Made by a program: the position numbers and the translations under genes. A DNA stretch of 64,000 bases. It comes from a virus (lineage: Duplodnaviria; Caudoviricetes). The notes beneath the pieces were generated by a model. The model did no database searches. It was not told the origin of the DNA and worked only from the letters and a program-made list of their open reading frames with translations. Positions within the stretch are counted from its first letter, which is position 1, and every line of letters starts with the position of its first letter. The DNA is taken from the IMG/VR virus record IMGVR_UViG_3300033073_000243, positions 1-64,000 of that record; one strand, given 5' to 3'. Below are positions 1-64,000 of the stretch, one piece after another.

Positions 1-56
1 TACTGCAACGCTGTTCTATGGCAGCGAATTTAACTGCTAATTAAAGGACAACAACA

Positions 57-608
57 ATGAGTAATTTTAAAAGATTTACAAGTAGCGACAATACAGACAA
101 CTATGATAGCGGTTATGTAGGCCGTGAGGGCGAACTAACTTGGGATTCAAGCAATGGATTAAGACTACACGATGGTTATACTTACGGAGGTAACTCCGTA
201 GGTGGTGGTAACATTCCATCTGGACCCGGTGCAATTCATACATTGGCGTTTGGTGGCGGTACTAGCGCCAACAATGGCAAAGTATTGATACAAAATGCCA
301 ACATTGAATCTGAATGGGGCTATGCTGATAGAGTTGACAATGCCAACAATGCCATTAACTTAGACGATCAAGCAACTGTTGCTTGGGGTGACAGAAGCGG
401 TATGATTGTAGTAACCGATCATTGGGCAGGTTACACTTATACTTGGATTGTAGGTGGCGGTGGTGTAACATTGCTAGGTAGCACCAATGGTGGTGCTTCT
501 GCAACTTGCACATTGACCTTTACAGGTGGACAGTACACATTAACTAACACCAGTGGCACAAATAGAAACTTTGGTTTTGCTTGGATTGTTACTAGACATA
601 ACACTTAA
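57..608 (+). CDS. Putative virion/tail-associated protein with Mtd_N-like N-terminal motif
   Basis: N-terminal YVGREGELTWDSSNGLRLHDGYTYGG resembles the major tropism determinant N-terminal repeat (GxxGE.T.D.....L.VHDG.T.GG). The rest is Gly/Thr/Asn-rich and beta-like. AAGGA RBS upstream. Confidence 0.5.
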   Translation: MSNFKRFTSSDNTDNYDSGYVGREGELTWDSSNGLRLHDGYTYGGNSVGGGNIPSGPGAIHTLAFGGGTSANNGKVLIQNANIESEWGYADRVDNANNAINLDDQATVAWGDRSGMIVVTDHWAGYTYTWIVGGGGVTLLGSTNGGASATCTLTFTGGQYTLTNTSGTNRNFGFAWIVTRHNT

Positions 609-1234
609 TGAAAATTCGTCCTGCTAATACTAGAGGTGAAATGAAAAAGTCCTGGATCACAAGTCTTAGGACTTTTTCTAATAATGACTACTGGGATCCT
701 CGTTATATGAATTGGAATTGTGTTAAAGTTATTAACGATGACACTCAGCAACCCGGCGGATTTGTTCCTAATCATGAGCATAAAAACTACGATATACTTG
801 GTTATGTTGTAGAAGGCGAACTCGAACACACAGACAGCTTAGGTAATGTAAATAGAGCTAGTGCTGGTCAAATACAGCACATGTGGTGCGGGAAGAGTAT
901 TTGGCACACAGAACGATGCATAGGTAACACGCCAGCTCGTTATCTACAGCTTTGGATTACTCCTAATCGACAATTAAACTCTCGGCCTTATTATGAACTC
1001 ATTGACAAGAATCTAGAGTTTGACATTATCCCTGTAGACTTTAAACAAGATGTAACTGTAAAAGGTGGTATACTTAGAGATAACTATACAATAAGTAACG
1101 CCTATCTATACATTGTAGAAGGTAGTTGTACAGTAGACGGACAACTATTAAACAAAGGTGATGGCGCAGAAATATACCAGCCAGTGACAATTTCTCCTGG
1201 CGAAAAATGTCACATACTAACATTTGAGGTTTAA
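608..1234 (+). CDS. Pirin family (YhhW-like) bicupin protein
   Basis: GFVPNHEHKNYDILGYVVEGELEHTDSLGN...IQHMWCGKSIWHTE matches the pirin HxH...H.E metal-binding pattern; LQLWI motif present. Confidence 0.85.
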   Translation: MKIRPANTRGEMKKSWITSLRTFSNNDYWDPRYMNWNCVKVINDDTQQPGGFVPNHEHKNYDILGYVVEGELEHTDSLGNVNRASAGQIQHMWCGKSIWHTERCIGNTPARYLQLWITPNRQLNSRPYYELIDKNLEFDIIPVDFKQDVTVKGGILRDNYTISNAYLYIVEGSCTVDGQLLNKGDGAEIYQPVTISPGEKCHILTFEV

Positions 1235-1303
1235 TTTCTTATTTTATTTTTTCGGTGTTAAAAGCTGAATTTTGGTAAATAGTTTATATTTTAAGGAACT
1301 GCC

Positions 1304-1396
1304 ATGTCTTCACAAAGCATAATGGGCCCACGCGGCCAAAGAGGTCCAAGGGGACCTAAAGGTGACAGGGGCGCAACAGCTAGTCCTGTAATTTGA
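1304..1396 (+). CDS. 30-aa collagen-like micropeptide (not in ORF track)
   Basis: ATG at 1304 after AAGGAAC; MSSQSIMGPRGQRGPRGPKGDRGATASPVI* contains six consecutive Gly-X-Y triplets; followed by a terminator. Confidence 0.5.
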   Translation: MSSQSIMGPRGQRGPRGPKGDRGATASPVI

Positions 1397-1427
1397 TGAG
1401 AGATTAATAAAATACTCACCCTGTAAT

Positions 1428-1452
1428 AAAGCCTGGCCAGTCCGGGCTTTTT
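1428..1452 (+). terminator. Rho-independent terminator
   Basis: AAAGCCTGG-ccagt-CCGGGCTTT hairpin followed by a T run. Confidence 0.7.
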
Positions 1453-1477
1453 ACTTTGTATCAAATGTTTTATTTCT

Positions 1478-1485
1478 AATAAATA
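1478..1485 (+). promoter_or_regulatory. T4 late-promoter-like TAAATA box upstream of the 1.5-16 kb gene cluster
   Basis: AATAAATA between the terminator and GGAG-ATG(1508); resembles the T4 gp55 late consensus TATAAATA. Confidence 0.45.
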
Positions 1486-1507
1486 ATAGAACAATATTGG
1501 AGTTAGT

Positions 1508-2254
1508 ATGATTTTATTAGAAGGTGGTAATGTATTTGCCAATGCCACGCCATTCGATCATAAAGATGTACCTGCTATACTGAACACAGTGAATTCAGCT
1601 TTAGAAGGTACTGGTATTACTGTTATACCGGTCGGTAGTGCCGCAAGTCCACGCCCTGGTAAGAAAAGCGGCGACATGGATGTATTAGCAGACGAAGCTT
1701 CTGTAATGAGTTTCTTCAAAGCTAAAGATGCCAAAACTGCTCGCAAAGCATTAAATGATTATATACATGCCAAAGGTTTAGAAACAGCACAAACGGGCAT
1801 CAATGTGCATGTTAATGTTCCGGTAGGCGGAGAACATCATCAAGTTGATATTATGGTAACTGCCAACGCAGGTCAAGTTGCTAAATTCCATACACATAAT
1901 ATTCCACAAGGTAGCCCTTACAAAGGTGTAAACAAACAATTACTAATGGCTTTCTTAGCCAAGGATAAAGGTTATATGTGGTCTGCATGGCAAGGATTAT
2001 TTGCTCGTGATGCTAACGGCAAGAAAGCAGACTTTGTAACAGATGATTTAGATAAAATTGCAGGCATTTTAGTTGGTAAAGAAGATGCTAGTGTATTAGG
2101 TAGCGTTGAAAGTATACTAGCTGCATTACCGCCAGATCAAGCAAAAGAATTATTAGCTCGTGGTAAGGCAGATCCTAATTGGAAAGAAGTATCGCAAGAA
2201 AGTTATCGCGTCGGGACAAACGAATGGTTCCGTAATATGTTGAACAAGTTATGA
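1508..2254 (+). CDS. Pol-beta-superfamily nucleotidyltransferase-like protein
   Basis: VGSAASPRPGKKSGDMDV fits the GS...SGD.D NTase signature, with a later third Asp (HHQVDIM). Confidence 0.55.
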   Translation: MILLEGGNVFANATPFDHKDVPAILNTVNSALEGTGITVIPVGSAASPRPGKKSGDMDVLADEASVMSFFKAKDAKTARKALNDYIHAKGLETAQTGINVHVNVPVGGEHHQVDIMVTANAGQVAKFHTHNIPQGSPYKGVNKQLLMAFLAKDKGYMWSAWQGLFARDANGKKADFVTDDLDKIAGILVGKEDASVLGSVESILAALPPDQAKELLARGKADPNWKEVSQESYRVGTNEWFRNMLNKL

Positions 2255-3117
2255 AAATAAACGAATTCCAATTAGACGAAATCGAACGCCTACGCCCAAG
2301 TGGATTTGAAGGCGGCAAAGAACATTTGAGTGGAGAATACGCAGCCGGTAAAATAGTTAAAAAGTTACCAGGCGGTAGTGGACTGTTATATTCCATTCAG
2401 AATGACAGCGGTGATATCAAGATTAGATTGTGGGATCCAAACAAAGGGGAATACCAACCTACACAAGAACCCAAGAAACAATCATGGCATAATAATAGAG
2501 AACATCAACAAAGAATTAGATGGTGGGAAGAAAGAAACGAAAGACTTAAGGCTGAGTTTGAAAAAGCTCCTGGCAAATTAATAGGCGAGTTAAATGTCGG
2601 CAAACCCTATGGTTTTCCACTAAAAAATGCGTTACAAGTTAACACTATCACTGTAGATGAAGATTACCGCGGTGTAGGTCTCGGTAAAGCATTGTATGGC
2701 ATTGTTCTTACTATCCTAAAGCGACCATTACTTGCGGGTTCTAGTCAAACACCCGGTGGTAGAAGAAATTGGGTAAGCCTAGCAAGTATTCCTGGTGTAG
2801 AAATGAAGGGTTATATTGCTGTAGACGACCTTGATTTGCAATCTATGGACACGAGTAAACTGGATCGTCGATATGATGATATAGCTTGGGTAAAGAGAAC
2901 TAACAAACAAGTAGAACAGAGAATCGATACTATCATGGGCAAGCTCGGTGGACAGTATATAGGCAGGGCCGATAATCGAGAATTTTTTGCCTTCGATGTT
3001 AGGCCCGATACAACAAAACAAGAATTGAAAGCACATGTAGATACTACTTTAACTAAAGTGTATGGTAGCTATAACTCCAGCGTTGGTTTATACGCAACTT
3101 GGACGGGACAAGCATGA
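2251..3117 (+). CDS. GNAT-family acetyltransferase with CTS-like leader
   Basis: QVNTITVDEDYRGVGLGKALYG is the acetyl-CoA-binding motif A (V...YRGxGxG); ATGA overlap with the upstream gene. Confidence 0.7.
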   Translation: MKINEFQLDEIERLRPSGFEGGKEHLSGEYAAGKIVKKLPGGSGLLYSIQNDSGDIKIRLWDPNKGEYQPTQEPKKQSWHNNREHQQRIRWWEERNERLKAEFEKAPGKLIGELNVGKPYGFPLKNALQVNTITVDEDYRGVGLGKALYGIVLTILKRPLLAGSSQTPGGRRNWVSLASIPGVEMKGYIAVDDLDLQSMDTSKLDRRYDDIAWVKRTNKQVEQRIDTIMGKLGGQYIGRADNREFFAFDVRPDTTKQELKAHVDTTLTKVYGSYNSSVGLYATWTGQA

Positions 3118-3662
3118 AAATAGTAGAATTATTAGAGGACGTCAAACAAGCATTGCATTTTGCCACACAGGCACATGCAGGGCAAACTCGTAGCGGTGGC
3201 GAGCCATACATCGGCCACCCTGTTAGAGTTGCACAGACTATTCGAAAATATAAACAGAGTCACAACATTGATGCCTTAATAGCTGCCGCTTACTTACATG
3301 ATACCATAGAAGATACAGACACTACCCATGAAGCATTGCATGACTTGTTTGGCGGATTGGTTGCTAGTCTGGTATTGGAACTTACTAGCGACTTAGAAGA
3401 AATTAAAAAAGTTGGTAAGAAAGAATACCTTGCTAAGAAGATGGCACACGATATGAGCAGCTATGGATTGGTTATTAAATTAGCAGACAGATTAGACAAT
3501 GTACAAGATATTGCAACTGCTAAGTCACCAGAATGGCGAGCACGATACAAAGCAGAAACAGAACATATACTCGACTATATTGAAAAGCATAGAGTGCTAT
3601 CTGGTACGCATCAACGTCTAATCGGTTTAATAAGAGATAAGTTAAACGAGATACCGGCATGA
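3114..3662 (+). CDS. RelA/SpoT-type HD hydrolase (small alarmone hydrolase, Mesh1-like)
   Basis: AHAGQTRSGGEPYIGHP, AAYLHDTIEDT, LELT and KLADRLDN motifs are all intact; true start is ATG 3114 (ATGA overlap). Confidence 0.85.
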   Translation: MKIVELLEDVKQALHFATQAHAGQTRSGGEPYIGHPVRVAQTIRKYKQSHNIDALIAAAYLHDTIEDTDTTHEALHDLFGGLVASLVLELTSDLEEIKKVGKKEYLAKKMAHDMSSYGLVIKLADRLDNVQDIATAKSPEWRARYKAETEHILDYIEKHRVLSGTHQRLIGLIRDKLNEIPA

Positions 3663-4213
3663 GATACTTAGAGATTATACAAGAATTCCAACTCCCAAAA
3701 AATTCGTGGGAGTTACTCATTTCCAATGCCGATAAAGAAGAGGCCGGAGATGAGCTTGTAAATCTCGTACAAACCGCGTATACTAATACACCTGACGGAA
3801 GTTTTGTTAATAGTATCCGTGATGTTATTCCTAGCGATTGGAATGTTATCGATTGGGATCAAGATCCTGATGTAGATAGTTGTGTATTTTACAGAAAAGC
3901 AAGAAACAACGAATCGTGGGTTGGATATAAAATACAAGGTATTGGACATGATGGTACAAAAACAAGTAAAGATAAAGCTATTACTAAAGTTCAATCAATG
4001 TTAACAAAGCCAGGCGTATGGATAGAATCTAGTGATGCTATGCGTCACATACTTAAGAAATTAAATGTTCCTTCGGTAGAAGATTTAAAAACATTACAGG
4101 CATTATTCAACGATCCTTTCTTAGAAAAATTTGATAATGACACTTACGACAGGCGTCTACCTAGCGGCAAAGTCGTAAGGGAAACAGTATTTGGGAATCC
4201 TAAACTAAAATGA
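3659..4213 (+). CDS. Hypothetical protein with CTS-like leader
   Basis: Coupled ORF (ATGA overlaps at both ends), starts MRYLEIIQE; no family recognised. Confidence 0.75.
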   Translation: MRYLEIIQEFQLPKNSWELLISNADKEEAGDELVNLVQTAYTNTPDGSFVNSIRDVIPSDWNVIDWDQDPDVDSCVFYRKARNNESWVGYKIQGIGHDGTKTSKDKAITKVQSMLTKPGVWIESSDAMRHILKKLNVPSVEDLKTLQALFNDPFLEKFDNDTYDRRLPSGKVVRETVFGNPKLK

Positions 4214-5349
4214 GATTACTAGAATTAAAAGAAGCCGCAGATCCTAAACTAGGTCGTGCATTTAACCACTTAGAGGATTTAGTTTTCTTCTATGGTACTA
4301 AGGGCACGATCGAAGCTCTTGAGCATTTAAAAGATATGAACACTGAGCAAGGCAGCGGTAGTGTTCGTATGAAATGGGACGGCAATCCTCAAATCTATTG
4401 GGGCAGAGAAAACGGACAAATCATTCCTCCACACGGACATGCTCAGTGGGGTCGTGCTAATTTGCCACAAACAGGCAAAGATGTAGCAGACTACATTATG
4501 GCAACAGGCAAAGCAACTACTCCAGAAGAGATTGCAAGTCGTCAACAGTTTGCAGACAAGTTTGCAAGTCTTGCAGATTTATTTGCAGCCGCAACTCCAG
4601 AAACATTAGATGGTAACAGTACATATTATGTCTATGCTGATGCATTATTTTTAAACAAACCAGAACTAGTAGATGGCGTTTACACATTCTGTCCTAACCC
4701 TAAAAGTCAAACTTGCTATCATGTAAAAGCTGATAGTGAATTAGGAGAACGCATCAAACATGCCGAAGTTATGGTTGTTGGTCATGCTTATTTTACAGCA
4801 CACGGACAGCCCGACAGCGCCCAGATTCCTATTAAAGACTTTAGTCAGTTTAACACAAACCCTAAACTAATTGTACTCGGTCCTATCTATAATGTTGCAC
4901 CTGTTGCTATAGATACAACAATGATAGATCAAGTCGAGGAACATATTAAACGTCATGCTCATAATGTTGATACTTTCTTAAATGGTACGGCAGGATTAAG
5001 TGACTTAAAACAAATCATATACACTTATGTCAATCAAAGTGCTAAGGCAAAACAGTTAGATAGTTTAAGTGCAGATCATTTCTTCCAATGGGCGGCGACA
5101 AAAGTCTCTGTGCCAAAGCAGGAGAAAATAAAACAGTTAAATAGTATGAACAACAATGCGTTGGAAGAGATATTTAAAATTGTAAGAGCGATTCAAATAT
5201 TAAAAGACAATGTCATTGACCAGATCGAAGCAGGACCTAAAGCAGACATTTGGGACACACATGGAGAAGGTCGTGTGCGTTATGCAGATACAAATAAACA
5301 ATTCGGTAATGTTAAGTTCGTTCCGAGAAAGCGTTGGACACCACAATGA
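4210..5349 (+). CDS. DUF6267-like protein (ligase-type KxDG nucleotidyltransferase fold)
   Basis: NHLEDLV...MKWDGNPQIYWG resembles the T4-like phage family found beside cytidylyltransferases; KWDG matches ligase motif I. Confidence 0.55.
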   Translation: MRLLELKEAADPKLGRAFNHLEDLVFFYGTKGTIEALEHLKDMNTEQGSGSVRMKWDGNPQIYWGRENGQIIPPHGHAQWGRANLPQTGKDVADYIMATGKATTPEEIASRQQFADKFASLADLFAAATPETLDGNSTYYVYADALFLNKPELVDGVYTFCPNPKSQTCYHVKADSELGERIKHAEVMVVGHAYFTAHGQPDSAQIPIKDFSQFNTNPKLIVLGPIYNVAPVAIDTTMIDQVEEHIKRHAHNVDTFLNGTAGLSDLKQIIYTYVNQSAKAKQLDSLSADHFFQWAATKVSVPKQEKIKQLNSMNNNALEEIFKIVRAIQILKDNVIDQIEAGPKADIWDTHGEGRVRYADTNKQFGNVKFVPRKRWTPQ

Positions 5350-6485
5350 AAATTAGACAATTATTAAAAGAAGCCGCTGGCGTTACTGCCGCATTTGCAT
5401 TTGGTCGTTTTAATCCAGCTCATCAAGGTCATATTGCCGTTTGGAAAACAGTTCAGAACGCAGGTGTTAAATGGTACATTGGTACTAACCCAACAACACA
5501 CGGACCAAATGACCCACTAACATTCGATCAGAAAACAGCGTGGATGGAAGCAATCTATCCTGCTATTGCCGGACATATTGAACCTGCTAACAGTGTTTTA
5601 TTTTTAGCCGCAAAGATTTATCAAGACTTGGGCGGTAATCAAGACTCTACAGTAGCTTATATTACAGATGAAACAGACTGGGCGTGGAGTGGTAAACTAT
5701 TAAATCAATACAATGGTGTTGAAGGTGCTCATGGATTCTATAAGTTTTCACAAATCGTTCATGTGCCTAGTCCACGAGTAAGTAGTGCAACAGCATTGCG
5801 TGATGCGGCTCGTGCAGATGACAAAGTTGCTTTCTATCATGCTAGCGGTACTGATCCTAAATTAAAAATTGCAGGTAAAACTTATTTTGATACTGTGCGT
5901 GAAGCTTGTTTAGGTGCAGATGCAAACAAAGCATCTAAGCGTAAACCTAAAGCAGAAAGCGTAGAAGAAGCAAGTCTTGCAACTATGCGTGATTATTTTG
6001 CAGGAAATAAAAATGCGGAAGATGAATTAAAGATAACTCAAATTCGTAAGCATTACGAAAAAGAAATTCCCCCAAATTCTAAAATTCAGAAAAAAGAATT
6101 CAGAAGCCATCATGACTATGACAAATGGTTAGAAAAGAATGGTTTAAGTAAAGTCGGTGGTAATCTAAAAGAGGTGGCTCCTCCTGGTATGGAACAATGG
6201 ATTAAAGATCGTAAGTCTGAGTTTAAAAAGCGTTACGGTGATCGTTGGCAAGAAGTTCTGTATGCCACAGCGTGGAAACAACATAACAACGAAAGCGTAG
6301 AAGGTATCGAAAATCAATCGTCAGAAGAGCTTTTAGAATACTTACGCAAGATACATAAGCGATGGGCCTTAGTAAGTAAAGGCGAAGGTAAACCTTTAGT
6401 TTATTACAAAGGCGAAGGTAAACCAAGTAAAGAATGGGTCAAGAAGCAAGAGCGTCGTATAGGTTACTTTAAACACAAAAAATGA
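5346..6485 (+). CDS. HxGH cytidylyl/adenylyltransferase-like domain plus C-terminal small modules
   Basis: FGRFNPAHQGH (HxGH) and RVSSATALR motifs; C-terminal third is split by SVEEA, LKEVA and SVEGI; true start 5346. Confidence 0.7.
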   Translation: MKIRQLLKEAAGVTAAFAFGRFNPAHQGHIAVWKTVQNAGVKWYIGTNPTTHGPNDPLTFDQKTAWMEAIYPAIAGHIEPANSVLFLAAKIYQDLGGNQDSTVAYITDETDWAWSGKLLNQYNGVEGAHGFYKFSQIVHVPSPRVSSATALRDAARADDKVAFYHASGTDPKLKIAGKTYFDTVREACLGADANKASKRKPKAESVEEASLATMRDYFAGNKNAEDELKITQIRKHYEKEIPPNSKIQKKEFRSHHDYDKWLEKNGLSKVGGNLKEVAPPGMEQWIKDRKSEFKKRYGDRWQEVLYATAWKQHNNESVEGIENQSSEELLEYLRKIHKRWALVSKGEGKPLVYYKGEGKPSKEWVKKQERRIGYFKHKK

Positions 6486-8695
6486 AATACAAAGAAATAT
6501 TTGAACAAATCATCAACGAAATTAATATGAGTCCGGCTGGTCTTCGTAGTCTAGTGGCCGATATTAATGCTCAAGCAGGTATGGAATTTGAAATGATTGT
6601 TCCGGGTGCGGCGGAAAGTGCCAGCAGTGATGATTACTTAGAACCAGATTACGATTCTAACGAAAGTACTCGCAGCTTTAGACAAATTCGCGATTTCTTC
6701 CATGATGGTGATTACAATGGACGCAGAGATGTAGAACGCTTGGAACAACGACTACTAGACGATTATATGGACAGCGATTTCTTAAGTGAAAAGAAACAAG
6801 AAGCATGGGGAGAAGCTTCCTATGATGCTGTTAGAGATTTAGTTGACAGAGATTATGCAGACGACTTGAGAGATCAAGCAACTGACGAAATTTCTGCTAA
6901 GACGCCAGAATTTGGTGTTAACGGTGATGAGTTCCAAGAAGCAGTTTTAGAGCGTTACAATGAATTAGTTCAGGAAAAAATTGACGACATTCTAGCTAAC
7001 ATGGGTAGCGAGTATGATGAAGCTTATGAGGAATGGGAACAAAACGAATGGCAAGATATATGGAATGACTTCGACTTACAAGAAGAATGGCTAGAACATG
7101 AAGGTCTAGAAACTATGAGTGATGTTGCCGATAATTACGATATCACATGGCCTTACTATTACAATCCAAACGATGGCGGCGGAGAAGTCAGTGTAGACGA
7201 TGCGGCAGACAGTTTTAGTCGTGCTATGGGTAAGCCAGTAAATGCCAGTTCCAGTTATCATGGTGCTCGCAGAGAAGCAGGGCATTATGTTGTAGAACCC
7301 GACGGCAGTTTAGAAGCAGACGATGATGAAGACGGTGGTTTAGAGTTTGTTAGTCCGCCTATGCCCATCAATGAGTTACTTGACGACCTAAAGAAAGTTA
7401 AAGCATGGGCAGACAAAACCGGATGCTATACAAATGACAGCACAGGTTTGCATATTAACGTCAGCGTTCCTGGATGGCAAGGCGATGTTGCTAAATTAGA
7501 CTATGTTAAACTTGCAATATTATTAGGCGACGAATATATCTTAAACGAATTCGGTCGCCAAGGTAATACATATTGTAAGAGTGCTTTGAAGATTGTCAAA
7601 GACAATATTACACAACGTCCAGAAGATGTAAAGCTATTACTAGATAAAATGCGTGAACATTTAAACACAAGCGCATCTAAATTGATACATAGCGGTGCCA
7701 CAAGCAAGTATACAAGTATCAATACCAAGACAGGTTACATTGAATTCCGCAGTCCAGGCGGCGATTGGTTAAACGAAAACTTTGACAAAATTGAAAATAC
7801 GCTTTATCGTTTTGTTGTTGCTATGGATGCTGCCGTAGATGAAACAAAATACAAACAAGAATATGCCAAGAAACTTTATAAGCTATTGTCTGGTAATGAG
7901 AAAGACAACACAAACACATTAACTTATTTTGCACAATATGCCGCAGGAGAATTACCACAAAGCGCATTAAAGAGTTTTATTAAACAGGCACAATTAGAGC
8001 GTAAAGTAAAGAAAGATCCAACAAGTGGACAGAAATATTGGTGGAGTGTTGGGCTAAGGTCTAATCCAAATTACAGAATTGAAGTAGTTGGTGCTAGTAA
8101 GGCGGAAGCCATTTCTGCCGCTATGGACAGTAACACCGATTTAATGAGATATAACGCTGACACCGACTTTACTGCAAAACCAATTCGTCCATTTGATGAT
8201 AGCTCAGTAAAGGCTACAGTAGGTGAACCACAACCTGCAGGTGGTTATAGGAACGCACTAAGTCAAACTGACATAGAAAATAGATTAGGTTGGGGTGGTC
8301 AAGAGGCAGATGCCAACTACGAAGTTGTAGATCGTAGCAATAATCGATCTGTATTTAAATTTATTGCTAATACTCCGCAAGAAGCACAGAGAAAATATGG
8401 ACAGGTTCTCGATGTATTTGGATTCCCGCATGATACAGAGAACTATGGCTTTAGGGAAATTGCTTTACCAGGGTCAACATTAGATTTACAACGTCAAAGA
8501 GTTGCCGCGGGTGATTTTACGGGCCAATGGAAAGTAATGATTGACGGCGAGGAAGTATACAGATTTGGTGGCGCCGGTAACAGCCAAGGCGATGCTAACA
8601 GAATCGCCCGAGAATGGATCAGACAACAAATATCAAGAGGAACTCTAAACCCAGCAGATAATGCAGATATAACTGTTGTACCAGTAATGAATTGA
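6482..8695 (+). CDS. Putative amidoligase (COOH-NH2 ligase type 2) with acidic insertion
   Basis: GMEFEM, GLEFVSPP, TNDSTGLHINVS, KYTSIN and IEFRSPGG are the conserved amidoligase-2 motifs; long D/E-rich insert. Confidence 0.7.
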   Translation: MKYKEIFEQIINEINMSPAGLRSLVADINAQAGMEFEMIVPGAAESASSDDYLEPDYDSNESTRSFRQIRDFFHDGDYNGRRDVERLEQRLLDDYMDSDFLSEKKQEAWGEASYDAVRDLVDRDYADDLRDQATDEISAKTPEFGVNGDEFQEAVLERYNELVQEKIDDILANMGSEYDEAYEEWEQNEWQDIWNDFDLQEEWLEHEGLETMSDVADNYDITWPYYYNPNDGGGEVSVDDAADSFSRAMGKPVNASSSYHGARREAGHYVVEPDGSLEADDDEDGGLEFVSPPMPINELLDDLKKVKAWADKTGCYTNDSTGLHINVSVPGWQGDVAKLDYVKLAILLGDEYILNEFGRQGNTYCKSALKIVKDNITQRPEDVKLLLDKMREHLNTSASKLIHSGATSKYTSINTKTGYIEFRSPGGDWLNENFDKIENTLYRFVVAMDAAVDETKYKQEYAKKLYKLLSGNEKDNTNTLTYFAQYAAGELPQSALKSFIKQAQLERKVKKDPTSGQKYWWSVGLRSNPNYRIEVVGASKAEAISAAMDSNTDLMRYNADTDFTAKPIRPFDDSSVKATVGEPQPAGGYRNALSQTDIENRLGWGGQEADANYEVVDRSNNRSVFKFIANTPQEAQRKYGQVLDVFGFPHDTENYGFREIALPGSTLDLQRQRVAAGDFTGQWKVMIDGEEVYRFGGAGNSQGDANRIAREWIRQQISRGTLNPADNADITVVPVMN

Positions 8696-8705
8696 GGATA
8701 ATACA

Positions 8706-8882
8706 ATGAGATTAAATGAATTAACAACAGACAAGTTAGCAAAATATAAAACGGCAGCGGCTGCTGATGCAAGTGCTGCTGATAAAGAAGGCGACTACAA
8801 ACGCGGCGATAAGCGTTTTAGTGGAATTATAAAAGCAACAAAAAAACAATTCGACAATGATGCTAAAAAGAATAAATCTTAA
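8706..8882 (+). CDS. 58-aa protein with CTS-like leader (not in ORF track)
   Basis: GAGGA RBS; MRLNELTTDKLAKYKTAAAADASAADKEGDYKRGDKRFSGIIKATKKQFDNDAKKNKS*. Confidence 0.8.
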   Translation: MRLNELTTDKLAKYKTAAAADASAADKEGDYKRGDKRFSGIIKATKKQFDNDAKKNKS

Positions 8883-9054
8883 ACGAGTATTTGTATTAAT
8901 TGCAACTCATGCGGCAGTATTTGCCGTTGGTGTTTACTATGGGTTAGAAGTATATGAAGCCTACATTAATGACCAATTTATTGTAGTGCCTAACGATGTT
9001 AACCGACAAGCACCATTTAAAGAATTTAAAGGTACAAAATATACAACGGTATGA
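8857..9054 (+). CDS. Possible small membrane protein
   Basis: One hydrophobic helix (VFVLIATHAAVFAVGVYYGL) and an ATGA overlap with the GH19 gene, but it overlaps the upstream ORF by 26 nt. Confidence 0.35.
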   Translation: MMLKRINLKRVFVLIATHAAVFAVGVYYGLEVYEAYINDQFIVVPNDVNRQAPFKEFKGTKYTTV

Positions 9055-9737
9055 AAGTTTCCGAGATAATATTAGAACAAGAATTAGATGAAGGTTGGAA
9101 AGACTGGGTAGCAGGCGCGGCTATGGGCGCAGCCGCATTAGGAGCAACTCCTGCAACTGCTAAACCAATGCCAATGCCAACGCAACAAGTATCTCAACAA
9201 TCATACAGTCCAGAAGAAAATAAAATTATTAAAACGATTTTACATCCTGCTGCCAAAATTTTAATTAAAACAGCTCGCGAAGCAGGATTAAATGGTGCAG
9301 AGCTTGCACAGTTTGTAGCTCAATGTGCTCATGAAACTTCTAACTTTACAAGCTTGAAAGAGTTCGGAGGTAAGTTAGATTTTAAAAAATATGACCCTGT
9401 ACACAATCCTCGCAAAGCAAAAATATTAGGTAACAAGAAAGCAGGCGATGGTGCTCGCTATCATGGCCGAGGATATATTCAACTAACAGGCCGAGACAAT
9501 TATAAAAGGGCAGGAGAAGCGTTAGGACTTCCGTTGGAAAAGCATCCTGAACTTGTAGAGAAACCCGAAGTGGCTGCTAAGGTTGCAGTTTGGTTTTGGA
9601 AGAATCAAGTTAAACCAAAAGTAAATAACTTCCAAGATACTGCACAAGTCACAAAACCAATTAATAGCGGATTGAAGGGTCTAGAAGACAGACATAACAA
9701 ATTTGCAGCCATTATGAATTTATTAAGGAGAAGCTAA
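9051..9737 (+). CDS. GH19 chitinase/endolysin-like peptidoglycan hydrolase
   Basis: AQFVAQCAHETSNF, YHGRGYIQLTGRDNY, AVWFW and INSGLKGLEDR are GH19 phage lysin motifs. Confidence 0.85.
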   Translation: MKVSEIILEQELDEGWKDWVAGAAMGAAALGATPATAKPMPMPTQQVSQQSYSPEENKIIKTILHPAAKILIKTAREAGLNGAELAQFVAQCAHETSNFTSLKEFGGKLDFKKYDPVHNPRKAKILGNKKAGDGARYHGRGYIQLTGRDNYKRAGEALGLPLEKHPELVEKPEVAAKVAVWFWKNQVKPKVNNFQDTAQVTKPINSGLKGLEDRHNKFAAIMNLLRRS

Positions 9738-9931
9738 TGAGAGTAAAAGACATTGTAGACGAAGCGGGCTTTTCCTATAAAGGATATCCTTGTACTAAAG
9801 ATTGCAGTGGACATATGGCAGGATATGCATGGGCAGACGATAGAGATATCAGCGACGAAGATGAATGCCCGTATCGTCCTACACACCCAAGCTTCTGGGA
9901 AGGCTGTAAGAGTAAAGCAGAAGGTAAATAA
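9737..9931 (+). CDS. Small Cys-containing protein with CTS-like leader
   Basis: MRVKDIVDE leader then CTKDCSGHMAGYAWA...C...SFWEGC; TAATG coupling. Confidence 0.75.
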   Translation: MRVKDIVDEAGFSYKGYPCTKDCSGHMAGYAWADDRDISDEDECPYRPTHPSFWEGCKSKAEGK

Positions 9932-9937
9932 TTTATT

Positions 9938-11284
9938 ATGCGTTTATTAGAATTAAAATCACTTGCCGAAGCCGCACTTACTGCTGGCGAAATCACTACA
10001 TACCCTTGGAGACAAGAGCTATTCATCAATAAGATTAGAAACGGAGAGCCTTTTGAATTAACCACAGGGGAAGAAGTAACTATTGATCCTGCTGAAGCAG
10101 ACCGCTTACAAGGTATGCTGGACTCTGGTACATTCGGAGGGACTGTTAAAATTGCATTAGACGACGGTACTATGCTATCCCTAGGCAAGCTACAAAAAAC
10201 TGTGGAGTTCCAAAAAGAAGGTGGTGTTAAAGGCGAAGGCGTTTCTAATAAAGGTGACATTTCCGAAGGTATCTTATCTGCTGCATTGTTTGCTAAACTT
10301 AAAGCTCGTGTCAACAAACAAATTGGCACAGTAACTCCTGATGACATTTGGTCTGTTGTTGACAGTTTAACTAAAACAGGCAAAAACACATACACAGTTA
10401 ATGTAAAAGACGGCAAGTCTATGGTCAATGATAGTATTGTCTTTACATTAATCTTACCTCCAGAAGCTTATAGAGATTTCATCGATCCTACAAAGCGTCC
10501 ATTATTAAAAGATCAAACAGACAGTGCCGCATTGTTTGCCAACAGCGAAGACAACGAAGAATTTAGTAAGTATTTCTATCTAAACGGACGTCCTGATATT
10601 ATTAATATCATTTGCGATGGCGGTAATCCAGAGAAACAAAAGATCAGTAAGGTCGATATTGAAGTTGTTATTACAGATAAATTAACAGGTAAAGTTGATC
10701 GTCGTCGTTTAGATATTAGCTTAAAAGTTGATGCCGCACAGTTCGGCCAAGTTGGTGTTGGTAGTACTAAAGACTATGACTTCTTTGAAAAGCAAGTTTC
10801 TTTATGGAATAAGTTTGGTGTTGATGTTCGCCCTTCTCAAGAAGGTTTTGACGAAGCATACAAAAAAGGCGGATTAGTTGATGCGTTAGCTTACATATAC
10901 GAATTTGCTGCCGATGTTATTGCTACTTTATTAGCCGATGATAATAGCGAAGATGAATATATGTTTATTACAGAACTAGCAAAGGGTATTAACTACTATG
11001 CTACTTTAGGTAATCCAAACATTATCCTATTAGACTTCTCGTCAGGAGGGTATAAGATGATGCGTTTTGACGATATCGAAGGCAAGCTAAAAGGCATTAA
11101 GCTAACAGCGTCTTATAACTATGACACTAAGTTACCTCAAGTTGACATTTATGATGCTAATACAGGTAAGTTGTTTGTTAAAGTCCGTGTAAAGATTACA
11201 GCCAAAGAACGCCGTAATTATATCGAAAAAGGCCCATTAATGACTGAACTATTGGGTACTAAGGTCAAGCGATTGAAAAAATAA
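9938..11284 (+). CDS. Possible PD-(D/E)xK nuclease-fold protein with CTS-like leader
   Basis: KGDISEG (helix Glu), KVDIEV and DISLK fit a restriction-endonuclease-like core; weak by-eye match. Confidence 0.4.
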   Translation: MRLLELKSLAEAALTAGEITTYPWRQELFINKIRNGEPFELTTGEEVTIDPAEADRLQGMLDSGTFGGTVKIALDDGTMLSLGKLQKTVEFQKEGGVKGEGVSNKGDISEGILSAALFAKLKARVNKQIGTVTPDDIWSVVDSLTKTGKNTYTVNVKDGKSMVNDSIVFTLILPPEAYRDFIDPTKRPLLKDQTDSAALFANSEDNEEFSKYFYLNGRPDIINIICDGGNPEKQKISKVDIEVVITDKLTGKVDRRRLDISLKVDAAQFGQVGVGSTKDYDFFEKQVSLWNKFGVDVRPSQEGFDEAYKKGGLVDALAYIYEFAADVIATLLADDNSEDEYMFITELAKGINYYATLGNPNIILLDFSSGGYKMMRFDDIEGKLKGIKLTASYNYDTKLPQVDIYDANTGKLFVKVRVKITAKERRNYIEKGPLMTELLGTKVKRLKK

Positions 11285-11311
11285 ATCGACATAAATTCGA
11301 TAAATAACATT

Positions 11312-11509
11312 ATGAAAATTAAAGAACTTATTAGTGAAGATGCAAGTATAGGCGGTATTAGTTCCGGCGGTTTTGCTACAGCACCTGCGGGTAATATTTT
11401 TGCCGTTCCTATGAAACGCAACCAGCCGCGCAAGCGTCCTAAAAAAGAACAAAACGAATTCGCTAATAGGCGTGATAATAAGAATGTTATCGAACAGGAT
11501 TTAAAATGA
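11312..11509 (+). CDS. Small protein with CTS-like leader
   Basis: MKIKELISEDASIGGISSGG; TAAATA box 5 nt upstream of the ATG. Confidence 0.7.
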   Translation: MKIKELISEDASIGGISSGGFATAPAGNIFAVPMKRNQPRKRPKKEQNEFANRRDNKNVIEQDLK

Positions 11510-12333
11510 GCAAACAGAGAGCCCAACAATTATACAAGCTTGCCGATAGTTTACTTAAGGTAAATGTAGCCAGTTTATCTGAAGCACAAAAAGCAGAGCG
11601 TAACTCCATGGTTGCTCGTTTACAAGAAGAATTAAAAACTCTTAAAGGTATCAAAGAAGCTCCTGGCGACTTAGGTAGCCAAATCGTTTATCTATACAAC
11701 AATATATATGAACTAGGAGATGATGCAGTAGACCACTTATATAACAATGCTCCGTTATTTGCACAATATTGGGATCAATACGAAGGCGATTTGGATAGTA
11801 TTATCCAAGAAGTACCTCCACAACAATTACAAAAGATTTATGCAGAGTTAAACAAGGCAGCACAAGAAGAAGGTTTAACTGAAATGGATTCACAAGGCTA
11901 TACAGGAAGTCGTGATCGTAAGAGCTCGAGCAAGTATGGTAGCCGCGATGATTATGAATTAGGTCAACCAGAAACAACATTAGGTAAAGATTCTATTATG
12001 ACTGGTCATGAAGCTTCCAATCAAGCATTGGACGCTCTTAAAAATGCATTTGACGACGAATATGACGAAGTAGAAGAAACAACAGGTAAGTTCGATCGTA
12101 AGGAAATTGCTCCAGGTCGTACACAATACACTCGTAAGGATGACACTTATACAACAGATGGAAGCAGTGTTGCTGACTACAGAGTATTAGCTCCGGGTCG
12201 TTCTATTGAAGATGACAACGAGCGCGAATTCAATCCACGAGATGATGAAGAATATGAGTTGGAAGAAGCGATAAGTACAGAAGCTTACGACAGACTTAAA
12301 AAAGTTTTCGACTTTAGTAATTTTAAAGGTTAA
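11506..12333 (+). CDS. Acidic multi-module (polyprotein-like) protein
   Basis: Segments separated by IKEA, LTEM, VEET and LEEA motifs. Confidence 0.7.
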   Translation: MSKQRAQQLYKLADSLLKVNVASLSEAQKAERNSMVARLQEELKTLKGIKEAPGDLGSQIVYLYNNIYELGDDAVDHLYNNAPLFAQYWDQYEGDLDSIIQEVPPQQLQKIYAELNKAAQEEGLTEMDSQGYTGSRDRKSSSKYGSRDDYELGQPETTLGKDSIMTGHEASNQALDALKNAFDDEYDEVEETTGKFDRKEIAPGRTQYTRKDDTYTTDGSSVADYRVLAPGRSIEDDNEREFNPRDDEEYELEEAISTEAYDRLKKVFDFSNFKG

Positions 12334-12336
12334 TAT

Positions 12337-13698
12337 ATGAAATTATTTGAACTATTTGAGAGCCCAGTTATTGCTGGTGCAAATAACTTAAAAGCAATTG
12401 CACAAGCGGCAACTAGTGCCAGCGATGCACACATCACATTGGGCGGCGAACCAGTTACTTTAGAGTATCCTGAAGCTCGCTTTATCTATGGCTTATACAA
12501 GAAGTCATTGCAGTCTGGTACACAAGAACAATTCTTACAGATGTTAACTAACCCTGCAAGTTTTGATAGCTTAATGAAACCAATGCGTAATATGCTATAC
12601 AAAGATCGCGGTCCAGAAATGGCTCAGGCGGCTGCTACCCGTATCGGTCAACCTGGTGTAGAAGAAAGTATCGACAAACCAGTAACAGGTACAGAAACAA
12701 TGAAGCACTTAGTTCAGCGTTTCCCTAAAGAAGTTAAAGACTTTATCGCAGGTGGCGAACTAGACAGCGACTTATACGAAGCATTATTTGATTACTACAA
12801 CTTACATGGCGAAATGCCATATGGTGTAGCTAAAGCTCGTACAGGCGATCCGTTCGAATGGGTAACACAACAATTTGACCGTGATGCACAAGAATATGTA
12901 ACTGAAGCTAAACAAGCTTACAAAAAATTAATTACAGAAAGCAAGAAACAAGTTAGCGAGCGTTGGGATGACGACGATGATGACTGGTATGGTTTTAACG
13001 ACAAAACTCGTAAAGCTGCCACAGGCGGTACAGTCACACAAACAGGACGCGGTGTTATCCATAAAGGCAAATATGGTAGCGAATATCAAGGTGACGATGA
13101 GGAAGAAGATAAGAGCCCATTTGCTATTCTCAAGACTGCTAAAGTAAAAGAGCCTCGTAGTGCTGGCCGTCCAAGTGCTAACATTAAAGCAACAGACGAT
13201 GGCATTAGCGTAACATCTTACTCTAGCTGGTATCACAAATCTAAGCGTAGTCACCCAGAGCGTAAGATTGTTGGTAGTGCAGAACGAGCAGTTGCCGTTA
13301 TTCCAAAAGGCAAAAAGTTTGCAGTTGTCGGTTCGTGGGATGGAGCTAAAGGCTTAATCAATGCTAAGGCAGGTGAAGTTGTTACAGTTGACCAACTAAA
13401 AGATTATAAATCTGGTCGCGGACGTCCAACTACACGAAAAGAAAGTGCAAGTTATCGCAATCGTGCTTTGCGTGAATGGATCGAACAATTAGTAGTTGTT
13501 TCAGAAGGCAAGAACCATATGGGCGAAACTGAATACAATACTTACAGCGGATGGAGAGCAGCTTGTAAAAGAGCAGGTGCTAACGAATTCGACGGAGATC
13601 GTGACATTTGCCAAGCTAAGAAGGACGGCAAAGGCGTAGGTGAATGGGACGGCGTAAGTGGTTCCGTTTATGATGACGCACATAAGAAAGCACAGTAA
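12337..13698 (+). CDS. Multi-module (polyprotein-like) protein with CTS-like leader
   Basis: MKLFELFES leader; internal VEES, VTEA, ITES, VSER and VSEG sites delimit compositionally distinct segments. Confidence 0.75.
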   Translation: MKLFELFESPVIAGANNLKAIAQAATSASDAHITLGGEPVTLEYPEARFIYGLYKKSLQSGTQEQFLQMLTNPASFDSLMKPMRNMLYKDRGPEMAQAAATRIGQPGVEESIDKPVTGTETMKHLVQRFPKEVKDFIAGGELDSDLYEALFDYYNLHGEMPYGVAKARTGDPFEWVTQQFDRDAQEYVTEAKQAYKKLITESKKQVSERWDDDDDDWYGFNDKTRKAATGGTVTQTGRGVIHKGKYGSEYQGDDEEEDKSPFAILKTAKVKEPRSAGRPSANIKATDDGISVTSYSSWYHKSKRSHPERKIVGSAERAVAVIPKGKKFAVVGSWDGAKGLINAKAGEVVTVDQLKDYKSGRGRPTTRKESASYRNRALREWIEQLVVVSEGKNHMGETEYNTYSGWRAACKRAGANEFDGDRDICQAKKDGKGVGEWDGVSGSVYDDAHKKAQ

Positions 13699-16139
13699 TG
13701 CGTTTAAATCAAATAACAGAAGGCCTAGCTGACGAATTTGCAGCTATGGCAAGAGCCAAAGGCATGAATCCACGGATTCATGGTACTCCTGAACAAGAGC
13801 GTGAGCGCACACGCCAGGCTCTTGCCCAACGAGATGCAGAAAGAGCAGAAGCACAGAAACGCGATACTGAAAATGATATTGCTCAACTTCCGGAATTAAA
13901 AGCTCAATATGATAAAATGAAGAGCGAATACGAATCACTAGGCGGAAGTAACTGGCAATATGCAGATCGCGAACAAAACTTATCCGATGGAGAACGCAAG
14001 GCTCGTTCAATGGAGCCCGAGTTAAATAACCTCTGGAGAAGAATATCTCGTGCCGAAAAGGCACAAGGTGTAAGCGAAGCAGGACCAACACGTCGTGGTT
14101 TTTTACAAAGCATTGGTGCAGCAGGTTTAACTGCGGCTGGTGTTGCATCTGCTAAAGGTGGCGGCGGTGGTGGAGGTCACGGCGGTGGTGGAGGACATGC
14201 TAGCTCTGGCGGTCATGCTAGTTCAGGTGGCAAAGGAGGTGGTGGTAAAGGTGCTAGTGCAGGAGCCAGAGGAGCGATGCACGGTGAACCATCTGCTAGA
14301 TTCGTACCTGGTCAACCATATGTTCCAATAACAGGTCATCATGTTGAACAAGGTGCTGGCAACGATGCTAATAAACAAGAATACATCAAGTTCCTAACAA
14401 GTTATGCTAATGCTATTCGTGCAGGTAAGATGACTCCTGAAATGCGTAAGTGGTTGAACAACCATCCTGAAGTCATCGAGGACTTGAAGCGTGGTAAGTA
14501 TGGATTGACTATGGGTCAACTTAATGCTGACTTGGTAGACATTGAATCTCGCAAGAATTATCACATGATGCGTGAAGGTGTATCTACGACATGGGAAGTT
14601 AGTTATGATTACGGTCCACATATGACTAAGACCGTTACGGTCAAAGCTAAATCAGAAGAAGAGGCTGCGGCTAAAGTAGAAAAGGCCGCAGAGAAAAAAG
14701 GCCTCAACATAATGATAAACTCTGTAACACCAGTAGAGCAAGGTGTGGTGGAAGGCGATGATCGCGGTAATTATCACAGCATTGCTAGAGCCGCAAACCA
14801 AGCAAGTAGAACAGCAAAGTCTAAACAAGATCACGCCAAGGCTGCTGACTTACACGACCGCGCCGCGACATATGGTCTATCAGCGGGCCAAGACCAATCT
14901 GTAATTCGTGACCATCAAATGGCAGCATGGGAACACAATCGTGCTAGTAAAAAAATGAAGGAAGATGTGGCGGAGGGCATAAATGACAAACCCGAAACAG
15001 GTGACAAGATTGTTTGGTATCATAGCAATCATTATCCTAAACTTGAAGGTGAAGTTGTTGGTTGGAAAGACGGGCATCTAATTGTTAAATCAATTGACCC
15101 TAGCCCTAGAAATACAGAAAAGACCGTAGCAACATATCGTGTGCCTAAGAATAATATAATGAGTGTCGAAAAGCAAGGTGTGGCGGAAGACCAATTAGAC
15201 GAAGCCAAGATTGCTTCAACTGAAGATGAAGATTTCTTTCATAAAGGAAAGAAAGTTGGTAGCATAACAAAAATCACTCTAAAAGATGGTATGGTATTTT
15301 ACCGTGCAACCGCAGGAAATTCTCATATTTCCGGTTCAGATACCCGTCAAGAAGCATTAAGAGATTTGAAAGAACTCTTGCGTAGAGAAAAAGAGGAAGG
15401 TGTGGCGGAAGGCTCGGATAACATCACTGCTGTATTTTCTGGTTATGGAAATTATATGAAAGGTCGTGCTGCCAATGTATTCAAACATTACGGTATTACC
15501 GTATTAGACCAACAATATGATGAAGATGAAGATATCGCAGAATATACAGTTAGCGGCAGTAAAGAGGCATTGGATCAAGCAAGAGCATACTTGGAACGCA
15601 GTGACCAATTTGGTGGCATGATCCTAAAGCAAGGTGTGGAGGAGGCAGAAAATGTAAGTCATTTACACAAAGCCTTAGACCGTGCTTTGAGTAAAGAAAA
15701 GAAAGCAAGCCCTGCACAAGTTCAACGCAACAAAGAGCGTTGGGCACAGCGTCAAGCAGAAAAGAATAAAGAAGTAGACGAAGGTGTAGCAACATCAATG
15801 CCAATGCAAGATGCTGTAAAATTATTGCGTCAGTATGGTGCAGATAACTTTAAAACAACTACAAACGAATTACATTTTTATAAAAACGGTCGAGCATTTA
15901 GTGTTGATTTGGTAATGAATCCAGATACTACTCGCAGTGTAACTTTAAGCAGTTTAAATGCAGCCACTCGTGGATTAAAAGGTAACAGTGCTTTACGTCA
16001 AGCGATTGAATCCATCGATGCAAACCAAAAACGAGTAGGTCAAGTTCCAGGCGAAGAGAAAGCTAAAAAGATCGGACAAGTACTTGCTAAACCTCCTAAG
16101 CAACATCCTTTTAAGGGACGCTTAGTAGGCGGTGAATAA
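13698..16139 (+). CDS. 813-aa modular polyprotein with repeated QGVAEG-type linkers
   Basis: Linkers ITEG, QGVSEA, MREG, QGVVEG, EDVAEG, QGVAED-QLDEA, EGVAEG, QGVEEA, VDEG and AIES separate about 10 unrelated modules of 40-165 aa. Confidence 0.8.
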   Translation: MRLNQITEGLADEFAAMARAKGMNPRIHGTPEQERERTRQALAQRDAERAEAQKRDTENDIAQLPELKAQYDKMKSEYESLGGSNWQYADREQNLSDGERKARSMEPELNNLWRRISRAEKAQGVSEAGPTRRGFLQSIGAAGLTAAGVASAKGGGGGGGHGGGGGHASSGGHASSGGKGGGGKGASAGARGAMHGEPSARFVPGQPYVPITGHHVEQGAGNDANKQEYIKFLTSYANAIRAGKMTPEMRKWLNNHPEVIEDLKRGKYGLTMGQLNADLVDIESRKNYHMMREGVSTTWEVSYDYGPHMTKTVTVKAKSEEEAAAKVEKAAEKKGLNIMINSVTPVEQGVVEGDDRGNYHSIARAANQASRTAKSKQDHAKAADLHDRAATYGLSAGQDQSVIRDHQMAAWEHNRASKKMKEDVAEGINDKPETGDKIVWYHSNHYPKLEGEVVGWKDGHLIVKSIDPSPRNTEKTVATYRVPKNNIMSVEKQGVAEDQLDEAKIASTEDEDFFHKGKKVGSITKITLKDGMVFYRATAGNSHISGSDTRQEALRDLKELLRREKEEGVAEGSDNITAVFSGYGNYMKGRAANVFKHYGITVLDQQYDEDEDIAEYTVSGSKEALDQARAYLERSDQFGGMILKQGVEEAENVSHLHKALDRALSKEKKASPAQVQRNKERWAQRQAEKNKEVDEGVATSMPMQDAVKLLRQYGADNFKTTTNELHFYKNGRAFSVDLVMNPDTTRSVTLSSLNAATRGLKGNSALRQAIESIDANQKRVGQVPGEEKAKKIGQVLAKPPKQHPFKGRLVGGE
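14064..15647 (+). repeat. Dispersed in-frame 18-bp linker repeat, consensus cAAGGTGTGGcGGAaGgc (6 copies)
   Basis: 14064 caaggtgtaagcgaagca; 14739 caaggtgtggtggaaggc; 14961 gaagatgtggcggagggc; 15174 caaggtgtggcggaagac; 15396 gaaggtgtggcggaaggc; 15630 caaggtgtggaggaggca. All are in frame with ATG 13698. Confidence 0.85.
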
Positions 16140-16197
16140 TACTTGCGTAGAACTTACATAAAATAAAATATAATAAATATTCAAAAGGATTTGGAAC

Positions 16198-16638
16198 ATG
16201 GATGAATTAATACAAGCACTGAAAAAAGTTTTAGGCAATCACTATGCGTATGCATTGAAAGCACAAAACTTTCACTGGAACGTCGAAGGACCAGACTTTA
16301 GTCAATACCACGCACTATTTGCTACAATTTATGATGAAGTATATGGCAGTGTAGATACTATCGCCGAACGAGTCAGAACGCTAGGTGCTTATGCTCCTGG
16401 TAGTTTCAGTCGTTTTGCACAACTATCTGAAATCGAAGATCAAGTTGAAGTTCCTAATGCACTATCTATGATTCAAAAACTTCTTGCAGATATAAGTATT
16501 GTACAAGCAAGTATTAAGGCATGTTATGATCTTGCCGAAATAAATGGCAATCACGGACTAAGTAATTTAATGGCGGACAGACAAGATGCATTTGCAAAAC
16601 ATGCATGGATGCTAACTGCTACATTAAAAAATAGATAA
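16198..16638 (+). CDS. dps: Dps (DNA-binding ferritin-like protein)
   Basis: KAQNFHWNVEGPDFSQYHALF...DTIAERVRTLG...KHAWML are the Dps ferroxidase signature motifs. Confidence 0.92.
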   Translation: MDELIQALKKVLGNHYAYALKAQNFHWNVEGPDFSQYHALFATIYDEVYGSVDTIAERVRTLGAYAPGSFSRFAQLSEIEDQVEVPNALSMIQKLLADISIVQASIKACYDLAEINGNHGLSNLMADRQDAFAKHAWMLTATLKNR

Positions 16639-16883
16639 TGCATCAATCGTTAAAAGAATTAGTTAAAGTCAAACTAACTAAAAACCAAATCCTCGCACTC
16701 GAGTCTTTTATACAAGATAGGGGCGAGGAAATTTTCAAAAACAGTAACTTACTCAAAGTCATCAACAAAGGTGATTTTGATTTGGTACCTGCTGAGTTAT
16801 CCAAATGGATTATCGATAGTGGACGAGTTCGCCCTGAGCTCGAAGAGATGCGTAAAAAAGAAATCGCATTGTTTACCGAATAA
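16638..16883 (+). CDS. Truncated GH24 lysozyme-like protein (C-lobe only)
   Basis: VKVKLTKNQILALESF...NSNLLKVINKGDF...ELSKW...RKKEIALF aligns by eye to the C-terminal half of phage lysozymes; the catalytic N-lobe is absent; TAATG-coupled to dps. Confidence 0.6.
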   Translation: MHQSLKELVKVKLTKNQILALESFIQDRGEEIFKNSNLLKVINKGDFDLVPAELSKWIIDSGRVRPELEEMRKKEIALFTE

Positions 16884-16884
16884 G

Positions 16885-16912
16885 TTGACTTTCCGTTTTG
16901 CTATGCTATAAT
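16885..16912 (+). promoter_or_regulatory. Sigma70-type promoter for the replication block
   Basis: TTGACT-N16-TATAAT with TG extended -10; AGGAG RBS downstream. Confidence 0.7.
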
Positions 16913-16937
16913 ACTTACTCATTTTATAGGAGTTATT

Positions 16938-17195
16938 ATGGATCCGCGTATGTTTAGTGCCGATGAAAAGGCAAAAATCAAAAAGCTATTTGCCGAGGGC
17001 ATTCAAGTGTTAAGCGAAGTTGCCGCACTTAATGAAGGTCTTAACGATACTATTAAAGGTATCGCAGAAGAACTCGACATGAAGCCAAGTGTACTTAAGA
17101 AAGCTCTTAAGATTGCTTATAAAAACGAGTTCGAAAAAGAACAAAACGCATTCACTGAAGTTGAAGAAGTCCTTGAAGTTGCAGGTCACCGTTGA
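16938..17195 (+). CDS. T4 DsbA-like double-stranded DNA-binding protein
   Basis: 85 aa; IKGIAEELDMKPSVLKKALKIAYK matches the DsbA/GapR-like pattern; next to DNA polymerase. Confidence 0.65.
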   Translation: MDPRMFSADEKAKIKKLFAEGIQVLSEVAALNEGLNDTIKGIAEELDMKPSVLKKALKIAYKNEFEKEQNAFTEVEEVLEVAGHR

Positions 17196-17470
17196 TCTAT
17201 AATATCTTTAATTGGATCAAGGAAGACTGGGAAAGTCATCCCTTTAGATTTATCGTCGAAACTTTAGCATGGACAATGAGTATAGGTGCGGCAATTTGGT
17301 TTGCCTCATCTGTACCCGCAGTTCCTTTTATATGGTATCTAATGCTAACTATTACTAGTTGTGCTATGTATGCCTGGGCTGCTTGGTCACGCAAAAGTTT
17401 TGGTATGTTAGCAAATTATCTTTTGCTAACTACAATCGATAGCATTGGATTATTTAGGATGATTACATGA
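17192..17470 (+). CDS. Small membrane protein
   Basis: Three hydrophobic segments; TTG start overlapping the previous stop. Confidence 0.65.
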   Translation: MIYNIFNWIKEDWESHPFRFIVETLAWTMSIGAAIWFASSVPAVPFIWYLMLTITSCAMYAWAAWSRKSFGMLANYLLLTTIDSIGLFRMIT

Positions 17471-20115
17471 GCTATGTTGACGCAATTTATGTAAAAGAAA
17501 AAGACATCATTAAAGTTGTCGAACGAGTTGAAGGTGTCAGGAAAGAGCGTCAATTTCCTGCACATTATCTTTTTTATTACCCCGATAACAAAGGTCAATA
17601 CACTGGTATTGACGGCAAGAGACTTAGTAAGGTTGCAGTTGCTACCCATAAAGCTTTTGAAAAAGAAAAGAAAATCTATGGGCACAAGAAACTTTACGAA
17701 AGCGACATCAAGCCACTTAATCGTTGTTTAGAAACAAACTATCTAAACAGCGAAGCACCAGAACTAAACAAAGCATTCTTCGACATTGAAGTTGCTTATC
17801 ATAAAGTAAAAGGCTTTGCGGACCCTAGTGATCCGTTTAACCCAATTACAGCTATTTCCATTTACTGCACTTGGCTAGAAAAACTAATCACATTAGTTAT
17901 CAAGCCTGACGCAATGGATTGGGAACTTGCACAAACTATTGTTAATAGATTTGAAGACACTATTCTTTGCCAAACCGAAGAAGAAATGTTGGATATGTTC
18001 CTTAGCTTACTGGATGATGCTGATGTTATTTCTGGTTGGAACAGCGAAGGCTATGACGTTCCTTATACCGTAAATCGTATCTCACGCATACTTGGCAGCG
18101 ACCATACTCGTAGATTCTGCTTGTGGGATATGAAACCAAAGCGCAGAGAATACGAAAAATATGGCAAGGTTGCAGAGACATATGACTTTGTAGGTCGGGT
18201 GCATCTAGACTATCTTGATCTATATCGCAAGTATACCTATCATGAACTTCATACATATCGACTAGACTATGTCGGTGAAATTGAAATCGGTGAAACTAAA
18301 GTTCATTACGAAGGAACACTGGATCAATTGTATAACAATGACTTTGAGAAGTTCATTGCTTATAACAGACAAGATACTGCATTGCTACACAAGCTAGATA
18401 AGAAGCTTCAGTATATTGACTTAGTTAATGTTCTGGCACATGCTAACACAGTTACACTCAGAACAACTATGGGCGCGGTTGCTATGACAGACCAAGCTAT
18501 TATCAATGAAGCTCATAGTCGTGGTTTAATGGTATTAGATCGCAACAGGGGCGAAAGTAGTGAAACACAAGCCGCAGGTGCGTATGTTGCGTATCCTAAG
18601 AAAGGCTTACACGATTGGATTGGCTCAATGGACTTGAACAGTCTGTATCCATCCTTAATTCGTGCGCTTAATATGAGTCCCGAAACAATTGTTGGACAGA
18701 TTAGACTTGTACAAACTAAAGGCGAACTTCGCGAGTGGATGGCAGCAGGCAATGACTTTGCTGCCTATTGGGAAGGTAAGTTTGCAGTTCATGAATATAA
18801 CTCTGTTATGGAGCGAGATAAAGGCTACGACTTAGTTATTGATTGGGAAGACGGTCGTGCTACAGAAATGTCAGCCGCAGAAGCATACGAATTAATTTAT
18901 CTAAGTGGTAACCCTTGGATGCTAACGGCTAATGGCACAATCTTTACTTACGAGAAACAAGGTGTTATTCCTGGATTGCTTGCTCGTTGGTATGCCGAGC
19001 GTAAAGAACTACAAAAGAAAGCTAAGAGTTGTATTGACAACGAAAAGGAATTTGAGTTCTGGGACAAAAGACAGTTGGTTAAGAAAATTAACTTGAACTC
19101 ACTGTACGGCGCTTTGCTTAACGCTGGCTCTAGATTCTTTGACCAGCGTATGGGTCAAAGTACAACGCTAAGTGGTCGATGTGTTGCAAAGCATATGGCA
19201 TCTCAAGTTAATGCAATGTTTACTGGCAAGTATGACCATGTAGGGGAAACAATTATCTATGGTGACACTGACTCTTGTTATTTTAGTGCTTATCCAATCT
19301 ATAAGAATCAAATTGCTAACGGCGAAGTCGATTGGACCCGAGATAAAATTATTGAGTTGTATGATACAGTTGCCGACGAAGTAAACGCAACATTCACTCC
19401 ATTCATGAACCAAGCATTTAATTGCCCGAGTTCATATGGCGAAGTTATTAAAGCCGGTCGTGAAGTTGTTGCAAGTAAAGGTTTGTTCATTACTAAGAAG
19501 CGTTATGCAGTTCTTATCTATGATAAGGAAGGTAAACGCAAAGACAAGGATGGAAGTCCTGGAGAAATTAAAGCTATGGGGCTTGACCTTAAGCGAGCAG
19601 ATACTCCAGAATACATGCAAAAATTCTTGGAACGAATTCTTATGCAAGTTCTACTTGGCGAAGGCAAAGATGAAATCGTTGAAGCTATTAACGAGTTTAG
19701 AACTGATTTCAAACAAAAGCCAGGTTGGGAGAAAGGCACACCAAAGCGTGTTAATAACTTGACCAAGCATACAGAAGTTTTCCAAAAGACGGGCAAGTGC
19801 GGAGTAGGACATGCGTTGGCTGCTATTAATTGGAATAGATTTAAGAAGGCTAACAGCGACCAACGAAGCATGGATATTACAGACGGTATGAAAGTTATTG
19901 TTTGTAAACTTAAACCAAACCCAATGGGTATCAACAGTATAGCTTATCCAACAGATGAGATGAGACTGCCAGAATGGTTTAAGGAAATGCCATTTGATAA
20001 TGCCGCGATGGAAGCTACTATTATTGATAATAAAGTGGATAACTTGATTGGCATTCTCGAGTGGGACATCAGTGCTAGTGACCAAAAAACTAGCTTTGAT
20101 ATGTTGTTCGGCTAA
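17467..20115 (+). CDS. gp43: Family B DNA polymerase (T4 gp43-like)
   Basis: Exo motifs FDIE, WNSEGYD and YNRQD; polymerase motifs DLNSLYPS, KINLNSLYG, YGDTDS and KKRY; 882 aa with no intein. Confidence 0.97.
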   Translation: MSYVDAIYVKEKDIIKVVERVEGVRKERQFPAHYLFYYPDNKGQYTGIDGKRLSKVAVATHKAFEKEKKIYGHKKLYESDIKPLNRCLETNYLNSEAPELNKAFFDIEVAYHKVKGFADPSDPFNPITAISIYCTWLEKLITLVIKPDAMDWELAQTIVNRFEDTILCQTEEEMLDMFLSLLDDADVISGWNSEGYDVPYTVNRISRILGSDHTRRFCLWDMKPKRREYEKYGKVAETYDFVGRVHLDYLDLYRKYTYHELHTYRLDYVGEIEIGETKVHYEGTLDQLYNNDFEKFIAYNRQDTALLHKLDKKLQYIDLVNVLAHANTVTLRTTMGAVAMTDQAIINEAHSRGLMVLDRNRGESSETQAAGAYVAYPKKGLHDWIGSMDLNSLYPSLIRALNMSPETIVGQIRLVQTKGELREWMAAGNDFAAYWEGKFAVHEYNSVMERDKGYDLVIDWEDGRATEMSAAEAYELIYLSGNPWMLTANGTIFTYEKQGVIPGLLARWYAERKELQKKAKSCIDNEKEFEFWDKRQLVKKINLNSLYGALLNAGSRFFDQRMGQSTTLSGRCVAKHMASQVNAMFTGKYDHVGETIIYGDTDSCYFSAYPIYKNQIANGEVDWTRDKIIELYDTVADEVNATFTPFMNQAFNCPSSYGEVIKAGREVVASKGLFITKKRYAVLIYDKEGKRKDKDGSPGEIKAMGLDLKRADTPEYMQKFLERILMQVLLGEGKDEIVEAINEFRTDFKQKPGWEKGTPKRVNNLTKHTEVFQKTGKCGVGHALAAINWNRFKKANSDQRSMDITDGMKVIVCKLKPNPMGINSIAYPTDEMRLPEWFKEMPFDNAAMEATIIDNKVDNLIGILEWDISASDQKTSFDMLFG

Positions 20116-20130
20116 CTAAATAAAGAACAC

Positions 20131-20230
20131 AGGACATGTTTGGCACATGTCCTTCACCTAGCAACTTATGTTTTGGTAACATAAAGTTTGACTATCTAAA
20201 CCTAAATACACTATACTAGTGTATAGGAGA
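20131..20230 (+). promoter_or_regulatory. Three tandem stem-loops overlapping promoter and RBS of the putative clamp gene
   Basis: AGGACATGT-ttggc-ACATGTCCT (20131-20153); AACTTATGTT-ttggt-AACATAA(A)GTT (20163-20188); TACACTA-tac-TAGTGTA (20207-20223) next to AGGAGA; TTGACT-N18-TATACT and a TAAATA box overlap them. Confidence 0.6.
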
Positions 20231-20236
20231 AAAATC

Positions 20237-20974
20237 TTGAAAGACGCAATTTTTGATATTGTAAGGCATACAGCTAGCCTTGGCTTCTTTGACTTGGCCA
20301 AAATTACAGGAACTGACGAAGGTACTGAAGTTTGGACATGCGACGAGAAGAAAACAGTTGTGCTTGATGCTAAACTAAAATCACCAGAAGCTGGATTGGT
20401 CGGTGAAGTTGGCTTAGGTAACTTAGGTTTCCTAAACGGCTTAACTAACCTTTACAACAAAGAAGGTGCAGAAGTAGAAGTCCTAACTACTACAAAAAAT
20501 GGCAACATCGTACCTGACTACATCCAACTCAAGGATGGCGAAGGTAATAGCGACAAATATCGCTTGATGAGTAAAGAAATCATCGACGAACAATTACAGC
20601 AAAGTAAGTTCAAAGGTGTTAAGTGGGATGTTGAGTTTGATCCACTTAAGAGCAAAGTAAGTGAAATGAGTCAAAAGGCTGGTATCTACAGCGCAATTGA
20701 ACCTACATTTACTGTTAAGACCGAAAACGGCAACTTAGTGTTTATCTTTGGTAGTGACACAGGCGGTAGCCACTTTGGTCGAATGGTATTTGCTACCAAT
20801 GTAGCAGGTACTGTTAAGGAAGGCTATGCTTGGCCCATTGACAAGTTTTTGGCAATCTTAAAGCTTGGCATGGCAGGCGAGTGTACTGTACACTTTAGTC
20901 AAGTGGCCTGTATGATTACCATCGATAGTGGCATCGGTGTGTATAACTATATCCTCCCAGGTCATACACGATAA
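20237..20974 (+). CDS. Probable sliding clamp (gp45-like)
   Basis: TTG start 6 nt after AGGAGA; about 245 aa with a two-domain alpha/beta pattern ending YNYILP; immediately downstream of the polymerase. Confidence 0.5.
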   Translation: MKDAIFDIVRHTASLGFFDLAKITGTDEGTEVWTCDEKKTVVLDAKLKSPEAGLVGEVGLGNLGFLNGLTNLYNKEGAEVEVLTTTKNGNIVPDYIQLKDGEGNSDKYRLMSKEIIDEQLQQSKFKGVKWDVEFDPLKSKVSEMSQKAGIYSAIEPTFTVKTENGNLVFIFGSDTGGSHFGRMVFATNVAGTVKEGYAWPIDKFLAILKLGMAGECTVHFSQVACMITIDSGIGVYNYILPGHTR

Positions 20975-21213
20975 TGGATAATATTCAGGAACAAATACTT
21001 GCAGAGCTTAAAAAGCAAAACGAGTATTTTGAGAAAATGGACTGGAAGCTTTGGATGCTTCAAAATATGATTAAGGCTATTGCCGAAGAGAATGGTTATA
21101 CATTTGATATCGAAGAAAACACAGCAACAGTCGAAACATATGAAGAGCCAGTAGAGCGCACAACTTCTGATCTCAAACCTAAATATGATGATAGTAATTG
21201 GAGTTTAGAATGA
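20974..21213 (+). CDS. Hypothetical protein
   Basis: TAATG-coupled 79-aa ORF. Confidence 0.65.
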   Translation: MDNIQEQILAELKKQNEYFEKMDWKLWMLQNMIKAIAEENGYTFDIEENTATVETYEEPVERTTSDLKPKYDDSNWSLE

Positions 21214-21587
21214 CCAAAAAAATGATATGGGTTACTTTCCAAAAGGAAGGTATTCACAAGTATCCAGCGGCATTAACTGATCCTAACTTAGCTACAGGCG
21301 ACGAATACGATGTTAGCTTTTTAGGATATCCGCATCGTCATATATTTCATTTCAAAGTAGCAATTGAAGTGTTTCATGATGATCGTGACATTGAATTTAT
21401 TCAATTTAAACGCTGGCTAGAAAACTTATACAAAGAAGCAACATTAACTCTTGACTACAAGAGTTGCGAAATGATTGCAGAAGATGTATATAATCAAATT
21501 AACGCAAGATATCCTAATAGGGATGTCTGGATTGATGTAAGTGAGGATAATGAAAATGGATGCCACATTCAATTTAACAAAGGGTAA
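21210..21587 (+). CDS. QueD-like T-fold protein, DpdL-type
   Basis: EGIH...LGYPHRHIF...RDIEF...SCEMIA gives three His Zn ligands and a C-terminal Glu as in PTPS/QueD. It has LxxxHRHxF instead of QueD CxxxHGH, which I recall as the DpdL signature. Confidence 0.65.
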   Translation: MTKKMIWVTFQKEGIHKYPAALTDPNLATGDEYDVSFLGYPHRHIFHFKVAIEVFHDDRDIEFIQFKRWLENLYKEATLTLDYKSCEMIAEDVYNQINARYPNRDVWIDVSEDNENGCHIQFNKG

Positions 21588-21597
21588 AGTTCGCACT

Positions 21598-21954
21598 ATG
21601 AACCAATACCATAACAATGTTAGTCGTGCGATGATTCACATCAACGACATTAAGTATGACCTACTAAAGATTGCAGAAATGTATGACGGCATTCTGCAAG
21701 AAGGCTTAGGTCATTTGGCAGCAGATATGTTCCAAGCATATCTAAGTGACCTCCGTGGTAATGAATGGATTCATGACTACGAAGTTACTGAAATTGTTCT
21801 TAAAGAACAAAGCTATACTTACGATGTAAGTATTCAAATTACTAAGGATCGTACTCCTAAGAAACTAAAGATCCACGTCGGTCTTTACAAGAGTGCGTGG
21901 CCGGAGTTGGCTGCTACTATGAAATATACAGGCAGCGGATATGTCTCTAAGTAA
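21598..21954 (+). CDS. Hypothetical protein
   Basis: ORF between the QueD-like and DpdA-like genes; likely start ATG 21598. Confidence 0.6.
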   Translation: MNQYHNNVSRAMIHINDIKYDLLKIAEMYDGILQEGLGHLAADMFQAYLSDLRGNEWIHDYEVTEIVLKEQSYTYDVSIQITKDRTPKKLKIHVGLYKSAWPELAATMKYTGSGYVSK

Positions 21955-23485
21955 AAAATCAAGAGTCGACTTACAAGCAAAGAATAAAGACTATGCAGTC
22001 TTTCTTCCGAGCATTAGCGGCTTTTACCAAGAGCAAGTAAGCAATCAGCAACAGGATCCTAACTGGATCTCATCTGATCGCTTACCGGCAGAGTTTGAAC
22101 AAGGAGTAGAAGGACTTAACTTCCTTAACAAGGAACAAGCTTACTTCTACTATCCAGATGCTCTTTACTCTGCTGGTCACGCTCAACTGAATATAACTAA
22201 GAGCGCAACAGAAGAAAGTATGATCCAAGACCGGGATCGTAAAAACACTTTCATCTTAGGCGACTCTGGTGGTTTCCAGATTGGTAAAGGTGTTATTAAC
22301 TTTGACTGGCAACACTTCTGGGAGAAGCAAGGCGATGCAGGTTATATCGGTAAAGCAGATAAAACCCGTATGGCTATTCTTAATTGGTTAGAGTACACTG
22401 CTGATTACAGCATGGTACTTGATATTCCAACTTGGGCGGCTGCTCCTATTAACCAAGAACGCACAGGACTTAGAGACTTTAAAGATTGCCTTAACGGAAC
22501 ATTGTTTAACAATGATTTCTTCTTAAAGCATCGTCAAGGTAAAACTAAATTCCTAAATGTTCTGCAAGGCGGTAACAACGTCGATGCTGAGATTTGGTAC
22601 GAAGCTGTCAAACACTATCCATTTGAAGGTTGGGCGATGGGTGGTAATAACATGAAGGACGTGGACTTAATGTTACGCCGCTTGATTAAACTTCGTGATG
22701 AAAAATTGCTAGAGCCAGGTCGTGACGTCATTCACTTCTTAGGTACAAGCAAACTCGAACTTGCTTGTTTGTTAACTGCGGTACAGCGTAACATTCGTGA
22801 GCATGTTAATCCTAACATGAAGGTAACTTATGACTGTGCTAGTCCGTTCTTGGCAACTGCCTACGGTCAAATCTATACACAGCATGTACACTTGAATAAG
22901 CGTTTTAGTTACATCATGGATAAAGCTATCGACGACAAACGATTGAGTGGTAGTAAGCTTCCATTGCCCTGGACTAGTCCTATCGCAGAACGAGTTACGA
23001 TGGGCGACTTGTGTTGGTACAAGCCAGGTGATACTAACAAGTTTGGCAAGGAATGTAAAACATCGTGGGATAGTTTCAGCTATGCAATTATGATGGCACA
23101 TAATGTCTATCAACATATCGAAAGCGTTCAACGAGCAAATGCATTACTCGATACGGCATGTGCATTGCATAAGCCAGATCCAAGCAAGTTTAGCAAAGCT
23201 AAAGGTCTAAGTGCAGAACTAAACAACTGGGTTCCGCGAGCAGTTATATATGGTGTCGAACTAATTAACCGTGTGTTTACTAGCGAAACTCCTTATACTG
23301 AATTAGACAATGCACAAGCATTATTAGCAGAACTTAATAACAAGAAAACTCTTAAGACTACTGCGGCAAGTCATAGTATGTTGTTTGAAGTCATTGACCA
23401 AGGCAACGACAATGATGCAGAAGCTTCTGAAAATTGGGATGAAGATACTGCTAACGAATTACTACACGAAGCATTAGATGAGTAA
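21941..23485 (+). CDS. dpdA: tRNA-guanine transglycosylase-like DNA deazaguanine insertase (DpdA family)
   Basis: GDSGGFQIG, MVLDIP, VLQGG, GWAMGG, IHFLG, YDCAS and AHNV follow the TGT fold in order; clustered with folE, queE and a queD-like gene near DNA polymerase. Confidence 0.75.
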   Translation: MSLSKKSRVDLQAKNKDYAVFLPSISGFYQEQVSNQQQDPNWISSDRLPAEFEQGVEGLNFLNKEQAYFYYPDALYSAGHAQLNITKSATEESMIQDRDRKNTFILGDSGGFQIGKGVINFDWQHFWEKQGDAGYIGKADKTRMAILNWLEYTADYSMVLDIPTWAAAPINQERTGLRDFKDCLNGTLFNNDFFLKHRQGKTKFLNVLQGGNNVDAEIWYEAVKHYPFEGWAMGGNNMKDVDLMLRRLIKLRDEKLLEPGRDVIHFLGTSKLELACLLTAVQRNIREHVNPNMKVTYDCASPFLATAYGQIYTQHVHLNKRFSYIMDKAIDDKRLSGSKLPLPWTSPIAERVTMGDLCWYKPGDTNKFGKECKTSWDSFSYAIMMAHNVYQHIESVQRANALLDTACALHKPDPSKFSKAKGLSAELNNWVPRAVIYGVELINRVFTSETPYTELDNAQALLAELNNKKTLKTTAASHSMLFEVIDQGNDNDAEASENWDEDTANELLHEALDE

Positions 23486-24365
23486 AGCATTAGTAGTCGG
23501 ACTAGGCATGGGGCAACAGTATGCCCTGTGGCTAGCCGAATTAGGTTACGATGTTTATACTGTAGATATTGATCCTAGCAAGGCAGCATCCTATACAGAT
23601 GTTGCTATTGCTTTGGGCGATCGTCCTGTTTTAGACATTGTTTATATCGGTACTCCAAACTGGACACACGAGCCTATTGCTAGACAAGTTGCTCCGCATA
23701 GCAAACTAGTATTGGTAGAAAAGCCGGGCGTCAGGTATAGCAAAGATTGGCAACAATTGGTTGCGGCTTATCCAGACACTCGTATTATGATGGTTAAGAA
23801 CAATCAGTTCAGACCAGAAATAAAACGATTCAAACAATTAGCAGACCAAAGCGAACGAGTATATGTTCGTTGGAATAATGCCAATCGTATTCCGCATCCA
23901 GGTAGTTGGTTCACTACTAAATCTAAATCATTTGGCGGAGTGAGCAGAGACCTTATGCCTCACATGCTCAGTTATTACTGTGCGTTGACAAACTATACGC
24001 AAGGTGTTAAAATTAAAGGGTACGCAAAACAAAACTATGAACTCGAGGATATTCATAATACTGATTACGGCAGCGTTAATCCTAATGGCACTTACGATGT
24101 CGATGACTTCTGTCACTTTGAATTCAAGAATGGCGACACCACTTGGATTTTAAGTGCAAACTGGAAAACAAACTTAGATAACGATGATAGCAGTATTGCG
24201 TTTGGTATGAAGAACTCTGCCGTTAGACATGAGCTAGGTTTGTGCCCTGGAGTAGCGTATAAGAACATGATAACACTTGCGATGAACAACCTAAATAACA
24301 ATGAGTTCTGGCAACAACAGCTAGCACAAGATCTGTGGATTCATCAACAAATAGAAAATCTATGA
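23478..24365 (+). CDS. Gfo/Idh/MocA family oxidoreductase
   Basis: LVVGLGMG Rossmann, VYIGTPNWTH, VLVEKPG and GGVSRDLMPH motifs. Confidence 0.85.
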   Translation: MSKALVVGLGMGQQYALWLAELGYDVYTVDIDPSKAASYTDVAIALGDRPVLDIVYIGTPNWTHEPIARQVAPHSKLVLVEKPGVRYSKDWQQLVAAYPDTRIMMVKNNQFRPEIKRFKQLADQSERVYVRWNNANRIPHPGSWFTTKSKSFGGVSRDLMPHMLSYYCALTNYTQGVKIKGYAKQNYELEDIHNTDYGSVNPNGTYDVDDFCHFEFKNGDTTWILSANWKTNLDNDDSSIAFGMKNSAVRHELGLCPGVAYKNMITLAMNNLNNNEFWQQQLAQDLWIHQQIENL

Positions 24366-25270
24366 ACAGAGTATTAGTTACAACAGGCGAAGGTGAGTTT
24401 GAGGAAACCGCATACGATATTCCTGCATTACTAGAAGACGATCACATTTTCGTTCGTTCAATAATGACAGGCGTATGTCGTAGCGACATCGATATGATGC
24501 AAGGCAATTTCGGTCCATTGCCTAAACACATGCAAGGGCATGAAGGACTAGCACAAGTAGTAAGGATAGGTAAAAATGTCAAAGACGTCCAAAAAGGCGA
24601 CTATGTCGCAACCAGAGGAGAACCAGCTTATGCCGACGAATACATTGTTCGTCCTAGAGAGTATGTTCGCGTTCCAGAGGCTCTTCCTAGATATATCCTT
24701 GAGCCCGTGGCTTGCGGCATCAATGTGGTACAGCAACCCATTCGTGAAATTGCCGAACGAAGCGGTCCAGGACAACGACTCTTAATACTAGGCAGCGGCT
24801 TCTTAGCTTGGGTCGCTTACAACACAATCAAACTTAACCATTTGGATTTTGACATTACTGTGTTTGGACACAGCAACAAAGAACTTTGGGGAGATGCACT
24901 AAGTCCAATATATGATGGGAAGTTTGATGTTGTTATTGATCTTAGCCCGCATTGCGATGTATTCCTAAATGACATGCTCAATAATGAAGCTCTTGTTGTT
25001 ATGGGTGTAGAGAAGCAAGTAAACACTGACTTTGCTAGATTACTTTGGAAAGCTTGCACTATAGTATTTCCAAGTCCACGCACCGATAAATTCTACAAGT
25101 GTATGCAAGATGCGGCATATTGGGTAGAGAATGGTGACCTTGTGGTTGATAACTTTTGGACAAAAGGTTATAATAGAGATACAGAATGGCAACAAGCCTT
25201 TGCAGACGGTCTAAACAGACCTGCTGGTTATAGCAGAGGTTACATATATTGGAATAACAATGGCACTTGA
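24362..25270 (+). CDS. Zn-dependent medium-chain dehydrogenase (sugar/polyol dehydrogenase-like)
   Basis: GVCRSD...GHEG catalytic Zn ligands, ILEPVACG and LILGSG Rossmann; true start 24362. Confidence 0.85.
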   Translation: MNRVLVTTGEGEFEETAYDIPALLEDDHIFVRSIMTGVCRSDIDMMQGNFGPLPKHMQGHEGLAQVVRIGKNVKDVQKGDYVATRGEPAYADEYIVRPREYVRVPEALPRYILEPVACGINVVQQPIREIAERSGPGQRLLILGSGFLAWVAYNTIKLNHLDFDITVFGHSNKELWGDALSPIYDGKFDVVIDLSPHCDVFLNDMLNNEALVVMGVEKQVNTDFARLLWKACTIVFPSPRTDKFYKCMQDAAYWVENGDLVVDNFWTKGYNRDTEWQQAFADGLNRPAGYSRGYIYWNNNGT

Positions 25271-25775
25271 TACAGTTGAAAGAAAAGCGGCAACATACTT
25301 CATCGGCACAGAAGTAGAACATACAGCAATGTACAATGAAAAAACTTTGTTTGTTGTAGGAGTTCGTCCTGTTGATGAAGTCGCGAAACATGCTAGACAG
25401 CATAACATTCGTCATTTATACTTTGGCACAAGTCAAAGTTTCCATCCTAAAACAAATGAAGAGTGGGCAGAGTGGAATAACATGATTACTCCACTACTAC
25501 AAGAAGGCTTCTGGGTTACATTAGACTTTGGTGTAGAATATGCAGATACTTTGCATGAAGAAGGATGGTGCGAGTTTAATACTTTTATTCCTATGATTAG
25601 TGTTAAGCTTCCTTACATTAAGTTATACAACTATAATGCAACTCTTAAGATTGACGACACCACATGGGGTCACAGTAATCCAGGAGTATGGTGTCATAGT
25701 TTACATGACTTAATGGATCGTAAAGTTTACACCGACTGGAAAGACTATGTAGGAGACGAACCAGTAAATGGCTAA
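25260..25775 (+). CDS. Hypothetical protein within the modification cluster
   Basis: 171-aa coupled ORF with conserved-looking YFIGTEVEH, HLYFG and GVWCH motifs. Confidence 0.7.
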   Translation: MALDTVERKAATYFIGTEVEHTAMYNEKTLFVVGVRPVDEVAKHARQHNIRHLYFGTSQSFHPKTNEEWAEWNNMITPLLQEGFWVTLDFGVEYADTLHEEGWCEFNTFIPMISVKLPYIKLYNYNATLKIDDTTWGHSNPGVWCHSLHDLMDRKVYTDWKDYVGDEPVNG

Positions 25776-26844
25776 AATTTTCTTAGTTGACTTAGAAGCA
25801 GTCGAAACCCGTTACACAGGAGAATGGAAACATTATGTACCCGAAATACTTACGAAACAAGGACATCAAGTTCAAATTATCTCTGGTCCTACGGACATTC
25901 CTAGTGCCACTACTCCTGGTGCCTTTCTTAATTTTGGGGGCACTAATATTTACAAGTCTGCACAAGTTGAGCAGATGGGCCGTTTATTTTGCGACGGAGC
26001 CGTTTGCCCCGGCGATCACTTTATTTTTACTGATGCTTGGCACCCTGGTATTATCAACTTGAAATACATGAGCGAGCTTCTTAACATTCCAGTTAAGATT
26101 CACGCATTGTGGCATGCCGGTAGCTATGACCCTGCCGACTTCTTAGGACGCTTAATTGGTGATGCTCCGTGGGTTAGACATGCAGAGAAAAGCTTCTTCC
26201 ACGCTATTGATTATAACTACTTTGCCACTAGCTTCCATATCAACATGTTTGCTAAAAACTTGCTAGATACAAACATTGGTACAATGTACAATTATAAAGA
26301 AGCTAAAAAGATTATTCGTACAGGTTGGCCCATGGATTATATGGATAATACTTTGCAAGTTTACAAAGGTATGAAGAAAACAAATACCATTGTATTCCCA
26401 CATCGTATTGCACCCGAGAAACAAGTTGAAATCTTCCGTGACCTAAAAGAACAACTACCACAATATAACTTTGTTGTTTGCCAAGATCAGCAATTAACAA
26501 AGAATGAATATCACAATATTCTTGGCGAGGCTAAAATTGTGTTTAGTGCAAGTTTGCAAGAAACACTAGGTATCGGCTGTTATGAAGGTTCTATTGTTGA
26601 TGCTATTCCAATGGTACCAAACAGACTAAGCTATAGCGAAATGTATTTAGACGAGTTTAAGTATCCCAGTGTATGGACTGCCGACTTTGACCACTACAAA
26701 ACTCGTAGAAAAGACGTTTGTGATAAAATTGTCGACTACATAGAAAACTATGAGTCATACTTGCCAGCACTTAAAAAGCAAACTGCTTTGCTTACTAATG
26801 ATTTCTTCAGTGCAGGCGATTTATTAAGGAACATAAATGATTAA
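25768..26844 (+). CDS. GT-B fold glycosyltransferase
   Basis: Two Rossmann-like halves; VFPHRIAPEKQ and SASLQETLGIGCYEG (E-x7-E-like) motifs. Confidence 0.75.
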   Translation: MAKIFLVDLEAVETRYTGEWKHYVPEILTKQGHQVQIISGPTDIPSATTPGAFLNFGGTNIYKSAQVEQMGRLFCDGAVCPGDHFIFTDAWHPGIINLKYMSELLNIPVKIHALWHAGSYDPADFLGRLIGDAPWVRHAEKSFFHAIDYNYFATSFHINMFAKNLLDTNIGTMYNYKEAKKIIRTGWPMDYMDNTLQVYKGMKKTNTIVFPHRIAPEKQVEIFRDLKEQLPQYNFVVCQDQQLTKNEYHNILGEAKIVFSASLQETLGIGCYEGSIVDAIPMVPNRLSYSEMYLDEFKYPSVWTADFDHYKTRRKDVCDKIVDYIENYESYLPALKKQTALLTNDFFSAGDLLRNIND

Positions 26845-27214
26845 AGTACAATTTACGGGCAGTAGCCCAAACATGTATCAAAATGATCGCAGTTACAACC
26901 TGCCTAGCATCACTGGTGCAGTGCAATGGAATGGGCAAAACAAATGGTTCGAAGTTAGCACTGGGTCTGGCTGGCAGCGTATTGACAATACTGTGGAGTT
27001 CAGCGTTAATCAACCGTCACATCCCGACCTGTGGTCAATGCATTATTGGATTGAAGAACAAAAGAAAGAACAGGCTAAGGAAAAGGAATTGCGTAGTAAA
27101 TATCCAGCACTAGACGAAGCTTATAAACACATGGAGTTTATTAGAGAAATCGTTAAAGCTGGACCAGAGCAAGAGAACGAGTCTGAAGCTGGGCTAGTAC
27201 AATCAGGACCATGA
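26837..27214 (+). CDS. Hypothetical protein
   Basis: Coupled ORF. Confidence 0.6.
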   Translation: MIKVQFTGSSPNMYQNDRSYNLPSITGAVQWNGQNKWFEVSTGSGWQRIDNTVEFSVNQPSHPDLWSMHYWIEEQKKEQAKEKELRSKYPALDEAYKHMEFIREIVKAGPEQENESEAGLVQSGP

Positions 27215-27678
27215 TATTTACTAAAGTTCGATCATTAAAAGAGCAAGGCAAGAAAATTGGTATTACATTTAGTACATTCGATCTTCTCCACGCTGGTCAT
27301 GTTGCCATGCTTGCCGAAGCAAAAAACCACTGCGACTACCTTATCTGCGGATTACAAACAGACCCAACCATTGATAGACCAGATACGAAAAATAAACCCA
27401 TCCAGAGTATTGTGGAGAGACAAATTCAACTTGCGGCGTGCCGTTATGTTGATGAAGTGGTTGTGTACTCCACAGAACAAGACCTCGTTGACCTCCTACT
27501 TATTCTCCCAGTTGATGTCAGAATACTTGGTGTCGAATATGCAGAAAAGGACTTCACTGGCAGAAGTGAATGCGAACTCAGATCCATCGACATTGTCTTT
27601 AACGGTCGAGATCACTCCTTTAGTTCCAGTAGCTTGCGTAAGCGTGTCTATGATAGTGAAGTCGAAAAACGAGGATAA
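27211..27678 (+). CDS. TagD-like cytidylyltransferase
   Basis: TFSTFDLLHAGHVAML (HxGH), LICGLQTD and SFSSSSLR motifs. Confidence 0.88.
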   Translation: MIFTKVRSLKEQGKKIGITFSTFDLLHAGHVAMLAEAKNHCDYLICGLQTDPTIDRPDTKNKPIQSIVERQIQLAACRYVDEVVVYSTEQDLVDLLLILPVDVRILGVEYAEKDFTGRSECELRSIDIVFNGRDHSFSSSSLRKRVYDSEVEKRG

Positions 27679-27681
27679 AGA

Positions 27682-28488
27682 ATGAAAACAAAAGTAGCGG
27701 TTATTGGGTTAGGATTTGTTGGAAGTGCAATATATACTTCCTTTCAACTCTATCAACCTACACTCGAAGTAGTAGGTATAGATCCTGCCAAAGGATATAA
27801 CACACCATTATCAGATATCAAAGACTTTGACGGTGTGTTTGTATGTGTGCCCAGTCCACAGTTAGAAGATGGTAGTTGTGATACAAGCATATTGGAATCA
27901 GTTATAAAAGAACTAGATCAAGTTGGGTTCAGCGGCGTTATTATTAGTAAAGTAACAGCACCGCCGGCTGTGTATCAAAAGCTACAAGAACAACATAGCA
28001 ACCTAGTTCATGCACCGGAGTTTTTAACTGCGGCTAATTCCTTTATTGATTATAGTACTGGCAAGTTTGCTATCATAGGAGGTCGTATTTCTGCATTTCG
28101 TTCGGAAGCAGAACGGCTTATTAGAATTAGTCAAACAAAGTTAGAAACCGTTATGCATTGTAGCATCGGAGAAGCAAGTTTAGCAAAGTACAGTATTAAT
28201 TCATTCTTAGCTACCAAAGTAGTCTTTATGAATGAAGTTGCCAAACTAACAGAAGCATCAGGTTGTAATTGGGAAACTGTTAGCAGTTTGATTAATCTAG
28301 ATCATAGGATCGGTTCCAGTCACATGAAGGTACCCGGTCCGGATGGGGAATATGGCTTTGGTGGCCATTGTTTCCCAAAGGATACTAACGCATTGCTCAA
28401 ATACGCAGAATCCGTTGATTCTAATCTAAGCGTTTTGGATGCCGCGGTAAAGAAAAACCTAGTAATTAGGTTGACTGATCCTAAATAA
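27682..28488 (+). CDS. UDP-glucose/GDP-mannose dehydrogenase family (lacks C-terminal domain)
   Basis: VIGLGFVG, VFVCVPSP, HAPEFL, LAKYSINSFLATKVVFMNE and GFGGHCFPKD motifs. Confidence 0.88.
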   Translation: MKTKVAVIGLGFVGSAIYTSFQLYQPTLEVVGIDPAKGYNTPLSDIKDFDGVFVCVPSPQLEDGSCDTSILESVIKELDQVGFSGVIISKVTAPPAVYQKLQEQHSNLVHAPEFLTAANSFIDYSTGKFAIIGGRISAFRSEAERLIRISQTKLETVMHCSIGEASLAKYSINSFLATKVVFMNEVAKLTEASGCNWETVSSLINLDHRIGSSHMKVPGPDGEYGFGGHCFPKDTNALLKYAESVDSNLSVLDAAVKKNLVIRLTDPK

Positions 28489-28500
28489 TAGTTGTATAAT
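28471..28500 (+). promoter_or_regulatory. Sigma70-type promoter upstream of folE with embedded TAAATA box
   Basis: TTGACT(28471)-N18-TATAAT(28495); TAAATA at 28482. Confidence 0.55.
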
Positions 28501-28542
28501 CTAAATACATTTGTGACCCACCACATTAACTCGGAGAAAAAA

Positions 28543-29262
28543 TTGACAATACTAAAATATAGAGAAGAAGACGGACGACCTCTTAGCCAGGTTATCCGCG
28601 ATAGACTTAAACGCGATAACAAACGCTTTTGGGCAGGCGATAACATTAGTGATTATATCAGCGATGTTGAAAAAGATGCTCTAATCGACGAAGCAACTAC
28701 AGCATTTGAACAAGTGCTAGACACATTGCTAATTGACAGGGAAACAGATCCCAACTCACAAGGTACAGCAAGACGTCTTGCTAAAATGTACTACAATGAA
28801 ATAATGGCAGGTAGATATGATCCAGCACCAGACGCAACAGCATTTCCAAATGATTCGAAGGACCGTTATGAAGGCATGCTGGTTGTTCGCAGTGAGCTTC
28901 GCAGTATGTGTAGCCATCATCACCAACCTGTGGTTGGCGTTGCTTATATTGGTATTATTGCTGCCGAGAAACTCATTGGACTTTCGAAGTATACAAGAAT
29001 CGCCCAGTGGTGTGCAAGACGAGGTACTCTCCAGGAGGAACTTGCTAATGACATTGCTCGGGAAATCGAAAAAGCCACAGGGGCAAAAGACCTAGGCGTT
29101 TATATTCAAGCAGTTCACGGATGCTGTGAGAATCGAGGCATTATGGCTCATAGTAGCTTAACACAGACAACAGTGTTAAGAGGTGCATTTAAAGATGATA
29201 TGGGTACAAAGAAAGAGTTCTTTGACAACATCAAAATGCAACAGGAATTTGCGCCACGATAA
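28543..29262 (+). CDS. folE: GTP cyclohydrolase I
   Basis: TARRLAKMY, SMCSHHHQP, GLSKYTR, LQEEL and HGCCENRG motifs; likely TTG start after GGAGA. Confidence 0.95.
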   Translation: MTILKYREEDGRPLSQVIRDRLKRDNKRFWAGDNISDYISDVEKDALIDEATTAFEQVLDTLLIDRETDPNSQGTARRLAKMYYNEIMAGRYDPAPDATAFPNDSKDRYEGMLVVRSELRSMCSHHHQPVVGVAYIGIIAAEKLIGLSKYTRIAQWCARRGTLQEELANDIAREIEKATGAKDLGVYIQAVHGCCENRGIMAHSSLTQTTVLRGAFKDDMGTKKEFFDNIKMQQEFAPR

Positions 29263-29591
29263 TGGCAAATCAATTTCCATTTCACGGAATAACAGGACCT
29301 GCGGGTCCTATTGGTGCTATTGGTGCAACTGGCAGTAACATGTCTTGGACTAATAGTGTATCGACTAGTGCATTTGAAATACGACAAAATAATAGTATCT
29401 TGCGTATCGATACAGACGGAACAATTACAACTCCCGGTGCAGGTAGTATACACGCTGACGAATGGATTGAAACTATTAAACTCATGAAACAACTTATCAT
29501 GGATATTGGCAGAGATCCAGAACTTAGCGAAAAGTTTCCTTACTTAAAGGAAGCCGCACATAAATGGCTAATGAAGGAGCTATCTAAATGA
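29262..29591 (+). CDS. Hypothetical protein with short Gly-X-Y stretch
   Basis: GITGPAGPIGAIGATGSN near the N-terminus. Confidence 0.65.
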   Translation: MANQFPFHGITGPAGPIGAIGATGSNMSWTNSVSTSAFEIRQNNSILRIDTDGTITTPGAGSIHADEWIETIKLMKQLIMDIGRDPELSEKFPYLKEAAHKWLMKELSK

Positions 29592-30040
29592 AGGTTTATA
29601 GAATTACTCCGCTTGAAAAGAAAAGCATCTACTACAAAGCGGAAATGTATAGAGACAATCCAGACGGTACTATAAGCTGGTTTAATGTAGAAGATCATTA
29701 CCGATGGGGTCAGGGCTTTATTAATGAAGATATGGATTGCAATCTTCCTCTTAAAGATAGTGAAGAAGCATATTGTGATCCAACTGCCGGCTGGGGAGCA
29801 GAATTAGACGATCAAGTTGCTTGTTGGTTCGAATACAGCGATGACATTCCACAAGAAGAACGAGATCAAATTGAAGAAGCATATCACGAAGGCGGCGCTG
29901 GGTTCTTACACGACGGTGACCATGAATGGCAAGTTGAAGATGATTACATAGTTGTAATAGGTCCTTTCAAAGTTGATTTATGTGAAGAAGATGGCACTGT
30001 ATTACAAGAAAATATTCCACTAAGAACAAGGGGTGAATAA
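29588..30040 (+). CDS. Acidic protein, paralog 1
   Basis: Shares EKKS...RWG..F...Y.D layout with the next gene; D/E-rich. Confidence 0.7.
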   Translation: MKVYRITPLEKKSIYYKAEMYRDNPDGTISWFNVEDHYRWGQGFINEDMDCNLPLKDSEEAYCDPTAGWGAELDDQVACWFEYSDDIPQEERDQIEEAYHEGGAGFLHDGDHEWQVEDDYIVVIGPFKVDLCEEDGTVLQENIPLRTRGE

Positions 30041-30450
30041 TGGCAACATGGAAAATATCTAATAGAGAAAAGAAAAGCTGCGAAGAACGCACATTCTGGA
30101 CGAAGGACGGCGTTACTGTTATTCGTACAGAAGGTTTCCGCTGGGGAACTTTTACAGTGGAAACTACTGACGACAATCCGCCAGAGGGCATCACGGAAGA
30201 GAATGAAGACGGAATTGACATGTATGGTTATTCTGGCGAAAATGCAGAAGATGGTGCTCAACTTGATATAATGGATGACGGCTGGTATGGCGACTGGGAG
30301 TTTCCAGACGATATGGACGAAGAAGAACAAGAGCGCATCATAGAAGGCTGGGACGAAGACAGCTATGATTTTATGGAAGGCGACGGATGGTACAACGACG
30401 AAACAGAAGCTTGGTTGTTTGGACCACTTGACATCGAAAGGATAGATTAA
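30040..30450 (+). CDS. Acidic protein, paralog 2
   Basis: About 40 D/E versus about 10 K/R in 136 aa by manual count. Confidence 0.7.
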   Translation: MATWKISNREKKSCEERTFWTKDGVTVIRTEGFRWGTFTVETTDDNPPEGITEENEDGIDMYGYSGENAEDGAQLDIMDDGWYGDWEFPDDMDEEEQERIIEGWDEDSYDFMEGDGWYNDETEAWLFGPLDIERID

Positions 30451-30451
30451 A

Positions 30452-30787
30452 ATGGTAACAAAACCAAAAGCAACTAAAAAGACTAAAGAGCCAGCAAAGG
30501 CACCAAAAGTTAAAGTAACAAAAGCTAAGAAAGAAAAAATCACAACTTGGCCACATGTTGTTAAAGGTACTCACTTAACTGTAACAACATACGAAGACGG
30601 ACACACTGAATTAGTTTGGGATGACGAACAGTTAGCTAAAGAAGTTCACGATGCTATTGCTAGCGTAGAATTAGCGAATATGAAGCCAGCAGTAAGAGCT
30701 AAAGTTGCAGTTCGTAAAAAGAAAGAAGCAGAGAAAAAGGCAGTACCAAAGATTACCGCCGCAAAGAAAACTAAGAGTAAAAAGTAA
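30452..30787 (+). CDS. Basic Lys/Ala-rich (histone H1-like tails) protein
   Basis: K/A/T-rich termini around a small core (WPHVVKGTHLTV...LVWDD). Confidence 0.7.
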   Translation: MVTKPKATKKTKEPAKAPKVKVTKAKKEKITTWPHVVKGTHLTVTTYEDGHTELVWDDEQLAKEVHDAIASVELANMKPAVRAKVAVRKKKEAEKKAVPKITAAKKTKSKK

Positions 30788-30930
30788 TGCCGACATTCCT
30801 TTCTATCATAGGATTTATTATTAGTATGGGTCTTGTATCATATGTAGTGAACAAGACTATACTCAAAAATATAAAAGGATGCAGTGGCGATTGTAATCAA
30901 GGACGCCGCGCATGTAATTGTTCAGAATAA
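30787..30930 (+). CDS. 47-aa membrane-anchored Cys-rich peptide (not in ORF track)
   Basis: TAATG-coupled; MPTFLSIIGFIISMGLVSYVVNKTILKNIKGCSGDCNQGRRACNCSE*. Confidence 0.7.
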   Translation: MPTFLSIIGFIISMGLVSYVVNKTILKNIKGCSGDCNQGRRACNCSE

Positions 30931-30931
30931 C

Positions 30932-31165
30932 ATGTCCAAATCTATATTACTCAATATTAACTTTTGGGAAGCAAAGCAGTTAGAATATTGGTTGAAAGAT
31001 AATTATCCAGATTGTACTATTAAACCAGTTAACCACGACTTATATGTTCCGCCCGAAGAACACGAATACTATCGAGTAGAAGGTAAAATTGATGTTGACT
31101 TGTCATGTATATTACAGTTAAAATATGGGTTATCAGATAATCATTTAAACCATGGAAAAAATTAA
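30932..31165 (+). CDS. Hypothetical protein
   Basis: Likely start ATG 30932, right after the peptide stop. Confidence 0.55.
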   Translation: MSKSILLNINFWEAKQLEYWLKDNYPDCTIKPVNHDLYVPPEEHEYYRVEGKIDVDLSCILQLKYGLSDNHLNHGKN

Positions 31166-32012
31166 AGTAAGCGAAATCTTTTATAGCGCACAAGGCGAGG
31201 GACGCTTTATTGGTGTCCCTAGTGTCTTTTTTAGAACCTTTGGATGTAACTTCAAATGCCCCGGCTTTGGATTACCGCCCGGTGTAAAAACTACAGAGCC
31301 AGACGAAATAGGTGCTAAGGTTCATCTATACAAATCATTTATGGATCTGCCATTAGCTAACAGTGGATGCGATAGTTATGCATCTTGGCATCCTGCATTT
31401 AAACATTTAAGTCCAAGCTATTCTGTCGATGAAGCAGTTGATGCAATGCTTAAACTCACACCCAATAATAAATGGACACAAACTAACGGCAACGATGTTC
31501 ATCTTGTTATTACCGGCGGTGAACCATTGCTAGGTTGGCAAGCCTTATATCCAGAACTACTAAGTCATAACCGCATGAAAGACTTACATAATCTTACATT
31601 TGAAACTAATGGTACTCAACCATTACATCATGCGTTTAAGTATTTCTTAATGGACGGTTTTAGACTTCCACGAGATAACATTACATTTAGTGTAAGTCCT
31701 AAGCTAAGTGCAAGTGGTGAGGCATGGAACGATGCTATCTGTCCTGATGTAGTTAGAGAGTATCAACAAGTAGGTTACACTTATCTAAAGTTTGTTGTAG
31801 ATAAAACAGCAGACTTTGAAGAAGTAGAAGCCGCAGTAAATGAATATCGCAAAGCCGGGTTCCAAGGTCCAGTTTATGTTATGCCTGTTGGTGGTACAGA
31901 TAATGCATACTTTGCAAATAGCAAACATATCGCAGATGTTGCATTGGAAAAAGGATACCGTTATAGTCCACGTCTACATGTAGACATTTGGAGCAATGGG
32001 TGGGGCAAGTGA
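31152..32012 (+). CDS. queE: 7-carboxy-7-deazaguanine synthase (radical SAM)
   Basis: SEIFYSAQGEG, FRTFGCNFKC...GCDS (split cluster motif), VITGGEP, FETNGT, SVSPKL and SPRLH motifs. Confidence 0.9.
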   Translation: MEKIKVSEIFYSAQGEGRFIGVPSVFFRTFGCNFKCPGFGLPPGVKTTEPDEIGAKVHLYKSFMDLPLANSGCDSYASWHPAFKHLSPSYSVDEAVDAMLKLTPNNKWTQTNGNDVHLVITGGEPLLGWQALYPELLSHNRMKDLHNLTFETNGTQPLHHAFKYFLMDGFRLPRDNITFSVSPKLSASGEAWNDAICPDVVREYQQVGYTYLKFVVDKTADFEEVEAAVNEYRKAGFQGPVYVMPVGGTDNAYFANSKHIADVALEKGYRYSPRLHVDIWSNGWGK

Positions 32013-32194
32013 AAAAACAGTTGTTGCTTACACGAAAACAATTCGAAGAAATTAAAAAGGTTTTCGAAGAGTACGATATAGATTATATTCTTTTGACTAA
32101 AGATAATTCGTCTGGCATTGGTGAAAACGTCTATATGGAATTTGATCCTTTGCGTACAATTACAAAAGATATAACAGACTATGAAGCGTGGTAA
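32009..32194 (+). CDS. Hypothetical protein
   Basis: GTGA overlap with the queE stop. Confidence 0.55.
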   Translation: MKKQLLLTRKQFEEIKKVFEEYDIDYILLTKDNSSGIGENVYMEFDPLRTITKDITDYEAW

Positions 32195-32196
32195 TA

Positions 32197-32397
32197 ATGG
32201 AAACACATAAAAGAACAATAGTTAGAATGATTAGTTACCGTATTACCGCGTTACTGCTTACGATCCCAGTTACTTACTGGTTAACAGGCGATTGGACTAA
32301 AGCGTTCGAAGGTTCTGTTTTAATTCACTTAATACTATCATTGGATTATTATATACACGAACGCATTTGGTTAAAGATTAAATGGGGTAGAGAATGA
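32197..32397 (+). CDS. DUF2061-like small membrane protein
   Basis: METHKRTIVRMISYR...YYIHERIWLKIKWG pattern. Confidence 0.7.
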   Translation: METHKRTIVRMISYRITALLLTIPVTYWLTGDWTKAFEGSVLIHLILSLDYYIHERIWLKIKWGRE

Positions 32398-32735
32398 AAG
32401 CACAAAAACCAGCTCAGGGTATTATGTTACAAGGCGACTTCGGTAACAGCAAAAACTTCAAAGTAGAATGTGATTGTTCCAGTGACGATCACTCTGTCTA
32501 TATGTGGATTGAAGTATCAGAAGATAAAGACATTCCAGATGTGGAAGTCAGCTTCTATGTAAAAACCTGGACGCCAGTATGGCAAGGATGGGGTCAACGC
32601 CTTAAAGCAGTATATGAAATTTTGTTTAAAGGCGTACACAGACAAGAACATCATATGCTTTTAAATAAGCAAAGTGCATTGAACTTTGCAGAGACTATCA
32701 AGCAAACAGTTAAAGAAATGGAAGGAAAGAAATGA
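32394..32735 (+). CDS. Hypothetical protein (CxC...H)
   Basis: Coupled ORF with VECDCSSDDH. Confidence 0.65.
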   Translation: MKAQKPAQGIMLQGDFGNSKNFKVECDCSSDDHSVYMWIEVSEDKDIPDVEVSFYVKTWTPVWQGWGQRLKAVYEILFKGVHRQEHHMLLNKQSALNFAETIKQTVKEMEGKK

Positions 32736-33832
32736 GTTATCTATTTACAAGTGAGAGTGTTTCAGAAGGACATCCAGATAAGGTAGCTGATGCTATCAGT
32801 GATGCCGTTCTAGATTTAGTTATGTCCAAAGAAGATACTTCTTTGCGTTGTGCTTGCGAAACATTAGTAACAACTAACAGAGTTGTACTAGCAGGCGAAT
32901 ATAAAGGTATTCTACATGAAGAAGAAGTAGAAAGTGCAGTCCGTAAGGTCATTAAAGACATCGGATATGAGCAACAAGGATTTGATTGGCGCACTGCTGA
33001 AATCACAAACCTATTACACGAACAAAGTGCCGATATTGCTCTTGGCACTGATAATTTTGGTGCGGGCGATCAGGGTCTAATGTTCGGTTATGCATGTAAT
33101 GAGACTAGTGCTTATATGCCCAGCGCCATTTATTGGAGCCATCGTATTGTAGAAGAATTAGCTCGTTTACGCAAAGTAGGCACAATAGCTTGGTTAGAGC
33201 CCGATGCCAAGAGTCAAGTTACTTTTGAATATAACGATGATGGTACGCCAAAACGAATTGCAAAAGTTGTTTGCTCAACACAACACGCACCTGATGTTGA
33301 TTTGTATGCGTTGCGTTTGGGTATTACGGAAATTATTCGTGCAATTTTACCTAAAGAATATGTTGATACAAATACTGAGTTTTACATTAATCCTACTGGT
33401 CGTTTTGTTGTAGGCGGACCTGATGGGGATACTGGACTCACAGGCAGAAAGATTATTGTGGATACTTACGGTGGTTACAGTCCTCATGGCGGCGGCGCCT
33501 TCTCGGGAAAAGATCCAACTAAGGTAGACCGCAGTGCCGCATACATGATGCGTTACATTGCCAAGAACATTGTAGCAAGTGGTCGTGCATCTTGGGCTAC
33601 ATGTCAAATCAGTTATGCTATTGGTATGGCTGAACCTATGAGCTTCTATATCGAATGCGAAGATAAGGCCTTAGCTAGAGACTTAACAATGCTCATTCCA
33701 AAAGTAGTTGACCTTACACCAAAAGGGATTATTGACAAGTTCCAATTGTTCCGCCCTATCTATAGCAAGACAACTAACTATGGACACTTTGGCAAAGATT
33801 ACTTGCCATGGGAAAAAGTAGACTTATTTTAA
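32732..33832 (+). CDS. metK: S-adenosylmethionine synthetase
   Basis: FTSESVSEGHPDK, GAGDQGLMFGYA, GGPDGDTGLTGRKIIVDTYGG, GGGAFSGKDPTKVDRS and YGHFG motifs. Confidence 0.97.
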   Translation: MSYLFTSESVSEGHPDKVADAISDAVLDLVMSKEDTSLRCACETLVTTNRVVLAGEYKGILHEEEVESAVRKVIKDIGYEQQGFDWRTAEITNLLHEQSADIALGTDNFGAGDQGLMFGYACNETSAYMPSAIYWSHRIVEELARLRKVGTIAWLEPDAKSQVTFEYNDDGTPKRIAKVVCSTQHAPDVDLYALRLGITEIIRAILPKEYVDTNTEFYINPTGRFVVGGPDGDTGLTGRKIIVDTYGGYSPHGGGAFSGKDPTKVDRSAAYMMRYIAKNIVASGRASWATCQISYAIGMAEPMSFYIECEDKALARDLTMLIPKVVDLTPKGIIDKFQLFRPIYSKTTNYGHFGKDYLPWEKVDLF

Positions 33833-33834
33833 TT

Positions 33835-34161
33835 ATGATTGATTTATTTAAAAACCTATTCAAAGGCAAACAGCCTACCAATCCAAAGGAAAGTAAAGAG
33901 CCTTGGGTTAATGTAGTTAACACAGACTTTGACGAGCAAAACCCTCGTCAAGGTTTCATGGAATTGGAATGGAACGCTGCCTTTATCCAATTTCTAAAAG
34001 ACCACGGCTACGAAGGTAAAACTGACGAAGAAATTGTCGACAAATGGTTTACCGAATTGTGCAGGAACATTGGTGCTCAGTTTGATGAAGAATCCAAATT
34101 TGTAGCTAATGCAGATGTCTTGCCCAAAAAGCGTAAAAAAGTTGACACAAAAAAGCAATAA
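33835..34161 (+). CDS. Conserved-looking hypothetical phage protein
   Basis: EPWVNV...GFMELEWN...IVDKWF; likely start 33835. Confidence 0.65.
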   Translation: MIDLFKNLFKGKQPTNPKESKEPWVNVVNTDFDEQNPRQGFMELEWNAAFIQFLKDHGYEGKTDEEIVDKWFTELCRNIGAQFDEESKFVANADVLPKKRKKVDTKKQ

Positions 34162-34170
34162 CGCTACAAT
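34142..34170 (+). promoter_or_regulatory. Early sigma70-type promoter
   Basis: TTGACAcaaa-N17-TACAAT; ATG 6 nt downstream. Confidence 0.7.
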
Positions 34171-34176
34171 ACAATC

Positions 34177-34386
34177 ATGAGTAAACTTAACTGGAGTTTC
34201 AAGGTCAATTTTGTTGGCGAAGATTTTATCCTTCTTTCCTTTAAAAAGAAGGACGAAGAAAACTGGTACGAGCTCTTACTTTCAGTAAGAGAATACACAG
34301 AGCTAATGACCTTGCTCCAAGCATTTAATATGCAATTCGGTTCACAAATTGAAAACAAACTTCTTCAACATTATCTAAATGGCTAA
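34177..34386 (+). CDS. Hypothetical protein
   Basis: 69-aa ORF, apparently leaderless. Confidence 0.6.
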   Translation: MSKLNWSFKVNFVGEDFILLSFKKKDEENWYELLLSVREYTELMTLLQAFNMQFGSQIENKLLQHYLNG

Positions 34387-35368
34387 AACTTATCTTCTCG
34401 TAGATGCCGCTAATATGTTCTTCCGGGCACGACATGTTGTTCGCGGCGAAGACCCTGAAACTAAAATTGGTATGGCTTACCATATCATGTTCAACAGTAT
34501 CAACAAAGTATGGCGAGACTTTAAAGGCAGTCATGTCATTATCTGTCTCGAAGGTCGTAGCTGGCGCAAAGACTTTGATACTAACTATAAAGCAAATCGG
34601 GCGGCTGCTCGTGCCGCCTTGACGGTTAAAGAAGCGGAAGAAGATAAAATGTTCTGGGAAGCTTTTGACGAGCTCAAAACTTTCTTCCAAACTAAATCTA
34701 ATTGTAGTGTATTACAACACGAAAACTGCGAAGCTGATGATTTTATCGCTCGCTGGATTCAGAGTCACCCTAACGACGAGCATGTTATTGTAAGTAGCGA
34801 CAGTGACTTCTACCAATTGCTTGCACCAAATGTTAGACAGTTTAATGGTATTAGTAAACAACTAATTACAGTTGAAGGTATCTTCGACGAAAAAAACAAG
34901 CGGGTACTAGATAAGAAAACTAAAGAACCACTAGCGCCGCCAGATCCTGCTTGGCTACTGTTCGAAAAGTGTATGCGTGGTGATAGTTCAGATAATGTCT
35001 TTAGTGCTTATCCAGGTGTGCGCGAGAAAGGTACCAAAAACAAAGTTGGTCTTCGCGAAGCGTTTGCCGATAAGGATACCAAAGGATATAATTGGAACAA
35101 TATGATGCTTCAGCGTTGGGTTGACCATAATGGTGTCGAACATCGTGTGCGTGATCGTTATCTACATAATAAGAAGCTAATTGACTTGACAGAACAGCCA
35201 GATGAAATTAAACTAGCGTTAGATACTACAATTACAGAAATTACAAATAAAGAGCCGGTTAAGCAAGCAGGCTTGCATTTTGTTAAATTTTGCGGTAAAT
35301 GGAACCTTGTCAATGTCGCCGACAGAATGACAGAACACAGCGAATACTTAGGAGCGGCTTATAAATGA
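34379..35368 (+). CDS. rnh: T4-type RNase H / 5'-3' exonuclease (FEN family)
   Basis: LLVDAANMFFR, EADD, SSDSDFYQL and GDSSDNV motifs. Confidence 0.92.
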   Translation: MAKTYLLVDAANMFFRARHVVRGEDPETKIGMAYHIMFNSINKVWRDFKGSHVIICLEGRSWRKDFDTNYKANRAAARAALTVKEAEEDKMFWEAFDELKTFFQTKSNCSVLQHENCEADDFIARWIQSHPNDEHVIVSSDSDFYQLLAPNVRQFNGISKQLITVEGIFDEKNKRVLDKKTKEPLAPPDPAWLLFEKCMRGDSSDNVFSAYPGVREKGTKNKVGLREAFADKDTKGYNWNNMMLQRWVDHNGVEHRVRDRYLHNKKLIDLTEQPDEIKLALDTTITEITNKEPVKQAGLHFVKFCGKWNLVNVADRMTEHSEYLGAAYK

Positions 35369-35835
35369 TTTTAGCAAAGAGTGTTATCAAGGATAAATTT
35401 TGGATACTAGAAGAAAATGCCCAGCGGGTGGGTATGATGAACTTCAAAGATAATAGCTACAGCATTAATCTAAAACGAAAAGACTACACAGCAAAAGACA
35501 GCAAGGATCTTAAGATCCTTGGTATTGAATTTGTTGTTAGAGACTTTAAACACGGCGGACACTTGGAAGTACTCGGCTATCCTACCGATCAAGAAGAAGT
35601 CTATAATGTAAAAGACATTGATGGCTATCCTACTTTTACTAAAAAAGCCGCAAGCAAAAGTACCCATGTAGCTGGTTGGTACGGTTTAAAGTTTAAAAAC
35701 GGCTGGGTTTGTAGCTTATGCCCGCGTCTAACTACAATTAAAACTAACACCCATGTTGGCCCTTATAAGACTAAAATGGACTTGAAAGTTGTTTTGGGTC
35801 AGCAAAAAGATAGCGTTATCGACGACGAAGAATAA
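35365..35835 (+). CDS. Hypothetical protein
   Basis: Coupled ORF. Confidence 0.7.
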   Translation: MILAKSVIKDKFWILEENAQRVGMMNFKDNSYSINLKRKDYTAKDSKDLKILGIEFVVRDFKHGGHLEVLGYPTDQEEVYNVKDIDGYPTFTKKAASKSTHVAGWYGLKFKNGWVCSLCPRLTTIKTNTHVGPYKTKMDLKVVLGQQKDSVIDDEE

Positions 35836-35887
35836 TTAAAATAGCTTTTAATCGCTTCTCTGATAAATAATACTATCGGAGAAACGA

Positions 35888-36205
35888 ATGGCTAGACCAA
35901 AACCAACAATATTATTAACACATACGGATCCAGGAACATACAAAAGCGACGAGATTTTGGAAGCTGATGCCATCTATGCGGTATTCTACAAAAACAAACC
36001 TTTTAACCTTCGTACATTCCTGAATAGTCTGCAAGATTATCCCGGACCTAAATATAAAAAGGTATCGTTTAGTAATCCAGGACATGCTTTTAACCTAATG
36101 GAAAAGTTAAACAAGTTATTCAAGTGTTCGGACTTTACTGTAGTTGAGCTAAAAGAAGGTACAGTTGTCAATGAATACGAACTTATCAAAAGAGCAGAAA
36201 AGTAA
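35888..36205 (+). CDS. Conserved-looking hypothetical phage protein
   Basis: MARPKP...YPGPKYKKVSFSNPGHA; GATAAATA box and GGAGA RBS upstream. Confidence 0.75.
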   Translation: MARPKPTILLTHTDPGTYKSDEILEADAIYAVFYKNKPFNLRTFLNSLQDYPGPKYKKVSFSNPGHAFNLMEKLNKLFKCSDFTVVELKEGTVVNEYELIKRAEK

Positions 36206-36512
36206 GTTAATACTAGACACTATACAACAGTCAGTGGATCTTCCACTGACTTTTTTTAAGGTTTTTAAAAACGACAAAGGCACAAGGTTCACTGGTATTG
36301 GATTTGAAATAGCAAAAACTTTATGGAATACATACACAGTTAAGCTACCGCAACACTATGTCGTTCTAAACAAAACTCTGCTACTCTTAGACGAACGCAT
36401 GGATTGGCCATACTATTTGAGCAAAACGAAACTGGTATTATTCAGCGAACTAGATGCTTTTGAATTTTCACTATATCAAGGAGACATAAATTTATGGGCC
36501 AACAAATTCTAA
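36165..36512 (+). CDS. Hypothetical protein
   Basis: ORF filling the gap; start uncertain. Confidence 0.55.
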   Translation: MSMNTNLSKEQKSKLILDTIQQSVDLPLTFFKVFKNDKGTRFTGIGFEIAKTLWNTYTVKLPQHYVVLNKTLLLLDERMDWPYYLSKTKLVLFSELDAFEFSLYQGDINLWANKF

Positions 36513-37189
36513 AAACATTACAAGAACAAGGATATTGTGTTGCCAAAAATGTCTTAGATATCAAATGGATAGAACAACTAAACTCTTTAACTAGTTTACT
36601 AATACCACAGCGTGGGCATGACTATAATTCTAAATATTTTCCAAGACAACGATTAGCAGAAGCAGACAAATTTGCTATATGGTGGAGTCAACAAGTCACT
36701 ACATGGGTAGGGGCTAAGGAAATCAACAATAAATTACTTGAAATAACAGAAGGTTGGTTTAATAATAATTGCGTGTATGTAAGTGATGTTATTAGCAATG
36801 AACCTGGCAATCAATTCGTAAAGCCGCATATAGATAGTCCTTACAGGTTTGATAAGTGGCACGAAAGTTTTGAGCTATTGGGTGTACAATGTATTATTCC
36901 GTTATGTGATTTCAACGAAGAGAACGGTGGCACAGGAATCTATCCAAGCAGTCATTTAAAGAACTGGGATGTGCAGGAATCATATAAAGGCAAATATACA
37001 GCAGAGTTTATGGAACATGTTTATCAACCCGAAATGAATGTAGGAGATGTGTTGATATACAATCCGAGAGTTTTGCACAGTACAATGCCAAACAACACAA
37101 ACACAGTAAGACGGGCGTTGTTAACACATATCACAACAAAAGAAATGGTTGTGGAAATGAAGTCTGTTGATAATATTTGGTTAGAATGA
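36494..37189 (+). CDS. PhyH-like 2OG-Fe(II) dioxygenase
   Basis: PHIDS (HxD), ENGGTGIYPSSH and GDVLIYNPRVLHS (distal His) motifs. Confidence 0.85.
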   Translation: MGQQILKTLQEQGYCVAKNVLDIKWIEQLNSLTSLLIPQRGHDYNSKYFPRQRLAEADKFAIWWSQQVTTWVGAKEINNKLLEITEGWFNNNCVYVSDVISNEPGNQFVKPHIDSPYRFDKWHESFELLGVQCIIPLCDFNEENGGTGIYPSSHLKNWDVQESYKGKYTAEFMEHVYQPEMNVGDVLIYNPRVLHSTMPNNTNTVRRALLTHITTKEMVVEMKSVDNIWLE

Positions 37190-37276
37190 CCAAATTGTGT
37201 AAACGCTTTAATAGGCTAAGGCGTTATTATATTAGCAAGTATAAGTCTTGCTAGATTTCTATCAAAGGAGATAAAC

Positions 37277-37507
37277 ATGAAATCATTAGTCGCTATCATC
37301 GCCGCATTAGGCATCGCTACAGCATTCGCCGCAGAACCTGCAAAAGCACCGGAAGCAGTTAAGGCACCGGCAGCTACAGCAAGTGCTCCTGCTACACCGA
37401 AGGAAATGCCCAAAGTCGAAAAGCCAGCTAAAAAGCACGATAAGAAAGCAGACGCCACTAAAAGCGAACCTGCCAAAGATCAAAAAGCCGAAGCTCCTAA
37501 GAAGTAA
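37277..37507 (+). CDS. Secreted low-complexity Ala/Lys/Pro-rich peptide
   Basis: AAGGAG RBS; Sec signal MKSLVAIIAALGIATAFA followed by PAK repeats. Confidence 0.8.
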   Translation: MKSLVAIIAALGIATAFAAEPAKAPEAVKAPAATASAPATPKEMPKVEKPAKKHDKKADATKSEPAKDQKAEAPKK

Positions 37508-37701
37508 TCCGCTAAGACTTTCTTCGATAAAATTTCTTGGCAGTGATCCATATGACTTACCAGACGACGAAGACATACTGGTAAACAATTTAAGACCTGC
37601 CAGGACTTTTAAATTCGTTCCAATATTTGATGACGAAGTAGAAGACCACATAGCCAAACGCTTAGAGCAAGCTCGTATGTTGGCGTTAAAAGCATACAAA
37701 G

Positions 37702-37726
37702 AAAAGTGGACCTAGTGTCCACTTTT
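37702..37726 (+). terminator. Rho-independent terminator before the early region
   Basis: AAAAGTGGAC-ctagt-GTCCACTTTT. Confidence 0.75.
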
Positions 37727-37796
37727 TATTTTGACACAAATATACCAATGTGTTATTATAACTATACCGACCACTCAACTAAGAAAGGACTCCAAA

Positions 37797-38006
37797 ATGG
37801 CAAAAGTCACTCTAGACCGGGCACTGTTCAAGGTTGTATTCACTGAGTATGATCGGTTCTCTGGTCAAAAGCACTGGGATACCGAGTATTACGACAACGA
37901 AGAAGAAGCTCGCAATCGTGCTATCTCTTATAACAAAGAGCACAATAACCTAGACTATGCGCCTGAATGGTATGTCCGAGCAGACTATGCAGGTAAAGTA
38001 AACTAA
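37797..38006 (+). CDS. Early hypothetical protein
   Basis: AAGGA RBS, ATG 37797. Confidence 0.75.
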   Translation: MAKVTLDRALFKVVFTEYDRFSGQKHWDTEYYDNEEEARNRAISYNKEHNNLDYAPEWYVRADYAGKVN

Positions 38007-38023
38007 AGTATACAAAAAAGAAA

Positions 38024-38332
38024 ATGAAGTCAGTAATTAAGTTAAACGGCAGGCATAAGTTGTACAAGGATTTGCGTATGTCTCATGCCTGGCGTTTTAC
38101 CGATTATGGTAAACATGCCAAGGAAATTCAAGCAATTGAAAGTTTCCTCCGTGATCGTTATGGCGATCAAGAATGGGGATGGAAGTTTCATGTTCGACAT
38201 TCATGGGAATTTAAAAAACAGTGGGCTACATACTGGAGCGACCCCAAGCGAGATCGTCCACGCATTTACTGGATTGGCGTCAAGGATCCTGAAATCATTT
38301 TGATGGCGGGTCTGTGCGGGCTCACGACTTAA
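38024..38332 (+). CDS. Early hypothetical protein
   Basis: Trp-rich 102-aa ORF. Confidence 0.65.
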   Translation: MKSVIKLNGRHKLYKDLRMSHAWRFTDYGKHAKEIQAIESFLRDRYGDQEWGWKFHVRHSWEFKKQWATYWSDPKRDRPRIYWIGVKDPEIILMAGLCGLTT

Positions 38333-38367
38333 TTGACACAAATTGGTTTTGGGCATATAATACAAGT

Positions 38368-38592
38368 ATGAAAAGAACCAATGACATCCTACAGTGGGCG
38401 GGCACAATTTGTATACTTTCTATGTATGCAGTTATGAGCTTTCGCAAAGACCTTTATCCGCTTAACTTGATCCTAGGTGTAGCAGGAAGTATACTTTTTC
38501 TTACATGGGCTTGGCGAACAAAAAATACTCCCCAGAGTATTGTAAACCTTGTTTCTGTAGTAATTTGTAGTATAGGTATCTACAATTCATAA
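38368..38592 (+). CDS. Early small membrane protein
   Basis: Three hydrophobic segments; ATG 6 nt after TATAAT. Confidence 0.7.
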   Translation: MKRTNDILQWAGTICILSMYAVMSFRKDLYPLNLILGVAGSILFLTWAWRTKNTPQSIVNLVSVVICSIGIYNS

Positions 38593-38648
38593 ATTGGCAC
38601 AAATTGGTTCTTGCGTTATAATACATACATGAACAAAACAGGACTGAA

Positions 38649-38825
38649 ATGAAAATCTTCATTGTACAAATCGATATGTCTGACGCTTACGATGGCACCG
38701 ATTGGCAAAATGCTGACTTGGCTTTCAAGTCCAAAGAACATGCGGAAGCTCACATCGAGCAAGTAATCGAAGAATACGGCATTGAGCGTAAAGGCCTGCG
38801 TATTGTTGAATTGGAGTTGGTATGA
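38649..38825 (+). CDS. Early 58-aa hypothetical protein (not in ORF track)
   Basis: AGGA RBS; MKIFIVQIDMSDAYDG...IVELELV*; ATGA overlap with the next gene. Confidence 0.7.
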   Translation: MKIFIVQIDMSDAYDGTDWQNADLAFKSKEHAEAHIEQVIEEYGIERKGLRIVELELV

Positions 38826-39031
38826 ACGAACGAATTAACGAACTTATCAAACAGTCATACAAGACTGTCCAATTTGAGAGCGGGTATTCGCAAACATATT
38901 TCAGCCAAGAAAAGTTCGCCGAGTTGATTATTGCTGAATGTATTGAGATTGCCCGCGAAGAAGAAGGCCATTCGCCTTTTGAAGGTCCTGTAGAAACTAA
39001 GATTAAACTATATTTCGGAGTCGAAGAATGA
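38822..39031 (+). CDS. Early hypothetical protein
   Basis: MNERINELIKQS...EKFAELIIAEC...YFGVEE, a common phage small-protein pattern. Confidence 0.75.
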   Translation: MNERINELIKQSYKTVQFESGYSQTYFSQEKFAELIIAECIEIAREEEGHSPFEGPVETKIKLYFGVEE

Positions 39032-39318
39032 ACCTGCAAACCGTAGCAGAGAACCTGCGTAACACAATTGCCGGCAAGGAAAAGTATCTTGCTCAAGTTG
39101 ATTCTGCTCTTGCTGAAGGTGTCGCTAGTAGTCAACTTCGTATTGCATTGTCAACTACCCAAGAGTTTCTGCAAATCAATATTGACGAACTCAAGCGGAT
39201 CCTATCCGATGTAGAGAAGTGTGTGGACAAGGATGTAGAACAAAGCTGGCGTGACAATCCGGACCGTATGGGCGGACAGTTTACGCAAGATGAAATTGAC
39301 AATGCGGAGAAATGGTAA
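39028..39318 (+). CDS. Early hypothetical coiled-coil protein
   Basis: Coupled ORF ending RMGGQFTQDEI. Confidence 0.7.
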   Translation: MNLQTVAENLRNTIAGKEKYLAQVDSALAEGVASSQLRIALSTTQEFLQINIDELKRILSDVEKCVDKDVEQSWRDNPDRMGGQFTQDEIDNAEKW

Positions 39319-39566
39319 TGATTAAGATTGACGGGCTAACTGCCGAGCAGGTTGACATGCTGGAAATTATTTGGAGTTTCAAAAGCAAAGACGAATACTT
39401 CGACTGGCTTGAACAACTTGACGAAGATGACATGGAAATGGCACAAGGGCTAATGCGTCTGCTTGCTATTGCAATAATCGACGAGGCTCAAGAAGAACTT
39501 ACAGATCCTTACAAAGATGCAAGATTGGTTATCCAAAAGATCCAATCAAAATTTGACACAAAATAA
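39318..39566 (+). CDS. Early hypothetical acidic protein
   Basis: TAATG coupling. Confidence 0.65.
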   Translation: MIKIDGLTAEQVDMLEIIWSFKSKDEYFDWLEQLDEDDMEMAQGLMRLLAIAIIDEAQEELTDPYKDARLVIQKIQSKFDTK

Positions 39567-39590
39567 ATAAACCAGTACAATAGAAGAATT

Positions 39591-39755
39591 ATGAAACGAG
39601 AGATTATCACTGCTAAACTGCCAAAACAGAAGCGCCGTGCTGACTTCTTGTTCCATAACGGGCAATTCAAACCAAAGACAGAGCAAAACCGCAAAGCCTA
39701 TAATCGCAAGAAATTGGCAAAAACGGATATTGACACAAATTTGGATGGTTGCTAA
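39591..39755 (+). CDS. Early 54-aa basic peptide (not in ORF track)
   Basis: MKREIITAKLPKQKRRADFLFHNGQFKPKTEQNRKAYNRKKLAKTDIDTNLDGC*, directly behind the promoter at 39553. Confidence 0.6.
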   Translation: MKREIITAKLPKQKRRADFLFHNGQFKPKTEQNRKAYNRKKLAKTDIDTNLDGC

Positions 39756-39825
39756 AATAGAGGTATGGTGAGCAATGGTGCAATCCATACATTTTTACAC
39801 ACACAGAGAAAAGGAAACTTTTAAA

Positions 39826-40086
39826 ATGGCTACTTCTAAGACTTTCAAGGTTATCGGTATTTCTACCCTTAACGGCAAAACTAAAGTTCGCTTTGCGAAC
39901 GATTTGGCAAGTCGCATCAAGAATCTTGTCAAGAACAACCACACCGACGTGGAACTGTTCGAGCTGCCTGAGGCTATGACTAAGGAAGCTGGCATTGCTT
40001 ATGCCAAGGCGAACAACCTGTTCGCAGTACCTGCAGACACAGACACTTCTGCAGAAGATGTAGTTGCCGCCGCTCAAGGCGAGTAA
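39826..40086 (+). CDS. Early hypothetical protein
   Basis: AAGGA RBS; MATSKTFKVIGISTLNGKTKVRFAND. Confidence 0.75.
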   Translation: MATSKTFKVIGISTLNGKTKVRFANDLASRIKNLVKNNHTDVELFELPEAMTKEAGIAYAKANNLFAVPADTDTSAEDVVAAAQGE

Positions 40087-40145
40087 CCCCTACAAGCGGT
40101 GGGGGTGCAATTCCCCCACACTTTCCCTAACTTTAAGGATAATCC

Positions 40146-40367
40146 ATGAGTAGATTACAACTGCATGGCAGACCGTGGGTGGTATTTGACGCAAAAAACA
40201 AAGATCATCGCCGGTGGTTTGCTGACTTTAATGAAACACTGTCGTGGGGTCGTTGTCCTGTTCGTTTTGTAGTAAATGACGATCATGGCGACTTGCTCAC
40301 AATGATCCAACGAGAACTTATTAAATTTTATGTCGACAAAGAATTCAAAACCAAACAACCTGCCTAA
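40146..40367 (+). CDS. Early hypothetical protein
   Basis: AAGGA RBS; RPWVVFDAKNKDHRRWF...SWGRCPVRF. Confidence 0.75.
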   Translation: MSRLQLHGRPWVVFDAKNKDHRRWFADFNETLSWGRCPVRFVVNDDHGDLLTMIQRELIKFYVDKEFKTKQPA

Positions 40368-40439
40368 GTCCATTCCTAGTTCAACTGGTGGAATCATCAC
40401 TTTTACGCCCACTGGTTTGATCCACACAGCCGCAAAGCG

Positions 40440-40766
40440 TTAATTGACACAAATTCATTTTGGTCATATAATACATACATAGCGTAACAAAACAGGAGCA
40501 CATTATGTCTAAACGCAATTCGCAAATCAGCCAAGACATTGCACGACTGAAAGCATGGTTGAGCACTTTTGGTTGCAATACTATTTTCCGGAATCAGATT
40601 TATATCGAATTCCAAAAAGGTATCGAGGGTCTAGTCCGTAAAGCCGAAGCTCTTGGTATTCTAAAACGTCTGCCTAAAGTCAAAGGCGCTGTGGCATTCC
40701 AAATCGTTTAATTGACACAAATTCATTTTGGTCATATAATACATACATAGCGTAACAAAACAGGAG
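40440..40766 (+). repeat. Exact 59-bp direct repeat (promoter plus RBS cassette) flanking one gene
   Basis: ttaattgacacaaattcattttggtcatataatacatacatagcgtaacaaaacaggag at 40440-40498 and 40708-40766. Confidence 0.95.
40505..40711 (+). CDS. Early hypothetical protein inside the direct repeats
   Basis: CAGGAG RBS; the stop codon lies within the second repeat copy. Confidence 0.75.
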   Translation: MSKRNSQISQDIARLKAWLSTFGCNTIFRNQIYIEFQKGIEGLVRKAEALGILKRLPKVKGAVAFQIV

Positions 40767-40772
40767 TCGAAG

Positions 40773-41129
40773 ATGGCGTTTGTTTCCCAAGAGCTGAAAG
40801 CTAAACTGGCACCCCGCATTAAGGCAATTTGCAATAAGCATGGTGTTAAGGCTTCCATTGCAGTTCGCAATCATATGACACTGGTACTCAATATCAAATC
40901 TGGAAAGATTGACTTTGGTGGTACTAACATTGATGTGAACACTTATTGGTATAACGAACACTTCAAAGACAAGCCTAAAGCACTGGCTTTCTTGAGCGAA
41001 GTCATTCCTGCAATGAACAATGGCAACCACGACCGTAGCGACATCCAGTCTGACTACTTTGATGTAGGTTGGTACATTGACGTTAACATCGGCAAGTGGA
41101 ACAAACCGTACACTGTCGAAAGTGTTTAA
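40773..41129 (+). CDS. Early hypothetical protein
   Basis: CAGGAG RBS; ends SDIQSDYFDVGWYIDVNIG, a familiar phage early-gene pattern. Confidence 0.8.
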   Translation: MAFVSQELKAKLAPRIKAICNKHGVKASIAVRNHMTLVLNIKSGKIDFGGTNIDVNTYWYNEHFKDKPKALAFLSEVIPAMNNGNHDRSDIQSDYFDVGWYIDVNIGKWNKPYTVESV

Positions 41130-41193
41130 TAGACACAAATCCCCAAACCTCGTATAATACACATATTGCAAAACAATTTAAGGAGTAAATGCA

Positions 41194-42303
41194 ATGGCTA
41201 AGAAAGATGCAGTGACCGAAGGTCGTACAGTTAAAATTAGTGAAGCCAAGCGACTGGTTCGTCGTGCAATGGCTGTCAAGCGTCCCGTTTTTATGTGGGG
41301 CCCTCCAGGCGTAGGCAAGTCCGATCTGGCTGCTCAGCTGGCAACAGAAATGGGCGGTGCTCTTGTTGACGTTCGCTTGAACCTTTGGGAACCTACTGAC
41401 ATTAAAGGTATCCCGTATTACAACTCTAAAGAAAATACAATGAGCTGGGCTCCTCCTAGCGAACTGCCTACTAAAGAGTTTGCCTCAAAGCATCCTATCG
41501 TTGTTCTGTTCTTGGACGAACTTGCAGGTGCTCCTCCTGCTGTTCAAAGTGCGGCTTATCAGCTGATCCTGAACCGCAAGGTTGGTACTTACGAACTGCC
41601 TGACAATGTTGTCATTATGGCGGCTGGTAACCGAATGACTGACAAGGGTGTTACTTATCGTATGCCTACTCCGCTGGCTAACCGTTTCGTTCACTTTGAA
41701 CTGCGAGTTGACTTTGCTGACTGGAACGTCTGGGCTCTACAAAATCGTATCCACCAAGACGTGGTTGGTTACCTGAACTATGCTAAGGGCGACCTGTACA
41801 ATTTCGATCCTACTGTCCATGACCGTAGCTTCGCAACTCCTCGTTCTTGGAGCTTTGTGTCTGACCTGCTTGACGACACTATGACTGAAAACGAGCAGAC
41901 TGACATGGTGGCAGGTTGTATTGGTGAAGGCCTTGCAATTAAGTTTATGGCTCATCGCAAGATCAGTGCCGATCTGCCTAACCCTGCAGACATCCTTGCA
42001 GGTAAGGTTAAGGAACTGAAGATCAAAGAAGTGTCCGCTATGTACTCTTTGACTACTGGTATGTGCTACGAGCTGAAGGACGGTTACGATAACGCCAAGA
42101 AGACTGGCAAGCTAGACACATGGCATAGCCAATGTGAACACTTTATCCAGTTCATGATGGATAATTTCGAACCTGAAATGGTTATCATGGGTGCTCACAC
42201 TGCGCTCAAGAACTACAACCTGCCGTTCGACCACAAGAAGCTGAAGAACTTCCCAGACTTCTTCAAGCGTTATGCACATCTCGTCGTCGACGTCAGTAAC
42301 TAA
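41194..42303 (+). CDS. MoxR-like AAA+ ATPase
   Basis: Walker A GPPGVGKS, Walker B LFLDEL, AAGN, PLANRF and TPRSW motifs. Confidence 0.9.
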   Translation: MAKKDAVTEGRTVKISEAKRLVRRAMAVKRPVFMWGPPGVGKSDLAAQLATEMGGALVDVRLNLWEPTDIKGIPYYNSKENTMSWAPPSELPTKEFASKHPIVVLFLDELAGAPPAVQSAAYQLILNRKVGTYELPDNVVIMAAGNRMTDKGVTYRMPTPLANRFVHFELRVDFADWNVWALQNRIHQDVVGYLNYAKGDLYNFDPTVHDRSFATPRSWSFVSDLLDDTMTENEQTDMVAGCIGEGLAIKFMAHRKISADLPNPADILAGKVKELKIKEVSAMYSLTTGMCYELKDGYDNAKKTGKLDTWHSQCEHFIQFMMDNFEPEMVIMGAHTALKNYNLPFDHKKLKNFPDFFKRYAHLVVDVSN

Positions 42304-42333
42304 TGGGGCGGGGGACTTGATCCCCCTTTCCCC
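42304..42333 (+). terminator. GC-rich hairpin after the AAA gene
   Basis: GGGGA-cttga-TCCCC with flanking GGGG/CCCC. Confidence 0.45.
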
Positions 42334-42340
42334 TTATGTA

Positions 42341-42616
42341 ATGCAACTGGCATATGGAGATCTAGATTATGTTAGAAGTGTGTTTGGTACTACAGATATC
42401 AACAGATATGATCTAGAACTTTATTATAATAATGCTAGCAAATACTGGACAAAGATAACAGGTGTAGAAGAAAAGATGCGAGAGCAGATAGGTAAATGGC
42501 TCAGATCATCTAATATGCGTGGTTTGGATTATTGGTTTCCACTAGGCAGAAATGCTATGTGGTTTAAGTATCCCGAAGATGCCTTCGCTTTTAGTTTAAA
42601 GTTTGGAATAAAATGA
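42341..42616 (+). CDS. Hypothetical protein
   Basis: Fills the gap; ATGA overlap with the pilin gene; start uncertain. Confidence 0.5.
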   Translation: MQLAYGDLDYVRSVFGTTDINRYDLELYYNNASKYWTKITGVEEKMREQIGKWLRSSNMRGLDYWFPLGRNAMWFKYPEDAFAFSLKFGIK

Positions 42617-42858
42617 TGAAACAAAAAGGTTTTACTCTTATTGAACTAATGATTGTCGTTGCCTTTATTGGCATTCTGGCGGCTATCGCTATGCCGGTCC
42701 TAATGGGTACTGCATCAGGTTCTAACAACACAATCAGCGTAGGATGGAATGGTCTTACAGAAGTGCGATGCATCGAAGGCTACAAGTTTGTAGTCGGCGA
42801 AAACGGACAAGCACGCCAAATCCTAGATGAGTTCGGTAAAGGTGCAAGGTGCAATTAA
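42613..42858 (+). CDS. Type IV pilin-like mini-protein
   Basis: Class III signal KQKG|FTLIELMIVVAFIGILAAIAMP with Glu5; C-terminal Cys pair. Confidence 0.85.
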   Translation: MMKQKGFTLIELMIVVAFIGILAAIAMPVLMGTASGSNNTISVGWNGLTEVRCIEGYKFVVGENGQARQILDEFGKGARCN

Positions 42859-43146
42859 ATGAGTTTCTTCGATTGGTTCAAAGGAAAGAAAATGGAAAAG
42901 GAAAATAATGTGATTAATTTTCCGCCACTTAAACCAGTTGAGCCGGTTAAACCAGTACAACCAGTGCCGCCGGTTAAACCAGCACAGCCCCGTAATGAAA
43001 ATCGAGAACACTACCGCATCGGTTGTACCCCAGCTGGTATGACTACACTTACTATCATGTCACATGACGGTATGTCTATTACATTGTCAATGAATGAAGA
43101 AGCTTGTGAGCAGATGATTAGGATGCTCAGGGCTACTTACGAATAA
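42859..43146 (+). CDS. Hypothetical protein with PV(K/E/Q) repeats
   Basis: KPVEPVKPVQPVPPVKP stretch. Confidence 0.65.
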   Translation: MSFFDWFKGKKMEKENNVINFPPLKPVEPVKPVQPVPPVKPAQPRNENREHYRIGCTPAGMTTLTIMSHDGMSITLSMNEEACEQMIRMLRATYE

Positions 43147-43197
43147 TTGACATAAATTCATTTTGGCTATATAATAAAGCATTACTAAGGAATTCAT

Positions 43198-44403
43198 ATG
43201 AAACTTGACGTTCGTGACCGCCTAACTAAAGCTCGTGTTAAGATGCTTCTCAAGCATCCTTTCTGGGGCAACTTGGCAACCCGACTTAAATTGGTAGAAG
43301 CTAGCGACTGGTGCCAAACTGCGGCAACTGATGGTCGCCACTTTTATTACTGTACCGATTTCATTAATCGTCTGGACGATGACGAACTCGTGTTCTTGTT
43401 TGGACACGAAGTAGGTCACTGCGTTTACAACCACATGAGCCGCCGTGGCGACCGAGATCCACAAGTTTGGAACATGGCAGGCGATTACCTTGTTAACGAC
43501 ATGCTAATCCAAAACAATGTGGGTCGCAAAATTACTACTGTCCCTATCTTGCACGATACAAAATATCGTGACATGACTGCGGAAGAAGTTTACGACGAGC
43601 TGATGAAGAACGCTGTCAAAATCCAAATGACCCTGGACATGCACATGGACGGCTCAGGTGAAGAAGCTGAAGATAAAGATGGCAACGGCAAAGCATCTGA
43701 CGGCAAGTCTAAATCCAGTGGCATTAAGATTGACGAAGAAGCGATGAAGAAGATTCGCGACGAGATTAAAGAAGCTGTTCTGCAAAGTGCCCAAGCGGCA
43801 GGTGCAGGTAACACTCCTGCTGGCATCCGTCGTCTGATCCAACAATTCACTGCTCCTAAAATGCGCTGGCAAGACCTGCTTCGCATTCAACTGGAATCTA
43901 GCTTGAAGAATAACTATAGCTTTATGCGTCCTAGCCGTAAGGCATGGCACACCGGTGCAGTACTGCCCGGCATGTTGCCAGCAGAACACTTGGATGTCGT
44001 TATTGCTATTGACACTTCGGGTTCTATTACTGAAGAAATGGTGCGGGACTTCTTAAGTGAAGTACAAGGCATGATGGAAATGTACACTACATATTCTATC
44101 CTTGTGTTTACTTTTGATACCCAAGTTTACAACCCTGTCGTTTTTAGCGACGACTACGGCGACGAACTTTCCGAATACGATGTCCAAGGTGGAGGCGGTA
44201 CAGACTTTGATGTCTGCTACGAGTACATGAAGGAACAAGGTATTGAGCCGAAACAGTTCATCATGTTTACTGACGGTTATCCGTTTGGTAGCTGGGGTGA
44301 CCCGGACTACTGCGATAGCTTGTTTGTTGTGCATGGCAATGACAAGATCGAAGCACCATTTGGAGTTACTGCTCACTATGAGTTTCAAAAAGTAACTGCA
44401 TAA
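43198..44403 (+). CDS. DUF2201-type metallopeptidase plus VWA domain protein
   Basis: TAATDG, HEVGH (HExxH), MIDAS IDTSGS, GGGTDF and FTDG motifs. Confidence 0.88.
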   Translation: MKLDVRDRLTKARVKMLLKHPFWGNLATRLKLVEASDWCQTAATDGRHFYYCTDFINRLDDDELVFLFGHEVGHCVYNHMSRRGDRDPQVWNMAGDYLVNDMLIQNNVGRKITTVPILHDTKYRDMTAEEVYDELMKNAVKIQMTLDMHMDGSGEEAEDKDGNGKASDGKSKSSGIKIDEEAMKKIRDEIKEAVLQSAQAAGAGNTPAGIRRLIQQFTAPKMRWQDLLRIQLESSLKNNYSFMRPSRKAWHTGAVLPGMLPAEHLDVVIAIDTSGSITEEMVRDFLSEVQGMMEMYTTYSILVFTFDTQVYNPVVFSDDYGDELSEYDVQGGGGTDFDVCYEYMKEQGIEPKQFIMFTDGYPFGSWGDPDYCDSLFVVHGNDKIEAPFGVTAHYEFQKVTA

Positions 44404-44418
44404 CATAGCAGAGCATAC

Positions 44419-44444
44419 AAAAAGGGCAGGCAACTGCCCTTTTT
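44419..44444. terminator. Bidirectional terminator between convergent genes
   Basis: AAAAAGGGCAG-gcaa-CTGCCCTTTTT with a GNRA loop. Confidence 0.85.
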
Positions 44445-45424
44445 CATTTTAGTCTTTGCTTTATATTACTGTATATGCTTTGTATCTTTTTGTTTAGCAA
44501 AAAGCTGGAATCATTAACTAGACTAGAAGTGTGGTCTAAATCAAATTGCTTTAATATTCCCACTGAAGCATCATGCATTTGATCTATTAATGCAACTTGT
44601 GTACGGCTTACAGATTCGCCTGTAATCTTTTCTAGCTCACTATAGTCTTTCTCAAAGATTAACTTATACATATCTACAACAGTAAAGTCAGGCTGTACTA
44701 AGTTGTTATAATGCCATCCACTTAAATGTGATGTTCGTTCATTGTTATATACATGCATGAATGAGCGGAATTCATTCTCACAATCATTTAAGAAGTTTGT
44801 TCCAAAGAATTTAAAGTAAGGAACTGAACCAGCAGAGTCTCTGTTTAGTTCAAACTCTTTATCTAACGAGAAATAATAGAAGTGTTTATAAAACACAAAC
44901 ATAGAACCTATCCATGCTTTGTGTTGCGGAAGTGTGCAGAATATTTTATTCTTCCAGTTAAACAAGTTCACCCTGTCTAATGTTGGTAAGTGAGCCTTTA
45001 CATACGAGAAGCCGTTTACTTTATCTATATTCAGTGTTTGGAGTTTGGGTATGAAGCTATCGATATCTCCGTTGTTCCAAATGTTTATTAACTTTAAATT
45101 TGGAACACTATTGTCAAACAAGTCAACTGACTTTAAGTATCCAAACTTCATTATGTTAGATATCAAGTCTTGTTCATCCTTGCAGTTTAATTTAGATGCC
45201 AGTTCATTGTAAGCAGATAAATCATTAAAGGACATTACTTGATATGTTCGTTCAACCCACGACCATTCCAATTGTGGTGTTGCTTTAAACATATGGTTAA
45301 TGTTTTGATTGGTAATAAACTTCTCGTTGATAAATTTGTCATTGAGTAGTCTTCCTAAACTTGCACCCATGTGACCGGGTTCCCATAGTATAGGAGTAAA
45401 GTGTTGAGTAAAATCGTCATTCAT
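44444..45424 (-). CDS. Hypothetical protein (possible sulfotransferase/P-loop-like N-terminus)
   Basis: 326-aa ORF; WEPGHMGASLGRLL only weakly suggests a family; TAAATA 5 nt upstream on the minus strand. Confidence 0.55.
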   Translation of the reverse strand: MNDDFTQHFTPILWEPGHMGASLGRLLNDKFINEKFITNQNINHMFKATPQLEWSWVERTYQVMSFNDLSAYNELASKLNCKDEQDLISNIMKFGYLKSVDLFDNSVPNLKLINIWNNGDIDSFIPKLQTLNIDKVNGFSYVKAHLPTLDRVNLFNWKNKIFCTLPQHKAWIGSMFVFYKHFYYFSLDKEFELNRDSAGSVPYFKFFGTNFLNDCENEFRSFMHVYNNERTSHLSGWHYNNLVQPDFTVVDMYKLIFEKDYSELEKITGESVSRTQVALIDQMHDASVGILKQFDLDHTSSLVNDSSFLLNKKIQSIYSNIKQRLK

Positions 45425-45481
45425 TGTGCTATTTAATGTATTGATCCTGCAACATTTTTAGTTTATAATAAGAACATACTC

Positions 45482-45489
45482 TATAAATA
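45482..45489 (+). promoter_or_regulatory. T4-type late promoter
   Basis: Exact TATAAATA upstream of AAGGAG-ATG(45533). Confidence 0.65.
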
Positions 45490-45532
45490 AAATAGGTATA
45501 TAATAGATCACTTTATACTATAAGGAGTTTAA

Positions 45533-45775
45533 ATGAACATTCAAGATCTTTCTATCATTCTGGCTGCAATTGAACTAGCTATCAAGCGTGGAACATACAG
45601 CCTATTTGAAATTGGCACAGTTGGACAAACTGCCGAAAAGTTAGCAGCCTTCTTAAAAGAAGCTAACGCTCAAGCCGAAGCCAATGCACAAGCACAAGCA
45701 CAAGCCGCTGAAGGTGAAGCAAGTGCAGAGCAACCTGCTGCCGAAGCACCAACAGGCGAGCAACCTGCTGCCTAA
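45533..45775 (+). CDS. Hypothetical protein
   Basis: AAGGAG RBS; A/Q/E-rich tail. Confidence 0.75.
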   Translation: MNIQDLSIILAAIELAIKRGTYSLFEIGTVGQTAEKLAAFLKEANAQAEANAQAQAQAAEGEASAEQPAAEAPTGEQPAA

Positions 45776-45787
45776 TTGGAGAGTACT

Positions 45788-46408
45788 ATGCCCCAATTTA
45801 TCAAACATGTCGGGCAAGTAAACAACACAGGCAAGAAGTGTGTTGTTTTGTTCAGGGAAATCCCTGGCGAAGCGAACTCTTGCCTTGTTGTCGAAACAGA
45901 AGACATACCACAAAAGTATCATGACGAATTGATCGCCGCCGTCGAAAGCCCAGGCGCTCAAGAAGAAATGGATTTTTACAAGTACGCTAATCGTATGACC
46001 TTCCATGATGGACGCAACATTTTAGAAGCGTTACATTTAAGTGGCTGGTTAAGAAAACATTCTACTAGTGAAGTTTCTATGCTTCCTACTAGAGAGATTA
46101 GCATTCGTTTAAGTGATTTAAATAATCAACTTAATGAAATTAACAACGCAGGCAGAACAACTAGTGGCGACATCAGTCAACCTCAAGCAGATACACCTGC
46201 AACATCTACAAATCCTCCAGGAACACTAAGCGATTCTCAAATTGCTAACCAAATGCGAAGCCAAGCGGCTTTCTTTAAGAAAGAAGCTGAGCGTTTATAT
46301 GCCGAAGCAAACACATTAGATCCGCAAACTACTGCCAGTCTAGTGACTGAAACTGCTGCCGCTACTCCCGAAGTGCGAGTTAAAAGAAAATACACTAAAA
46401 AAAAGTAA
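45788..46408 (+). CDS. Conserved-looking hypothetical phage protein
   Basis: GGAGAG RBS; IKHVGQ...FREIPGE...YHD motifs. Confidence 0.75.
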   Translation: MPQFIKHVGQVNNTGKKCVVLFREIPGEANSCLVVETEDIPQKYHDELIAAVESPGAQEEMDFYKYANRMTFHDGRNILEALHLSGWLRKHSTSEVSMLPTREISIRLSDLNNQLNEINNAGRTTSGDISQPQADTPATSTNPPGTLSDSQIANQMRSQAAFFKKEAERLYAEANTLDPQTTASLVTETAAATPEVRVKRKYTKKK

Positions 46409-46424
46409 CTAAGGAAACAAACGC

Positions 46425-46730
46425 ATGGCGATTAGGAGAAAGGATCGAAGTTTTGAAGAGATCCTTAAAGACGTGGTCATGGAAGAAGTCCCGATAGAAT
46501 ATATCACCCATATTCAACTCAAGTTAAAGAACGGTGATATATTAGAGTTTAGCCAAGACGAACTGTCGGGAATGAATAATGCTACTGAAGTCTTAAAGGC
46601 GCAAGGTCTAGAACATCTAAAAGAAAACATTCAAGATATTGAAGTGTTTATAGACAGTGCTAAGATTAAAGGCAAAGTAGTTCAGTATGTCCGTACATTA
46701 TTGACTAGCCAATTTGGCGACGAAAAATGA
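46425..46730 (+). CDS. Hypothetical protein
   Basis: AAGGA RBS; coupled to folA. Confidence 0.7.
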   Translation: MAIRRKDRSFEEILKDVVMEEVPIEYITHIQLKLKNGDILEFSQDELSGMNNATEVLKAQGLEHLKENIQDIEVFIDSAKIKGKVVQYVRTLLTSQFGDEK

Positions 46731-47191
46731 AAGCAATATTTGCTATCGATACTAAAAATGGTATCGGCAAAAACGGAACCCTTCCTTGGCCTAAAAGCAA
46801 AGAAGATTTTGCATGGTTCAAAGAACACACAACAGGAAAGACAATAGTAATGGGTCGCAATACATGGGACGACCCTGCTTTCCCTAAACCCTTACCTAAT
46901 AGAACTAACATTGTTATTACAAGTAAACCTATTAGCATTGATAAAGTTATCACAACTAACTCTATCGACGATCCCATTATCCCCGATGATGCTTTTGTTA
47001 TTGGTGGAGCAAATTTAATAAAAAGCTTTTCAGACAAACTAGATACAATCTACATTACACGATTTAACAAAGACTACAATTGCGATGTGTTTGTTGATAT
47101 AGATCAACTACTAGACAATTTTAGAATCATAGAATCAAAAGTCGTAGGTGATCTTATTTTTGAAACTTGGATATTATGCAACAATACTTAA
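46727..47191 (+). CDS. folA: Dihydrofolate reductase
   Basis: GIGKNGTLPW, DFAWFK, VMGRNTW, PLPNRTNIV and VIGGA motifs. Confidence 0.93.
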   Translation: MKAIFAIDTKNGIGKNGTLPWPKSKEDFAWFKEHTTGKTIVMGRNTWDDPAFPKPLPNRTNIVITSKPISIDKVITTNSIDDPIIPDDAFVIGGANLIKSFSDKLDTIYITRFNKDYNCDVFVDIDQLLDNFRIIESKVVGDLIFETWILCNNT

Positions 47192-48087
47192 ACGACTTAC
47201 AATACATTTTAGACAACGGCGTTGAAAGTAACGACCGCACTGGCACAGGTACCAAAAGTATATTTGGTATGCAAACACGCTACAACTTAGAAAAAGGATT
47301 CCCTGCTGTTACTACAAAGAAACTAGCATGGAAAGCTGTTGTTAGTGAACTACTATGGTTCATAGAGGGAAGCGGAGATGAAAGACGACTCGCTGAGATA
47401 TTACATGGAACTCGTGACGCTAGCAAGTCAACGATATGGACGGCCAACGCTAGAGCAGATTATTGGACTCCAAAAGCAGAGTATCCCGGAGACCTCGGAC
47501 GGGTTTATGGAGTACAATGGCGCAAATGGCGCACACCAGTAGAACATAAAGCAACTACATTTAAAGATGACTTTGGCAGTACATACAGTAGAGCAGGTTA
47601 TGTCCACTTTAAAGAAGTCGATCAACTTTCAAACTTGATTGAAGGTATCAAATCTAAACCAGAAGATCGCAGACATATCTTATCCGCTTGGAATCCTGGC
47701 GAACTAGATAACATGGCATTACCTCCTTGCCATTCATTCGCACAGTTTTATGTTCGCAATGGAAAATTGAGCTGTCAAATGTATCAACGAAGTGCTGACT
47801 TCTTCTTGGGCATTCCTTTTAATATTGCCAGCTATAGTTTACTAACACATATGATTGCACAAGCTTGTGACTTGGGCGTAGGAGAATTCATCCATACTAT
47901 AGGTGATGCTCACATATACAACAACCATATAGAACAAGTTAAAGAACAACTTGCAAGAACACCATTAGCATTACCTACACTGAAACTTAATCCTAATATT
48001 AAGGATATCACAAAGTTTACCATGGAAGATATTGTGTTAGAGAACTACGAAAGCCTAGGCACTATTAAAGCGCCTATGGCTGTTTAA
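47176..48087 (+). CDS. thyA: Thymidylate synthase
   Basis: DRTGTGT, ELLWF, LPPCH, YQRSADFFLGIPFNIASY and GDAHIY motifs; uninterrupted by an intron. Confidence 0.97.
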   Translation: MQQYLNDLQYILDNGVESNDRTGTGTKSIFGMQTRYNLEKGFPAVTTKKLAWKAVVSELLWFIEGSGDERRLAEILHGTRDASKSTIWTANARADYWTPKAEYPGDLGRVYGVQWRKWRTPVEHKATTFKDDFGSTYSRAGYVHFKEVDQLSNLIEGIKSKPEDRRHILSAWNPGELDNMALPPCHSFAQFYVRNGKLSCQMYQRSADFFLGIPFNIASYSLLTHMIAQACDLGVGEFIHTIGDAHIYNNHIEQVKEQLARTPLALPTLKLNPNIKDITKFTMEDIVLENYESLGTIKAPMAV

Positions 48088-48641
48088 AACTGCAACGGAT
48101 CTAAACTTATTTCGTTAATGTGAAGTTCTGCAGGCTGCTCGATTATCCAATTGATATATTGAGCAGCCTTTTCTAATGACATTGTTTTTCTGTCAGGATG
48201 CTTTGCTTGCATGTTGCTTAATGTACCAAAACTAATTAAAGTAACACGAGGATTATTTCCCCACACACCGGTTAAAGTTAAACTGTTGCAATAATCACGC
48301 AAGGCTTTCTTCTCTGCATTGTATAACCAATCGGTTGCTTTCATAACTCTATCAGTTGTACTACCTACACAGATAATTAATGTGCGCTTGTTTTCGGCTT
48401 TCAACTTTTTATATGTTGCTTCTAACAATAGCGTTTGATTAAAACGCCACAAAGCACTACATATAATAACTAAATCGTACTCCAATGCCATTGTAGCGAA
48501 TTGCTGTTGGCACTCTGCTCTTGTCAAATCCATTGGATTAGGACTACTTCTACTTACAAAAGTGAGATCGTGTCCTTTTAGTTCACTAGCCAATGCATTA
48601 CCCAAACCATATGCTGGGTTTCCTGAGATTAATATTTTCAA
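48084..48641 (-). CDS. Short-chain dehydrogenase/reductase-like protein
   Basis: ILISGNPAYGLG Rossmann, IICVGS and YNAEK (YxxxK) motifs. Confidence 0.75.
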   Translation of the reverse strand: MKILISGNPAYGLGNALASELKGHDLTFVSRSSPNPMDLTRAECQQQFATMALEYDLVIICSALWRFNQTLLLEATYKKLKAENKRTLIICVGSTTDRVMKATDWLYNAEKKALRDYCNSLTLTGVWGNNPRVTLISFGTLSNMQAKHPDRKTMSLEKAAQYINWIIEQPAELHINEISLDPLQF

Positions 48642-49951
48642 TTGAATAGTCCTTTGTACTGCGGTGCAATGTCTAATATGCTATGTCCGCGAGCTTTATC
48701 TAAGTAAGTTGTGAACTTAACAAATTCTTCTAATTTGTCTCCATAGTCTGCAGAGTTAGTGTATTTTAGAATACCTCGTAAAATCGATTCTGCATTTTTT
48801 GCTATTTCTTCTGGATAGCTAACTTTAAAGTCTGCTATACATTTCTCGTAATACTCTGTTAACTCTTGTTTCAAGTTAGCAGGTAAGATGCGAACATTAA
48901 CTCTCTTTGGTCCATGCGCTACATGATGAGTTATTATTGGACGTTTCTTTGTGCTGTTAATTTTAACAAAGCCGCTGTCATCTAACTTCCATTTCATAAA
49001 TGTAGGAATGTGCCAAACATTGTATGCTGTTACAGTACAAGCCAACCATGCAATGATGTTAGAATTCTTTTGTGCGTATTCATCTAGCTTTTGTAAATTC
49101 TTATATGCCTGACTCCACTTTAGTGGCCAGCGTTGATATTCTACAGTTTCACCCATTCCATCCATACTTGCACCAACGCGAACTTGCTTAAACTGTGTCC
49201 ACATATCCAACACACGATTGGGCAAGTTAGCCATGTTTGTATTGTATTCAAGTATCATCTTTTTACTTTGACCCATGTCTATACATTTTTGCAAGAACTC
49301 GTAATGACGTTCAATCATCATTGGCTCGCCTCCTGCCATATAAACATGTTTCAAGTTAGGAATGTTATCTTCCATCTGTTGCCAAAAGCTTTCGCTATTG
49401 TGCCAATCATAATCAGATGTCGTTAAACGACCGTTTTCGTTACGAGTTAATTTAACTATGCCATGTGTGTCTTGATAATCTGTACTACCGTGATACTCTG
49501 TCCATTGTTCATACCAAGTATGACTATCAGTTGGTCCGCACATACGGCAAGCTAAGTTACATAAGTTACCAAAACGCAAATCATAATATTCTAACTTAGG
49601 TTCTGATATTGTGCCGTCTTCATTAGTAACATAACGGGCATCATCTAAACTAAATTTCCAATTTTCAAGCTCGTATTGTCTACGACTGTTTAATCCTGAT
49701 TCTTCTTCTTGTTTACAACGACCGCATTCCTGGCTCCACTCTCCTACTAACATGTTCTTGCGAACTTCTTTCATTAGAGTGGCATTACGAGCTTCTGACA
49801 TGTTGTCCCGGCCTGCATTGTAAGGAGACCCATCTTCGTGTCTAACAACACCTTGATTGTCTGTTACATTGGCTTGACAACAAATACGGATGTCGCCATT
49901 ATTTCTAACTGCTTGGAATATCCAGGGAATAGGACAAAAAGTATTACTCAT
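48638..49951 (-). CDS. Radical SAM protein 1 (N-terminal SPASM/Twitch-like Cys motif)
   Basis: FCPIPW...ICC; CNLACRMC; AGGEP; YNTN; GASMDG. Confidence 0.92.
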   Translation of the reverse strand: MSNTFCPIPWIFQAVRNNGDIRICCQANVTDNQGVVRHEDGSPYNAGRDNMSEARNATLMKEVRKNMLVGEWSQECGRCKQEEESGLNSRRQYELENWKFSLDDARYVTNEDGTISEPKLEYYDLRFGNLCNLACRMCGPTDSHTWYEQWTEYHGSTDYQDTHGIVKLTRNENGRLTTSDYDWHNSESFWQQMEDNIPNLKHVYMAGGEPMMIERHYEFLQKCIDMGQSKKMILEYNTNMANLPNRVLDMWTQFKQVRVGASMDGMGETVEYQRWPLKWSQAYKNLQKLDEYAQKNSNIIAWLACTVTAYNVWHIPTFMKWKLDDSGFVKINSTKKRPIITHHVAHGPKRVNVRILPANLKQELTEYYEKCIADFKVSYPEEIAKNAESILRGILKYTNSADYGDKLEEFVKFTTYLDKARGHSILDIAPQYKGLFN

Positions 49952-50723
49952 ATGCCTCCCAGATTAAATAATGTTCCAGCGTTTTCGATGGAATAACAAA
50001 GCTATCATGCGTTAGCATTAGCTCTCCTGAGAAATTATTATCTATAGCTTGTAGCAAAATATTTCCTAAAATTAAATTGTTTTCTTCCGATAAGTGATTG
50101 CATCTAATATCTCTTGCAACTCGTTTGTTTTCTGTATCTACGGTTGATAAATTATTATCAACATTTACATGACCTACTGCTACAAGCTCATTCATAGAAA
50201 CATCTACTAATGCTGCTTTCTCAGTTGAAGAGTTCGAGTCCACTAATATGATATTTTTATCAGAGCGAATCTTATCAATTAATGCTGCATTAGTTTCGGT
50301 TAGATAAGCAGTGTCCATCCATGAAGCCATTGCAAACTCTACATTTTCAACTACCTTTAATTTGAATTTTGTTCCGCTATTTGTTTCTTGATTAGCTAAG
50401 TGTATTTTAGCTAGCTCAACAGAACTAAGATTCACGAACCAATTCCTAAAAAGTAAAGTATCTTTTAATAAATTAAACAAGTGTTCGGAGAAGAATCTCT
50501 GCAATGTAGGAATTATAAAAATATTGTAATCATGTTTGTCTTTATTGTTGATATAATCTTTGTAGCATTGGTACGGGGAATTACCACATTCCCCGTAGTT
50601 GACTACATTATGTACTGTTTGTAAATGATGAACCCAGCTATAGCTCCCTGGTTTATCCAAGTTCATATTAGCATAACTATCGCCATAAACACCAACAGAT
50701 ATTTTATTCATATGTCTTATCAC
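49944..50723 (-). CDS. SGNH/GDSL-hydrolase-like protein 1
   Basis: YGDSYA (GDS) and C-terminal NHLS. Confidence 0.6.
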   Translation of the reverse strand: MIRHMNKISVGVYGDSYANMNLDKPGSYSWVHHLQTVHNVVNYGECGNSPYQCYKDYINNKDKHDYNIFIIPTLQRFFSEHLFNLLKDTLLFRNWFVNLSSVELAKIHLANQETNSGTKFKLKVVENVEFAMASWMDTAYLTETNAALIDKIRSDKNIILVDSNSSTEKAALVDVSMNELVAVGHVNVDNNLSTVDTENKRVARDIRCNHLSEENNLILGNILLQAIDNNFSGELMLTHDSFVIPSKTLEHYLIWEAYE

Positions 50724-51870
50724 CCGGGAATAAAGGAAGCTTGGTACCTGGCGCTCGTTTAGGAATCTTACTGTCTGCGCTACTTACGCAACTTGTTCCG
50801 CCGCAAGGCATTGGCTTGTCATATAACTTAAAGCCAGTTTCAATATGACCTAGCGGGACTTCGCTACAGCTATAACTTCTTTTAACTGTGCCATCGGGTT
50901 CACGAATAATAATACTGCGATAGCCACTGCTACATTCCCAACCATTGAAGTTGTTAAAGTTAAACGCATTGAATCGTTCTGCTTGGTCCATGAACCAAGG
51001 ATTACCTTCCTTATCAATAAATTCAATTTGGAAATGAGGATCTACTTCGACTTGCTTTTTACGGTTGGCATCTGTTTTGTCGATTAAATAAGTTGGCTTT
51101 GGACGTTGTACTAATCCAGCCTTCTTTGCTTTCTCTTCTGTAAATGCTCGCTGTGGCATCCCGTTATGCAACTTAGCTAACATGTCATCAGTGTAACCAT
51201 CTACTACACGACTAGCTGTTGGATCGCTTTGTGGCTTCAATGTGACATTAATGCCACGATCATGAAAGTAAAGAGCAAGATCATAAATTTCATAAAACTG
51301 TTCCGGAACCATAACTTGATTCACTGTTACTTGTGTATCATATTCTTGACACAATACCAGTTTGTCGGCAAACTCTTTAACTTTTGCATCAGTGTTTACA
51401 TGTTCACGATGGCAACTTGCTGTGATACTAGCGCGGTGGAAATTCTTAACTGCCGGTACATATTTTTCTTCAAACCACTTTAACGGACGACTCATGTTAC
51501 TTGTCATATGAACCGATGTATAGTTTGTATTTTGTACATCATCATTTAAGTAGTTTAAGATGTCAATGTAAGCAGGGTGGAATGTTGGTTCTCCTCCGCT
51601 TAGGCTAAAGTGATAGCTATTAAAGCCACGCTCACGAGCTTGGCGTTTAATCTCATCAACAGTCTTAAGCATTAAAGGAGTAGGGCGATGATCTTTTGTA
51701 TCGCTGCGAGCATATGGCCAGCAATAGCTACAGCGATAATTGCAGTAGCGTCCTAGTAACCACGACACAGTAAACATGTCACGGTATAGCATTGTTCGTT
51801 GCCCTACTCTAACTAAATCGTCGTAGGGAATTTTTGTAAAGTCGTATTGGCTTACTTTTAAATCACTCAT
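50704..51870 (-). CDS. Radical SAM protein 2 (C-terminal SPASM/Twitch-like)
   Basis: CNYRCSYC; SGGEPT; C-terminal C..G...SC...C...C..SAD; likely start 51870. Confidence 0.92.
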   Translation of the reverse strand: MSDLKVSQYDFTKIPYDDLVRVGQRTMLYRDMFTVSWLLGRYCNYRCSYCWPYARSDTKDHRPTPLMLKTVDEIKRQARERGFNSYHFSLSGGEPTFHPAYIDILNYLNDDVQNTNYTSVHMTSNMSRPLKWFEEKYVPAVKNFHRASITASCHREHVNTDAKVKEFADKLVLCQEYDTQVTVNQVMVPEQFYEIYDLALYFHDRGINVTLKPQSDPTASRVVDGYTDDMLAKLHNGMPQRAFTEEKAKKAGLVQRPKPTYLIDKTDANRKKQVEVDPHFQIEFIDKEGNPWFMDQAERFNAFNFNNFNGWECSSGYRSIIIREPDGTVKRSYSCSEVPLGHIETGFKLYDKPMPCGGTSCVSSADSKIPKRAPGTKLPLFPGDKTYE

Positions 51871-52096
51871 CTTGTTCGTATACCATTTTAATATCTTTGC
51901 CGGGACCAACTTCACTAGGCAGTCCGCCGTATTCTTTTATATACCATTCGATTGCCGCAACATACCAACCTTGGCTGTTATGTCTACTTGCTATATTGAA
52001 CTTGTAAATGTTATCGTTAGTTGCTGGCATTGTGCTAATAACACGAGCGGCTTCTAACTGTAATGTTCGCAAAGGTAAATCTTTTATGTCTGTCAT
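51863..52096 (-). CDS. Small hypothetical protein within the radical SAM cluster
   Basis: 77-aa ORF coupled at both ends. Confidence 0.65.
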   Translation of the reverse strand: MTDIKDLPLRTLQLEAARVISTMPATNDNIYKFNIASRHNSQGWYVAAIEWYIKEYGGLPSEVGPGKDIKMVYEQDE

Positions 52097-53289
52097 AGAT
52101 CTAAGTTATCCATTAATTTTAACAATGCATCGGTCTTTTTATATTTTTGCTTCTTCTCTAAAAATGCCAATGCCGCTTGTTTATAATCAGGGTTATAAGA
52201 AGTTCCTACTCTGTTTCGCATTTGATTTAAGTAATCAAGGAATTCTTGCTTCCTAACAAAATTTATACCTTCTGAATTGTTAATTGCCTTTTCTGCAAGG
52301 TCTATATATTGTACATAATCTTTAGGTAAATGAGCAATATCTAATTCGTCTGGCCAGCTGGTAAAGTTACCATACCAAGTAAATTCTTTTGTCGGTGCGT
52401 ATTTTCTAAACTGCTCATGTACCCAATCTATATATAAATGGAACGTCTTTAAACTAAAAATACTTGCCGCTGGGCTTAATACTATTAGTTCAGTCTTTGG
52501 ATGACTAATGTATTTTACAAAGTTACCAGTGAATCTCTCCCAACTTAATCCATGACGAATTAGTTCAGCATCTATACCAAAGCCTTCGTTGCTAATACCA
52601 ATTCCCCACGACAACTTACTAGTATCCATACGAGCAATGATCTTATCCATTAAGAATCTCTTGCTGTTAGCGTTAGTGCATATTTCTAAACGAATGTTTT
52701 TATGCGAAGTCTCTGCACATTCTTCTATGTAATCAACTAGTTCGTAGAAGCGTTCACTAGTTGTTGGCTCACCGCCAAGGAAAATAAAAATTGCTTGGTT
52801 ATTTGCACTTTGTTTATTGTTTAGGAAATCACGAATCCATTGTTTAAAAACAGTGTAGTCATTTTCTTTTGTCAAATCTTCGTAAGGTTCGTTTTGTTCT
52901 TGTGCGACTTTACTGCTACTCCACGAACTGCAATATAAACAACTCATATCACATGTTCTGTCTGTTTTAATTTCTACATAATAAACATGACGGTCATCAT
53001 TAAGAATATGTCTATTACTTTCTACAAAGGCGTCTTTCCAATTATTAGCCCAATCTCTGTATGCGCTGTTACCTTTGGCATAATCATTCCAGCAACTGGC
53101 ACAATCAGAATGTGCGATGTTCTGCAGACTTTGTGCCCTGCGTTCTTGTATTCGTGGACCGTTACTAATGAACTCGGTTGTGAGCGTTTCAGGGAAATCA
53201 TATGTTACTGCTTTACAGCAATGTTTTAATGTCCTTGACTCAAAATCGATATTGATATCCGTCCAAGTTTTTGAACAATATGTTTTCAT
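52093..53289 (-). CDS. Radical SAM protein 3
   Basis: YCSKTW...HCC; CDMSCLYC; LGGEPT; CTN. Confidence 0.9.
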   Translation of the reverse strand: MKTYCSKTWTDINIDFESRTLKHCCKAVTYDFPETLTTEFISNGPRIQERRAQSLQNIAHSDCASCWNDYAKGNSAYRDWANNWKDAFVESNRHILNDDRHVYYVEIKTDRTCDMSCLYCSSWSSSKVAQEQNEPYEDLTKENDYTVFKQWIRDFLNNKQSANNQAIFIFLGGEPTTSERFYELVDYIEECAETSHKNIRLEICTNANSKRFLMDKIIARMDTSKLSWGIGISNEGFGIDAELIRHGLSWERFTGNFVKYISHPKTELIVLSPAASIFSLKTFHLYIDWVHEQFRKYAPTKEFTWYGNFTSWPDELDIAHLPKDYVQYIDLAEKAINNSEGINFVRKQEFLDYLNQMRNRVGTSYNPDYKQAALAFLEKKQKYKKTDALLKLMDNLDL

Positions 53290-54014
53290 ATTTCAATAAT
53301 CATGCTTCTTTGTTTAGAATTTACAAAAAAGCTTTCTTCTCTTCCACGACGCTGATAATGAGTCACACCATTTAAGTAAGGCTCTTTTACTACATCGCTG
53401 TCACCTGCATATATGTCGATGATTTTTTGATCTTTAGGTCCTATGCACAAAACAACAATTGGCTCTATAAATTCTCCGTTCAATTTATCTTCAAATAAGT
53501 TTTTAAATTTTTCATTGGACATCATATCTTCAAGACCGCAAGCCACAAATGCTGTCCCGTAACCTAACTCTTCTGCTGTTAATTGAGCATAACTTGCACT
53601 AATCATAGCGTCACGAACACTGCTCTTAATCATTGCATATTTGTTAACAGAACTTGTTACTTCACTATAAGATCTATCGAAAATTTCAGTTCCGGTTTGT
53701 TCATTGACAGATAACATCTGATGCTCAGGAGCAGGATTGGCAACATATACCAAAACCAAAGGAGCCTTCACTTGCATCAAATATATAGTATCATCGGTTT
53801 CTTCATATAATGTTATATGATCGCATAGCTCCTTCTTTAGTTCATTGGCTTCTGCGGTTTCTCCTAATGCAAAGATTTTATAACCGTAAATCTTATTTTT
53901 ACTAGGAGCACGCCTTGCACTATCTAGTATAGTGGCTACATCATTTTCGGATACAGATCCTGACATTAGTCTTGTTGTGTGACGTTTATTGATTATGGAA
54001 TTAATTTTAGACAT
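53286..54014 (-). CDS. Nitroreductase family protein
   Basis: INKRHTTR, ARRAPSK and LTAEELGYGT motifs. Confidence 0.8.
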   Translation of the reverse strand: MSKINSIINKRHTTRLMSGSVSENDVATILDSARRAPSKNKIYGYKIFALGETAEANELKKELCDHITLYEETDDTIYLMQVKAPLVLVYVANPAPEHQMLSVNEQTGTEIFDRSYSEVTSSVNKYAMIKSSVRDAMISASYAQLTAEELGYGTAFVACGLEDMMSNEKFKNLFEDKLNGEFIEPIVVLCIGPKDQKIIDIYAGDSDVVKEPYLNGVTHYQRRGREESFFVNSKQRSMIIEI

Positions 54015-54037
54015 GTGAAATTTATTAAGTTAGTAGA

Positions 54038-54047
54038 TAAATATTTA
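54038..54047. promoter_or_regulatory. Palindromic TAAATATTTA, a candidate bidirectional late promoter
   Basis: Perfect 10-bp palindrome presenting TAAATA on both strands between divergent genes (54014 minus, 54080 plus). Confidence 0.5.
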
Positions 54048-54079
54048 TTAGTAACAACCATGAAGCATAGGAGACAAGC

Positions 54080-54823
54080 ATGAGCGATGACAGCGTACTA
54101 AATGAGTATGGGATCAGCGGTGAACCAATCGAATCATTTGTTAGACGAAATGATTTCCCAGCAAATATACATTACCCACAAGATTTACAAACAGGAATGG
54201 AAGTAAGACGAGATAGTCGTATTCCATTTTTACCAATCGATGATTGGATGCAAACCGAAGATTGGGCAGGTATGCATGAAGAAGCAAAGCGTCTTAGCAA
54301 ACATTATATTCAACATAGAAGTCATGAGTCTCATAAAGGTTGGAGCAGTTTGGTAATTCACGGTCTAAGTAGCGTTCACACAGAAAGCAGTCATACATAC
54401 GGCTTTACAGATGAAAATGCTCCTTGGCGTTGGACTGACGTTTCGGATTGGTGTCCACTTATTACTAACTTTATCAAAACCAAAGTCAACTACAAAAAGT
54501 TCTTTAGAGTTCGTATTATGAAACTTGCACCAGGCGGCTGGGTTATCCCTCATAAGGATAGTTTAACACAACAAGAAAATCATATCGGTCCATTAAATAT
54601 TGCGTTGAATCATCCAGACGGCTGTAAGTTTATTATGGACGGAGTTGGATGTTTACCATGGACGCAAGGACGAGCAATTACATTGAACCTATTTAATGTA
54701 CACGCTGTTTATAACGATAGCAACGAAGATAGATATCATATGATTGTGCATGGTTGGGCTCCTGATCACTGGAGCGATTTAGTCTACAACAATTATAATA
54801 ATTGGAAGAAGGTGTATGCGTAA
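54080..54823 (+). CDS. Aspartyl/asparaginyl beta-hydroxylase-like 2OG-Fe(II) oxygenase
   Basis: RVRIMKLAPGGWVIPHKD and HAVYNDSNEDRYHMIVHG motifs. Confidence 0.85.
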   Translation: MSDDSVLNEYGISGEPIESFVRRNDFPANIHYPQDLQTGMEVRRDSRIPFLPIDDWMQTEDWAGMHEEAKRLSKHYIQHRSHESHKGWSSLVIHGLSSVHTESSHTYGFTDENAPWRWTDVSDWCPLITNFIKTKVNYKKFFRVRIMKLAPGGWVIPHKDSLTQQENHIGPLNIALNHPDGCKFIMDGVGCLPWTQGRAITLNLFNVHAVYNDSNEDRYHMIVHGWAPDHWSDLVYNNYNNWKKVYA

Positions 54824-56303
54824 AACCTATGTAAATGCATTAGTAAGCGACAAAGGCAATCTGGGAATAGACCCAGCGGTTAGACAAAGTTTAAGAATTT
54901 TTTATCAAAGAAATATATACATTGATAGTATTGCAGATAACCCGATGTGTTCCATTATATGCGACACAGAGGATGAATGTATTCGTTCTGCTGCCGATCA
55001 AAACTTTAATTACCTAATACTAACATGGGAAGGGAATATTTTTAATATTCATCAATACCATCAAGGATGTATTGCTGCCATTAACAAAATGGAAGAGCAA
55101 ACTAATGGCGATTGGCTTGTTGCTGGTCATCTAATGGATCAGTATCAAAACAGAATTCTATACAAAGACCCCAATGCAGATCAATGGAAAGATAGCTTTT
55201 GGCTATTCCCTATCACTGCTATTATTAACATTGACAAGTGGAAAGAACTAGGATGCCCTGCTTGGGGTATCGATAGTGGCAGAGCTGTACAAAAAGTTAT
55301 TAAAGCTATACCTAGTTCAGAAACCATCCACGACAATTACACTCCATTGGAGTTATCAGCAGGTACAGAAGAAGTCGAAGTAAAAACTAAAAAAGGCTGG
55401 AACATGATTAACGCTTCGCTTAAGGCAGGTTATAAAGTCTTAAATGTCCCGGTTGAAGTTAGAAATTTACAAAACTACTTGTACCCAGAAAACGATGTAA
55501 AGCAATTCAATAACTTTTGGAATTCAGTTTATATGATGCCAAAGTTAAACGGACAATACAAAAGAGTATTGGAAAGCATCTTAACTAGTAAGAACCCGAG
55601 ACGAATAAACGACCATACTTGGCAATGCTTTATCCGAAACACAGAAGAATATTTCCCACTAAGAAATAATCTAGACTGGTCTTCTATTGATACTATCGCA
55701 TTACCTAGTAGCGGGTTTAAAGATTTTATTGTTAGCATGGGACGCGATGGCATCAAGAGAGATAATTTAAATGTTATACACTTTGACATTATCCAAGAAT
55801 GTACAGAGATCAAAAGAAAAATGATCGAACGATGGGATGGCAAGCGTAGCACATTTGAAGAAACTTTACTTGGCATTGGTGGCGAATATAGAAAGAATCC
55901 AACGGACGCATTTCACATGCATTCTATGAAATCTGTTATAGAAGCATACGAACATTTATTGCCGTTCTTTGATAGCGAAGACGCTTTGGAACAAGCTTGG
56001 CTTAAATTTAAGAGTTATAATCACGCTTACATTGCTACTGATATGTTAACAGATCCGTGGCCAGCAATCAAACTAGTACAAACTAAAAATGTTTATATCT
56101 GTCTAAGCGATATTGCAGGATGGAGAAACAACATTATTAGTTATGGTTGTAAGAACCTTAGACAAGATATCGCAACTTGTATTAAGGCATTAACAAATAA
56201 AGGTGTCGACGGATATCTTGATTATAAGGATCCTGCATCAGACTTGCAACAATGGCAGTCATTTACAGATGCAATAGCGTATTTGGAACAACCAATTACA
56301 TAA
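54816..56303 (+). CDS. Large hypothetical protein (possible transferase)
   Basis: 495-aa ORF; no confident motif. Confidence 0.7.
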   Translation: MRKTYVNALVSDKGNLGIDPAVRQSLRIFYQRNIYIDSIADNPMCSIICDTEDECIRSAADQNFNYLILTWEGNIFNIHQYHQGCIAAINKMEEQTNGDWLVAGHLMDQYQNRILYKDPNADQWKDSFWLFPITAIINIDKWKELGCPAWGIDSGRAVQKVIKAIPSSETIHDNYTPLELSAGTEEVEVKTKKGWNMINASLKAGYKVLNVPVEVRNLQNYLYPENDVKQFNNFWNSVYMMPKLNGQYKRVLESILTSKNPRRINDHTWQCFIRNTEEYFPLRNNLDWSSIDTIALPSSGFKDFIVSMGRDGIKRDNLNVIHFDIIQECTEIKRKMIERWDGKRSTFEETLLGIGGEYRKNPTDAFHMHSMKSVIEAYEHLLPFFDSEDALEQAWLKFKSYNHAYIATDMLTDPWPAIKLVQTKNVYICLSDIAGWRNNIISYGCKNLRQDIATCIKALTNKGVDGYLDYKDPASDLQQWQSFTDAIAYLEQPIT

Positions 56304-56304
56304 C

Positions 56305-56330
56305 AAAATAGGACCAATTGGTCCTATTTT
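56305..56330. terminator. Perfect 26-bp palindrome, bidirectional terminator
   Basis: AAAATAGGACCAATTGGTCCTATTTT between convergent stops. Confidence 0.8.
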
Positions 56331-57598
56331 TATTTCACTATACTTGCTAACTCTGGAAACACTGTGCTAAAATCAGTATCAGCATATTTGTCCATAAACT
56401 TGATAAACTCTACAGTGTCGTTTAACTCATTCGAGTAATCTTCAGCGTTCATGTAGTTAATGGCATAATCACCATAGCGTATAATTCTACGCTTTTGTTG
56501 CTTAACTAATTTTTCATTTTGCCATTGACTATGTTGCCATAACGACATATCAGTGTCTATTGTTTCCTTAAACGCATTCCATTCTGCTGTTAACTTTTGC
56601 TTAATATCAGCTGGTAAAACTTTAGGGTTAATTGCCTTTGGATATTGCACAATGCTAGTATGGAACAACCCGCCTGCATTGTTAACAAATCGAACAATGT
56701 CTACCAGTCTAGTTATATTGTAAATGCTAATAGTAGTTGTAAGACTCATTTCAACATTCTTTAAAGCGTGAAGCTTTTGAACATTTTCTACGATCTTACC
56801 AATGTCCCCGTTAGTTCTAAAATAACTAAATGTGTTATCATCACCGTCTATACTTACACGCAAAATGATCTTTTTAAATTTAGGCCAATGATCCAATACA
56901 CTATAATTACCAATACCTAACGCTGTTAGATTACTGTTATAGCTTAATGTAATATTAGAAGCATAAGGCTCCATTGCTTCTATCATTTCCCAATGGCGTT
57001 TCTGTTGTAATGGTTCGCCGCCTGCTACTAGCACTTCCTTTAAGTAAGGAATAGCTGTTTTGAATTGTTCAAAGCTTTCTTCTGGTAAGTTGATATGCTT
57101 CTTCTCTAAACGTCCTGCTCCCCACTTAACAAAGAACTCTTTAACTTCAGGGTCTTTAAACGCCAATACTTCCCATTGACTACTGTAAGTAGGACTACAA
57201 TGTCTGCATCTTAAATTACAAGTATTGTCAAAACGAATCTCTATGCTTTGAGGTTCATAAGGCATACTGTAATCATCTGCAACTTTGCTAACAACTTCGT
57301 CAAAGTCAATCTTATATGATTGGCTGTATGTTTCATTGCAAGTATCACGAGTACTTGCAACTCCGCTATCTTCAAAATCCCAGCAACTACGACATCCGTT
57401 TGGACGCTCACCATTTAATAGTGCGCGGCGTAATTCTTTCGTTTCATCGCTGTTCCAAATGTCTTGTAGACTTTGTTTACGATAATCACCTATGCGATCA
57501 GGATATCTCCAACAAGCGGCAACTTTGCCTTCTTGTTTAATATTCTGATGTATAAATGGCATTATACAAAATGTCTTACTTCTTTCTGTAGTCATCAA
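56330..57598 (-). CDS. Radical SAM protein 4
   Basis: FCIMPF...ACW; CNLRCRHC; AGGEP; YNSN; SIDG. Confidence 0.92.
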   Translation of the reverse strand: MMTTERSKTFCIMPFIHQNIKQEGKVAACWRYPDRIGDYRKQSLQDIWNSDETKELRRALLNGERPNGCRSCWDFEDSGVASTRDTCNETYSQSYKIDFDEVVSKVADDYSMPYEPQSIEIRFDNTCNLRCRHCSPTYSSQWEVLAFKDPEVKEFFVKWGAGRLEKKHINLPEESFEQFKTAIPYLKEVLVAGGEPLQQKRHWEMIEAMEPYASNITLSYNSNLTALGIGNYSVLDHWPKFKKIILRVSIDGDDNTFSYFRTNGDIGKIVENVQKLHALKNVEMSLTTTISIYNITRLVDIVRFVNNAGGLFHTSIVQYPKAINPKVLPADIKQKLTAEWNAFKETIDTDMSLWQHSQWQNEKLVKQQKRRIIRYGDYAINYMNAEDYSNELNDTVEFIKFMDKYADTDFSTVFPELASIVK

Positions 57599-59069
57599 AT
57601 GCCTTTGCTATGTCAGGGAATGTTTCTTCAAAACTTTCTTCGCGCAACTCGTCTAAGTCTTTTGTGTAGATTAATAACTTCTCGACATCGTTTGGTACTG
57701 GTTTGTATTTCTTGAAAATAGAAATCAACTTTTCTAACTTGACACGCATCTCTGCAATAAACCAATGCTCGTAGTCATCAAACGGCAAATGTTGGTACAT
57801 TACTTTAGTTTGACGATCTACAATGTCTAATAATTCTTTTGGTAACTGAGCTTCGTATAGCCCATTTACATTTACTTCTCTTAGTAGATCAAGACATAAC
57901 AATCTATTTCTAAACTTCAACTCGCTTACAGCAACAAGAATGTCGCAAATTGCTTTTTCTTTTATTTCCCAGGGCAACTGTATCATGGACAAATGACTTG
58001 GATATGTTAACACATTGAACTTAAACTTGCCGGCGGGCAATACTTCATTGCTCTTAGCAGTTTTATTAATGTTAACACTTGCAGCCATCCAATGTTCATT
58101 AACGCTTTCATTCTTAGCAATCCACCAATCGAACATTTCTTTAATAGAACTAACATTATATACATTCAATGTTGGATTCCAAATGACGTTAATTGTTTCG
58201 CGTCGGCTTTCTTCTAACTCTAACCATGCCGTGACTGCATTATCAACAACATCCCATTTACTAGGATTGCGAATGTATTCATTAACTTTACCTACTCCAT
58301 CAATACTTAAAGAAAGAACAATCCGCTTAAACTGCTTTAGTCTCTCTAAATACTTTTCGCCGGGAATCCAACTACAGTTAGTGAAGATATCTAGTTTAAT
58401 GTTCTTAGCTACATCGATTTCGATTAGCATATCCATTAACTTAATAAAGTCAGGATGTACCATTGGTTCACCGCCAGTGAACTTGATTTCTTCTACATTA
58501 ACAAAATCTTCCTTTTTCCAGTTAAAAGGAATGTTCATTGTTTTCTGTCCATGACTGTTAAGATACAGTTCACGCTCTTTGTGTCTACCGCTAGCAACTA
58601 ACGCATTTTCATCTTCCCACCATGTGCTAGATAAGTCAGCATTACATGTACGACATTTTAGATTACAATAATTTCCAAATGTCATTTCAAGATATTTAAT
58701 TGTAGGTTTAGTTACATCGAAGGCAGGAGCCGAATTGTTTTTATCATTGCGTAGTTTATTTTCGGATGTACGCATCGAGAAACCATTGGTTGCTTCCTCT
58801 TGATAACACTTACTGCATCCAGCAACTGTCTCATTGTTTAGTAATTTTTGTCGTATGCTTTCCCAAAGTTCGCTGTTCTGCCCTTCCGATAAAGAAGTTC
58901 CTTTAGTGATGTTGTAGTGGTCAAAGACATATTTCTTTTCTGTTTCGCTGTCTAAGTATTCTTTGTTATGGAATTCAAAACGACAGCATGGCTTCATAGC
59001 ACCGCTTGGTTTTACTTGCATGTGTACAAACGGTAATATGCAAAATGTTGTTCTTTTTTTCTCGCTCAT
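57576..59069 (-). CDS. Radical SAM protein 5
   Basis: FCILPF...PCC; CNLKCRTC; TGGEP; FTN; SIDG. Confidence 0.92.
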   Translation of the reverse strand: MSEKKRTTFCILPFVHMQVKPSGAMKPCCRFEFHNKEYLDSETEKKYVFDHYNITKGTSLSEGQNSELWESIRQKLLNNETVAGCSKCYQEEATNGFSMRTSENKLRNDKNNSAPAFDVTKPTIKYLEMTFGNYCNLKCRTCNADLSSTWWEDENALVASGRHKERELYLNSHGQKTMNIPFNWKKEDFVNVEEIKFTGGEPMVHPDFIKLMDMLIEIDVAKNIKLDIFTNCSWIPGEKYLERLKQFKRIVLSLSIDGVGKVNEYIRNPSKWDVVDNAVTAWLELEESRRETINVIWNPTLNVYNVSSIKEMFDWWIAKNESVNEHWMAASVNINKTAKSNEVLPAGKFKFNVLTYPSHLSMIQLPWEIKEKAICDILVAVSELKFRNRLLCLDLLREVNVNGLYEAQLPKELLDIVDRQTKVMYQHLPFDDYEHWFIAEMRVKLEKLISIFKKYKPVPNDVEKLLIYTKDLDELREESFEETFPDIAKAFDDYRKK

Positions 59070-60127
59070 GACTTTAAAATGTTCTCTTTGTTTAAATTCT
59101 CTGTATAATATAATGTGGTGTTTTCTTCATATCCGCATATCATTAAGCAAGTTAGAAGATTTCCATTCTCGATTGTATCATTCCATTTATCACTTATATT
59201 ATACATCTTTTCAATAGCGTAGTCTACAGTTTTGGTGTTCAAGTCAAAATCATCTAACTTATGCAATTGATTGAACTGCAATGCCCCTGAACTATCATGT
59301 GTATATGTTCCAAGATAACAACATGGAAGCAATAAGCCACTTGCTGTTAGATATACTTCCTGTCTCTCTAAACTTTTACAACTAACCTTATGCTCATTGA
59401 GCCAAGTAAACTTTTCTAAATTAACCTTGGTTATAGATATCGGTATATGTTCAAGCTTACCGACATTGGAATGCTTGTACATATCTTGTTCGGGTGGCTC
59501 CAAAGTAAAACGATGTTCACCGTCTATCATTACCTTGTGCTCGTACTTTCCCCTGAACTTTTGGGTTACTTTGATTCTGAACTTTGCACCAACTTCTTCT
59601 GCTATTCGCTTTGCTTCTTCGACTTGATGCTCATTGTGTTTGAACACAATAAAATTCCACTGAGCGGCCCCGCCTGAGCTAATGTAAGATTTTAAGTTAG
59701 CTAATACTTTGTCATACCGAACACCGATTCTATACTTGTCTAGCGTTTCGTTATCTGTGCCATCTATTGCAAAGTTGATTAGAACATTTGGATGTGCTAA
59801 CTTTGCCCACCAATCTTCACCCCTATATCCGCCATTAGTGTCAATACTAACGCTCTTACATCCGTTGTTAAGCAAATAATTAACAAACTCTGGCAAGTCT
59901 TTATTAAGGCAAGGATCTCCGTATACTCCACTAAAATAAACATGATCCATTTGGCTTGCAAACTCTGGCGTAAACAACTTGTAAAATACGTCAGGTGATA
60001 AATCGCCTTCTTGTAAATCAGGTTGAACAAAGCCAGTGGATGTGAATCTACTGCACATAGGGCAACGACTGTTGCACCTACTACTGGCTTCGACGTGGAC
60101 CATTTTAATTTTTTGTTTTTCAATCAT
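59066..60127 (-). CDS. Radical SAM protein 6 (C-terminal Twitch-like)
   Basis: CNSRCPMC; GVYGDP; DTNG; IDG; C-terminal C...LLPCC...C..IC. Confidence 0.92.
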   Translation of the reverse strand: MIEKQKIKMVHVEASSRCNSRCPMCSRFTSTGFVQPDLQEGDLSPDVFYKLFTPEFASQMDHVYFSGVYGDPCLNKDLPEFVNYLLNNGCKSVSIDTNGGYRGEDWWAKLAHPNVLINFAIDGTDNETLDKYRIGVRYDKVLANLKSYISSGGAAQWNFIVFKHNEHQVEEAKRIAEEVGAKFRIKVTQKFRGKYEHKVMIDGEHRFTLEPPEQDMYKHSNVGKLEHIPISITKVNLEKFTWLNEHKVSCKSLERQEVYLTASGLLLPCCYLGTYTHDSSGALQFNQLHKLDDFDLNTKTVDYAIEKMYNISDKWNDTIENGNLLTCLMICGYEENTTLYYTENLNKENILKS

Positions 60128-60948
60128 TTTTTAATTGTTGTCATCATTGCAAGGCCGCACTTCATTGTAACTTTATTCTTTTGAAAGTTAATACCGCTAT
60201 GTGCTTGGCAACGGTCAAATACAATTATTCCGCCACGCTTCCAGTTATACACTGCTTCTAATTCAAACCCGTCCAACCATTCACGCTTATAATGAGAAAA
60301 ATACTTATTATAAGTTTCATCATCTATTGTACGCTTATTCCAATCTACATCCCATGGCGTTCCATCTCTGTGATAACATGGCATACCACGATAGTCGCTA
60401 ATTGTGTAGAACACATTTGTTTCGTATTGCGGGCTATTCTTTGCAAAGTTTGTTCCATACATTAGGAAACGGTTCTTGAAGATTGCTGTGCCACACATAG
60501 GATGATCTTCTTCTTTGTTAGTGTGACATACCCATAATGGAATAATAAACTGCTTACCAGGAATACTATCACTGTCTTTTAGTGTATTAGGATTACCAGT
60601 ATCGATATGCAAGTTATATGGCGTTGCTGTTAATAAGAAGTTGCCTTCCCATATTGTTTCATTTTCCAATTCTGGTATAACTGATTTAAGTTTGTCAAAG
60701 AATTTGTTTTGTATTACTCTATTATCAACATTGAAGTGTAGCGTACCATTCTTCTTAACACGACGAGATTGATGCTGTCTATGCATGAAATCTTCTAGCC
60801 ATAACAATTCGTCTTCTGTAAACACATTGTCAACAGAATAACTACTGTCACTCCATGTGCTCATCCATTTTGGATGCTCGATTGGATCAACAGGTATAAA
60901 CTCTTTAACTAAATTGTCTCCGGGTACATATTCTAAATTATGTTCCAT
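60124..60948 (-). CDS. 2OG-Fe(II) oxygenase-like protein
   Basis: YNLHIDT (HxD) and IVFDRCQAHSG (distal His) motifs. Confidence 0.65.
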   Translation of the reverse strand: MEHNLEYVPGDNLVKEFIPVDPIEHPKWMSTWSDSSYSVDNVFTEDELLWLEDFMHRQHQSRRVKKNGTLHFNVDNRVIQNKFFDKLKSVIPELENETIWEGNFLLTATPYNLHIDTGNPNTLKDSDSIPGKQFIIPLWVCHTNKEEDHPMCGTAIFKNRFLMYGTNFAKNSPQYETNVFYTISDYRGMPCYHRDGTPWDVDWNKRTIDDETYNKYFSHYKREWLDGFELEAVYNWKRGGIIVFDRCQAHSGINFQKNKVTMKCGLAMMTTIKK

Positions 60949-61660
60949 CTTTAATCCCTTTCATTTTTTCGTATATCTTTTCCGCTAAAAATTCGTTCCC
61001 GTCGTGATCCAAATGATTACAATCTATTTCCGGATGCAAATCTTTACCAACTTTATATCCAAACTTCTTGGCATATTGTATAATGCCACCAAAATCAATT
61101 AGAGGCAGATTGTAGTCTTTATTAACAATCCCCTGTGGCGCTAACATGTTCACAAAATAGTGCTCAATGCCATAATGCTTTAAGAATATATGTAATGTCA
61201 ATAAATCCAAATTAATCTTTTCAGTTTCGTAGGTATCGTTATAAAACACACCATAATGAACATCTAAATAAGTTTGTACATCTTTCATAGGTACACGACA
61301 CCACGGTCCTACAATGTTAACGATATAACTTTTATTTGCAAAAAAATCTACAGCCGGTCCTTCTATTTGATGTTCTGTAACAAGTTCTAATCTACTTAAA
61401 TCTGTTATACCAAAGAATACAATAAGATTACTTGCATTTTCTAAGTTGTCTAAAATGTATTCTTTAATAACTCTAAACGATCTTGCATTAGATCCGCCCG
61501 GTGCTGCTAAGTTTACAACATTATTAGTTGGAAAATATTTGTTTCCAAGCTTCTTAACCCATGAACGCTGATTGCATTCTTCTTTTGCAAACATATCATT
61601 GGAATTTAGATAACTCCCAAATACATGACTACACCCGACTGCAACTATTGTTTTAGACAT
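60938..61660 (-). CDS. SGNH/GDSL-hydrolase-like protein 2
   Basis: VGCSHVFG, NLAAPGGSN and C-terminal NHLDHDG motifs. Confidence 0.65.
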   Translation of the reverse strand: MSKTIVAVGCSHVFGSYLNSNDMFAKEECNQRSWVKKLGNKYFPTNNVVNLAAPGGSNARSFRVIKEYILDNLENASNLIVFFGITDLSRLELVTEHQIEGPAVDFFANKSYIVNIVGPWCRVPMKDVQTYLDVHYGVFYNDTYETEKINLDLLTLHIFLKHYGIEHYFVNMLAPQGIVNKDYNLPLIDFGGIIQYAKKFGYKVGKDLHPEIDCNHLDHDGNEFLAEKIYEKMKGIKDGT

Positions 61661-63069
61661 TAGATATCCTTAAAAATATCTTTCATCTCCGGGAATGTTT
61701 CATAGAAGTTAGTGCCACGCTGTGCATCTAGTAATTCAATGTACTCTTTCATTTCTGGTAAGCGTACACTCCAGTCTTCACTCTTAGCAAAACGAACCAT
61801 GCCTCTTAAACGATCTATTCCGTAGTTAGCACCCTCGAACATTTGTTGAGTTACTTTGCCTTTATGCCATTCAGGAACACCTAACTGCCAATTCTCTTTC
61901 CACCATGGAATGAATTCTTCATACTTGGCTTCGATTTCATCCTTGAACCATGCTGGTAATATCTTAACATTGAGATGCGGCGGATGGTAAACAAAGTGAT
62001 AGTTAATGCCGCCGGCGCCAAATGGCCACATGTTTACTTTCTTAAACCCGTGTTCTAGTTTCCACTTCAAGAACTCTGGAATGTAATAAATGTTTAATGC
62101 TTGAACTGCACAAGCGATTGTAACTTCTACATTATCAGAGGTTTCTTCGTCTAACTGTCTAAATGCTTCTAAGTTTCGTTCCCACTTACTTGGATAACGA
62201 ATATAATCATTGCGTTCTCCAACTGCATCAACACTATAGTGATAACGAACAAGTTTGAAGTGTTTCCACAACTCAAACAAGTCTTCACGCCATTCTACAC
62301 CATTACTGTTATAACGAATTTCCATATCTTTGGCATAGCCGCGCTTAATACACTCTTCTAAAATCTCATAGTGTTCTTCAATGATTAGCGGTTCTCCTCC
62401 TGCAAAATACAATTGCTTCATGTTAGGGATCTGTTCCCATAACTGTTCCCAGAACTTAGGATTGTTCTTATGCCAATTGTAACTTGCCCCGTTTTCTTGT
62501 CCTTTGTTACCCCATTGCATACTGTCTTTTAAAACAGGATGTTGGACTTTTGGATACATCTTTTGCCACTCTGGAATCCATAAGCTACTGTCATGAGGGC
62601 TACACATTACACAAGCTAAATTACACTTGGTGCCAAAACGCATATCAATATAAGCAATATGAGGAGGTACGCTTCCATCTGGTTCAGTATCTGCAATTAG
62701 CTTATCTAAATCAACACGCTGACGCCAATATGCTGTTTCCCATTGACGTTTACTTTTGTGTCCTTCTCTTTCCTCTTTGTAGCATTTGATACAACTAGGT
62801 GGCTCGGAACCCGCTAACATGTGTAAGCGGTTGTTCTTCATGTAATCGTTATTCCAACTTGTTAAAAAGTCAGTGTGGTTTAGGTTAGCAGGTTTGCCGT
62901 CTGCGTTTTTGAGAACGCCAACTTCGCCGCCATAAACTTTATCGTTGGTAGGACCAACACTACTGGCATTAGCTGTACAACATACACGCATGTGTCCATT
63001 TGGTCTTGTGCTTAAATGTACCCATGGTAAGATACAAAATGTTTTGCTTGGTAAGTTATCTTCTGTCAT
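61660..63069 (-). CDS. Radical SAM protein 7
   Basis: FCILPW...VCC; CNLACVMC; AGGEP; YNSN; SVD. Confidence 0.93.
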   Translation of the reverse strand: MTEDNLPSKTFCILPWVHLSTRPNGHMRVCCTANASSVGPTNDKVYGGEVGVLKNADGKPANLNHTDFLTSWNNDYMKNNRLHMLAGSEPPSCIKCYKEEREGHKSKRQWETAYWRQRVDLDKLIADTEPDGSVPPHIAYIDMRFGTKCNLACVMCSPHDSSLWIPEWQKMYPKVQHPVLKDSMQWGNKGQENGASYNWHKNNPKFWEQLWEQIPNMKQLYFAGGEPLIIEEHYEILEECIKRGYAKDMEIRYNSNGVEWREDLFELWKHFKLVRYHYSVDAVGERNDYIRYPSKWERNLEAFRQLDEETSDNVEVTIACAVQALNIYYIPEFLKWKLEHGFKKVNMWPFGAGGINYHFVYHPPHLNVKILPAWFKDEIEAKYEEFIPWWKENWQLGVPEWHKGKVTQQMFEGANYGIDRLRGMVRFAKSEDWSVRLPEMKEYIELLDAQRGTNFYETFPEMKDIFKDI

Positions 63070-63073
63070 ATTG

Positions 63074-63826
63074 TTATTTACTGTTTATTATCTGCTTAAA
63101 ATGTTCCGTTATGAATTCAGCTAAATCTTCATGAGACTCTTGTGACCAATGATCTCCTGCCAATTGGTAACCTCTTTTCTTTATGATATTATTTACATTG
63201 ATAGTTGGTAAGGATTTTGCTTGTTCTATTAAGAAATGATATCTAGGTTCGTTTTCTAACTCTATATATCGTTCTTCTATTTCTTTTCCAAATTCAAGAA
63301 ATGTTACAGGTATATTAAGCGTTTTTAAATGCGATGTTAGCATAATTAAATCCATAAGATCCTCAACTGCCCATTGTATTGGATTGTGTGATAGTACTTT
63401 TTCTTTTAAGTAATCTTTCCATATAAAATGAGGATGTATTACTGCTACTTGAATATCAGTAAAATTACCGTTTGGATATATAAACAACTCCCTAAACACC
63501 GGAGGAACTTGAAAATATATTGCATCAATAATTTGTCCCGATGCTAATACTTCTAACAGTCTAAGCATATTTGCTCTAACTGCGCCGCCGTTCTCTGCAA
63601 GATTGTGCGTTGTTATTTCATCGGTATTCATTAATGCTGGATAAGCTAACTCTTTGTTATCCTTAATATATGCTTGTAAAAATTCATGATTCGAAAAAGC
63701 TTTTGATCTTCTGTTGTAATACGCATCTCTGTCAGGTTTATCCGTAAACTTCCACGGAAACCATTTGGCATCAGAAAGCTCGTCACCTGCTGTGAAACTG
63801 CAACCAAAGAAATAAATGTTCTTCAT
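63074..63826 (-). CDS. SGNH/GDSL-hydrolase-like protein 3
   Basis: FGCSFTAG, NLAENGG and C-terminal DHWS motifs. Confidence 0.65.
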   Translation of the reverse strand: MKNIYFFGCSFTAGDELSDAKWFPWKFTDKPDRDAYYNRRSKAFSNHEFLQAYIKDNKELAYPALMNTDEITTHNLAENGGAVRANMLRLLEVLASGQIIDAIYFQVPPVFRELFIYPNGNFTDIQVAVIHPHFIWKDYLKEKVLSHNPIQWAVEDLMDLIMLTSHLKTLNIPVTFLEFGKEIEERYIELENEPRYHFLIEQAKSLPTINVNNIIKKRGYQLAGDHWSQESHEDLAEFITEHFKQIINSK

Positions 63827-63999
63827 AAAACTTTATATCCCCCAATTGGTAGCTTTTCTAATTTCTTAACACTACACACCTCTGTACACCTATGTATGCG
63901 ATCAGTTTTGCCGGTACCATGAACATTACTGCTCCAGCTTTCTACTAAGTCATTTGAATAGAAAGAATGACTTAACACTTCAGCTACACTGTGCTTTTC
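63823..63999 (-). CDS. Partial CDS (C-terminus), probably another radical SAM/SPASM protein
   Basis: EKHSVAEVLSHSFYSNDLVESW...HRCTEVCS...KVL*; terminal CxxxC resembles the end of rSAM 6; ATGA-coupled to the next gene. Confidence 0.45.
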   Translation of the reverse strand, partial: EKHSVAEVLSHSFYSNDLVESWSSNVHGTGKTDRIHRCTEVCSVKKLEKLPIGGYKVL

Positions 64000-64000
64000 T

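What the first reader, a model, noticed from the sequence alone, without database searches (positions are those of the whole stretch)
1508..16139. A 14.6-kb operon of apparently capsid-packaged, protease-matured effector proteins
Seen: 14 of about 16 consecutive genes begin with a shared leader ending in hydrophobic-X-E (MILLE, MKINEFQLDE, MKIVELLE, MRYLEIIQE, MRLLELKE, MKIRQLLKE, MKYKEIFEQIINE, MRLNE, MKVSEIILEQELDE, MRVKDIVDE, MRLLELKSLAE, MKIKELISE, MKLFELFE, MRLNQITE). It is essentially absent from the metabolic and replication genes elsewhere in the window. Established: T4 internal proteins carry a capsid-targeting sequence (MKTYQEFIAE) removed by the gp21 prohead protease at (I/L)-X-E and are injected with the DNA. 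Inference: this block is an unusually large injected arsenal of enzymes (NTase, GNAT, alarmone hydrolase, ligase-fold, HxGH transferase, amidoligase, GH19, nuclease-fold). The domain mix matches what is described for phage polyvalent proteins, but here it is delivered as separate tagged genes. A TAAATA late-type box sits at its head.
Basis: partly seen in the sequence, partly recalled or inferred. Interest (0 to 1): 0.85.

Follow-up and report, generated by a model that had tools for sequence, protein, structure and literature searches.

The report
Capsid-addressed, protease-cut phage cargo gene block
A fragment of an uncultured giant T4-like phage carries a 14.6-kb late-gene block. Nearly every protein in it starts with a T4-style "load me into the head, then cut here" tag, so the phage probably ships a kit of enzymes and small modules inside its capsid, though cutting and packaging are unmeasured.

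Summary
Thirteen of 16 consecutive genes at 1508-16139 start with M-K/R-hydrophobic-x-E/Q/D-hydrophobic and reach a hydrophobic-x-Glu within 14 residues. A 14th (1508) has only a doubtful 5-residue version. None of 99 other ORFs on the 84.6-kb contig has the leader (p about 1e-13).

The capsid-targeting reading is well supported by comparison, but not proven:
- T4 gp24, Alt, gp22, gp21 and IPII/IPIII start with the same pattern.
- Related contigs encode a gp21-type (S77) prohead protease.
- In a 235-kb relative the leader occurs only in the syntenic block and in the small gene between portal and protease (the T4 gp67/68 position).
- Modules that are separate leader-bearing genes here are fused inside larger proteins in relatives, and the hydrophobic-x-Glu is kept at each joint.
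- A (Q/K/E)-G-V-x-E linker occurs five times in the 813-aa protein and once in the 453-aa protein, and nowhere else on the contig.

The enzyme calls mostly hold: Pol X-like NTase, GNAT, MESH1/SpoT hydrolase, amidoligase, GH19 and a restriction-endonuclease-like fold.

This contig lacks the head genes. Packaging, cleavage and injection are inferred.

It is a new variant of the known T4 CTS/internal-protein system. Earlier follow-ups of this scan reported similar tagged cargo and protease-jointed polyproteins on other phage DNA. I found no paper describing them.

The parts
1428..1450 (+). Terminator-like hairpin closing the upstream unit
   Evidence: 9-pair stem with 5 GC pairs followed by a T run
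1479..1485 (+). ATAAATA box, T4 late-promoter-like, at the head of the block
   Evidence: The heptamer occurs 8 times in the window against 24 +/- 5 expected. The three copies near this block (1479, 11300, 16173) sit just upstream of gene starts. The same box precedes portal and other head genes in relatives.
1508..2254 (+). 248-aa Pol X-like nucleotidyltransferase; its 5-residue 'leader' (1508-1522) is doubtful
   Evidence: AF2 pLDDT 86.5; Foldseek to Pol lambda/beta, E 4e-8; N-terminus conserved as part of the family
2251..3117 (+). 288-aa protein with a GNAT domain; leader at 2251-2280
   Evidence: Pfam Acetyltransf_1, E 4e-4, just over the cut-off; leader
3114..3662 (+). 182-aa MESH1/SpoT-type small alarmone hydrolase; leader at 3114-3137
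   Evidence: Pfam HD_4, 3e-18. PDB MESH1/HDDC3, 5e-17, with homology starting at residue 10-11, right after the leader.
3659..4213 (+). 184-aa protein of unknown function; leader at 3659-3685
   Evidence: No family hit; leader
4210..5349 (+). 379-aa DUF6267 protein (K-x-D-G motif, ligase-like by inference); leader at 4210-4233
   Evidence: Pfam DUF6267, 7e-17. Cyanophage homologue Syn1_160 starts without the leader.
5346..6485 (+). 379-aa HxGH cytidylyltransferase-like protein with shuffled C-terminal modules; leader at 5346-5372
   Evidence: PHROG cytidyltransferase, 9e-13; its C-terminal modules recur in other proteins of relatives
6482..8695 (+). 737-aa Amidoligase_2 protein; leader at 6482-6520
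   Evidence: Pfam PF12224, 3e-10; the leader end (hydrophobic-N/S-E) is conserved in orthologues
8706..8882 (+). 58-aa basic module; short leader at 8706-8720
   Evidence: Matches positions 529-582 of a 698-position PHROG, so it is an internal module elsewhere
8857..9054 (+). 65-aa hydrophobic ORF without a leader; uncertain whether it is a real gene
   Evidence: ORF listing only; no family hit
9051..9737 (+). 228-aa GH19 muramidase/chitinase-type protein; leader at 9051-9092, followed by a Gly/Ala-rich hydrophobic stretch
   Evidence: Pfam GH19, 3e-14; PHROG endolysin, 3e-41. In relatives the module is fused internally and the acidic hydrophobic-x-E joint is kept.
9737..9931 (+). 64-aa Cys-rich module; leader at 9737-9763
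   Evidence: The same module is the C-terminal part of proteins of 169-791 aa in relatives, each time directly after a hydrophobic-x-E
9938..11284 (+). 448-aa restriction-endonuclease-like (PD-(D/E)xK-type) protein; leader at 9938-9970
   Evidence: AF2 pLDDT 78. Best folds are MspI/HinP1I, Z 7.6/7.4, followed by other nucleases of this type. P1 Glu11 is invariant and Leu9 nearly invariant in 12 orthologues.
11300..11306 (+). Second ATAAATA box, inside the block
11312..11509 (+). 65-aa protein; leader at 11312-11338
   Evidence: orthologues in relatives keep the leader
11506..12333 (+). 275-aa acidic protein without the short leader, but with a conserved L-S/N-E near residue 26; its relatives carry G-V-x-E linkers
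12337..13698 (+). 453-aa protein conserved across the clade; leader at 12337-12360; one G-V-E-E linker
13698..16139 (+). 813-aa polyprotein of small modules. The leader is at 13698-13721. G-V-x-E linkers lie at 14067-14078, 14742-14753, 15177-15188, 15399-15410 and 15633-15644, and an A-I-E joint at 16002-16010.
   Evidence: The linker has 5 copies here and 0 in the 22,928 aa outside the block. The last module is a separate leader-bearing gene in relatives L005 and L007, beginning right after their leader Glu.

Best explanation
The block is a late-transcribed cluster of head-internal cargo genes of a jumbo T4-superfamily phage.

Proposed mechanism:
- Each product starts with an 8-14 residue amphipathic, acidic propeptide equivalent to the T4 capsid-targeting sequence. 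This propeptide takes the protein into the scaffolding core of the prohead.
- The gp21-type (S77) prohead protease then cuts after the Glu of a hydrophobic-x-Glu motif and frees the mature protein inside the capsid.
- The same protease probably cuts the (Q/K/E)-G-V-x-E linkers and similar joints, turning the 813-aa and related polyproteins into many small modules.
- The cargo is then expected to leave with the DNA and act before any phage gene is expressed. It comprises a Pol X-like NTase, GNAT, alarmone hydrolase, ligase-like protein, HxGH transferase, amidoligase, GH19, nuclease-like protein and small modules.

What is shown:
- the leader and its exclusivity to this block;
- its identity of pattern with T4 propeptides;
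- the protease and a leader-bearing core gene in relatives;
- conservation of the cut motif at fusion and fission joints;
- the late-type boxes.

What is inferred: binding to the core, cleavage, retention in the virion, ejection, and the role of each enzyme.
For: - Exclusivity: 12 of 15 block genes against 0 of 99 other ORFs; 13 of 15 hits in a six-frame scan of all ATGs.
- T4 sequences read from NC_000866 show the same pattern: gp24, Alt, gp22, gp21 and the IPII/IPIII tag. In T4 the first 10 residues of IPIII suffice for packaging and are cut by gp21 (PMC9026906).
- Four of five long related contigs encode Peptidase_S77. The head module is confirmed by Pfam: Portal_T4, S77, Gp23.
- In relative G001 (313 ORFs) the pattern hits 11 genes: 10 in the syntenic block upstream of the DNA polymerase, and the 70-aa gene between portal and protease.
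- The GH19, Cys-rich and C-terminal modules occur either as separate genes with a leader or fused inside larger proteins, always preceded by hydrophobic-x-E.
- The G-V-x-E linker is confined to block proteins, with up to 9 copies per protein in relatives.
- Homologues outside the clade lack the leader, and MESH1 homology starts just after it.
- Leaders are conserved as peptide, not as DNA.
- P1 Glu is invariant in 12 orthologues of the 448-aa protein.
- A terminator and an ATAAATA box stand at the head of the block. The heptamer is three-fold depleted overall, and the same box precedes head genes in relatives.
Against: - No protease, capsid or portal gene lies on this contig, which is about 22% of a genome, so the link to the protease rests on relatives with 79-84% DNA-polymerase identity.
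- No proteomic, structural or expression data exist for any member of the clade.
- The block sits next to replication genes, not in the head module.
- Hydrophobic-x-E is a common tripeptide: 16.8 per 1000 aa in the block against 14.6 elsewhere, so single sites carry little weight.
- The first gene's leader is doubtful, and two block ORFs lack the short leader.
- Several cargo proteins are acidic, whereas the T4 internal proteins are described as basic.
- A GH19 with a hydrophobic segment could instead be an ordinary lysis enzyme.
Confidence: 0.72

Rival explanations
1. The leaders and linkers are prohead-protease sites, but the proteins serve inside the producing cell or the capsid. They could be extra scaffold or core mass, DNA-condensing peptides, or enzymes acting on DNA during packaging. 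They are degraded or stay behind rather than acting as injected effectors.
For: In T4, gp22, gp67 and gp68 carry the same kind of sites and are cut into fragments that mostly leave the head. The leader is also on the gp67-position core gene of relatives. Many modules are small, repetitive and of unknown function.
Against: Folded enzymes with conserved catalytic-type domains make poor disposable scaffold. The hypervariable, shuffled content among close relatives is what host-conflict cargo would look like. T4 proteins with this tag (IPs, Alt) are ejected.
Confidence: 0.15
2. The shared N-terminal peptide is a recognition tag for a modifying enzyme, for example one of the many radical-SAM/SPASM enzymes of this phage, as an earlier follow-up of this scan concluded for a shared tag in phage RB43.
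For: The contig and all five relatives tested carry 1-19 radical-SAM matches. That earlier follow-up found such a tag-enzyme link (e1-127136).
Against: No radical-SAM gene is adjacent to the block. In my gene list the nearest is at about 31 kb (a QueE-like gene) and the radical-SAM island starts near 48 kb on the other strand; in G001 they lie 37 kb or more away. The motif equals T4 propeptides, and T4 has no such enzyme. It sits on a head-core gene and recurs as internal linkers ending in Glu.
Confidence: 0.04
3. The leader is a nucleic-acid-level or translation feature. It could be an A-rich initiation region that boosts expression, or a conserved DNA cassette that only serves recombination between genes.
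For: Most leaders start ATG AAA/AGA and are AT-rich. Genes are translationally coupled by ATGA overlaps. Conserved flanks are known to mediate shuffling in T4-type phages (PMC2839356, listed; not read).
Against: Codons differ between leaders and the longest shared word is 15 bases in one pair. The same peptide motif is kept at internal joints where no initiation occurs. None of 99 other genes uses it.
Confidence: 0.03
4. The GH19 protein, and perhaps others, are ordinary late lysis or metabolic proteins. The shared N-terminus is then a lineage habit without a sorting role.
For: GH19 matches endolysin PHROGs, and a Gly/Ala-rich hydrophobic stretch follows its leader (the likeness to SAR-type endolysins is my own knowledge).
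Against: This does not explain why unrelated folds share the tag, why homologues elsewhere lack it, or why the tag recurs at fusion joints.
Confidence: 0.05

Closest known systems
Phage T4 internal proteins IPI, IPII, IPIII and Alt with the capsid targeting sequence (CTS), processed by gp21 (Mullaney and Black 1996; reviews PMC3012670, PMC9026906)
   Same: A short N-terminal propeptide with the same residue pattern, ending in hydrophobic-x-Glu. A gp21-type S77 protease is present in the clade. Unrelated mature parts share only the tag, and content varies between related phages.
   Different: At least 13 tagged genes lie in one 14.6-kb block, against four cargo proteins in T4. Most are sizeable enzymes rather than small basic proteins. 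Polyproteins with repeated internal cut-type linkers are present. The host phage is a distant jumbo lineage (DNA polymerase 50% identical to phage Phosso). Nothing has been measured.
T4 prohead core proteins gp67, gp68 and gp22, cut into several fragments by gp21
   Same: Several hydrophobic-x-Glu sites per chain, and a small tagged gene between portal and protease in relatives.
   Different: The block proteins are not in the head module, and they carry enzyme domains and shuffled modules.
Ejection/inner-body proteins of giant phages phiKZ, 201phi2-1 and SPN3US, cut at S/A/G-x-Glu (PMC5694885, PMC10052503)
   Same: Many head-internal proteins are matured by a gp21-related protease after Glu, and a large protein mass is ejected with the DNA.
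   Different: Those propeptides are mostly longer than 100 residues and the motif has a small residue at P3. Here the propeptides are T4-length with a hydrophobic P3. The lineages are unrelated to each other.
Polyvalent proteins of phages and conjugative elements (Iyer et al. 2017, PMC5512222)
   Same: Strings of conflict-type domains (GNAT, Pol-beta NTase, lysozyme-type) predicted to be packaged and delivered with the DNA, with strong mosaicism.
   Different: Here the domains are mostly separate genes or chains joined by prohead-protease-type sites. No MuF, portal-fusion or zincin-like peptidase context was seen. Amidoligase is not among the published domains.
Phage P1 Dar system (DarA, DarB, Hdf, Ddr proteins) packaged in the head (PMC9024508, PMC12810830)
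   Same: A set of head-packaged, partly processed proteins that protect incoming DNA.
   Different: No sequence relation was seen, and P1 uses a different phage type and a different incorporation hierarchy.

Membership tests
T4-type CTS-bearing, gp21-processed head-internal proteins | N-terminal propeptide of about 10-20 residues ending in (L/I)-x-Glu, with hydrophobic residues at the T4 targeting positions | tested here: met
   13 block genes. The pattern matches T4 gp24, Alt, gp22, gp21 and IPII/III read from NC_000866. The position profile comes from 94 distinct leaders.
T4-type CTS-bearing, gp21-processed head-internal proteins | The genome encodes a gp21-type (Peptidase_S77) prohead protease | tested here: inconclusive
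   Not on this 84.6-kb fragment. Present in 4 of 5 long related contigs, including two with 79-84% identical DNA polymerase.
T4-type CTS-bearing, gp21-processed head-internal proteins | The same motif occurs on bona fide head proteins of the same lineage | tested here: met
   In relatives, the small gene between portal and protease carries the leader. The protease, scaffold and capsid protein start with related hydrophobic-x-E sequences. I-M-E lies 3 residues before the part of the capsid protein that aligns with mature T4 gp23.
T4-type CTS-bearing, gp21-processed head-internal proteins | Late transcription | tested here: inconclusive
   ATAAATA boxes at 1479 and 11300. The heptamer is depleted three-fold, and the same box precedes head genes in relatives. 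No transcript data.
T4-type CTS-bearing, gp21-processed head-internal proteins | Protein present in virions with a new N-terminus after the Glu, and ejected on infection | not testable with these tools
Polyvalent proteins (Iyer et al. 2017) | Two to 15 conflict-type domains in one polypeptide | tested here: inconclusive
   The 813-aa and 737-aa proteins and several relatives are multi-module, but most enzymes here are single-domain genes.
Polyvalent proteins (Iyer et al. 2017) | Published domain repertoire and context (MuF/portal fusion, zincin-like peptidase, ART, and so on) | tested here: inconclusive
   GNAT, Pol-beta-type NTase and lysozyme-type domains are shared. Amidoligase is absent from the paper, and its alarmone domain is the synthetase. 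Pfam found no MuF, ART or zincin-like peptidase in the block.
phiKZ/SPN3US-type ejection proteins | Cleavage motif S/A/G-x-Glu and long (>100 residue) propeptides | tested here: not met
   P3 is hydrophobic (L/I/V/F) and leaders are 8-14 residues. The motif comparison is from PMC5694885.
Radical-SAM maturase tag (RiPP-like) | Tagged genes encoded next to the maturase | tested here: not met
   Radical-SAM genes are present but lie about 15 kb or more from the block here and 37 kb or more away in G001.

The most novel reading that the evidence does not exclude
This lineage runs a plug-in cargo system. Any module becomes capsid cargo by acquiring either a T4-type leader or a G-V-x-E joint, and genes fuse and split at these protease sites. 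In this way a jumbo phage injects a changeable multi-enzyme kit ahead of gene expression: Pol X-like NTase, ligase-like protein, nuclease-like protein, alarmone hydrolase, HxGH transferase, amidoligase and a wall hydrolase. Some pieces would expose export-type signals only after the cut and be re-routed to the host envelope.
Probability: 0.4. Interest if true: 0.8.

Novelty: new variant of a known kind. Interest (0 to 1): 0.62.

Why it matters
If true, the T4 capsid-targeting trick is not limited to a few small internal proteins in T-even phages. It would be a general, evolvable delivery platform in abundant uncultured giant phages: one block gene alone has 807 metagenome homologues. The leader would give a sequence rule for predicting which phage proteins reach the host before transcription starts. 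That matters for finding first-line counter-defence enzymes. It would also show that cutting at prohead-protease sites lets phages swap cargo as fused or separate modules. The leader and linker peptides are directly testable with a recombinant protease.

Tried and rejected
- Close DNA relatives in GenBank phages: none.
- The search for related loci with the 448-aa protein found nothing in IMG/VR. The DNA polymerase worked instead.
- Phage Phosso, the nearest cultured phage by polymerase, has no such block upstream of its polymerase. I did not search it or Atu_ph07 further, so no virion proteome of a cultured relative could be brought in.
- Sequence searches left four proteins unexplained: 3659, 11506, 12337 and 13698. 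The ligase-like protein (4210) and the HxGH protein (5346) had no meaningful PDB sequence match.
- The 1508 and 9938 proteins were also blank by sequence and were placed only by fold.
- Radical-SAM co-occurrence could not discriminate, because every relative has such genes.
- DNA-level conservation of the leaders was looked for and not found.
- Counting bare hydrophobic-x-E tripeptides does not separate block from non-block proteins. Only the leader pattern and the G-V-x-E linker do.
- Literature searches found no description of tagged cargo blocks or protease-jointed polyproteins in T4-like phages. Subscription papers, such as the 1994 work on T-even internal-protein polymorphism, are not in the library.

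Full report
**What the window is.** The window is the first 64 kb of an 84.6-kb IMG/VR virus contig that CheckV rates at about 22% complete. Its family-B DNA polymerase (17467-20115) is 50% identical to that of Sinorhizobium jumbo phage Phosso. It is 43-47% identical to those of Atu_ph07 and the RaK2/K64-1 group. The contig is therefore a fragment of an uncultured jumbo member of the T4 superfamily. No GenBank phage matches the block at the DNA level.

**The observation.**
- Sixteen ORFs on the + strand fill 1508-16139. Most are joined by 4-base ATGA overlaps.
- A strict pattern hits 12 of 15 called block genes and 0 of 99 other ORFs on the contig (p = 8e-14). The pattern is M, K/R, a hydrophobic residue, any residue, E/Q/D/N, plus a hydrophobic-x-Glu within 16 residues.
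- A scan of every ATG in all six frames finds 15 matches. Thirteen are starts of block genes; the other two are a 31-codon antisense ORF and an internal Met.
- The first gene is the weak case. Its M-I-L-x-E-G-G-N-V-F start is conserved across the 120 homologues examined, of 807 found, as if it belonged to the domain.
- Two ORFs lack the short leader. One is a 65-aa hydrophobic ORF at 8857. The other is the 275-aa protein at 11506, which has a conserved L-S/N-E near residue 26 instead.

**Why the leader looks like a T4 capsid-targeting propeptide.**
- I read T4's own proteins from NC_000866. The vertex protein gp24, Alt, the scaffold gp22 and the protease gp21 all begin with the same arrangement of hydrophobic and acidic residues ending in hydrophobic-x-Glu. 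The IPII/IPIII tag occurs twice exactly.
- In T4 the first ten residues of IPIII are enough to load foreign proteins into the head, and gp21 removes them. T-even internal proteins are described as a diverse set sharing only this tag (PMC9026906 and PMC3012670).
- The window's leaders equal the T4 tags shortened by one residue at the N-terminus. This is my own alignment of the sequences.

**The protease and head genes.**
- This fragment has no S77 protease.
- The DNA polymerase retrieved 65 related IMG/VR loci.
- Four of five long related contigs encode Peptidase_S77.
- Pfam confirms a T4-type head module in a relative with 84% polymerase identity: Portal_T4, S77 and Gp23.
- Between portal and protease, where T4 has genes 67 and 68, sits a 68-70-aa gene that carries the leader.
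- The protease, scaffold and capsid protein of these relatives also start with hydrophobic-x-Glu sequences. The capsid protein has I-M-E three residues before the part that aligns with mature T4 gp23.

**A near-genome test.**
- I fetched the whole 235-kb contig G001 (79% polymerase identity, 313 ORFs).
- The strict pattern hits 11 genes. Ten lie in the syntenic block 87-109 kb upstream of the polymerase, and the eleventh is the head-core gene (p = 3e-12).
- In the complete but distant 453-kb contig G004, the 14 pattern hits are scattered in small groups.
- Relatives with 71% polymerase identity have radical-SAM genes, not the block, upstream of the polymerase.
- Phosso has no such block there either.

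**The strongest evidence: fusion and fission at the cut motif.**
- Block content differs greatly between close relatives.
- BLAST of block proteins against the relatives shows modules that are separate leader-bearing genes in one phage and internal parts of larger proteins in another.
- At every such joint a hydrophobic-x-Glu stands directly before the module:
  - The GH19 module is preceded by an acidic leader-like stretch inside 358- and 445-aa proteins.
  - The 64-aa Cys-rich module follows V-L-E or I-L-E inside proteins of up to 791 aa.
  - The last module of the 813-aa protein follows A-I-E here, but follows the leader Glu of separate genes in two relatives.
- A (Q/K/E)-G-V-x-E linker occurs five times in the 813-aa protein and once in the 453-aa protein. 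It never occurs in the other 22,928 residues of the contig. One relative protein has up to nine copies.
- An N-terminal translation feature cannot explain internal joints. A protease site can.
- Leaders are conserved as peptide, not as DNA.
- In 12 orthologues of the 448-aa protein (34-69% identical), the P1 Glu is invariant and the P3 Leu nearly so.
- Homologues outside the clade lack the leader (cyanophage Syn1 and ACG-2014f). The homology of the 3114 protein to MESH1 begins just after the leader.

**Transcription signals.**
- A 9-pair terminator hairpin (1428-1450) is followed by ATAAATA at 1479 and the first ATG at 1508.
- The heptamer occurs only 8 times in the window against 24 +/- 5 expected.
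- The copies at 1479, 11300 and 16173 sit just upstream of gene starts, and the same box precedes portal and other head genes in relatives.
- This fits T4's late promoter TATAAATA (my own knowledge), but no transcript data exist.

**What the cargo is.**

| Gene start | Assignment | Evidence |
|---|---|---|
| 1508 | Minimal family-X polymerase-like NTase | pLDDT 86.5; Pol lambda/beta, E 4e-8 |
| 2251 | GNAT | Weak Pfam hit |
| 3114 | MESH1/SpoT-type alarmone hydrolase | |
| 3659 | Unknown | No family hit |
| 4210 | DUF6267 with a K-x-D-G motif, so ligase-like by inference only |; no PDB sequence match |
| 5346 | HxGH cytidylyltransferase-like | |
| 6482 | Amidoligase_2 | |
| 9051 | GH19 | |
| 9938 | Restriction-endonuclease-like fold; moderate support | MspI/HinP1I, Z 7.6/7.4, then other PD-(D/E)xK nucleases |
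| 11506, 12337, 13698 | Unknown, modular | |

An early-acting kit for nucleic-acid repair and for countering alarmone-based defence is a reasonable guess, but it is only a guess.

**Rivals.**
- The proteins may be core or scaffold material that is not ejected. This cannot be excluded, although enzyme domains and shuffled content argue for cargo.
- A radical-SAM recognition tag was suggested by an earlier follow-up of this scan on phage RB43. It is unlikely here. Such genes are present in every relative but never adjacent to the block, and the motif is T4's.
- A translation or DNA-cassette role is contradicted by the internal joints and by codon variation.

**Known or new.**
- The principle is textbook T4 biology. 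The idea that T-even internal proteins are diverse apart from the tag is also published.
- I did not find the following in the library: a block of 13 or more tagged genes dominated by enzymes; chains of modules joined by a fixed cut-type linker; or interchange between a separate gene with a leader and an internal module behind a linker.
- Earlier follow-ups of this same scan reported comparable tagged cargo and protease-jointed polyproteins in other uncultured T4-like phages. Within the scan this is therefore a recurring theme, not a single oddity.
- I rate it a new variant of a known kind.

Noticed in passing
window 9093-9170: After the predicted cut of the GH19 protein, the new N-terminus is a Gly/Ala-rich hydrophobic stretch ending in A-T-A, like a signal or SAR-type anchor. 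The wall hydrolase might be routed to the envelope only after processing.
   Followed up: no
window 14079-14160: Right after the first G-V-S-E linker of the 813-aa protein comes an R-R-x-F-L motif with a hydrophobic region (Tat-signal-like), then a Gly/His-rich tract.
   Followed up: partly
window 1479, 11300, 16173, 35863, 39563, 45483, 54037/54048: ATAAATA occurs 8 times against 24 expected by shuffling. The copies at 1479, 11300 and 16173 sit just upstream of gene starts, making them candidate late promoters of this lineage; I did not examine the context of the others.
   Followed up: partly
window 16198-16883: A Dps/ferritin-like gene and an 81-aa gene follow the block behind their own ATAAATA box. 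A sigma-70-like promoter (16885-16912) then precedes the genes leading to the DNA polymerase.
   Followed up: no
window 608-1234: A pirin/cupin gene sits just upstream of the block and ends before the terminator hairpin.
   Followed up: no
G002 (contig of L059) 180797-188536: This is a second cluster of four small leader-bearing genes far from the polymerase in a relative, so a lineage can have more than one cargo locus.
   Followed up: no
window 8706-8882: The 58-aa basic protein matches positions 529-582 of a 698-position PHROG (phrog_26930). It is an internal piece of long proteins in other phages.
   Followed up: no
window 1508-2254: The Pol X-like protein family has 807 homologues at E <= 0.001 in metagenomes, some on contigs of 290-335 kb. 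The lineage is common and near-complete genomes exist.
   Followed up: partly

Follow-up and report, generated by a model that had tools for sequence, protein, structure and literature searches.

In-frame cassettes exchanged at a 15-bp coding repeat in a putative head-cargo polyprotein of a large uncultured T4-type phage

The 64,000-nucleotide stretch that we analysed, referred to here as the window, comes from a large uncultured T4-type phage and contains an open reading frame of 813 aa, which the sequence-only reading had described as about ten unrelated mini-domains joined by a QGVAEG linker. Both the frame and its modular build were confirmed (Table 1), and the division into about ten unrelated modules is backed by homology boundaries and by two AlphaFold models with separate domains and low-confidence linkers (pTM 0.30 and 0.33). 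The genes flanking the array are cargo genes and those for Dps, a lysozyme-like protein and DNA polymerase, and the upstream leader-bearing cluster comprises GNAT, HD hydrolase, DUF6267, cytidylyltransferase-like, amidoligase-like and GH19 genes together with unknowns. The motif [QE]GVxE occurs five times in the polyprotein (aa 123, 348, 493, 567 and 645), against 0.055 copies expected, and none of 20,000 shuffles of the protein exceeded two copies. The claim that each module is bounded by (Q/E)GVxE thus stands at five of the nine internal joints, and EDVAEG (aa 422-427), a near form, brings the joints with a QGVAEG-type linker to six; it does not stand at M2/M3 (MRE293), M8/M9 (VDE695) and M9/M10 (AIE771), which have an x-x-E motif only.

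Table 1 Features of the polyprotein gene and its upstream neighbourhood (positions in the window; a slash marks the E/x position of each linker)
Feature	Position	Strand	Remarks
Upstream leader-bearing gene cluster	2251..13698	+	putative head-cargo operon
275-aa neighbour gene	11506..12333	+	without the DNA site in this phage
813-aa cassette polyprotein gene	13698..16139	+	ORF check, linker counts, homologue comparison
Leader, 8 aa, ends I-T-E	13698..13721	+	probably capsid-targeting-sequence-like
M1, helical hairpin, aa 9-127	13722..14078	+	homology and predicted structure
Degenerate linker site QGVSE/A	14064..14080	+	5 mismatches to DNA consensus
M2, aa 128-293	14079..14576	+	Tat-like N-terminus, Gly/His-rich spacer, helical domain
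M3, small beta-beta-alpha-beta domain, aa 294-352	14577..14753	+	
Linker DNA site QGVVE/G	14739..14755	+	
M4, Ala/His-rich helical hairpin, aa 353-426	14754..14975	+	
Linker DNA site EDVAE/G	14961..14977	+	
M5, five-strand all-beta (SH3/KOW-like), aa 427-497	14976..15188	+	
Linker DNA site QGVAE/D	15174..15190	+	followed by second cut motif LDE502
M6, three strands and helix, aa 503-571	15204..15410	+	
Linker DNA site EGVAE/G	15396..15412	+	exact 16-mer match
M7, ACT/ferredoxin-fold domain, aa 572-649	15411..15644	+	
Linker DNA site QGVEE/A	15630..15646	+	
M8, basic two-helix module, aa 650-695	15645..15782	+	
M9, alpha-beta3-alpha, HicA-like, aa 696-762	15783..15983	+	
M10, basic terminal peptide, aa 772-813	16011..16136	+	

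Judged by predicted structures, the earlier fold guesses largely hold across M1 to M9. M1 belongs to the conserved frame of the locus, yet is present in other host genes too, and the twin-arginine signal-like N-terminus of M2 starts directly behind a cut motif. The predicted fold of M3 resembles PurS/eL20 (Z 7.5), with a weak likeness to phage RNA-polymerase-inhibitor entries (E 0.03-0.05), and the model of M7 matches ACT domains with TM 0.68-0.80 (Z up to 10.1, rmsd 1.8, 70 residues aligned). M9 compares with a viral HicA cluster at TM 0.68, both sides being predicted models; it has T-N-E-L in place of the HicA G-S-H catalytic motif, no PF07927 match and no alignment to the HicA-bearing P0084. 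The usual 3' linker of M9 is absent, and the module is joined to the C-terminal segment of the host gene at a 5-bp match, AAAGG. M10 occurs in other phages as a mini-gene directly behind a leader (P0198, P0199, P0205 and P0208).

The polyprotein is modular, and its modules are shuffled between phages. The colinearity of homologues that the sequence-only reading had named as evidence against itself was not found, since the 113 homologues share pieces only, mostly 6-22% of the protein and at best up to 96% identical, and the shared modules stand in other orders and in other host genes. On either side of the array orthologous loci are colinear at 57-85%, yet the array itself differs. Phages that are 95-100% identical present base-exact filled and empty sites: one has entire cassettes, placed precisely between two copies of the site, that its near-identical relative lacks. 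Orthologues of the 275-aa neighbour take up the same cassettes, with linkers, and range from 152 to 523 aa. Adjacent sites are in frame with open reading between them in 385 of 415 cases, and the 341 cassettes fall into 203 families, a pool far from saturated.

The earlier note does not mention that conservation of the linker extends to its DNA, with the 15-bp core AAGGTGTGGCGGAAG, and that this DNA is the crossover site. Codons that are otherwise rare are kept in it (GCG 84% vs 8%, GTG 73% vs 19%, GGT 94% vs 44%), 134 of 135 perfect sites lie in one frame, with a reversed control close to zero, and homology switches at the edges of the core with no sharp crossover point within it. All well-matching sites are on the coding strand in direct orientation, sites with 1-3 mismatches are common, and the site is restricted to cargo genes at several loci rather than spread genome-wide. 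The direct repeat, always in the QGVAEG frame, flanks cassettes of 45-130 codons, and crossing over in it adds, deletes, duplicates and reorders cassettes in frame, both inside a single gene and from one leader-bearing gene to another. Joints at 85% likeness may derive from other phages of the sample and were thus used only to show other module neighbours; the joints listed, which come from contigs, include no single-cassette head-to-tail (circle) joint, and the matches listed include no RNA holder. A G-quadruplex built on the four GG pairs of the site is not favoured, as only 111/193 sites retain the fourth pair, whose last base goes along with the cassette that follows, nor is a Chi-like hotspot, given the confinement of the site to cargo genes.

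The engine of this exchange is most likely general phage recombination, that is, a UvsX-type, T4-like short-homology exchange, and RecA/UvsX was found in 4/4 carrier genomes. Small circles may serve as intermediates, as for PeSLs, and the repeat would be held constant by the inability of cassettes without a matching copy to move, an account of engine and repeat that we hold with moderate confidence. Against it, general homologous recombination has only a short target in 15 bp, and silent positions fixed across many phages may need a site-reading protein. A tentative alternative is that aquatic T4-type giant phages have a dedicated cassette system working inside genes, in which an unrecognised enzyme would read a 15-bp site identical to the protease-cut code, captured fragments would be packaged, cut and injected, and the hundreds of families would make up a shared library of host-takeover and anti-defence mini-proteins. 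It is unlikely that the same cargo polyprotein is shuffled, in the manner of an intragenic integron, by an unrecognised dedicated site-specific recombinase of phage or host reading the 15-bp site: while the silent positions are fixed at rare codons in many phages and at loci of 30-66% GC, the core has sharp edges, filled and empty sites are exact and the sites at several loci all share the coding strand, the site is neither palindromic nor accompanied by an inverted repeat, has no fixed crossover point and tolerates mismatches, and the 3' joint of M9 arose at a partial match. Moreover, no tyrosine recombinase (PF00589) was found in 9 possibly incomplete records, and no serine recombinase, reverse transcriptase or IS110 enzyme in the carrier-record searches, where a weak IS110-like match proved to be a ROK kinase; these blanks weigh little, because two records rated 99-100% complete (G001 and G005) also miss gp23 or the protease, and with it a full head module, in the same searches.

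Capsid targeting and cutting by a head protease, as read from the genomes, have good indirect support from leaders, selection, motif avoidance, Tat signals and protease genes. A hydrophobic-x-E motif lies within the first 14 aa of 12/14 genes of the upstream cluster, compared with 15/74 elsewhere, and 80/111 homologues have a leader ending in it. In the linker, the E codon has undergone 26 synonymous and 5 replacement changes and the hydrophobic residue is kept in 191/193 sites, whereas Q, G and A drift, so that, judged from these substitutions, hydrophobic-x-E, the kind of motif cut by T4 gp21, is under selection at the protein level. Inside cassettes this motif occurs 60 times against 124 expected, with a 1.21-fold enrichment in control genes, and Tat motifs follow it by 1-5 residues in 11/11 cases. 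A gp21-type (S77) protease is present in four carrier genomes (G002, G004, G007 and G010) and a gp23 homologue in 5/8; since the head genes are not on the present 85-kb, 22%-complete contig, the protease link is taken from these other carriers, of which G002 shares 59% identity with this phage in its DNA polymerase. In T4 the cut rule is L/I-X-E and the capsid targeting sequence has 10 residues (PMC9026906). The documented P3 residue of T4 is L or I, and the linkers here mostly have V; three to four hydrophobic-x-E motifs also fall inside modules (candidates at aa 66, 261, 559 and 615).

As a whole, the gene probably encodes a head-cargo polyprotein with an in-frame cassette array and dual-coded joints. 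It is quite likely that its leader directs the precursor into the prohead, that V-x-E and the other x-x-E motifs are cut behind their E by a gp21-type protease, and that the resulting ~10 separate proteins of 5-17 kDa are injected with the DNA. No cultured phage was found to carry the polyprotein. The weakest part, for which we see the balance as even, is that the pieces make up a set of accessory weapons used against the host during early infection, through counter-defence, stress or translation control and Tat envelope export.

Sequence searches of Pfam, PHROGs and the PDB with the whole protein and with each module gave nothing above cut-off, the single PDB match being a Gly-rich stretch. 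Among the ten modules and 150 other cassette families no described anti-defence family was recognised in Pfam or PHROGs, which would miss small novel proteins; the modules correspond to no known defence family either, and PADLOC returned no match on 61 homologues. The earlier suggestion that the modules are anti-defence or host-takeover effectors, for which predicted folds give weak leads only, could go either way. The pieces could also be packaged and cut, but serve mostly as structural filler (core- or scaffold-like, or DNA-condensing basic peptides) or be site-spread passengers with no host target: in T4, cutting breaks the core proteins down into numerous fragments (PMC9026906), cassettes lean basic (100/203 with net charge of at least +3; among the modules here, the short peptides M8 and M10 are basic), and 143/150 cassette families have no Pfam match. 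We consider this quite unlikely, as the cassettes encode diverse folded domains under purifying selection (dN/dS in modules ~0.1-0.3), include HicA, GNAT and RMF-like ones as well as Tat signals, which imply action in the host cell, and have a high turnover that fits an arms race.

Very unlikely, in our view, is an uncut chain of beads on a string, whose linker would be a recombination scar or an internal GTG start and whose peptide would have no protease role. The V codon is mostly G/A/T-T-G, that is, a start codon; yet 33 synonymous changes abolish the start codon and no properly spaced ribosome-binding site is present, no residue is under stronger constraint than E, cassettes avoid hydrophobic-x-E in their interior, and internal Tat signals would make no sense. 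Chimeric assembly at the short repeat is hardly credible even though all data are metagenomic and assembly graphs break inside the array, as assemblers usually work with words longer than 15 bp, arrays turn up repeatedly in independent samples (P0052 on 5 contigs, P0066 on 3), frames stay open, duplicated cassettes within one gene are 10% apart, and an independent-looking contig, which may be from the source sample, spans 15128-15426 and two joints with 0 differences.

The proposed head-cargo polyprotein would give large phages a simple rule for gaining and testing many small injected proteins, since, with one sequence serving as recombination and protease site, a new module could do without a promoter, start codon or leader of its own. 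A defined library of small proteins under purifying selection can be extracted by means of the site (the 203 families); these proteins are invisible to gene callers and could be taken straight into screens for anti-defence and host takeover in laboratory strains. The role of variable T4-type internal proteins, a long-standing question, becomes testable at scale.

Several known systems share single features with the array. Integrons hold arrays of unrelated small cassettes in variable order, drawn from a large shared pool, as here; unlike them, our array has no IntI tyrosine recombinase nearby and no attC hairpin, and its cassettes are modules read in frame that have no start or stop codon. MARTX and Rhs/CdiA polymorphic toxins exchange effector domains at conserved junctions and release them by proteolysis, as we propose here, but they are bacterial toxins that are secreted and bring their own protease, the exchange in Rhs/CdiA concerns a single C-terminal domain, and they have neither a sequence relation to the polyprotein nor a repeated codon-locked site. 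The R64 shufflon, in which Rci-mediated inversions choose one C-terminus, likewise recombines within a gene, at sites that are short, asymmetric and in frame, whereas the sites here are direct repeats that yield insertions and deletions, and no Rci-type enzyme was found.

A literature search for the motif, phage cargo polyproteins and in-frame cassettes (subscription papers lay outside its scope) gave nothing relevant; we found no description of this cassette polyprotein, and the closest systems are the T4 internal proteins and PeSL cassettes. IPI, IPII, IPIII and Alt of T4 have a capsid targeting sequence and are processed by gp21 (PMC9026906). They resemble the present case in the short N-terminal leader ending in hydrophobic-x-E, the gp21-type protease, here seen in other carriers, and the small variable cargo, of which IPI is an injected anti-restriction protein. 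Repoila and colleagues reportedly observed in 1994 that T-even IP loci vary in the number and order of IP genes. These are, however, separate genes, each with its own leader and one mature protein, whereas the polyprotein has one leader for ~10 separately mobile modules in one frame, and its putative cut motif doubles as DNA crossover site. The PeSL cassettes of the T4-type phages RB49 and phi1 similarly come as filled and empty sites between direct repeats, no integrase having been found, and mini-circles have been demonstrated for them (PMC2839356). PeSLs are intergenic early promoter/stem-loop elements that move whole genes (PMC2839356), while the linker site is 15 bp long, intragenic, in frame and peptide-coding, and circles are here a possible intermediate. 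In the head proteins of phiKZ and SPN3US the cleavage sites remove long propeptides, and no shuffled multi-module cargo is described; as proposed for the polyprotein, cleavage there is extensive, follows E (S/A/G-X-E, A-X-E) and uses several sites per precursor (PMC5694885).

The modules of the 813-aa polyprotein, numbered M1 to M10 behind an 8-aa leader, are mobile. The 113 homologues gave piecewise matches only, mostly covering 6-22% of the query, with the best pieces up to 96% identical, and mapping them placed the modules singly, or paired in other orders, within proteins of many different ends (62 C-terminal clusters). The comparison of related genomes proposed in the sequence-only reading came out in its favour, with module order and content differing while the flanks stay colinear: at two orthologous loci (DNA polymerase 84%, Dps 77-80%) the polyproteins have no more in common than M1, M10 and one or two of the internal modules, and the order is changed. 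Likewise, sets of alleles whose ends are nearly the same are distinguished by entire cassettes, the stretches between two linker-coding sites, with breakpoints at the linker. Between the loci L126 and L128 (95-100% identical), a cytidylyltransferase-like gene shows a 207-bp cassette between two perfect sites versus a single copy, and the polyprotein genes differ by 663- and 633-bp double cassettes; L124 and L125 repeat this pattern. The joints M2-M7, M5-M3, M8-M6, M8-M7 and M9-M7 occur on contigs from the same habitats, possibly originating from other phages. Purifying selection acts on the modules (dN/dS about 0.1-0.3, from 1-10 copies of each). In three homologues, P0042 (aa 423-507 and 835-919), P0011 and P0013, one cassette occurs twice per protein at 64-90% identity, suggesting duplicates that were gained from different sources or long kept.

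At the nucleotide level, the linker is a DNA site. The window holds five copies of AAGGTGTGGCGGAAGG at ≤3 mismatches where 0.24 are expected, and the exact 16-mer is present in more than 120 viral contigs. Rare codons are retained (GCG 84%, background 8%; GTG 73%, 19%; GGT 94%, 44%) in 110 linkers chosen by peptide rather than by seed, from loci biased towards site-using phages because they were originally found with a DNA seed. Of the 135 perfect sites, 134 are read in the QGVAEG frame. At 385 of 415 neighbouring sites the frame is maintained and stays open, and the 341 cassettes fall into 203 families. Some pairs have just one adjoining cassette in common, either the upstream or the downstream one; in these pairs, which are not independent, homology switches where a 15-bp core (positions 2-16) begins or ends, and no sharp point is seen inside it. 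This lack of a fixed crossover point, the tolerance of mismatches and an M9 3' joint formed at a 5-bp partial match lead us to favour general short-homology recombination as the way in which cassettes would move. RecA/UvsX was present in all four larger records, and searches for tyrosine, serine and IS110 recombinases and reverse transcriptase found none in records that are also incomplete in head modules. A site-reading protein could account for the fixed silent positions of the site, although we consider it unlikely. For the direct-repeat-bounded PeSL cassettes of T4-type phages, mini-circles formed with no known integrase, and general recombination was left open (PMC2839356).

The 813-aa protein contains [QE]GVxE at five places (aa 123, 348, 493, 567 and 645); the expectation from 20,000 shuffles is 0.055. 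A sixth joint reads EDVAEG. The earlier proposal that every module is bounded by the linker thus describes six joints and overstates the rest, since at MRE293, VDE695 and AIE771, and at the end of the leader, x-x-E stands with the rest of the linker missing. We infer that the linker may also act as a protease site, with hydrophobic-x-E as the candidate cut motif. We took 193 imperfect sites on DNA criteria alone. Changes at their E codon were synonymous in 26 cases and replacements in 5, and a hydrophobic residue was kept at V in 191 sites, against 55, 28 and 37 replacements at Q, G and A, respectively. Inside 215 cassettes the motif was found 60 times versus 124 expected; in ordinary genes of the window it is 1.21-fold above expectation. 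Tat signals function at an N-terminus, and all 11 Tat-like motifs (the 813-aa protein, its homologues P0004 and P0014, and eight in loci) begin 1-5 residues after hydrophobic-x-E, at a leader or internal joint. M10 is found elsewhere as a mini-gene right behind a leader. A gp21-type protease is encoded in four site-bearing genomes, gp23 was matched in five of eight, and one capsid protein has a short N-terminal leader ending L-L-E. Counting against such a role, four hydrophobic-x-E motifs fall within modules of the 813-aa protein.

Two AlphaFold models (pTM 0.30 and 0.33) show small separate domains with low-confidence joints, and with fold comparison they bear out the folds previously guessed for most modules. 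M7 is predicted to have an ACT/ferredoxin fold, M9 a HicA-like fold lacking the catalytic motif, and M3 a PurS/eL20-like fold, weakly matched by phage RNA-polymerase inhibitors; as pointers to function these predicted folds may serve as leads only. Pfam matches of the 150 cassette families are limited to seven Pfam families, Tat signal, RMF and GNAT among them, and HicA is present in two homologues.

The system resembles T4 internal proteins in its leader and proposed cut after E (judged from sequence), and PeSL in its cassette exchange. Though it works like the two together, it belongs to neither: its repeat lies inside the gene and is coded, and a single leader serves many modules. By their defining features it is neither an integron nor a shufflon. 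Our literature search found no paper describing it, and we regard it as a variant at the far end of a known class.

The 85-kb contig is a fragment (22% complete) of a phage of roughly 350 kb. Among cultured phages, the closest DNA polymerases belong to Sinorhizobium phage Phosso (50%) and Agrobacterium phage Atu_ph07 (46.5%). No phage in culture carries the polyprotein, and nearly identical pieces turn up in metagenomes of aquatic and wastewater origin. The polyprotein gene closes a 14-gene cluster, 12 of whose members, compared with 15 of 74 genes elsewhere, have hydrophobic-x-E in their first 14 residues. These leaders resemble the T4 capsid targeting sequence, 10 residues removed by gp21 at L/I-X-E (PMC9026906).

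Features of the window and of two loci (L-numbers) on other viral contigs
Position	Strand	Feature	Remarks
3114-3662		Leader-bearing HD-domain protein	(p)ppGpp-hydrolase-like type (PF13328 HD_4, E 3e-18)
5346-6485		Cytidylyltransferase-like gene	Small-module tail split by x-x-E motifs, no DNA site
9051-9737		GH19 lysozyme-like gene	Signal-peptide-like hydrophobic stretch directly behind second cut motif (L-D-E, ~aa 14)
9737-9931		Leader-bearing 64-aa gene	G-Y...C-P-Y...W-x-G pattern like ribosome modulation factor; no Pfam match
13698-16139	+	Polyprotein ORF	813 aa
16638-16883		81-aa ORF	Only C-terminal part of phage lysozyme matched (PF00959 positions 53-125)
21210-33832		Candidate DNA modification locus	QueD-like, TGT/DpdA-like, FolE and QueE genes among sugar oxidoreductase, glycosyltransferase and cytidylyltransferase genes
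48084-64000 and beyond	-	Long gene series	Radical-SAM-like and tailoring enzymes
L130:607-1443		Acidic 278-aa protein upstream of prohead protease	Many hydrophobic-x-E motifs; resembles T4 core proteins gp67/gp68
L158:3196-3375		Cassette	Same pattern as the 64-aa gene

The HD-domain gene, the ACT-fold M7 and the RMF-like cassettes together hint that the stringent response may be interfered with. PF04957 is matched by one of the cassette families (E 4e-6). Hydrophobic stretches similar to that of the GH19 gene lie behind linkers in L081 and L123, and the GH19 gene of P0004 and L002 has acquired extra modules. In L126 and L128 the orthologues of the cytidylyltransferase-like gene have cassettes bounded by sites, and the 81-aa ORF keeps its size in L001 and L002.

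Follow-up and report, generated by a model that had tools for sequence, protein, structure and literature searches.

A 15-nucleotide coding repeat joins exchangeable cassettes inside a polyprotein gene of a large uncultured T4-related phage

The DNA analyzed here (the window) covers the initial 64 kb of a linear virus record of 84.6 kb, which is approximately 22% complete. Its source is a large uncultured T4-related phage, and the nearest cultured polymerases, those of Sinorhizobium phage Phosso and Atu_ph07, are about 50% identical. ORF 13698-16139 encodes a cassette polyprotein (Table 1) that has no match in any cultured phage. Its homologues number 113; most span merely 7-20% of the 813 aa, at identities of up to 96%. 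None of the modules reached the Pfam or NCBIfam cut-off, and none had a significant PHROG match. The polyprotein starts with an N-terminal targeting-type leader that ends in hydrophobic-x-E, and its ORF closes a run of genes with T4 capsid-targeting-like leaders of this form. The leader pattern fits 14 of the 15 genes from 1508 to 13698, but it is loose and the polymerase fits it too. The run includes a GH19 hydrolase gene (9051-9737) and a gene (9938-11284) for a 448-aa protein of PHROG 3560 that has a D..K motif resembling that of nucleases. A Dps/ferritin gene (16198-16638 in the window, and related loci) is the commonest neighbor of such arrays, found at 63 of 226 loci. The ORF lists also indicate a large radical-SAM/sugar-tailoring block and a 7-deazaguanine-type DNA modification block (48084-64000 and 21210-33832).

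Table 1. Joints and cassettes of the polyprotein ORF, with the comparisons that delimit them.
Feature	Position	Strand	Evidence or remark
Cassette polyprotein, 813 aa, T4 capsid-targeting-like leader MRLNQITE	13698..16139	+	ORF; no whole-protein family match
Decayed joint QGVSE, 4 changes from 15-mer	14065..14079	+	Homologue alignments begin or stop here
Cassette opening with Tat-signal-like peptide (RRGFL, hydrophobic stretch, ASA)	14079..14588	+	Sequence; L121 homologue 72%
Linker-like EGVST, 7 changes, old or relic joint	14575..14589	+	Homology edge at aa 293-298
Joint QGVVE, 1 change	14740..14754	+	Breakpoint vs L449, L457, L113, L419
Cassette, 74-aa unit	14755..14961	+	DNA 91-92% identical in L449, L457, with different neighbors there
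Joint EDVAE, 2 changes	14962..14976	+	Both changes also in L449 despite different next cassette
Cassette, 71-aa unit	14977..15174	+	DNA 92% identical in L449, L455
Joint QGVAE, exact AAGGTGTGGCGGAAG	15175..15189	+	Breakpoint in L449, L450, L455, L458, L021
Cassette, 74-aa unit	15190..15396	+	Joint-to-joint DNA 94-95% identical in L450, L458
Joint EGVAE, exact 15-mer	15397..15411	+	Breakpoint in L450, L451, L458
Cassette, 78-aa unit	15412..15630	+	Joint-to-joint DNA 91% identical in L451
Joint QGVEE, 2 changes	15631..15645	+	Breakpoint in L451, L456
Cassette, 50-aa unit	15646..15780	+	DNA 93% identical in L456, from joint onward
Decayed joint EGVAT, 5 changes	15781..15795	+	Following module 92% identical (protein) in L176

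The modules of this ORF are joined by the 15-mer AAGGTGTGGCGGAAG, which codes for G-V-A-E and is absent from the rest of the 84.6-kb contig. The six linkers described in the first-pass annotation (14064, 14739, 14961, 15174, 15396, and 15630) were all found, and two more decayed linker-like sites with GTA, EGVST at 14574 and EGVAT at 15780, have to be added to its tally. Our recount agreed that valine is encoded by GTG in five of the six linkers, with GTG, GCG, GCG, GCG, and GAG as the next codons, and that exact copies lie at 15175 and 15397. G-ending codons had been called unusual for this DNA, and they are: GTG accounts for 9.2% of Val codons and GCG for 8.6% of Ala codons in the window background, at which five or more GTG in six linkers would arise with P = 3.7e-5. 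The genome had also been described as AT-rich; its G+C content is 39%. The 14-mer first singled out as the repeat has nine matches at up to three mismatches (1.7 expected; 0 of 100 shuffles), so its enrichment stands. Its borders have shifted, as the conserved core is 15 nt long, begins two A's ahead of that 14-mer, and ends one G sooner. A 16-mer at up to three mismatches matches five times in the entire 84.6-kb contig, each time inside ORF 13698-16139.

Conservation of the joint in other phages was assessed by pattern scans of IMG/VR and JGI metagenomes, with at least 120 stretches listed from each. The identical 15-mer is present in frame in hundreds of contigs, and 168 of 175 copies among the matches listed sit in a long GVAE frame. 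Copies are always on the coding strand and are grouped in one genome region. The same 15-mer occurs in phages whose polymerases are just 53-63% identical to that of the window, and no alternative consensus was found among them. Joint codons are unchanged across contigs of 33-52% G+C. Synonymous positions were compared with codon usage in a DNA-unbiased set of 65 loci picked via DNA polymerase alone, 11 of which yielded GVAE codons. GGT was used in 27 of 29 cases, GTG in 27 of 29, and GCG in 24 of 29, against backgrounds of 42, 18, and 8%. This departure from background usage bears out the earlier claim that the linker is kept as DNA beyond the need of the peptide. At least 120 loci were also listed for a common-codon control pattern, so raw counts do not tell the two patterns apart; among the matches listed, the control was multi-copy in 1 of 120 loci and the 15-mer in 35 of 120. 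Eight arrays found by the control use the GTG-GCG consensus at their other joints. No non-coding or reverse-strand template copy at up to two mismatches was detected in five large contigs.

The joint is also present in a few bacterial assemblies. A search of GTDB gave six 20-mer matches, with multiple copies solely on a 9-kb contig of a MAG, probably a phage sequence placed in the bin. Two bacterial MAG contigs carrying the joint, L325 (CAILDT010000116.1; three copies) and L322, probably come from phages and were assigned to Bacteroidetes and Betaproteobacteria bins, which makes them unreliable as host evidence. A complete related jumbo phage of 453 kb (G015, locus L185; polymerase 52%) has a prohead protease and zero copies of the joint, which makes it a ready-made control when gene contents are compared. 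Our literature search returned no paper describing the motif or the system.

Homologues of the polyprotein mostly match one module, and their alignment ends cluster at the linkers. At the DNA level, 14 alignments extend from one joint to another with 80-98% identity, and the sequences on either side are unrelated. Five window cassettes are found in other phages at 91-95% DNA identity, with ends at or near joints and unrelated flanks; recurrence at this identity runs from joint to joint for 14737-14976, 14961-15189, 15169-15409, and 15391-15648, and the recurring stretch 15628-15773 starts at a joint. Locus L449 has an extra cassette between two cassettes that adjoin in the window. In four in-frame pairs of indel alleles (126, 204, 468, and 801 bp), joint-X-joint is reduced to one joint. 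One genome carries a 150-bp cassette twice, 100% identical and in different contexts. Tandem duplicate cassettes were not seen. Cassettes are seldom shorter than about 145 bp, and their lengths show no helical phasing (p 0.16-0.9). Breakpoints of gain, loss, and reordering map to the repeat and keep the frame, as had been proposed for a crossover site, and by sequence comparison the 15-mer is a crossover joint for module exchange.

Short repeats can mislead assembly, and the apparent shuffling might be an artifact of this kind, since all of the data are metagenome assemblies and a number of contigs stop at a joint or close to one. We find this hardly credible: the repeat is far below read length, the exchange partners are 2-20% apart and were obtained in separate studies, the frame is kept across junctions, imperfect joints are breakpoints too, and one polyprotein was assembled identically on 15 contigs. 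Contig ends lying no more than 200 bases from a joint (one end of G004, and G007, G009, G013, and G018) may reflect population variation at the arrays.

Where the exchange falls was examined in 602 pairs of shuffled junctions, 312 sharing the upstream cassette only and 290 the downstream cassette only, with nine pairs sharing both cassettes for comparison; the pairs are non-independent, and most loci were chosen by the 15-mer pattern itself. The core is exactly the 15-mer, because bases up to -1 track the upstream cassette and bases from +15 track the downstream cassette. Core changes are shared in 24 of 545 and 32 of 515 cases in these shuffled pairs (4-6%; approximately 26 and 24 by chance), compared to 14 of 16 at unshuffled junctions. 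This rarity of inheritance at shuffled junctions indicates that mostly intact joints swap and that changes come later. Mid-core changes are inherited with the upstream cassette in 6 of 261 cases, and inherited changes in the 5' part favor the upstream cassette, with 15 seen where chance would give 8.4. Some joints with one or two changes have still swapped neighbors (in L449, L457, and the window), and the changes in the window's two-change joint at 14962 are common to L449 although the next cassette differs. Exchange anywhere in a short identity patch fits these patterns better than a fixed cut. Variants are weakly shared within arrays (p 0.01-0.07). In L449 (817-1290), one G-to-A change (EDVAE) is common to three consecutive joints, and this variant still exchanged neighbors. 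Three loci (L137, L182, and L209) have a double joint, GVAE-GVAE, upstream of their homologue of window 15795-15980, where a fresh consensus joint is fused right before an older decayed one.

Codon choice can also be fixed at the RNA level, for example by ribosome pausing between domains or by an internal Shine-Dalgarno-like signal, with shuffling as a by-product. Rare codons do lie at domain borders here, and AGGTG and GGAAGG resemble Shine-Dalgarno sequences. We consider this explanation very improbable because joints that have settled drift to common codons, swaps reset core changes instead of passing them on, no start codon stands at a fixed distance past the site, and the codons stay the same whatever the G+C content (33-52%).

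Integrons exchange cassettes through an integrase, and the first-pass annotation had called the array integron-like. Tyrosine recombinases of PF00589 are absent from the phage's own contig and from five relatives of 235-343 kb, one of them 99% complete. Nothing over the cut-off was found for tyrosine or serine recombinases, IS110, HUH transposase, topoisomerase IB, or ERF in five to ten large relatives, or for PF00239, PF07508, PF01548, PF01797, and PF01028 in large relatives. Reverse transcriptase (PF00078) and Cas1 (PF01867) are both absent from five large relatives. Three weak, isolated, sub-cut-off matches in single genomes were the yield of the recombinase-type searches. The common neighbors of the arrays (Dps, polymerase, and other core or cargo genes) include no linked recombinase, and the 15-mer shows no attC-like hairpin or dyad, with no folding beyond that of shuffles on either strand (z -1 to +0.9). 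With no integrase, other recombinase, or hairpin found, crossover not confined to one base, and recombination seen even at some mutated sites, an integron-like mechanism is not supported. UvsX/RecA is encoded in 8 of 17 partial relatives.

We lean, with some reserve, towards the explanation that crossover takes place within the 15 matching bases by means of general T4-type machinery, as for the PeSL cassettes discussed below, and that the 15-mer is at once a shared connector and a prohead-protease peptide. Recombination in T4 needs <50 bp of homology (PMC2839356). As DNA, the 15-mer would be an identity patch for crossover between otherwise unrelated sequences, and the phage would rely on its usual T4-type recombination machinery (UvsX/RecA family, or replication-linked annealing). 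Cassettes of 150-250 bp could in this way be excised, inserted, copied, and swapped in frame, both within a genome and between co-infecting phages, possibly through a circular intermediate. A cassette whose joints match all others would move best, so that the consensus would be maintained by use; matching joints would open a common cassette pool, and the shared connector would be retained. Joints that no longer move would decay to ordinary A-ending codons. Comparison of the sequences is the source of the DNA conservation, the breakpoints at the 15-mer, the in-frame gain and loss, and the decay pattern on which this account is built. Against plain homology, the single consensus over polymerases 53-63% identical is more uniform than drift and homogenization easily give, the core has sharp edges, 15 bases are short for efficient RecA-type exchange, and cassettes have a lower size near 145 bp and no tandem duplicates.

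In another explanation, cassettes are excised and inserted by an undescribed sequence-specific factor that recognizes the 15-mer, making a true intragenic cassette system. Candidates are a phage or host recombinase, a nicking enzyme, or a synapsing protein such as small terminase. The consensus is universal over wide phage divergence, the core edges are sharp with little mid-core inheritance with the upstream cassette (6/261), and single cassettes move as units with a lower size limit near 145 bp. There is also a precedent in the gp16-dependent amplification of T4 gene 17, which is protein-dependent recombination at a short box (PMC3012670). Nevertheless, no recombinase family matched over the cut-off in large relatives, the common neighbors offer no candidate, dyad or hairpin and helical phasing of cassette length are lacking, no DNA base is invariant past peptide need, and mutated sites have recombined. 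We regard such a factor as a tentative possibility. A family-wide intragenic cassette system, with an undescribed specific factor, a 15-nt target that is also the protease site, and a mini-protein library shared by distant jumbo phages, is likewise a speculative prospect.

RecA filaments are more stable on TGG/TG-rich DNA (PMC3763553), and the TG-rich make-up of the joint may help RecA-family proteins to load. A stronger version would have physical properties favor the site, with a TG- and purine-rich strand that starts the exchange by folding as a two-tier G-quadruplex or by loading RecA-family proteins well. The sequence GGTGTGGCGGAAGG has four GG runs, two of them made by fixed synonymous G's, and such properties could account for the choice of word while remaining compatible with plain homology. 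However, the last G lies outside the core and tracks the downstream cassette, of the 81 sites with one change, 61 have only three GG runs, and few bases are changed as often as the synonymous G's. This stronger version is improbable.

In T4 and its relatives, the prohead protease gp21 cleaves after Glu at hydrophobic-x-E-type sites (PMC9026906). In imperfect joints, only the T of the Val codon and the GA of the Glu codon are nearly invariant, whereas the synonymous G's rank with the bases that change most; long-term selection thus acts on hydrophobic-x-E. Site-free cassette homologues, including stand-alone genes with their own leader, have hydrophobic-x-E in the exact joint register in 56% of cases and E in 67%, suggesting that each cassette is a mature domain that was recruited at a natural site of cleavage. 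Among 383 such proteins, 11 Tat-signal-like peptides were found, all directly behind a linker or hydrophobic-x-E and, by pattern, 10 of them at 2-4 residues behind it. The window has such an internal peptide three residues past a linker (14079-14165). Tat signals function at the N-terminus. Because they need an N-terminus and yet follow joints here, cleavage appears to be implied, with the reservation that the signals may be mutually related. Their position also suggests that injected cargo may be exported to the periplasm. A T4-type prohead protease (PF03420) was found in 10 of 18 partial relatives, with no match in the phage's own contig (22% complete) or in relative G002 (99% complete). The GVAE peptide is likely a prohead-protease cutting site, and the earlier proposal that the joint doubles as a predicted protease site gains indirect support from the invariant V/E positions, the in-register natural sites, and the Tat-like signals. 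Read as peptide, V-x-E would be the site at which a head-packaged polyprotein is cut to small proteins for injection.

Cassette exchange at short repeats is known from the PeSL cassettes of T4-type phages (RB49/phi1), for which mini-circles were shown and no dedicated recombinase was found (PMC2839356; PMC4122927). There too, a short repeat flanks accessory units, and recombination between copies gains, loses, and moves the enclosed unit. However, PeSLs are an intergenic early promoter plus terminator stem-loop around whole genes, whereas the joint described here is 15 nt of coding sequence lying in frame within one ORF, hairpin-free, and identical across distant phages. T4 IPI-III and Alt share with the polyprotein a leader ending in hydrophobic-x-E, cleavage after Glu (predicted here), and small, highly variable cargo (PMC9026906; PMC3012670), and a T4-type prohead protease is encoded by some of the relatives; the T4 internal proteins are single small genes, while here one leader is followed by many cargo modules, linked to each other through a joint conserved as DNA. 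In the T-even adhesin gp38, in-frame crossover in short conserved coding (glycine-rich) motifs swaps variable segments (PMC3157838). Those motifs are structural and fixed in number and order; here module number, order, and identity are free, and the motif has the appearance of a protease target.

Integrons are also arrays of unrelated small cassettes at a repeated site that are gained, lost, and reordered, but here no integrase or attC hairpin was found, and cassettes are fused in one frame. Unlike the shufflon (Rci/sfx), all copies are direct and on one strand, with no PF00589 invertase. Retroelements or DGRs and CRISPR-like arrays differ in that the five large relatives have no reverse transcriptase and no Cas1. 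Polyvalent proteins likewise hold many disparate domains in one polypeptide that is probably injected and processed (PMC5512222). They have recognizable enzymatic domains and zincin peptidases, and their summary description mentions no repeated DNA joint (PMC5512222); the modules here are 50-80 aa without a family match. The system acts like PeSLs and integrons with T4-style internal-protein cargo, and it lacks the defining features of integrons, shufflons, PeSLs, retroelements, and CRISPR arrays.

The system shows how an expandable cargo array can evolve within a single gene, in which one word keeps the frame, permits swaps, and probably frees the product. Searching with the joint as a tag could bring to light hundreds of small, mobile phage proteins that are probably injected and whose function is unknown, and by analogy with T4 IPI such cargo may counter host defenses. 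The joint also opens to direct test the old question of whether T4-type phages shuffle at short repeats by general machinery alone or require a dedicated factor; should such a factor be real, it would add a new tool for recombination whose coding target is 15 nt long. Cargo domains also occur outside the arrays. The window has a stand-alone 58-aa gene with its own leader (8706-8882), and in L110 and L116 (81-83% DNA identity) its domain is joint-fused as the first polyprotein cassette.

Follow-up and report, generated by a model that had tools for sequence, protein, structure and literature searches.

The stretch of DNA analysed here (the window) comprises 64,000 nucleotides of a virus of the Caudoviricetes (IMG/VR record IMGVR_UViG_3300033073_000243), and it raises the question of what a signal of the bacterial twin-arginine (Tat) type is doing in the interior of a phage protein. 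The first-pass annotation placed this signal sequence at 14079-14576, and these limits agree with the reading frame, base 14079 opening Ala128 and base 14576 closing Glu293. The three elements that it described, an (S/T)-R-R-x-F-L motif, a hydrophobic region and an A-S-A site, are all present within residues 128-153. The signal starts at residue 128 of 813 and is thus not N-terminal in the translated protein; judging from the sequence, it would become so only after a predicted cut at Glu127. The features of the locus are collected in Table 1.

Table 1. Features of the polyprotein gene, its internal signal cassette and the neighbouring GH19 gene (positions in the window; residues in the 813-residue protein)
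Feature	Position	Strand	Evidence
Modular polyprotein ORF, 813 aa, about 9 modules, without Cys	13698..16139	+	joints and BLAST coverage steps
N-terminal leader MRLNQITE, similar to the capsid-targeting sequence of T4	13698..13721	+	pattern resemblance only
Linker QGVSE, residues 123-127, predicted cut after Glu127	14064..14078	+	GVxE enrichment, [VILM]xE before RR
n-region AGPT (128-131) and twin-arginine motif RRGFLQ (132-137)	14079..14108	+	RR invariant in alignment A1; TIGR01409 match
h-/c-region SIGAAGLTAAGVASA, residues 138-152, A-S-A before Lys153	14109..14153	+	alignment A1, hydropathy
Gly-rich basic spacer, about 48 residues (153-200), predicted disordered	14154..14297	+	alignment; pLDDT <50
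F-x-P-G-x-P-(Y/F) motif, residues 202-210	14301..14327	+	F, P, G invariant in alignment A1
Helical cargo domain, about 70 aa, residues 223-293	14364..14576	+	AF2 helices, pLDDT 70-84
Downstream joint MRE/GVST, degenerate linker (Thr in place of expected Glu)	14568..14588	+	alignment
GH19 muramidase gene, same operon	9051..9737	+	leader MKVSEIILEQELDE, then GWKDWVAGAAMG...ATA/K

The motif in the window reads T-R-R-G-F-L-Q, with Gln where the Tat consensus (S/T)-R-R-x-F-L-K has Lys, and the h/c stretch that follows is 15 residues long with a mean Kyte-Doolittle hydropathy of 1.32, in keeping with Tat signals, in which some 12-20 weakly hydrophobic residues precede an A-x-A site. A regular expression requiring RR, then F/I/L, then 12 or more uncharged residues in a row was matched in 16 of 20,000 composition-preserving shuffles of the 813-residue protein; the buried Tat-type motif is not a chance occurrence. 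The same expression gave 15 matches in 1.1 Mb of six-frame ORFs from the phage and its relatives, 11 of them located 2-4 residues past a Glu-ending leader or linker and the remaining four in short non-genic ORFs. Against the TIGR01409 profile the window signal scores 11.6-12.1 bits over residues 131-149, the curated cut-off being 16.7, which is exceeded by four of ten orthologous signal segments (18.2-21.4 bits). Of the NCBIfam families, TIGR01409 and one related Tat model alone match all ten segments; Pfam TAT_signal (PF10518) matches five of eight members (best E 6.9e-5) and gives no match to the window's own copy. In common with the bacterial signals described by TIGR01409 and PF10518, the phage sequence combines (S/T)-R-R-x-F-L, a weakly hydrophobic h-region and A-x-A with a basic residue after it; unlike them it is phage-borne and lies 127 residues inside a precursor or behind a phage leader. 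A reading of the h-regions as stable transmembrane anchors was rejected, as they are too polar on the Hessa scale: the best 19-mer of the window h-region comes to about +5.9 kcal/mol, and those of the signal modules span +5.7 to +8.8 kcal/mol.

The sub-threshold profile scores of the window's copy would suit a signal that has no targeting role, being either a relic on a shuffled cassette or a flexible spacer in the capsid, as would the very small size of the cargo family (about 10 copies; only about 8 true homologues were found in 1.84 billion representatives, each of them within a phage polyprotein), and cassette shuffling could spread a linked relic. This is the explanation to which we give least credence, because the pattern of conservation argues against it. 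The twin arginines, on whose conservation the first-pass annotation had staked its proposal, are kept in all eight modules of alignment A1 and also in P0119; the -1 Ala and +1 Lys are likewise invariant, position -3 is A, T or V, and all this holds despite an h-region that drifts in sequence, yet stays Ala/Gly-rich, even at module identities as low as 44%. Three types of cargo, namely the helical domain, GH19 and the P0014 cargo, moreover retain this class of signal. The first-pass annotation had also called the module Gly/His-rich, of which the Gly-rich part stands and the His part does not: the spacer is basic instead, and the His residues scattered through the Gly run after Lys153 are not conserved, Arg taking their place in L079 and L004; on this ground metal binding through a Gly/His tract was rejected.

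Homologous modules always follow a linker, a Glu-ending site being found 2-4 residues upstream wherever upstream sequence is visible, and the upstream neighbour module is unrelated in at least seven of the eight aligned homologues. Of 68 distinct contexts, 59 show a [VILM]-x-E site 2-5 residues before RR, the background being 7.5%, and 15 of 32 non-redundant internal hydrophobic segments lie within 12 residues after [VIL]xE, where 5.7 would be expected. Tandem signal-bearing modules are found in both orders (L076 and L001), an arrangement whose topology works only with a cut between the two. The close spacing of Glu and RR could partly reflect cassette ancestry, since GH19 relatives that stand alone have the signal at the N-terminus from the outset, where no cut is needed.

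Within the 813-residue ORF, joints of the G-V-x-E type lie at residues 124, 349, 494, 568 and 646, and a D-V-A-E variant occupies residues 424-427; BLAST coverage of the ORF steps at these joints, and GVxE occurs 437 times in the family against 29.6 expected. At the downstream joint of the cassette homologues have MRE-EGVAE or EGVDE. The ORF as a whole has no cultured-phage match by tblastn against 50,697 records and no Pfam or PHROG domain above threshold, and its relatives carry GH19, HicA, GNAT and LysM modules. A start of the form M[KR]..E[LI]..E is common to 13 genes of the same operon (2251 to 16139), among them cytoplasmic-type enzymes (HD, nucleotidyltransferase and amidoligase). The T4 late promoter TATAAATA occurs once in the window against 6.7 expected, a depletion that carries no timing information. 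The T4 cleavage rule calls for Leu or Ile at P3; at the candidate Glu127 cut this position is Val. The T4 capsid-targeting sequence itself is MKTYQEFIAE (PMC8442874).

Proteases of the gp21 type cut after Glu (PMC5694885). The protease family and its sites in the major capsid protein (MCP) and scaffold are seen in the relatives only: all five large relatives, with DNA polymerases 52-84% identical, encode a gp21-type prohead protease (Peptidase_S77) that adjoins scaffold and MCP, and their MCP propeptides contain LFE, LLE, VME, VLE and IME sites, i.e. hydrophobic-x-Glu. The protease gene is absent from the contig of the window, which is an 84.6-kb fragment (22% complete). [quoted passage not shown] As in those proteins, a short N-terminal leader ends in hydrophobic-x-Glu, a gp21-family protease lies by scaffold and MCP (in the relatives), and the modules are small, Cys-free, often basic and of internal-protein-like size. 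In contrast to the T4 proteins there are many modules per ORF with repeated internal sites, packaging and cleavage are predicted, and some modules begin with bacterial export signals; we know of no T4 internal protein with such a signal.

The features of the sequence, their conservation and the limits of the cassette are observed; a cut at Glu127, packaging with ejection, dependence on Tat and the activity of the cargo are inferred, as follows. The ORF would encode a cargo polyprotein in a jumbo T4-like phage that is uncultured, in which polyprotein residues 128-293 may constitute a self-contained cassette that opens with its own Tat-type signal peptide and consists of a twin-arginine motif, an Ala/Gly h-region, an A-x-A site, a Gly-rich tether and a small helical domain. 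The leader and the G-V-x-E joints would fit the T4 scheme of capsid targeting and gp21-type cuts after hydrophobic-x-Glu. A cut after Glu127 would give the free N-terminus AGPT-RRGFLQ..., a standard Tat signal, and the released piece could pass to the periplasmic side via the host Tat pathway, which is suited to pre-made protein because Tat transport is post-translational. A phage-encoded TatC was not found in the five relatives, so that the Tat system of the host would be required. In the periplasm the product would be soluble if signal peptidase cuts between ASA and Lys, and otherwise tethered to the inner membrane. This reading, a cassette with a protease-unmasked Tat signal that is packaged, cut and exported by the host Tat system, has in our estimate a probability of about one half. 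The first-pass annotation also raised the idea that the module jams the Tat translocon, for which we see nothing in support.

It had further been proposed that the signal is exposed only after cleavage. This is not forced, as internal Tat motifs work uncut in the actinobacterial Rieske proteins dual-targeted by Sec and Tat, which resemble the phage protein in having a twin-arginine motif away from the N-terminus (PMC3471235, PMC5449189). The Rieske motifs are located after Sec-inserted transmembrane helices and are uncleaved (PMC3471235, PMC5449189), whereas the phage signal has upstream of it a soluble coiled-coil module with a protease-type site at its end. Functional internal motifs of this kind lend some weight to the alternative that the signal acts in the producing cell, where the host Tat system would export the new protein late, the signal being either internal and uncut or cut outside the capsid. 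On this view Tat would export GH19 as an endolysin, and the 128-293 module would be a periplasmic accessory of lysis or superinfection.

In the neighbouring GH19 gene the leader is followed by a non-RR signal or a SAR-like segment, and in relatives the RR signal heads the periplasm-acting GH19 muramidase (L004:13668-14309 and L002:8295-9317), behind either a T4-like capsid-targeting leader or an internal site; it is also found on another cargo, P0014. Among the 120 best-scoring relatives of the orthologue (query L004:13668-14309), 71 have the RR signal by a strict count and 27 a signal of the GWK type, and 54 of the 57 internal RR-signal GH19 relatives begin with a strict leader. Where GH19 relatives stand alone, their leader can double as the n-region of an ordinary Tat signal at the N-terminus; cultured phages have GH19 homologues that carry an endolysin annotation, and fusion to a Tat signal can export an endolysin (PMC9527704), all of which speaks for a role in the producing cell. 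We nevertheless regard this as rather unlikely. Processing by T4 gp21 takes place inside the assembled prohead once the shell has closed around the core; the presence of the leader on cytoplasmic-type enzymes argues against its being an n-region for export; signals in tandem, which occur in both orders, require a cut between them; and the hydrophobic-x-Glu site is retained across unrelated upstream contexts. With regard to SAR endolysins, which join a Gly/Ala-rich N-terminal segment to a muralytic domain, the cargo of the 128-293 module differs in being a small helical domain without a muralytic family match, and the neighbouring GH19 gene may be the better fit.

A further alternative is that the Ala/Gly segment acts on membranes as part of an ejected protein, in the manner of the ejection proteins of T7 or P22: it would enter the inner membrane from its periplasmic face while the DNA is being delivered, and the twin arginines would be incidental positive charge. 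Many family modules do start with Ala/Gly segments resembling a "glycine zipper" directly after joints, and there are weak, non-significant matches to P22 Inj_translocase (E 0.058) and a podophage core protein (Z 5.4), these structural and Pfam matches lying below any threshold. We consider this very improbable, since RR-G-F-L with S/T at -1 recurs in 68 contexts, which exceeds the positive-inside rule, since Tat signals are the only profile families that match, and since the existence of a separate non-RR class (GWKEKV...) argues for the specificity of the RR class.

Beyond the helical cargo the AF2 model has low confidence (pLDDT 53.7). Neither the cargo nor the module has a PHROG match, and Pfam searches with single modules gave nothing above cut-off. 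In fold searches the best VIA-align wide result is the phage E1004 core protein (Z 5.4) and the best BFVD Foldseek result has E 0.54, both below significance and thus no basis for assigning a fold; the best ESM Atlas score, 0.79, is uninformative. Weak phmmer matches of the cargo are to secreted proteins with W-L-x-x-H-P-E-V repeats, which belong to Pfam MHB (haemophore); membership of the cargo in MHB was dropped, as the cargo itself has no MHB match. We can only guess that the cargo is an envelope-binding helper or an exclusion factor.

Taken singly the components are known, be it the Tat signal, the capsid-targeting leader of T4 or the cut site of gp21 type; their combination is not. The E. 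coli amidases AmiA and AmiC are examples of proteins with Tat signal peptides, and the phage relatives resemble them in having a cell-wall hydrolase as cargo. In thylakoid-lumen bipartite presequences a stromal peptidase exposes a Tat signal, and there too a protease removes a first address, so that the new N-terminus is a Tat signal; the parallel is no more than an analogy, the system, protease and compartments being unrelated. The multi-domain polyvalent proteins of phages and conjugative elements have been proposed to be packaged, injected and processed, via in-chain peptidase domains (Iyer et al. 2017, PMC5512222); their several recognisable effector domains are disparate and usually accompanied by MuF, portal or peptidase domains. 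That survey makes no mention of signal peptides, and no polyvalent signature domain was found in the 813-residue ORF. Our literature search found no paper that links capsid-targeting sequences with twin-arginine signals. A 2026 review of Tat contains no phage-encoded Tat substrate, its phage mentions being confined to the use of SlyD by ΦX174 and two reference titles (the phage-shock protein PspA and the T4 antiholin RI).

More tentatively, the export cassette may belong to a two-step address in which the leader loads the prohead, the head protease, by cutting at the G-V-x-E joints, creates N-terminal Tat and Sec-like signals, and the pieces, once ejected along with the DNA, are re-exported by Tat to the periplasm of the new host; a benefit of re-exporting an injected protein is not obvious. 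If such a scheme operates, the phage would act on the envelope ahead of any gene expression. Should the cassette function as we propose, virion-delivered proteins can bear a further address, unmasked by a protease and directed to an export machine of the host, for which the Tat-signal cassette offers a simple, testable system, and an abundant, uncultured group of jumbo phages from fresh and marine waters would send a GH19 hydrolase and other small proteins via Tat.

The feature at 14079-14576 (+) corresponds exactly to residues 128-293 of an 813-aa polyprotein composed of about nine modules in series, and the steps in BLAST coverage by 113 database relatives coincide with the joints between them. 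Translation confirmed the twin-arginine motif, hydrophobic region and A-S-A site described in the first-pass annotation: residues 123-160 read QGVSE, AGPT, RRGFLQ, SIGAAGLTAAGVASA, K and then a Gly run with scattered His. A Tat-like regular expression matched 16 of 20,000 shuffles of the protein. The whole polyprotein is devoid of cysteine. The best-supported reading is that a real Tat-type signal heads this cassette and becomes N-terminal once the head protease makes a predicted cut after Glu127. The earlier interpretation is supported in part.

Features of the polyprotein and of neighbouring genes (window coordinates unless residues are stated)
Feature	Position	Strand	Description
Polyprotein ORF	13698-16139	+	813 aa
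G-V-x-E type joints	residues 124, 349, 494, 568, 646		
D-V-A-E joint variant	residues 424-427		
Degenerate joints (n=2)			GVST and GVAT
GH19 muramidase gene	9051-9737		CTS-like leader MKVSEIILEQELDE, then non-RR Ala/Gly signal or SAR-like segment GWKDWVAGAAMG...ATA↓K
58-aa gene	8706-8882		stand-alone, with leader
65-aa ORF	8857-9054		one TM helix
Ferritin/Dps-like gene	16198-16638		
Hydrophobic 64-aa ORF	17276-17470		directly upstream of DNA polymerase

Copies of the cargo domain (residues 196-293) are few. A phmmer search against 1.84 billion representatives gave 17 matches, of which about eight are true homologues, every one located within a phage polyprotein; IMG/VR adds four further cargo loci. 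All copies with visible upstream sequence (the window, related proteins and loci P0004/L079, P0005/L076, P0007/L004, P0009/L077, P0114/L078, P0119, L001 and L003) share one layout: a Glu-ending site, two to four residues, RR-[GSD]-[FIL]-[LV], an Ala/Gly h-region, a small-x-Ala site, Lys and a Gly run. Each of these modules lies behind a linker-type Glu site, and the twin-arginine motif is conserved, RR being invariant, together with the -1 Ala and +1 Lys, in all 8 rows of an alignment of homologous modules (A1, window copy included). The residue at -3 varies among A, T and V, the h-region changes in sequence, and identity between modules goes down to 44%. The upstream neighbour module is different in at least seven of these modules, which places the cassette boundary exactly before the signal. 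The "Gly/His-rich" label did not hold, as the spacer His is replaced by Arg in two A1 rows; this points to a basic Gly tether and rules out a metal site.

The only NCBIfam matches to the 10 signal segments were TIGR01409 and a Tat-target model, at 9.0-21.4 bits against a cut-off of 16.7; four segments exceed the cut-off and the window's copy scores 11.6 bits. Pfam TAT_signal matches five of the eight A1 rows (best E 6.9e-5), and the window row matches only the Rieske Tat-signal model, weakly. A stable TM anchor is ruled out for the signal segments by simple sums over the best 19-mer of +5.7 to +8.8 kcal/mol (Hessa scale) and a mean h-region hydropathy of 1.06-1.71.

In the 1.1 Mb of related sequence that was scanned, the RR signal occurs in three further settings. 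It heads another small cargo in P0014, encoded on a 338-kb contig that shares synteny with the window; it directly follows the leader of a GH19 muramidase (L004:13668-14309, MRATEFISE↓DIS-RRGFLGG, the arrow marking the putative site); and it lies internally before a GH19 muramidase, behind a GNAT module (L002:8295-9317). Among the best-scoring 120 relatives of the L004 enzyme, 71 carry the RR signal by a strict count (22 N-terminal after the leader, 49 internal) and 27 have the non-RR GWKDWVAGA type, like the window's GH19 gene. Since the twin-arginine signal occupies the same position in those 71, Tat-type and non-Tat-type signals appear to be interchangeable on the same enzyme. A strict leader opens 54 of the 57 proteins in this sample with an internal RR signal.

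Across all fetched proteins, [VILM]-x-E ends 2-5 residues before RR in 59 of 68 distinct 10-aa upstream contexts (background 7.5%), the other nine being near variants such as AKE, TNE and IAD. More generally, 15 of 32 non-redundant internal hydrophobic segments, a set that includes unrelated polytopic proteins, start no more than 12 residues after [VIL]xE (5.7 expected, p = 1.6e-4). Loci L076 and L001 encode a GWKEKV-type signal module beside the RR module, in opposite orders. Were the chain left uncut, its two N-in/C-out signals in a row would put the second RR in the periplasm, so a cut between them would be required if both signals work. Against a general need for cleavage, the signal may work uncut: in stand-alone GH19 proteins it is already N-terminal with the leader as n-region, and internal Tat motifs are functional in Rieske-type dual Sec/Tat proteins (PMC3471235, PMC5449189). 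In these two polyproteins (L076:6001-8115 and L001:8714-11248) the module that adjoins the Tat module reads E↓GWKEKVGAAALAG...↓K/N-TPKVPL, and the two may be partner proteins.

The window comprises the first 64 kb of an 84.6-kb IMG/VR fragment that is estimated to be 22% complete and comes from an uncultured jumbo phage of T4-like type. Identity of the DNA polymerase is 50% to that of Sinorhizobium phage Phosso, 46.5% to Atu_ph07 and about 44% to Rak2-like phages. Thirteen genes within 2251-16139 open with M[KR]..E[LI]..E (e.g. MKLFELFE, MRLNQITE), resembling the T4 capsid-targeting sequence MKTYQEFIAE (PMC8442874), which is removed by the prohead protease gp21 (PMC8442874; PMC3012670); gp21-type proteases cut after Glu (PMC5694885). 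No gp21 gene was found on the fragment itself. In all five large relatives (184-453 kb; DNA polymerase 52-84% identical) a Peptidase_S77 gene adjoins scaffold and MCP. The relative G006 has LFE, LLE, VME, VLE and IME in the MCP propeptide, ahead of the conserved mature start, and about 35 sites of this hydrophobic-x-Glu kind in its scaffold. GVxE occurs 437 times in the polyprotein family (29.6 expected). The T4 late-promoter core TATAAATA is found once in 1-64000 (6.7 expected from shuffles); the late promoter of the clade may differ from that of T4, and the depletion gives no information on the timing of export.

The 58-aa gene is homologous to an internal polyprotein module (L001:9104-9265, L004:9575-9739, L002:5411-5575), and in L004 and L001 a single polyprotein carries this module ahead of the Tat module, just upstream of it in L004; the gene exemplifies "gene = module, leader = linker". 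The 65-aa ORF overlaps the GH19 start codon by 4 nt, has no homologue among the fetched loci, and may encode a holin or antiholin or else be spurious. The ferritin/Dps-like gene comes straight after the polyprotein genes and ahead of the DNA polymerase region; in L005, L076 and L078 it lies one to three genes past them. The 64-aa ORF is conserved in no fewer than 12 related loci, at 40-63% identity.

The module resembles a T4 internal protein in its leader and gp21 cut scheme, with a bacterial Tat signal added; membership of that class is a proposal. Because it is encoded internally, the signal falls outside the classical Tat type; in function its closest analogue is the bipartite presequence of thylakoid-lumen proteins. 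No link between capsid-targeting sequences and Tat signals was found in the literature consulted. Signal peptides go unmentioned in the polyvalent-protein paper (PMC5512222), and in a 2026 Tat review phage appear only through ΦX174's use of SlyD and two reference titles (PspA, T4 antiholin RI).

The cargo lacks Cys, is net basic and is modelled as a helical domain (pLDDT 70-84); ahead of it lie a disordered tether and an F-x-P-G motif that is invariant. It matched neither a known family nor a known fold; that it binds the envelope is a guess. Its W-L-N-x-H-P-E-V motif (14436-14500, residues ~247-268) shows weak likeness to the repeat unit of secreted bacterial MHB (haemophore-like) proteins P0124-P0127, and the Pfam MHB model does not match the cargo itself. 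A head-protease cut after Glu127 would turn the internal Tat-type signal into an N-terminus. As no phage TatC was found in five relatives, the host Tat system would be used. Since Tat transport happens after translation, it could take on a protein that was made beforehand and ejected, and the predicted export may take place either in the newly infected host, following ejection, or in the cell that produces the phage.
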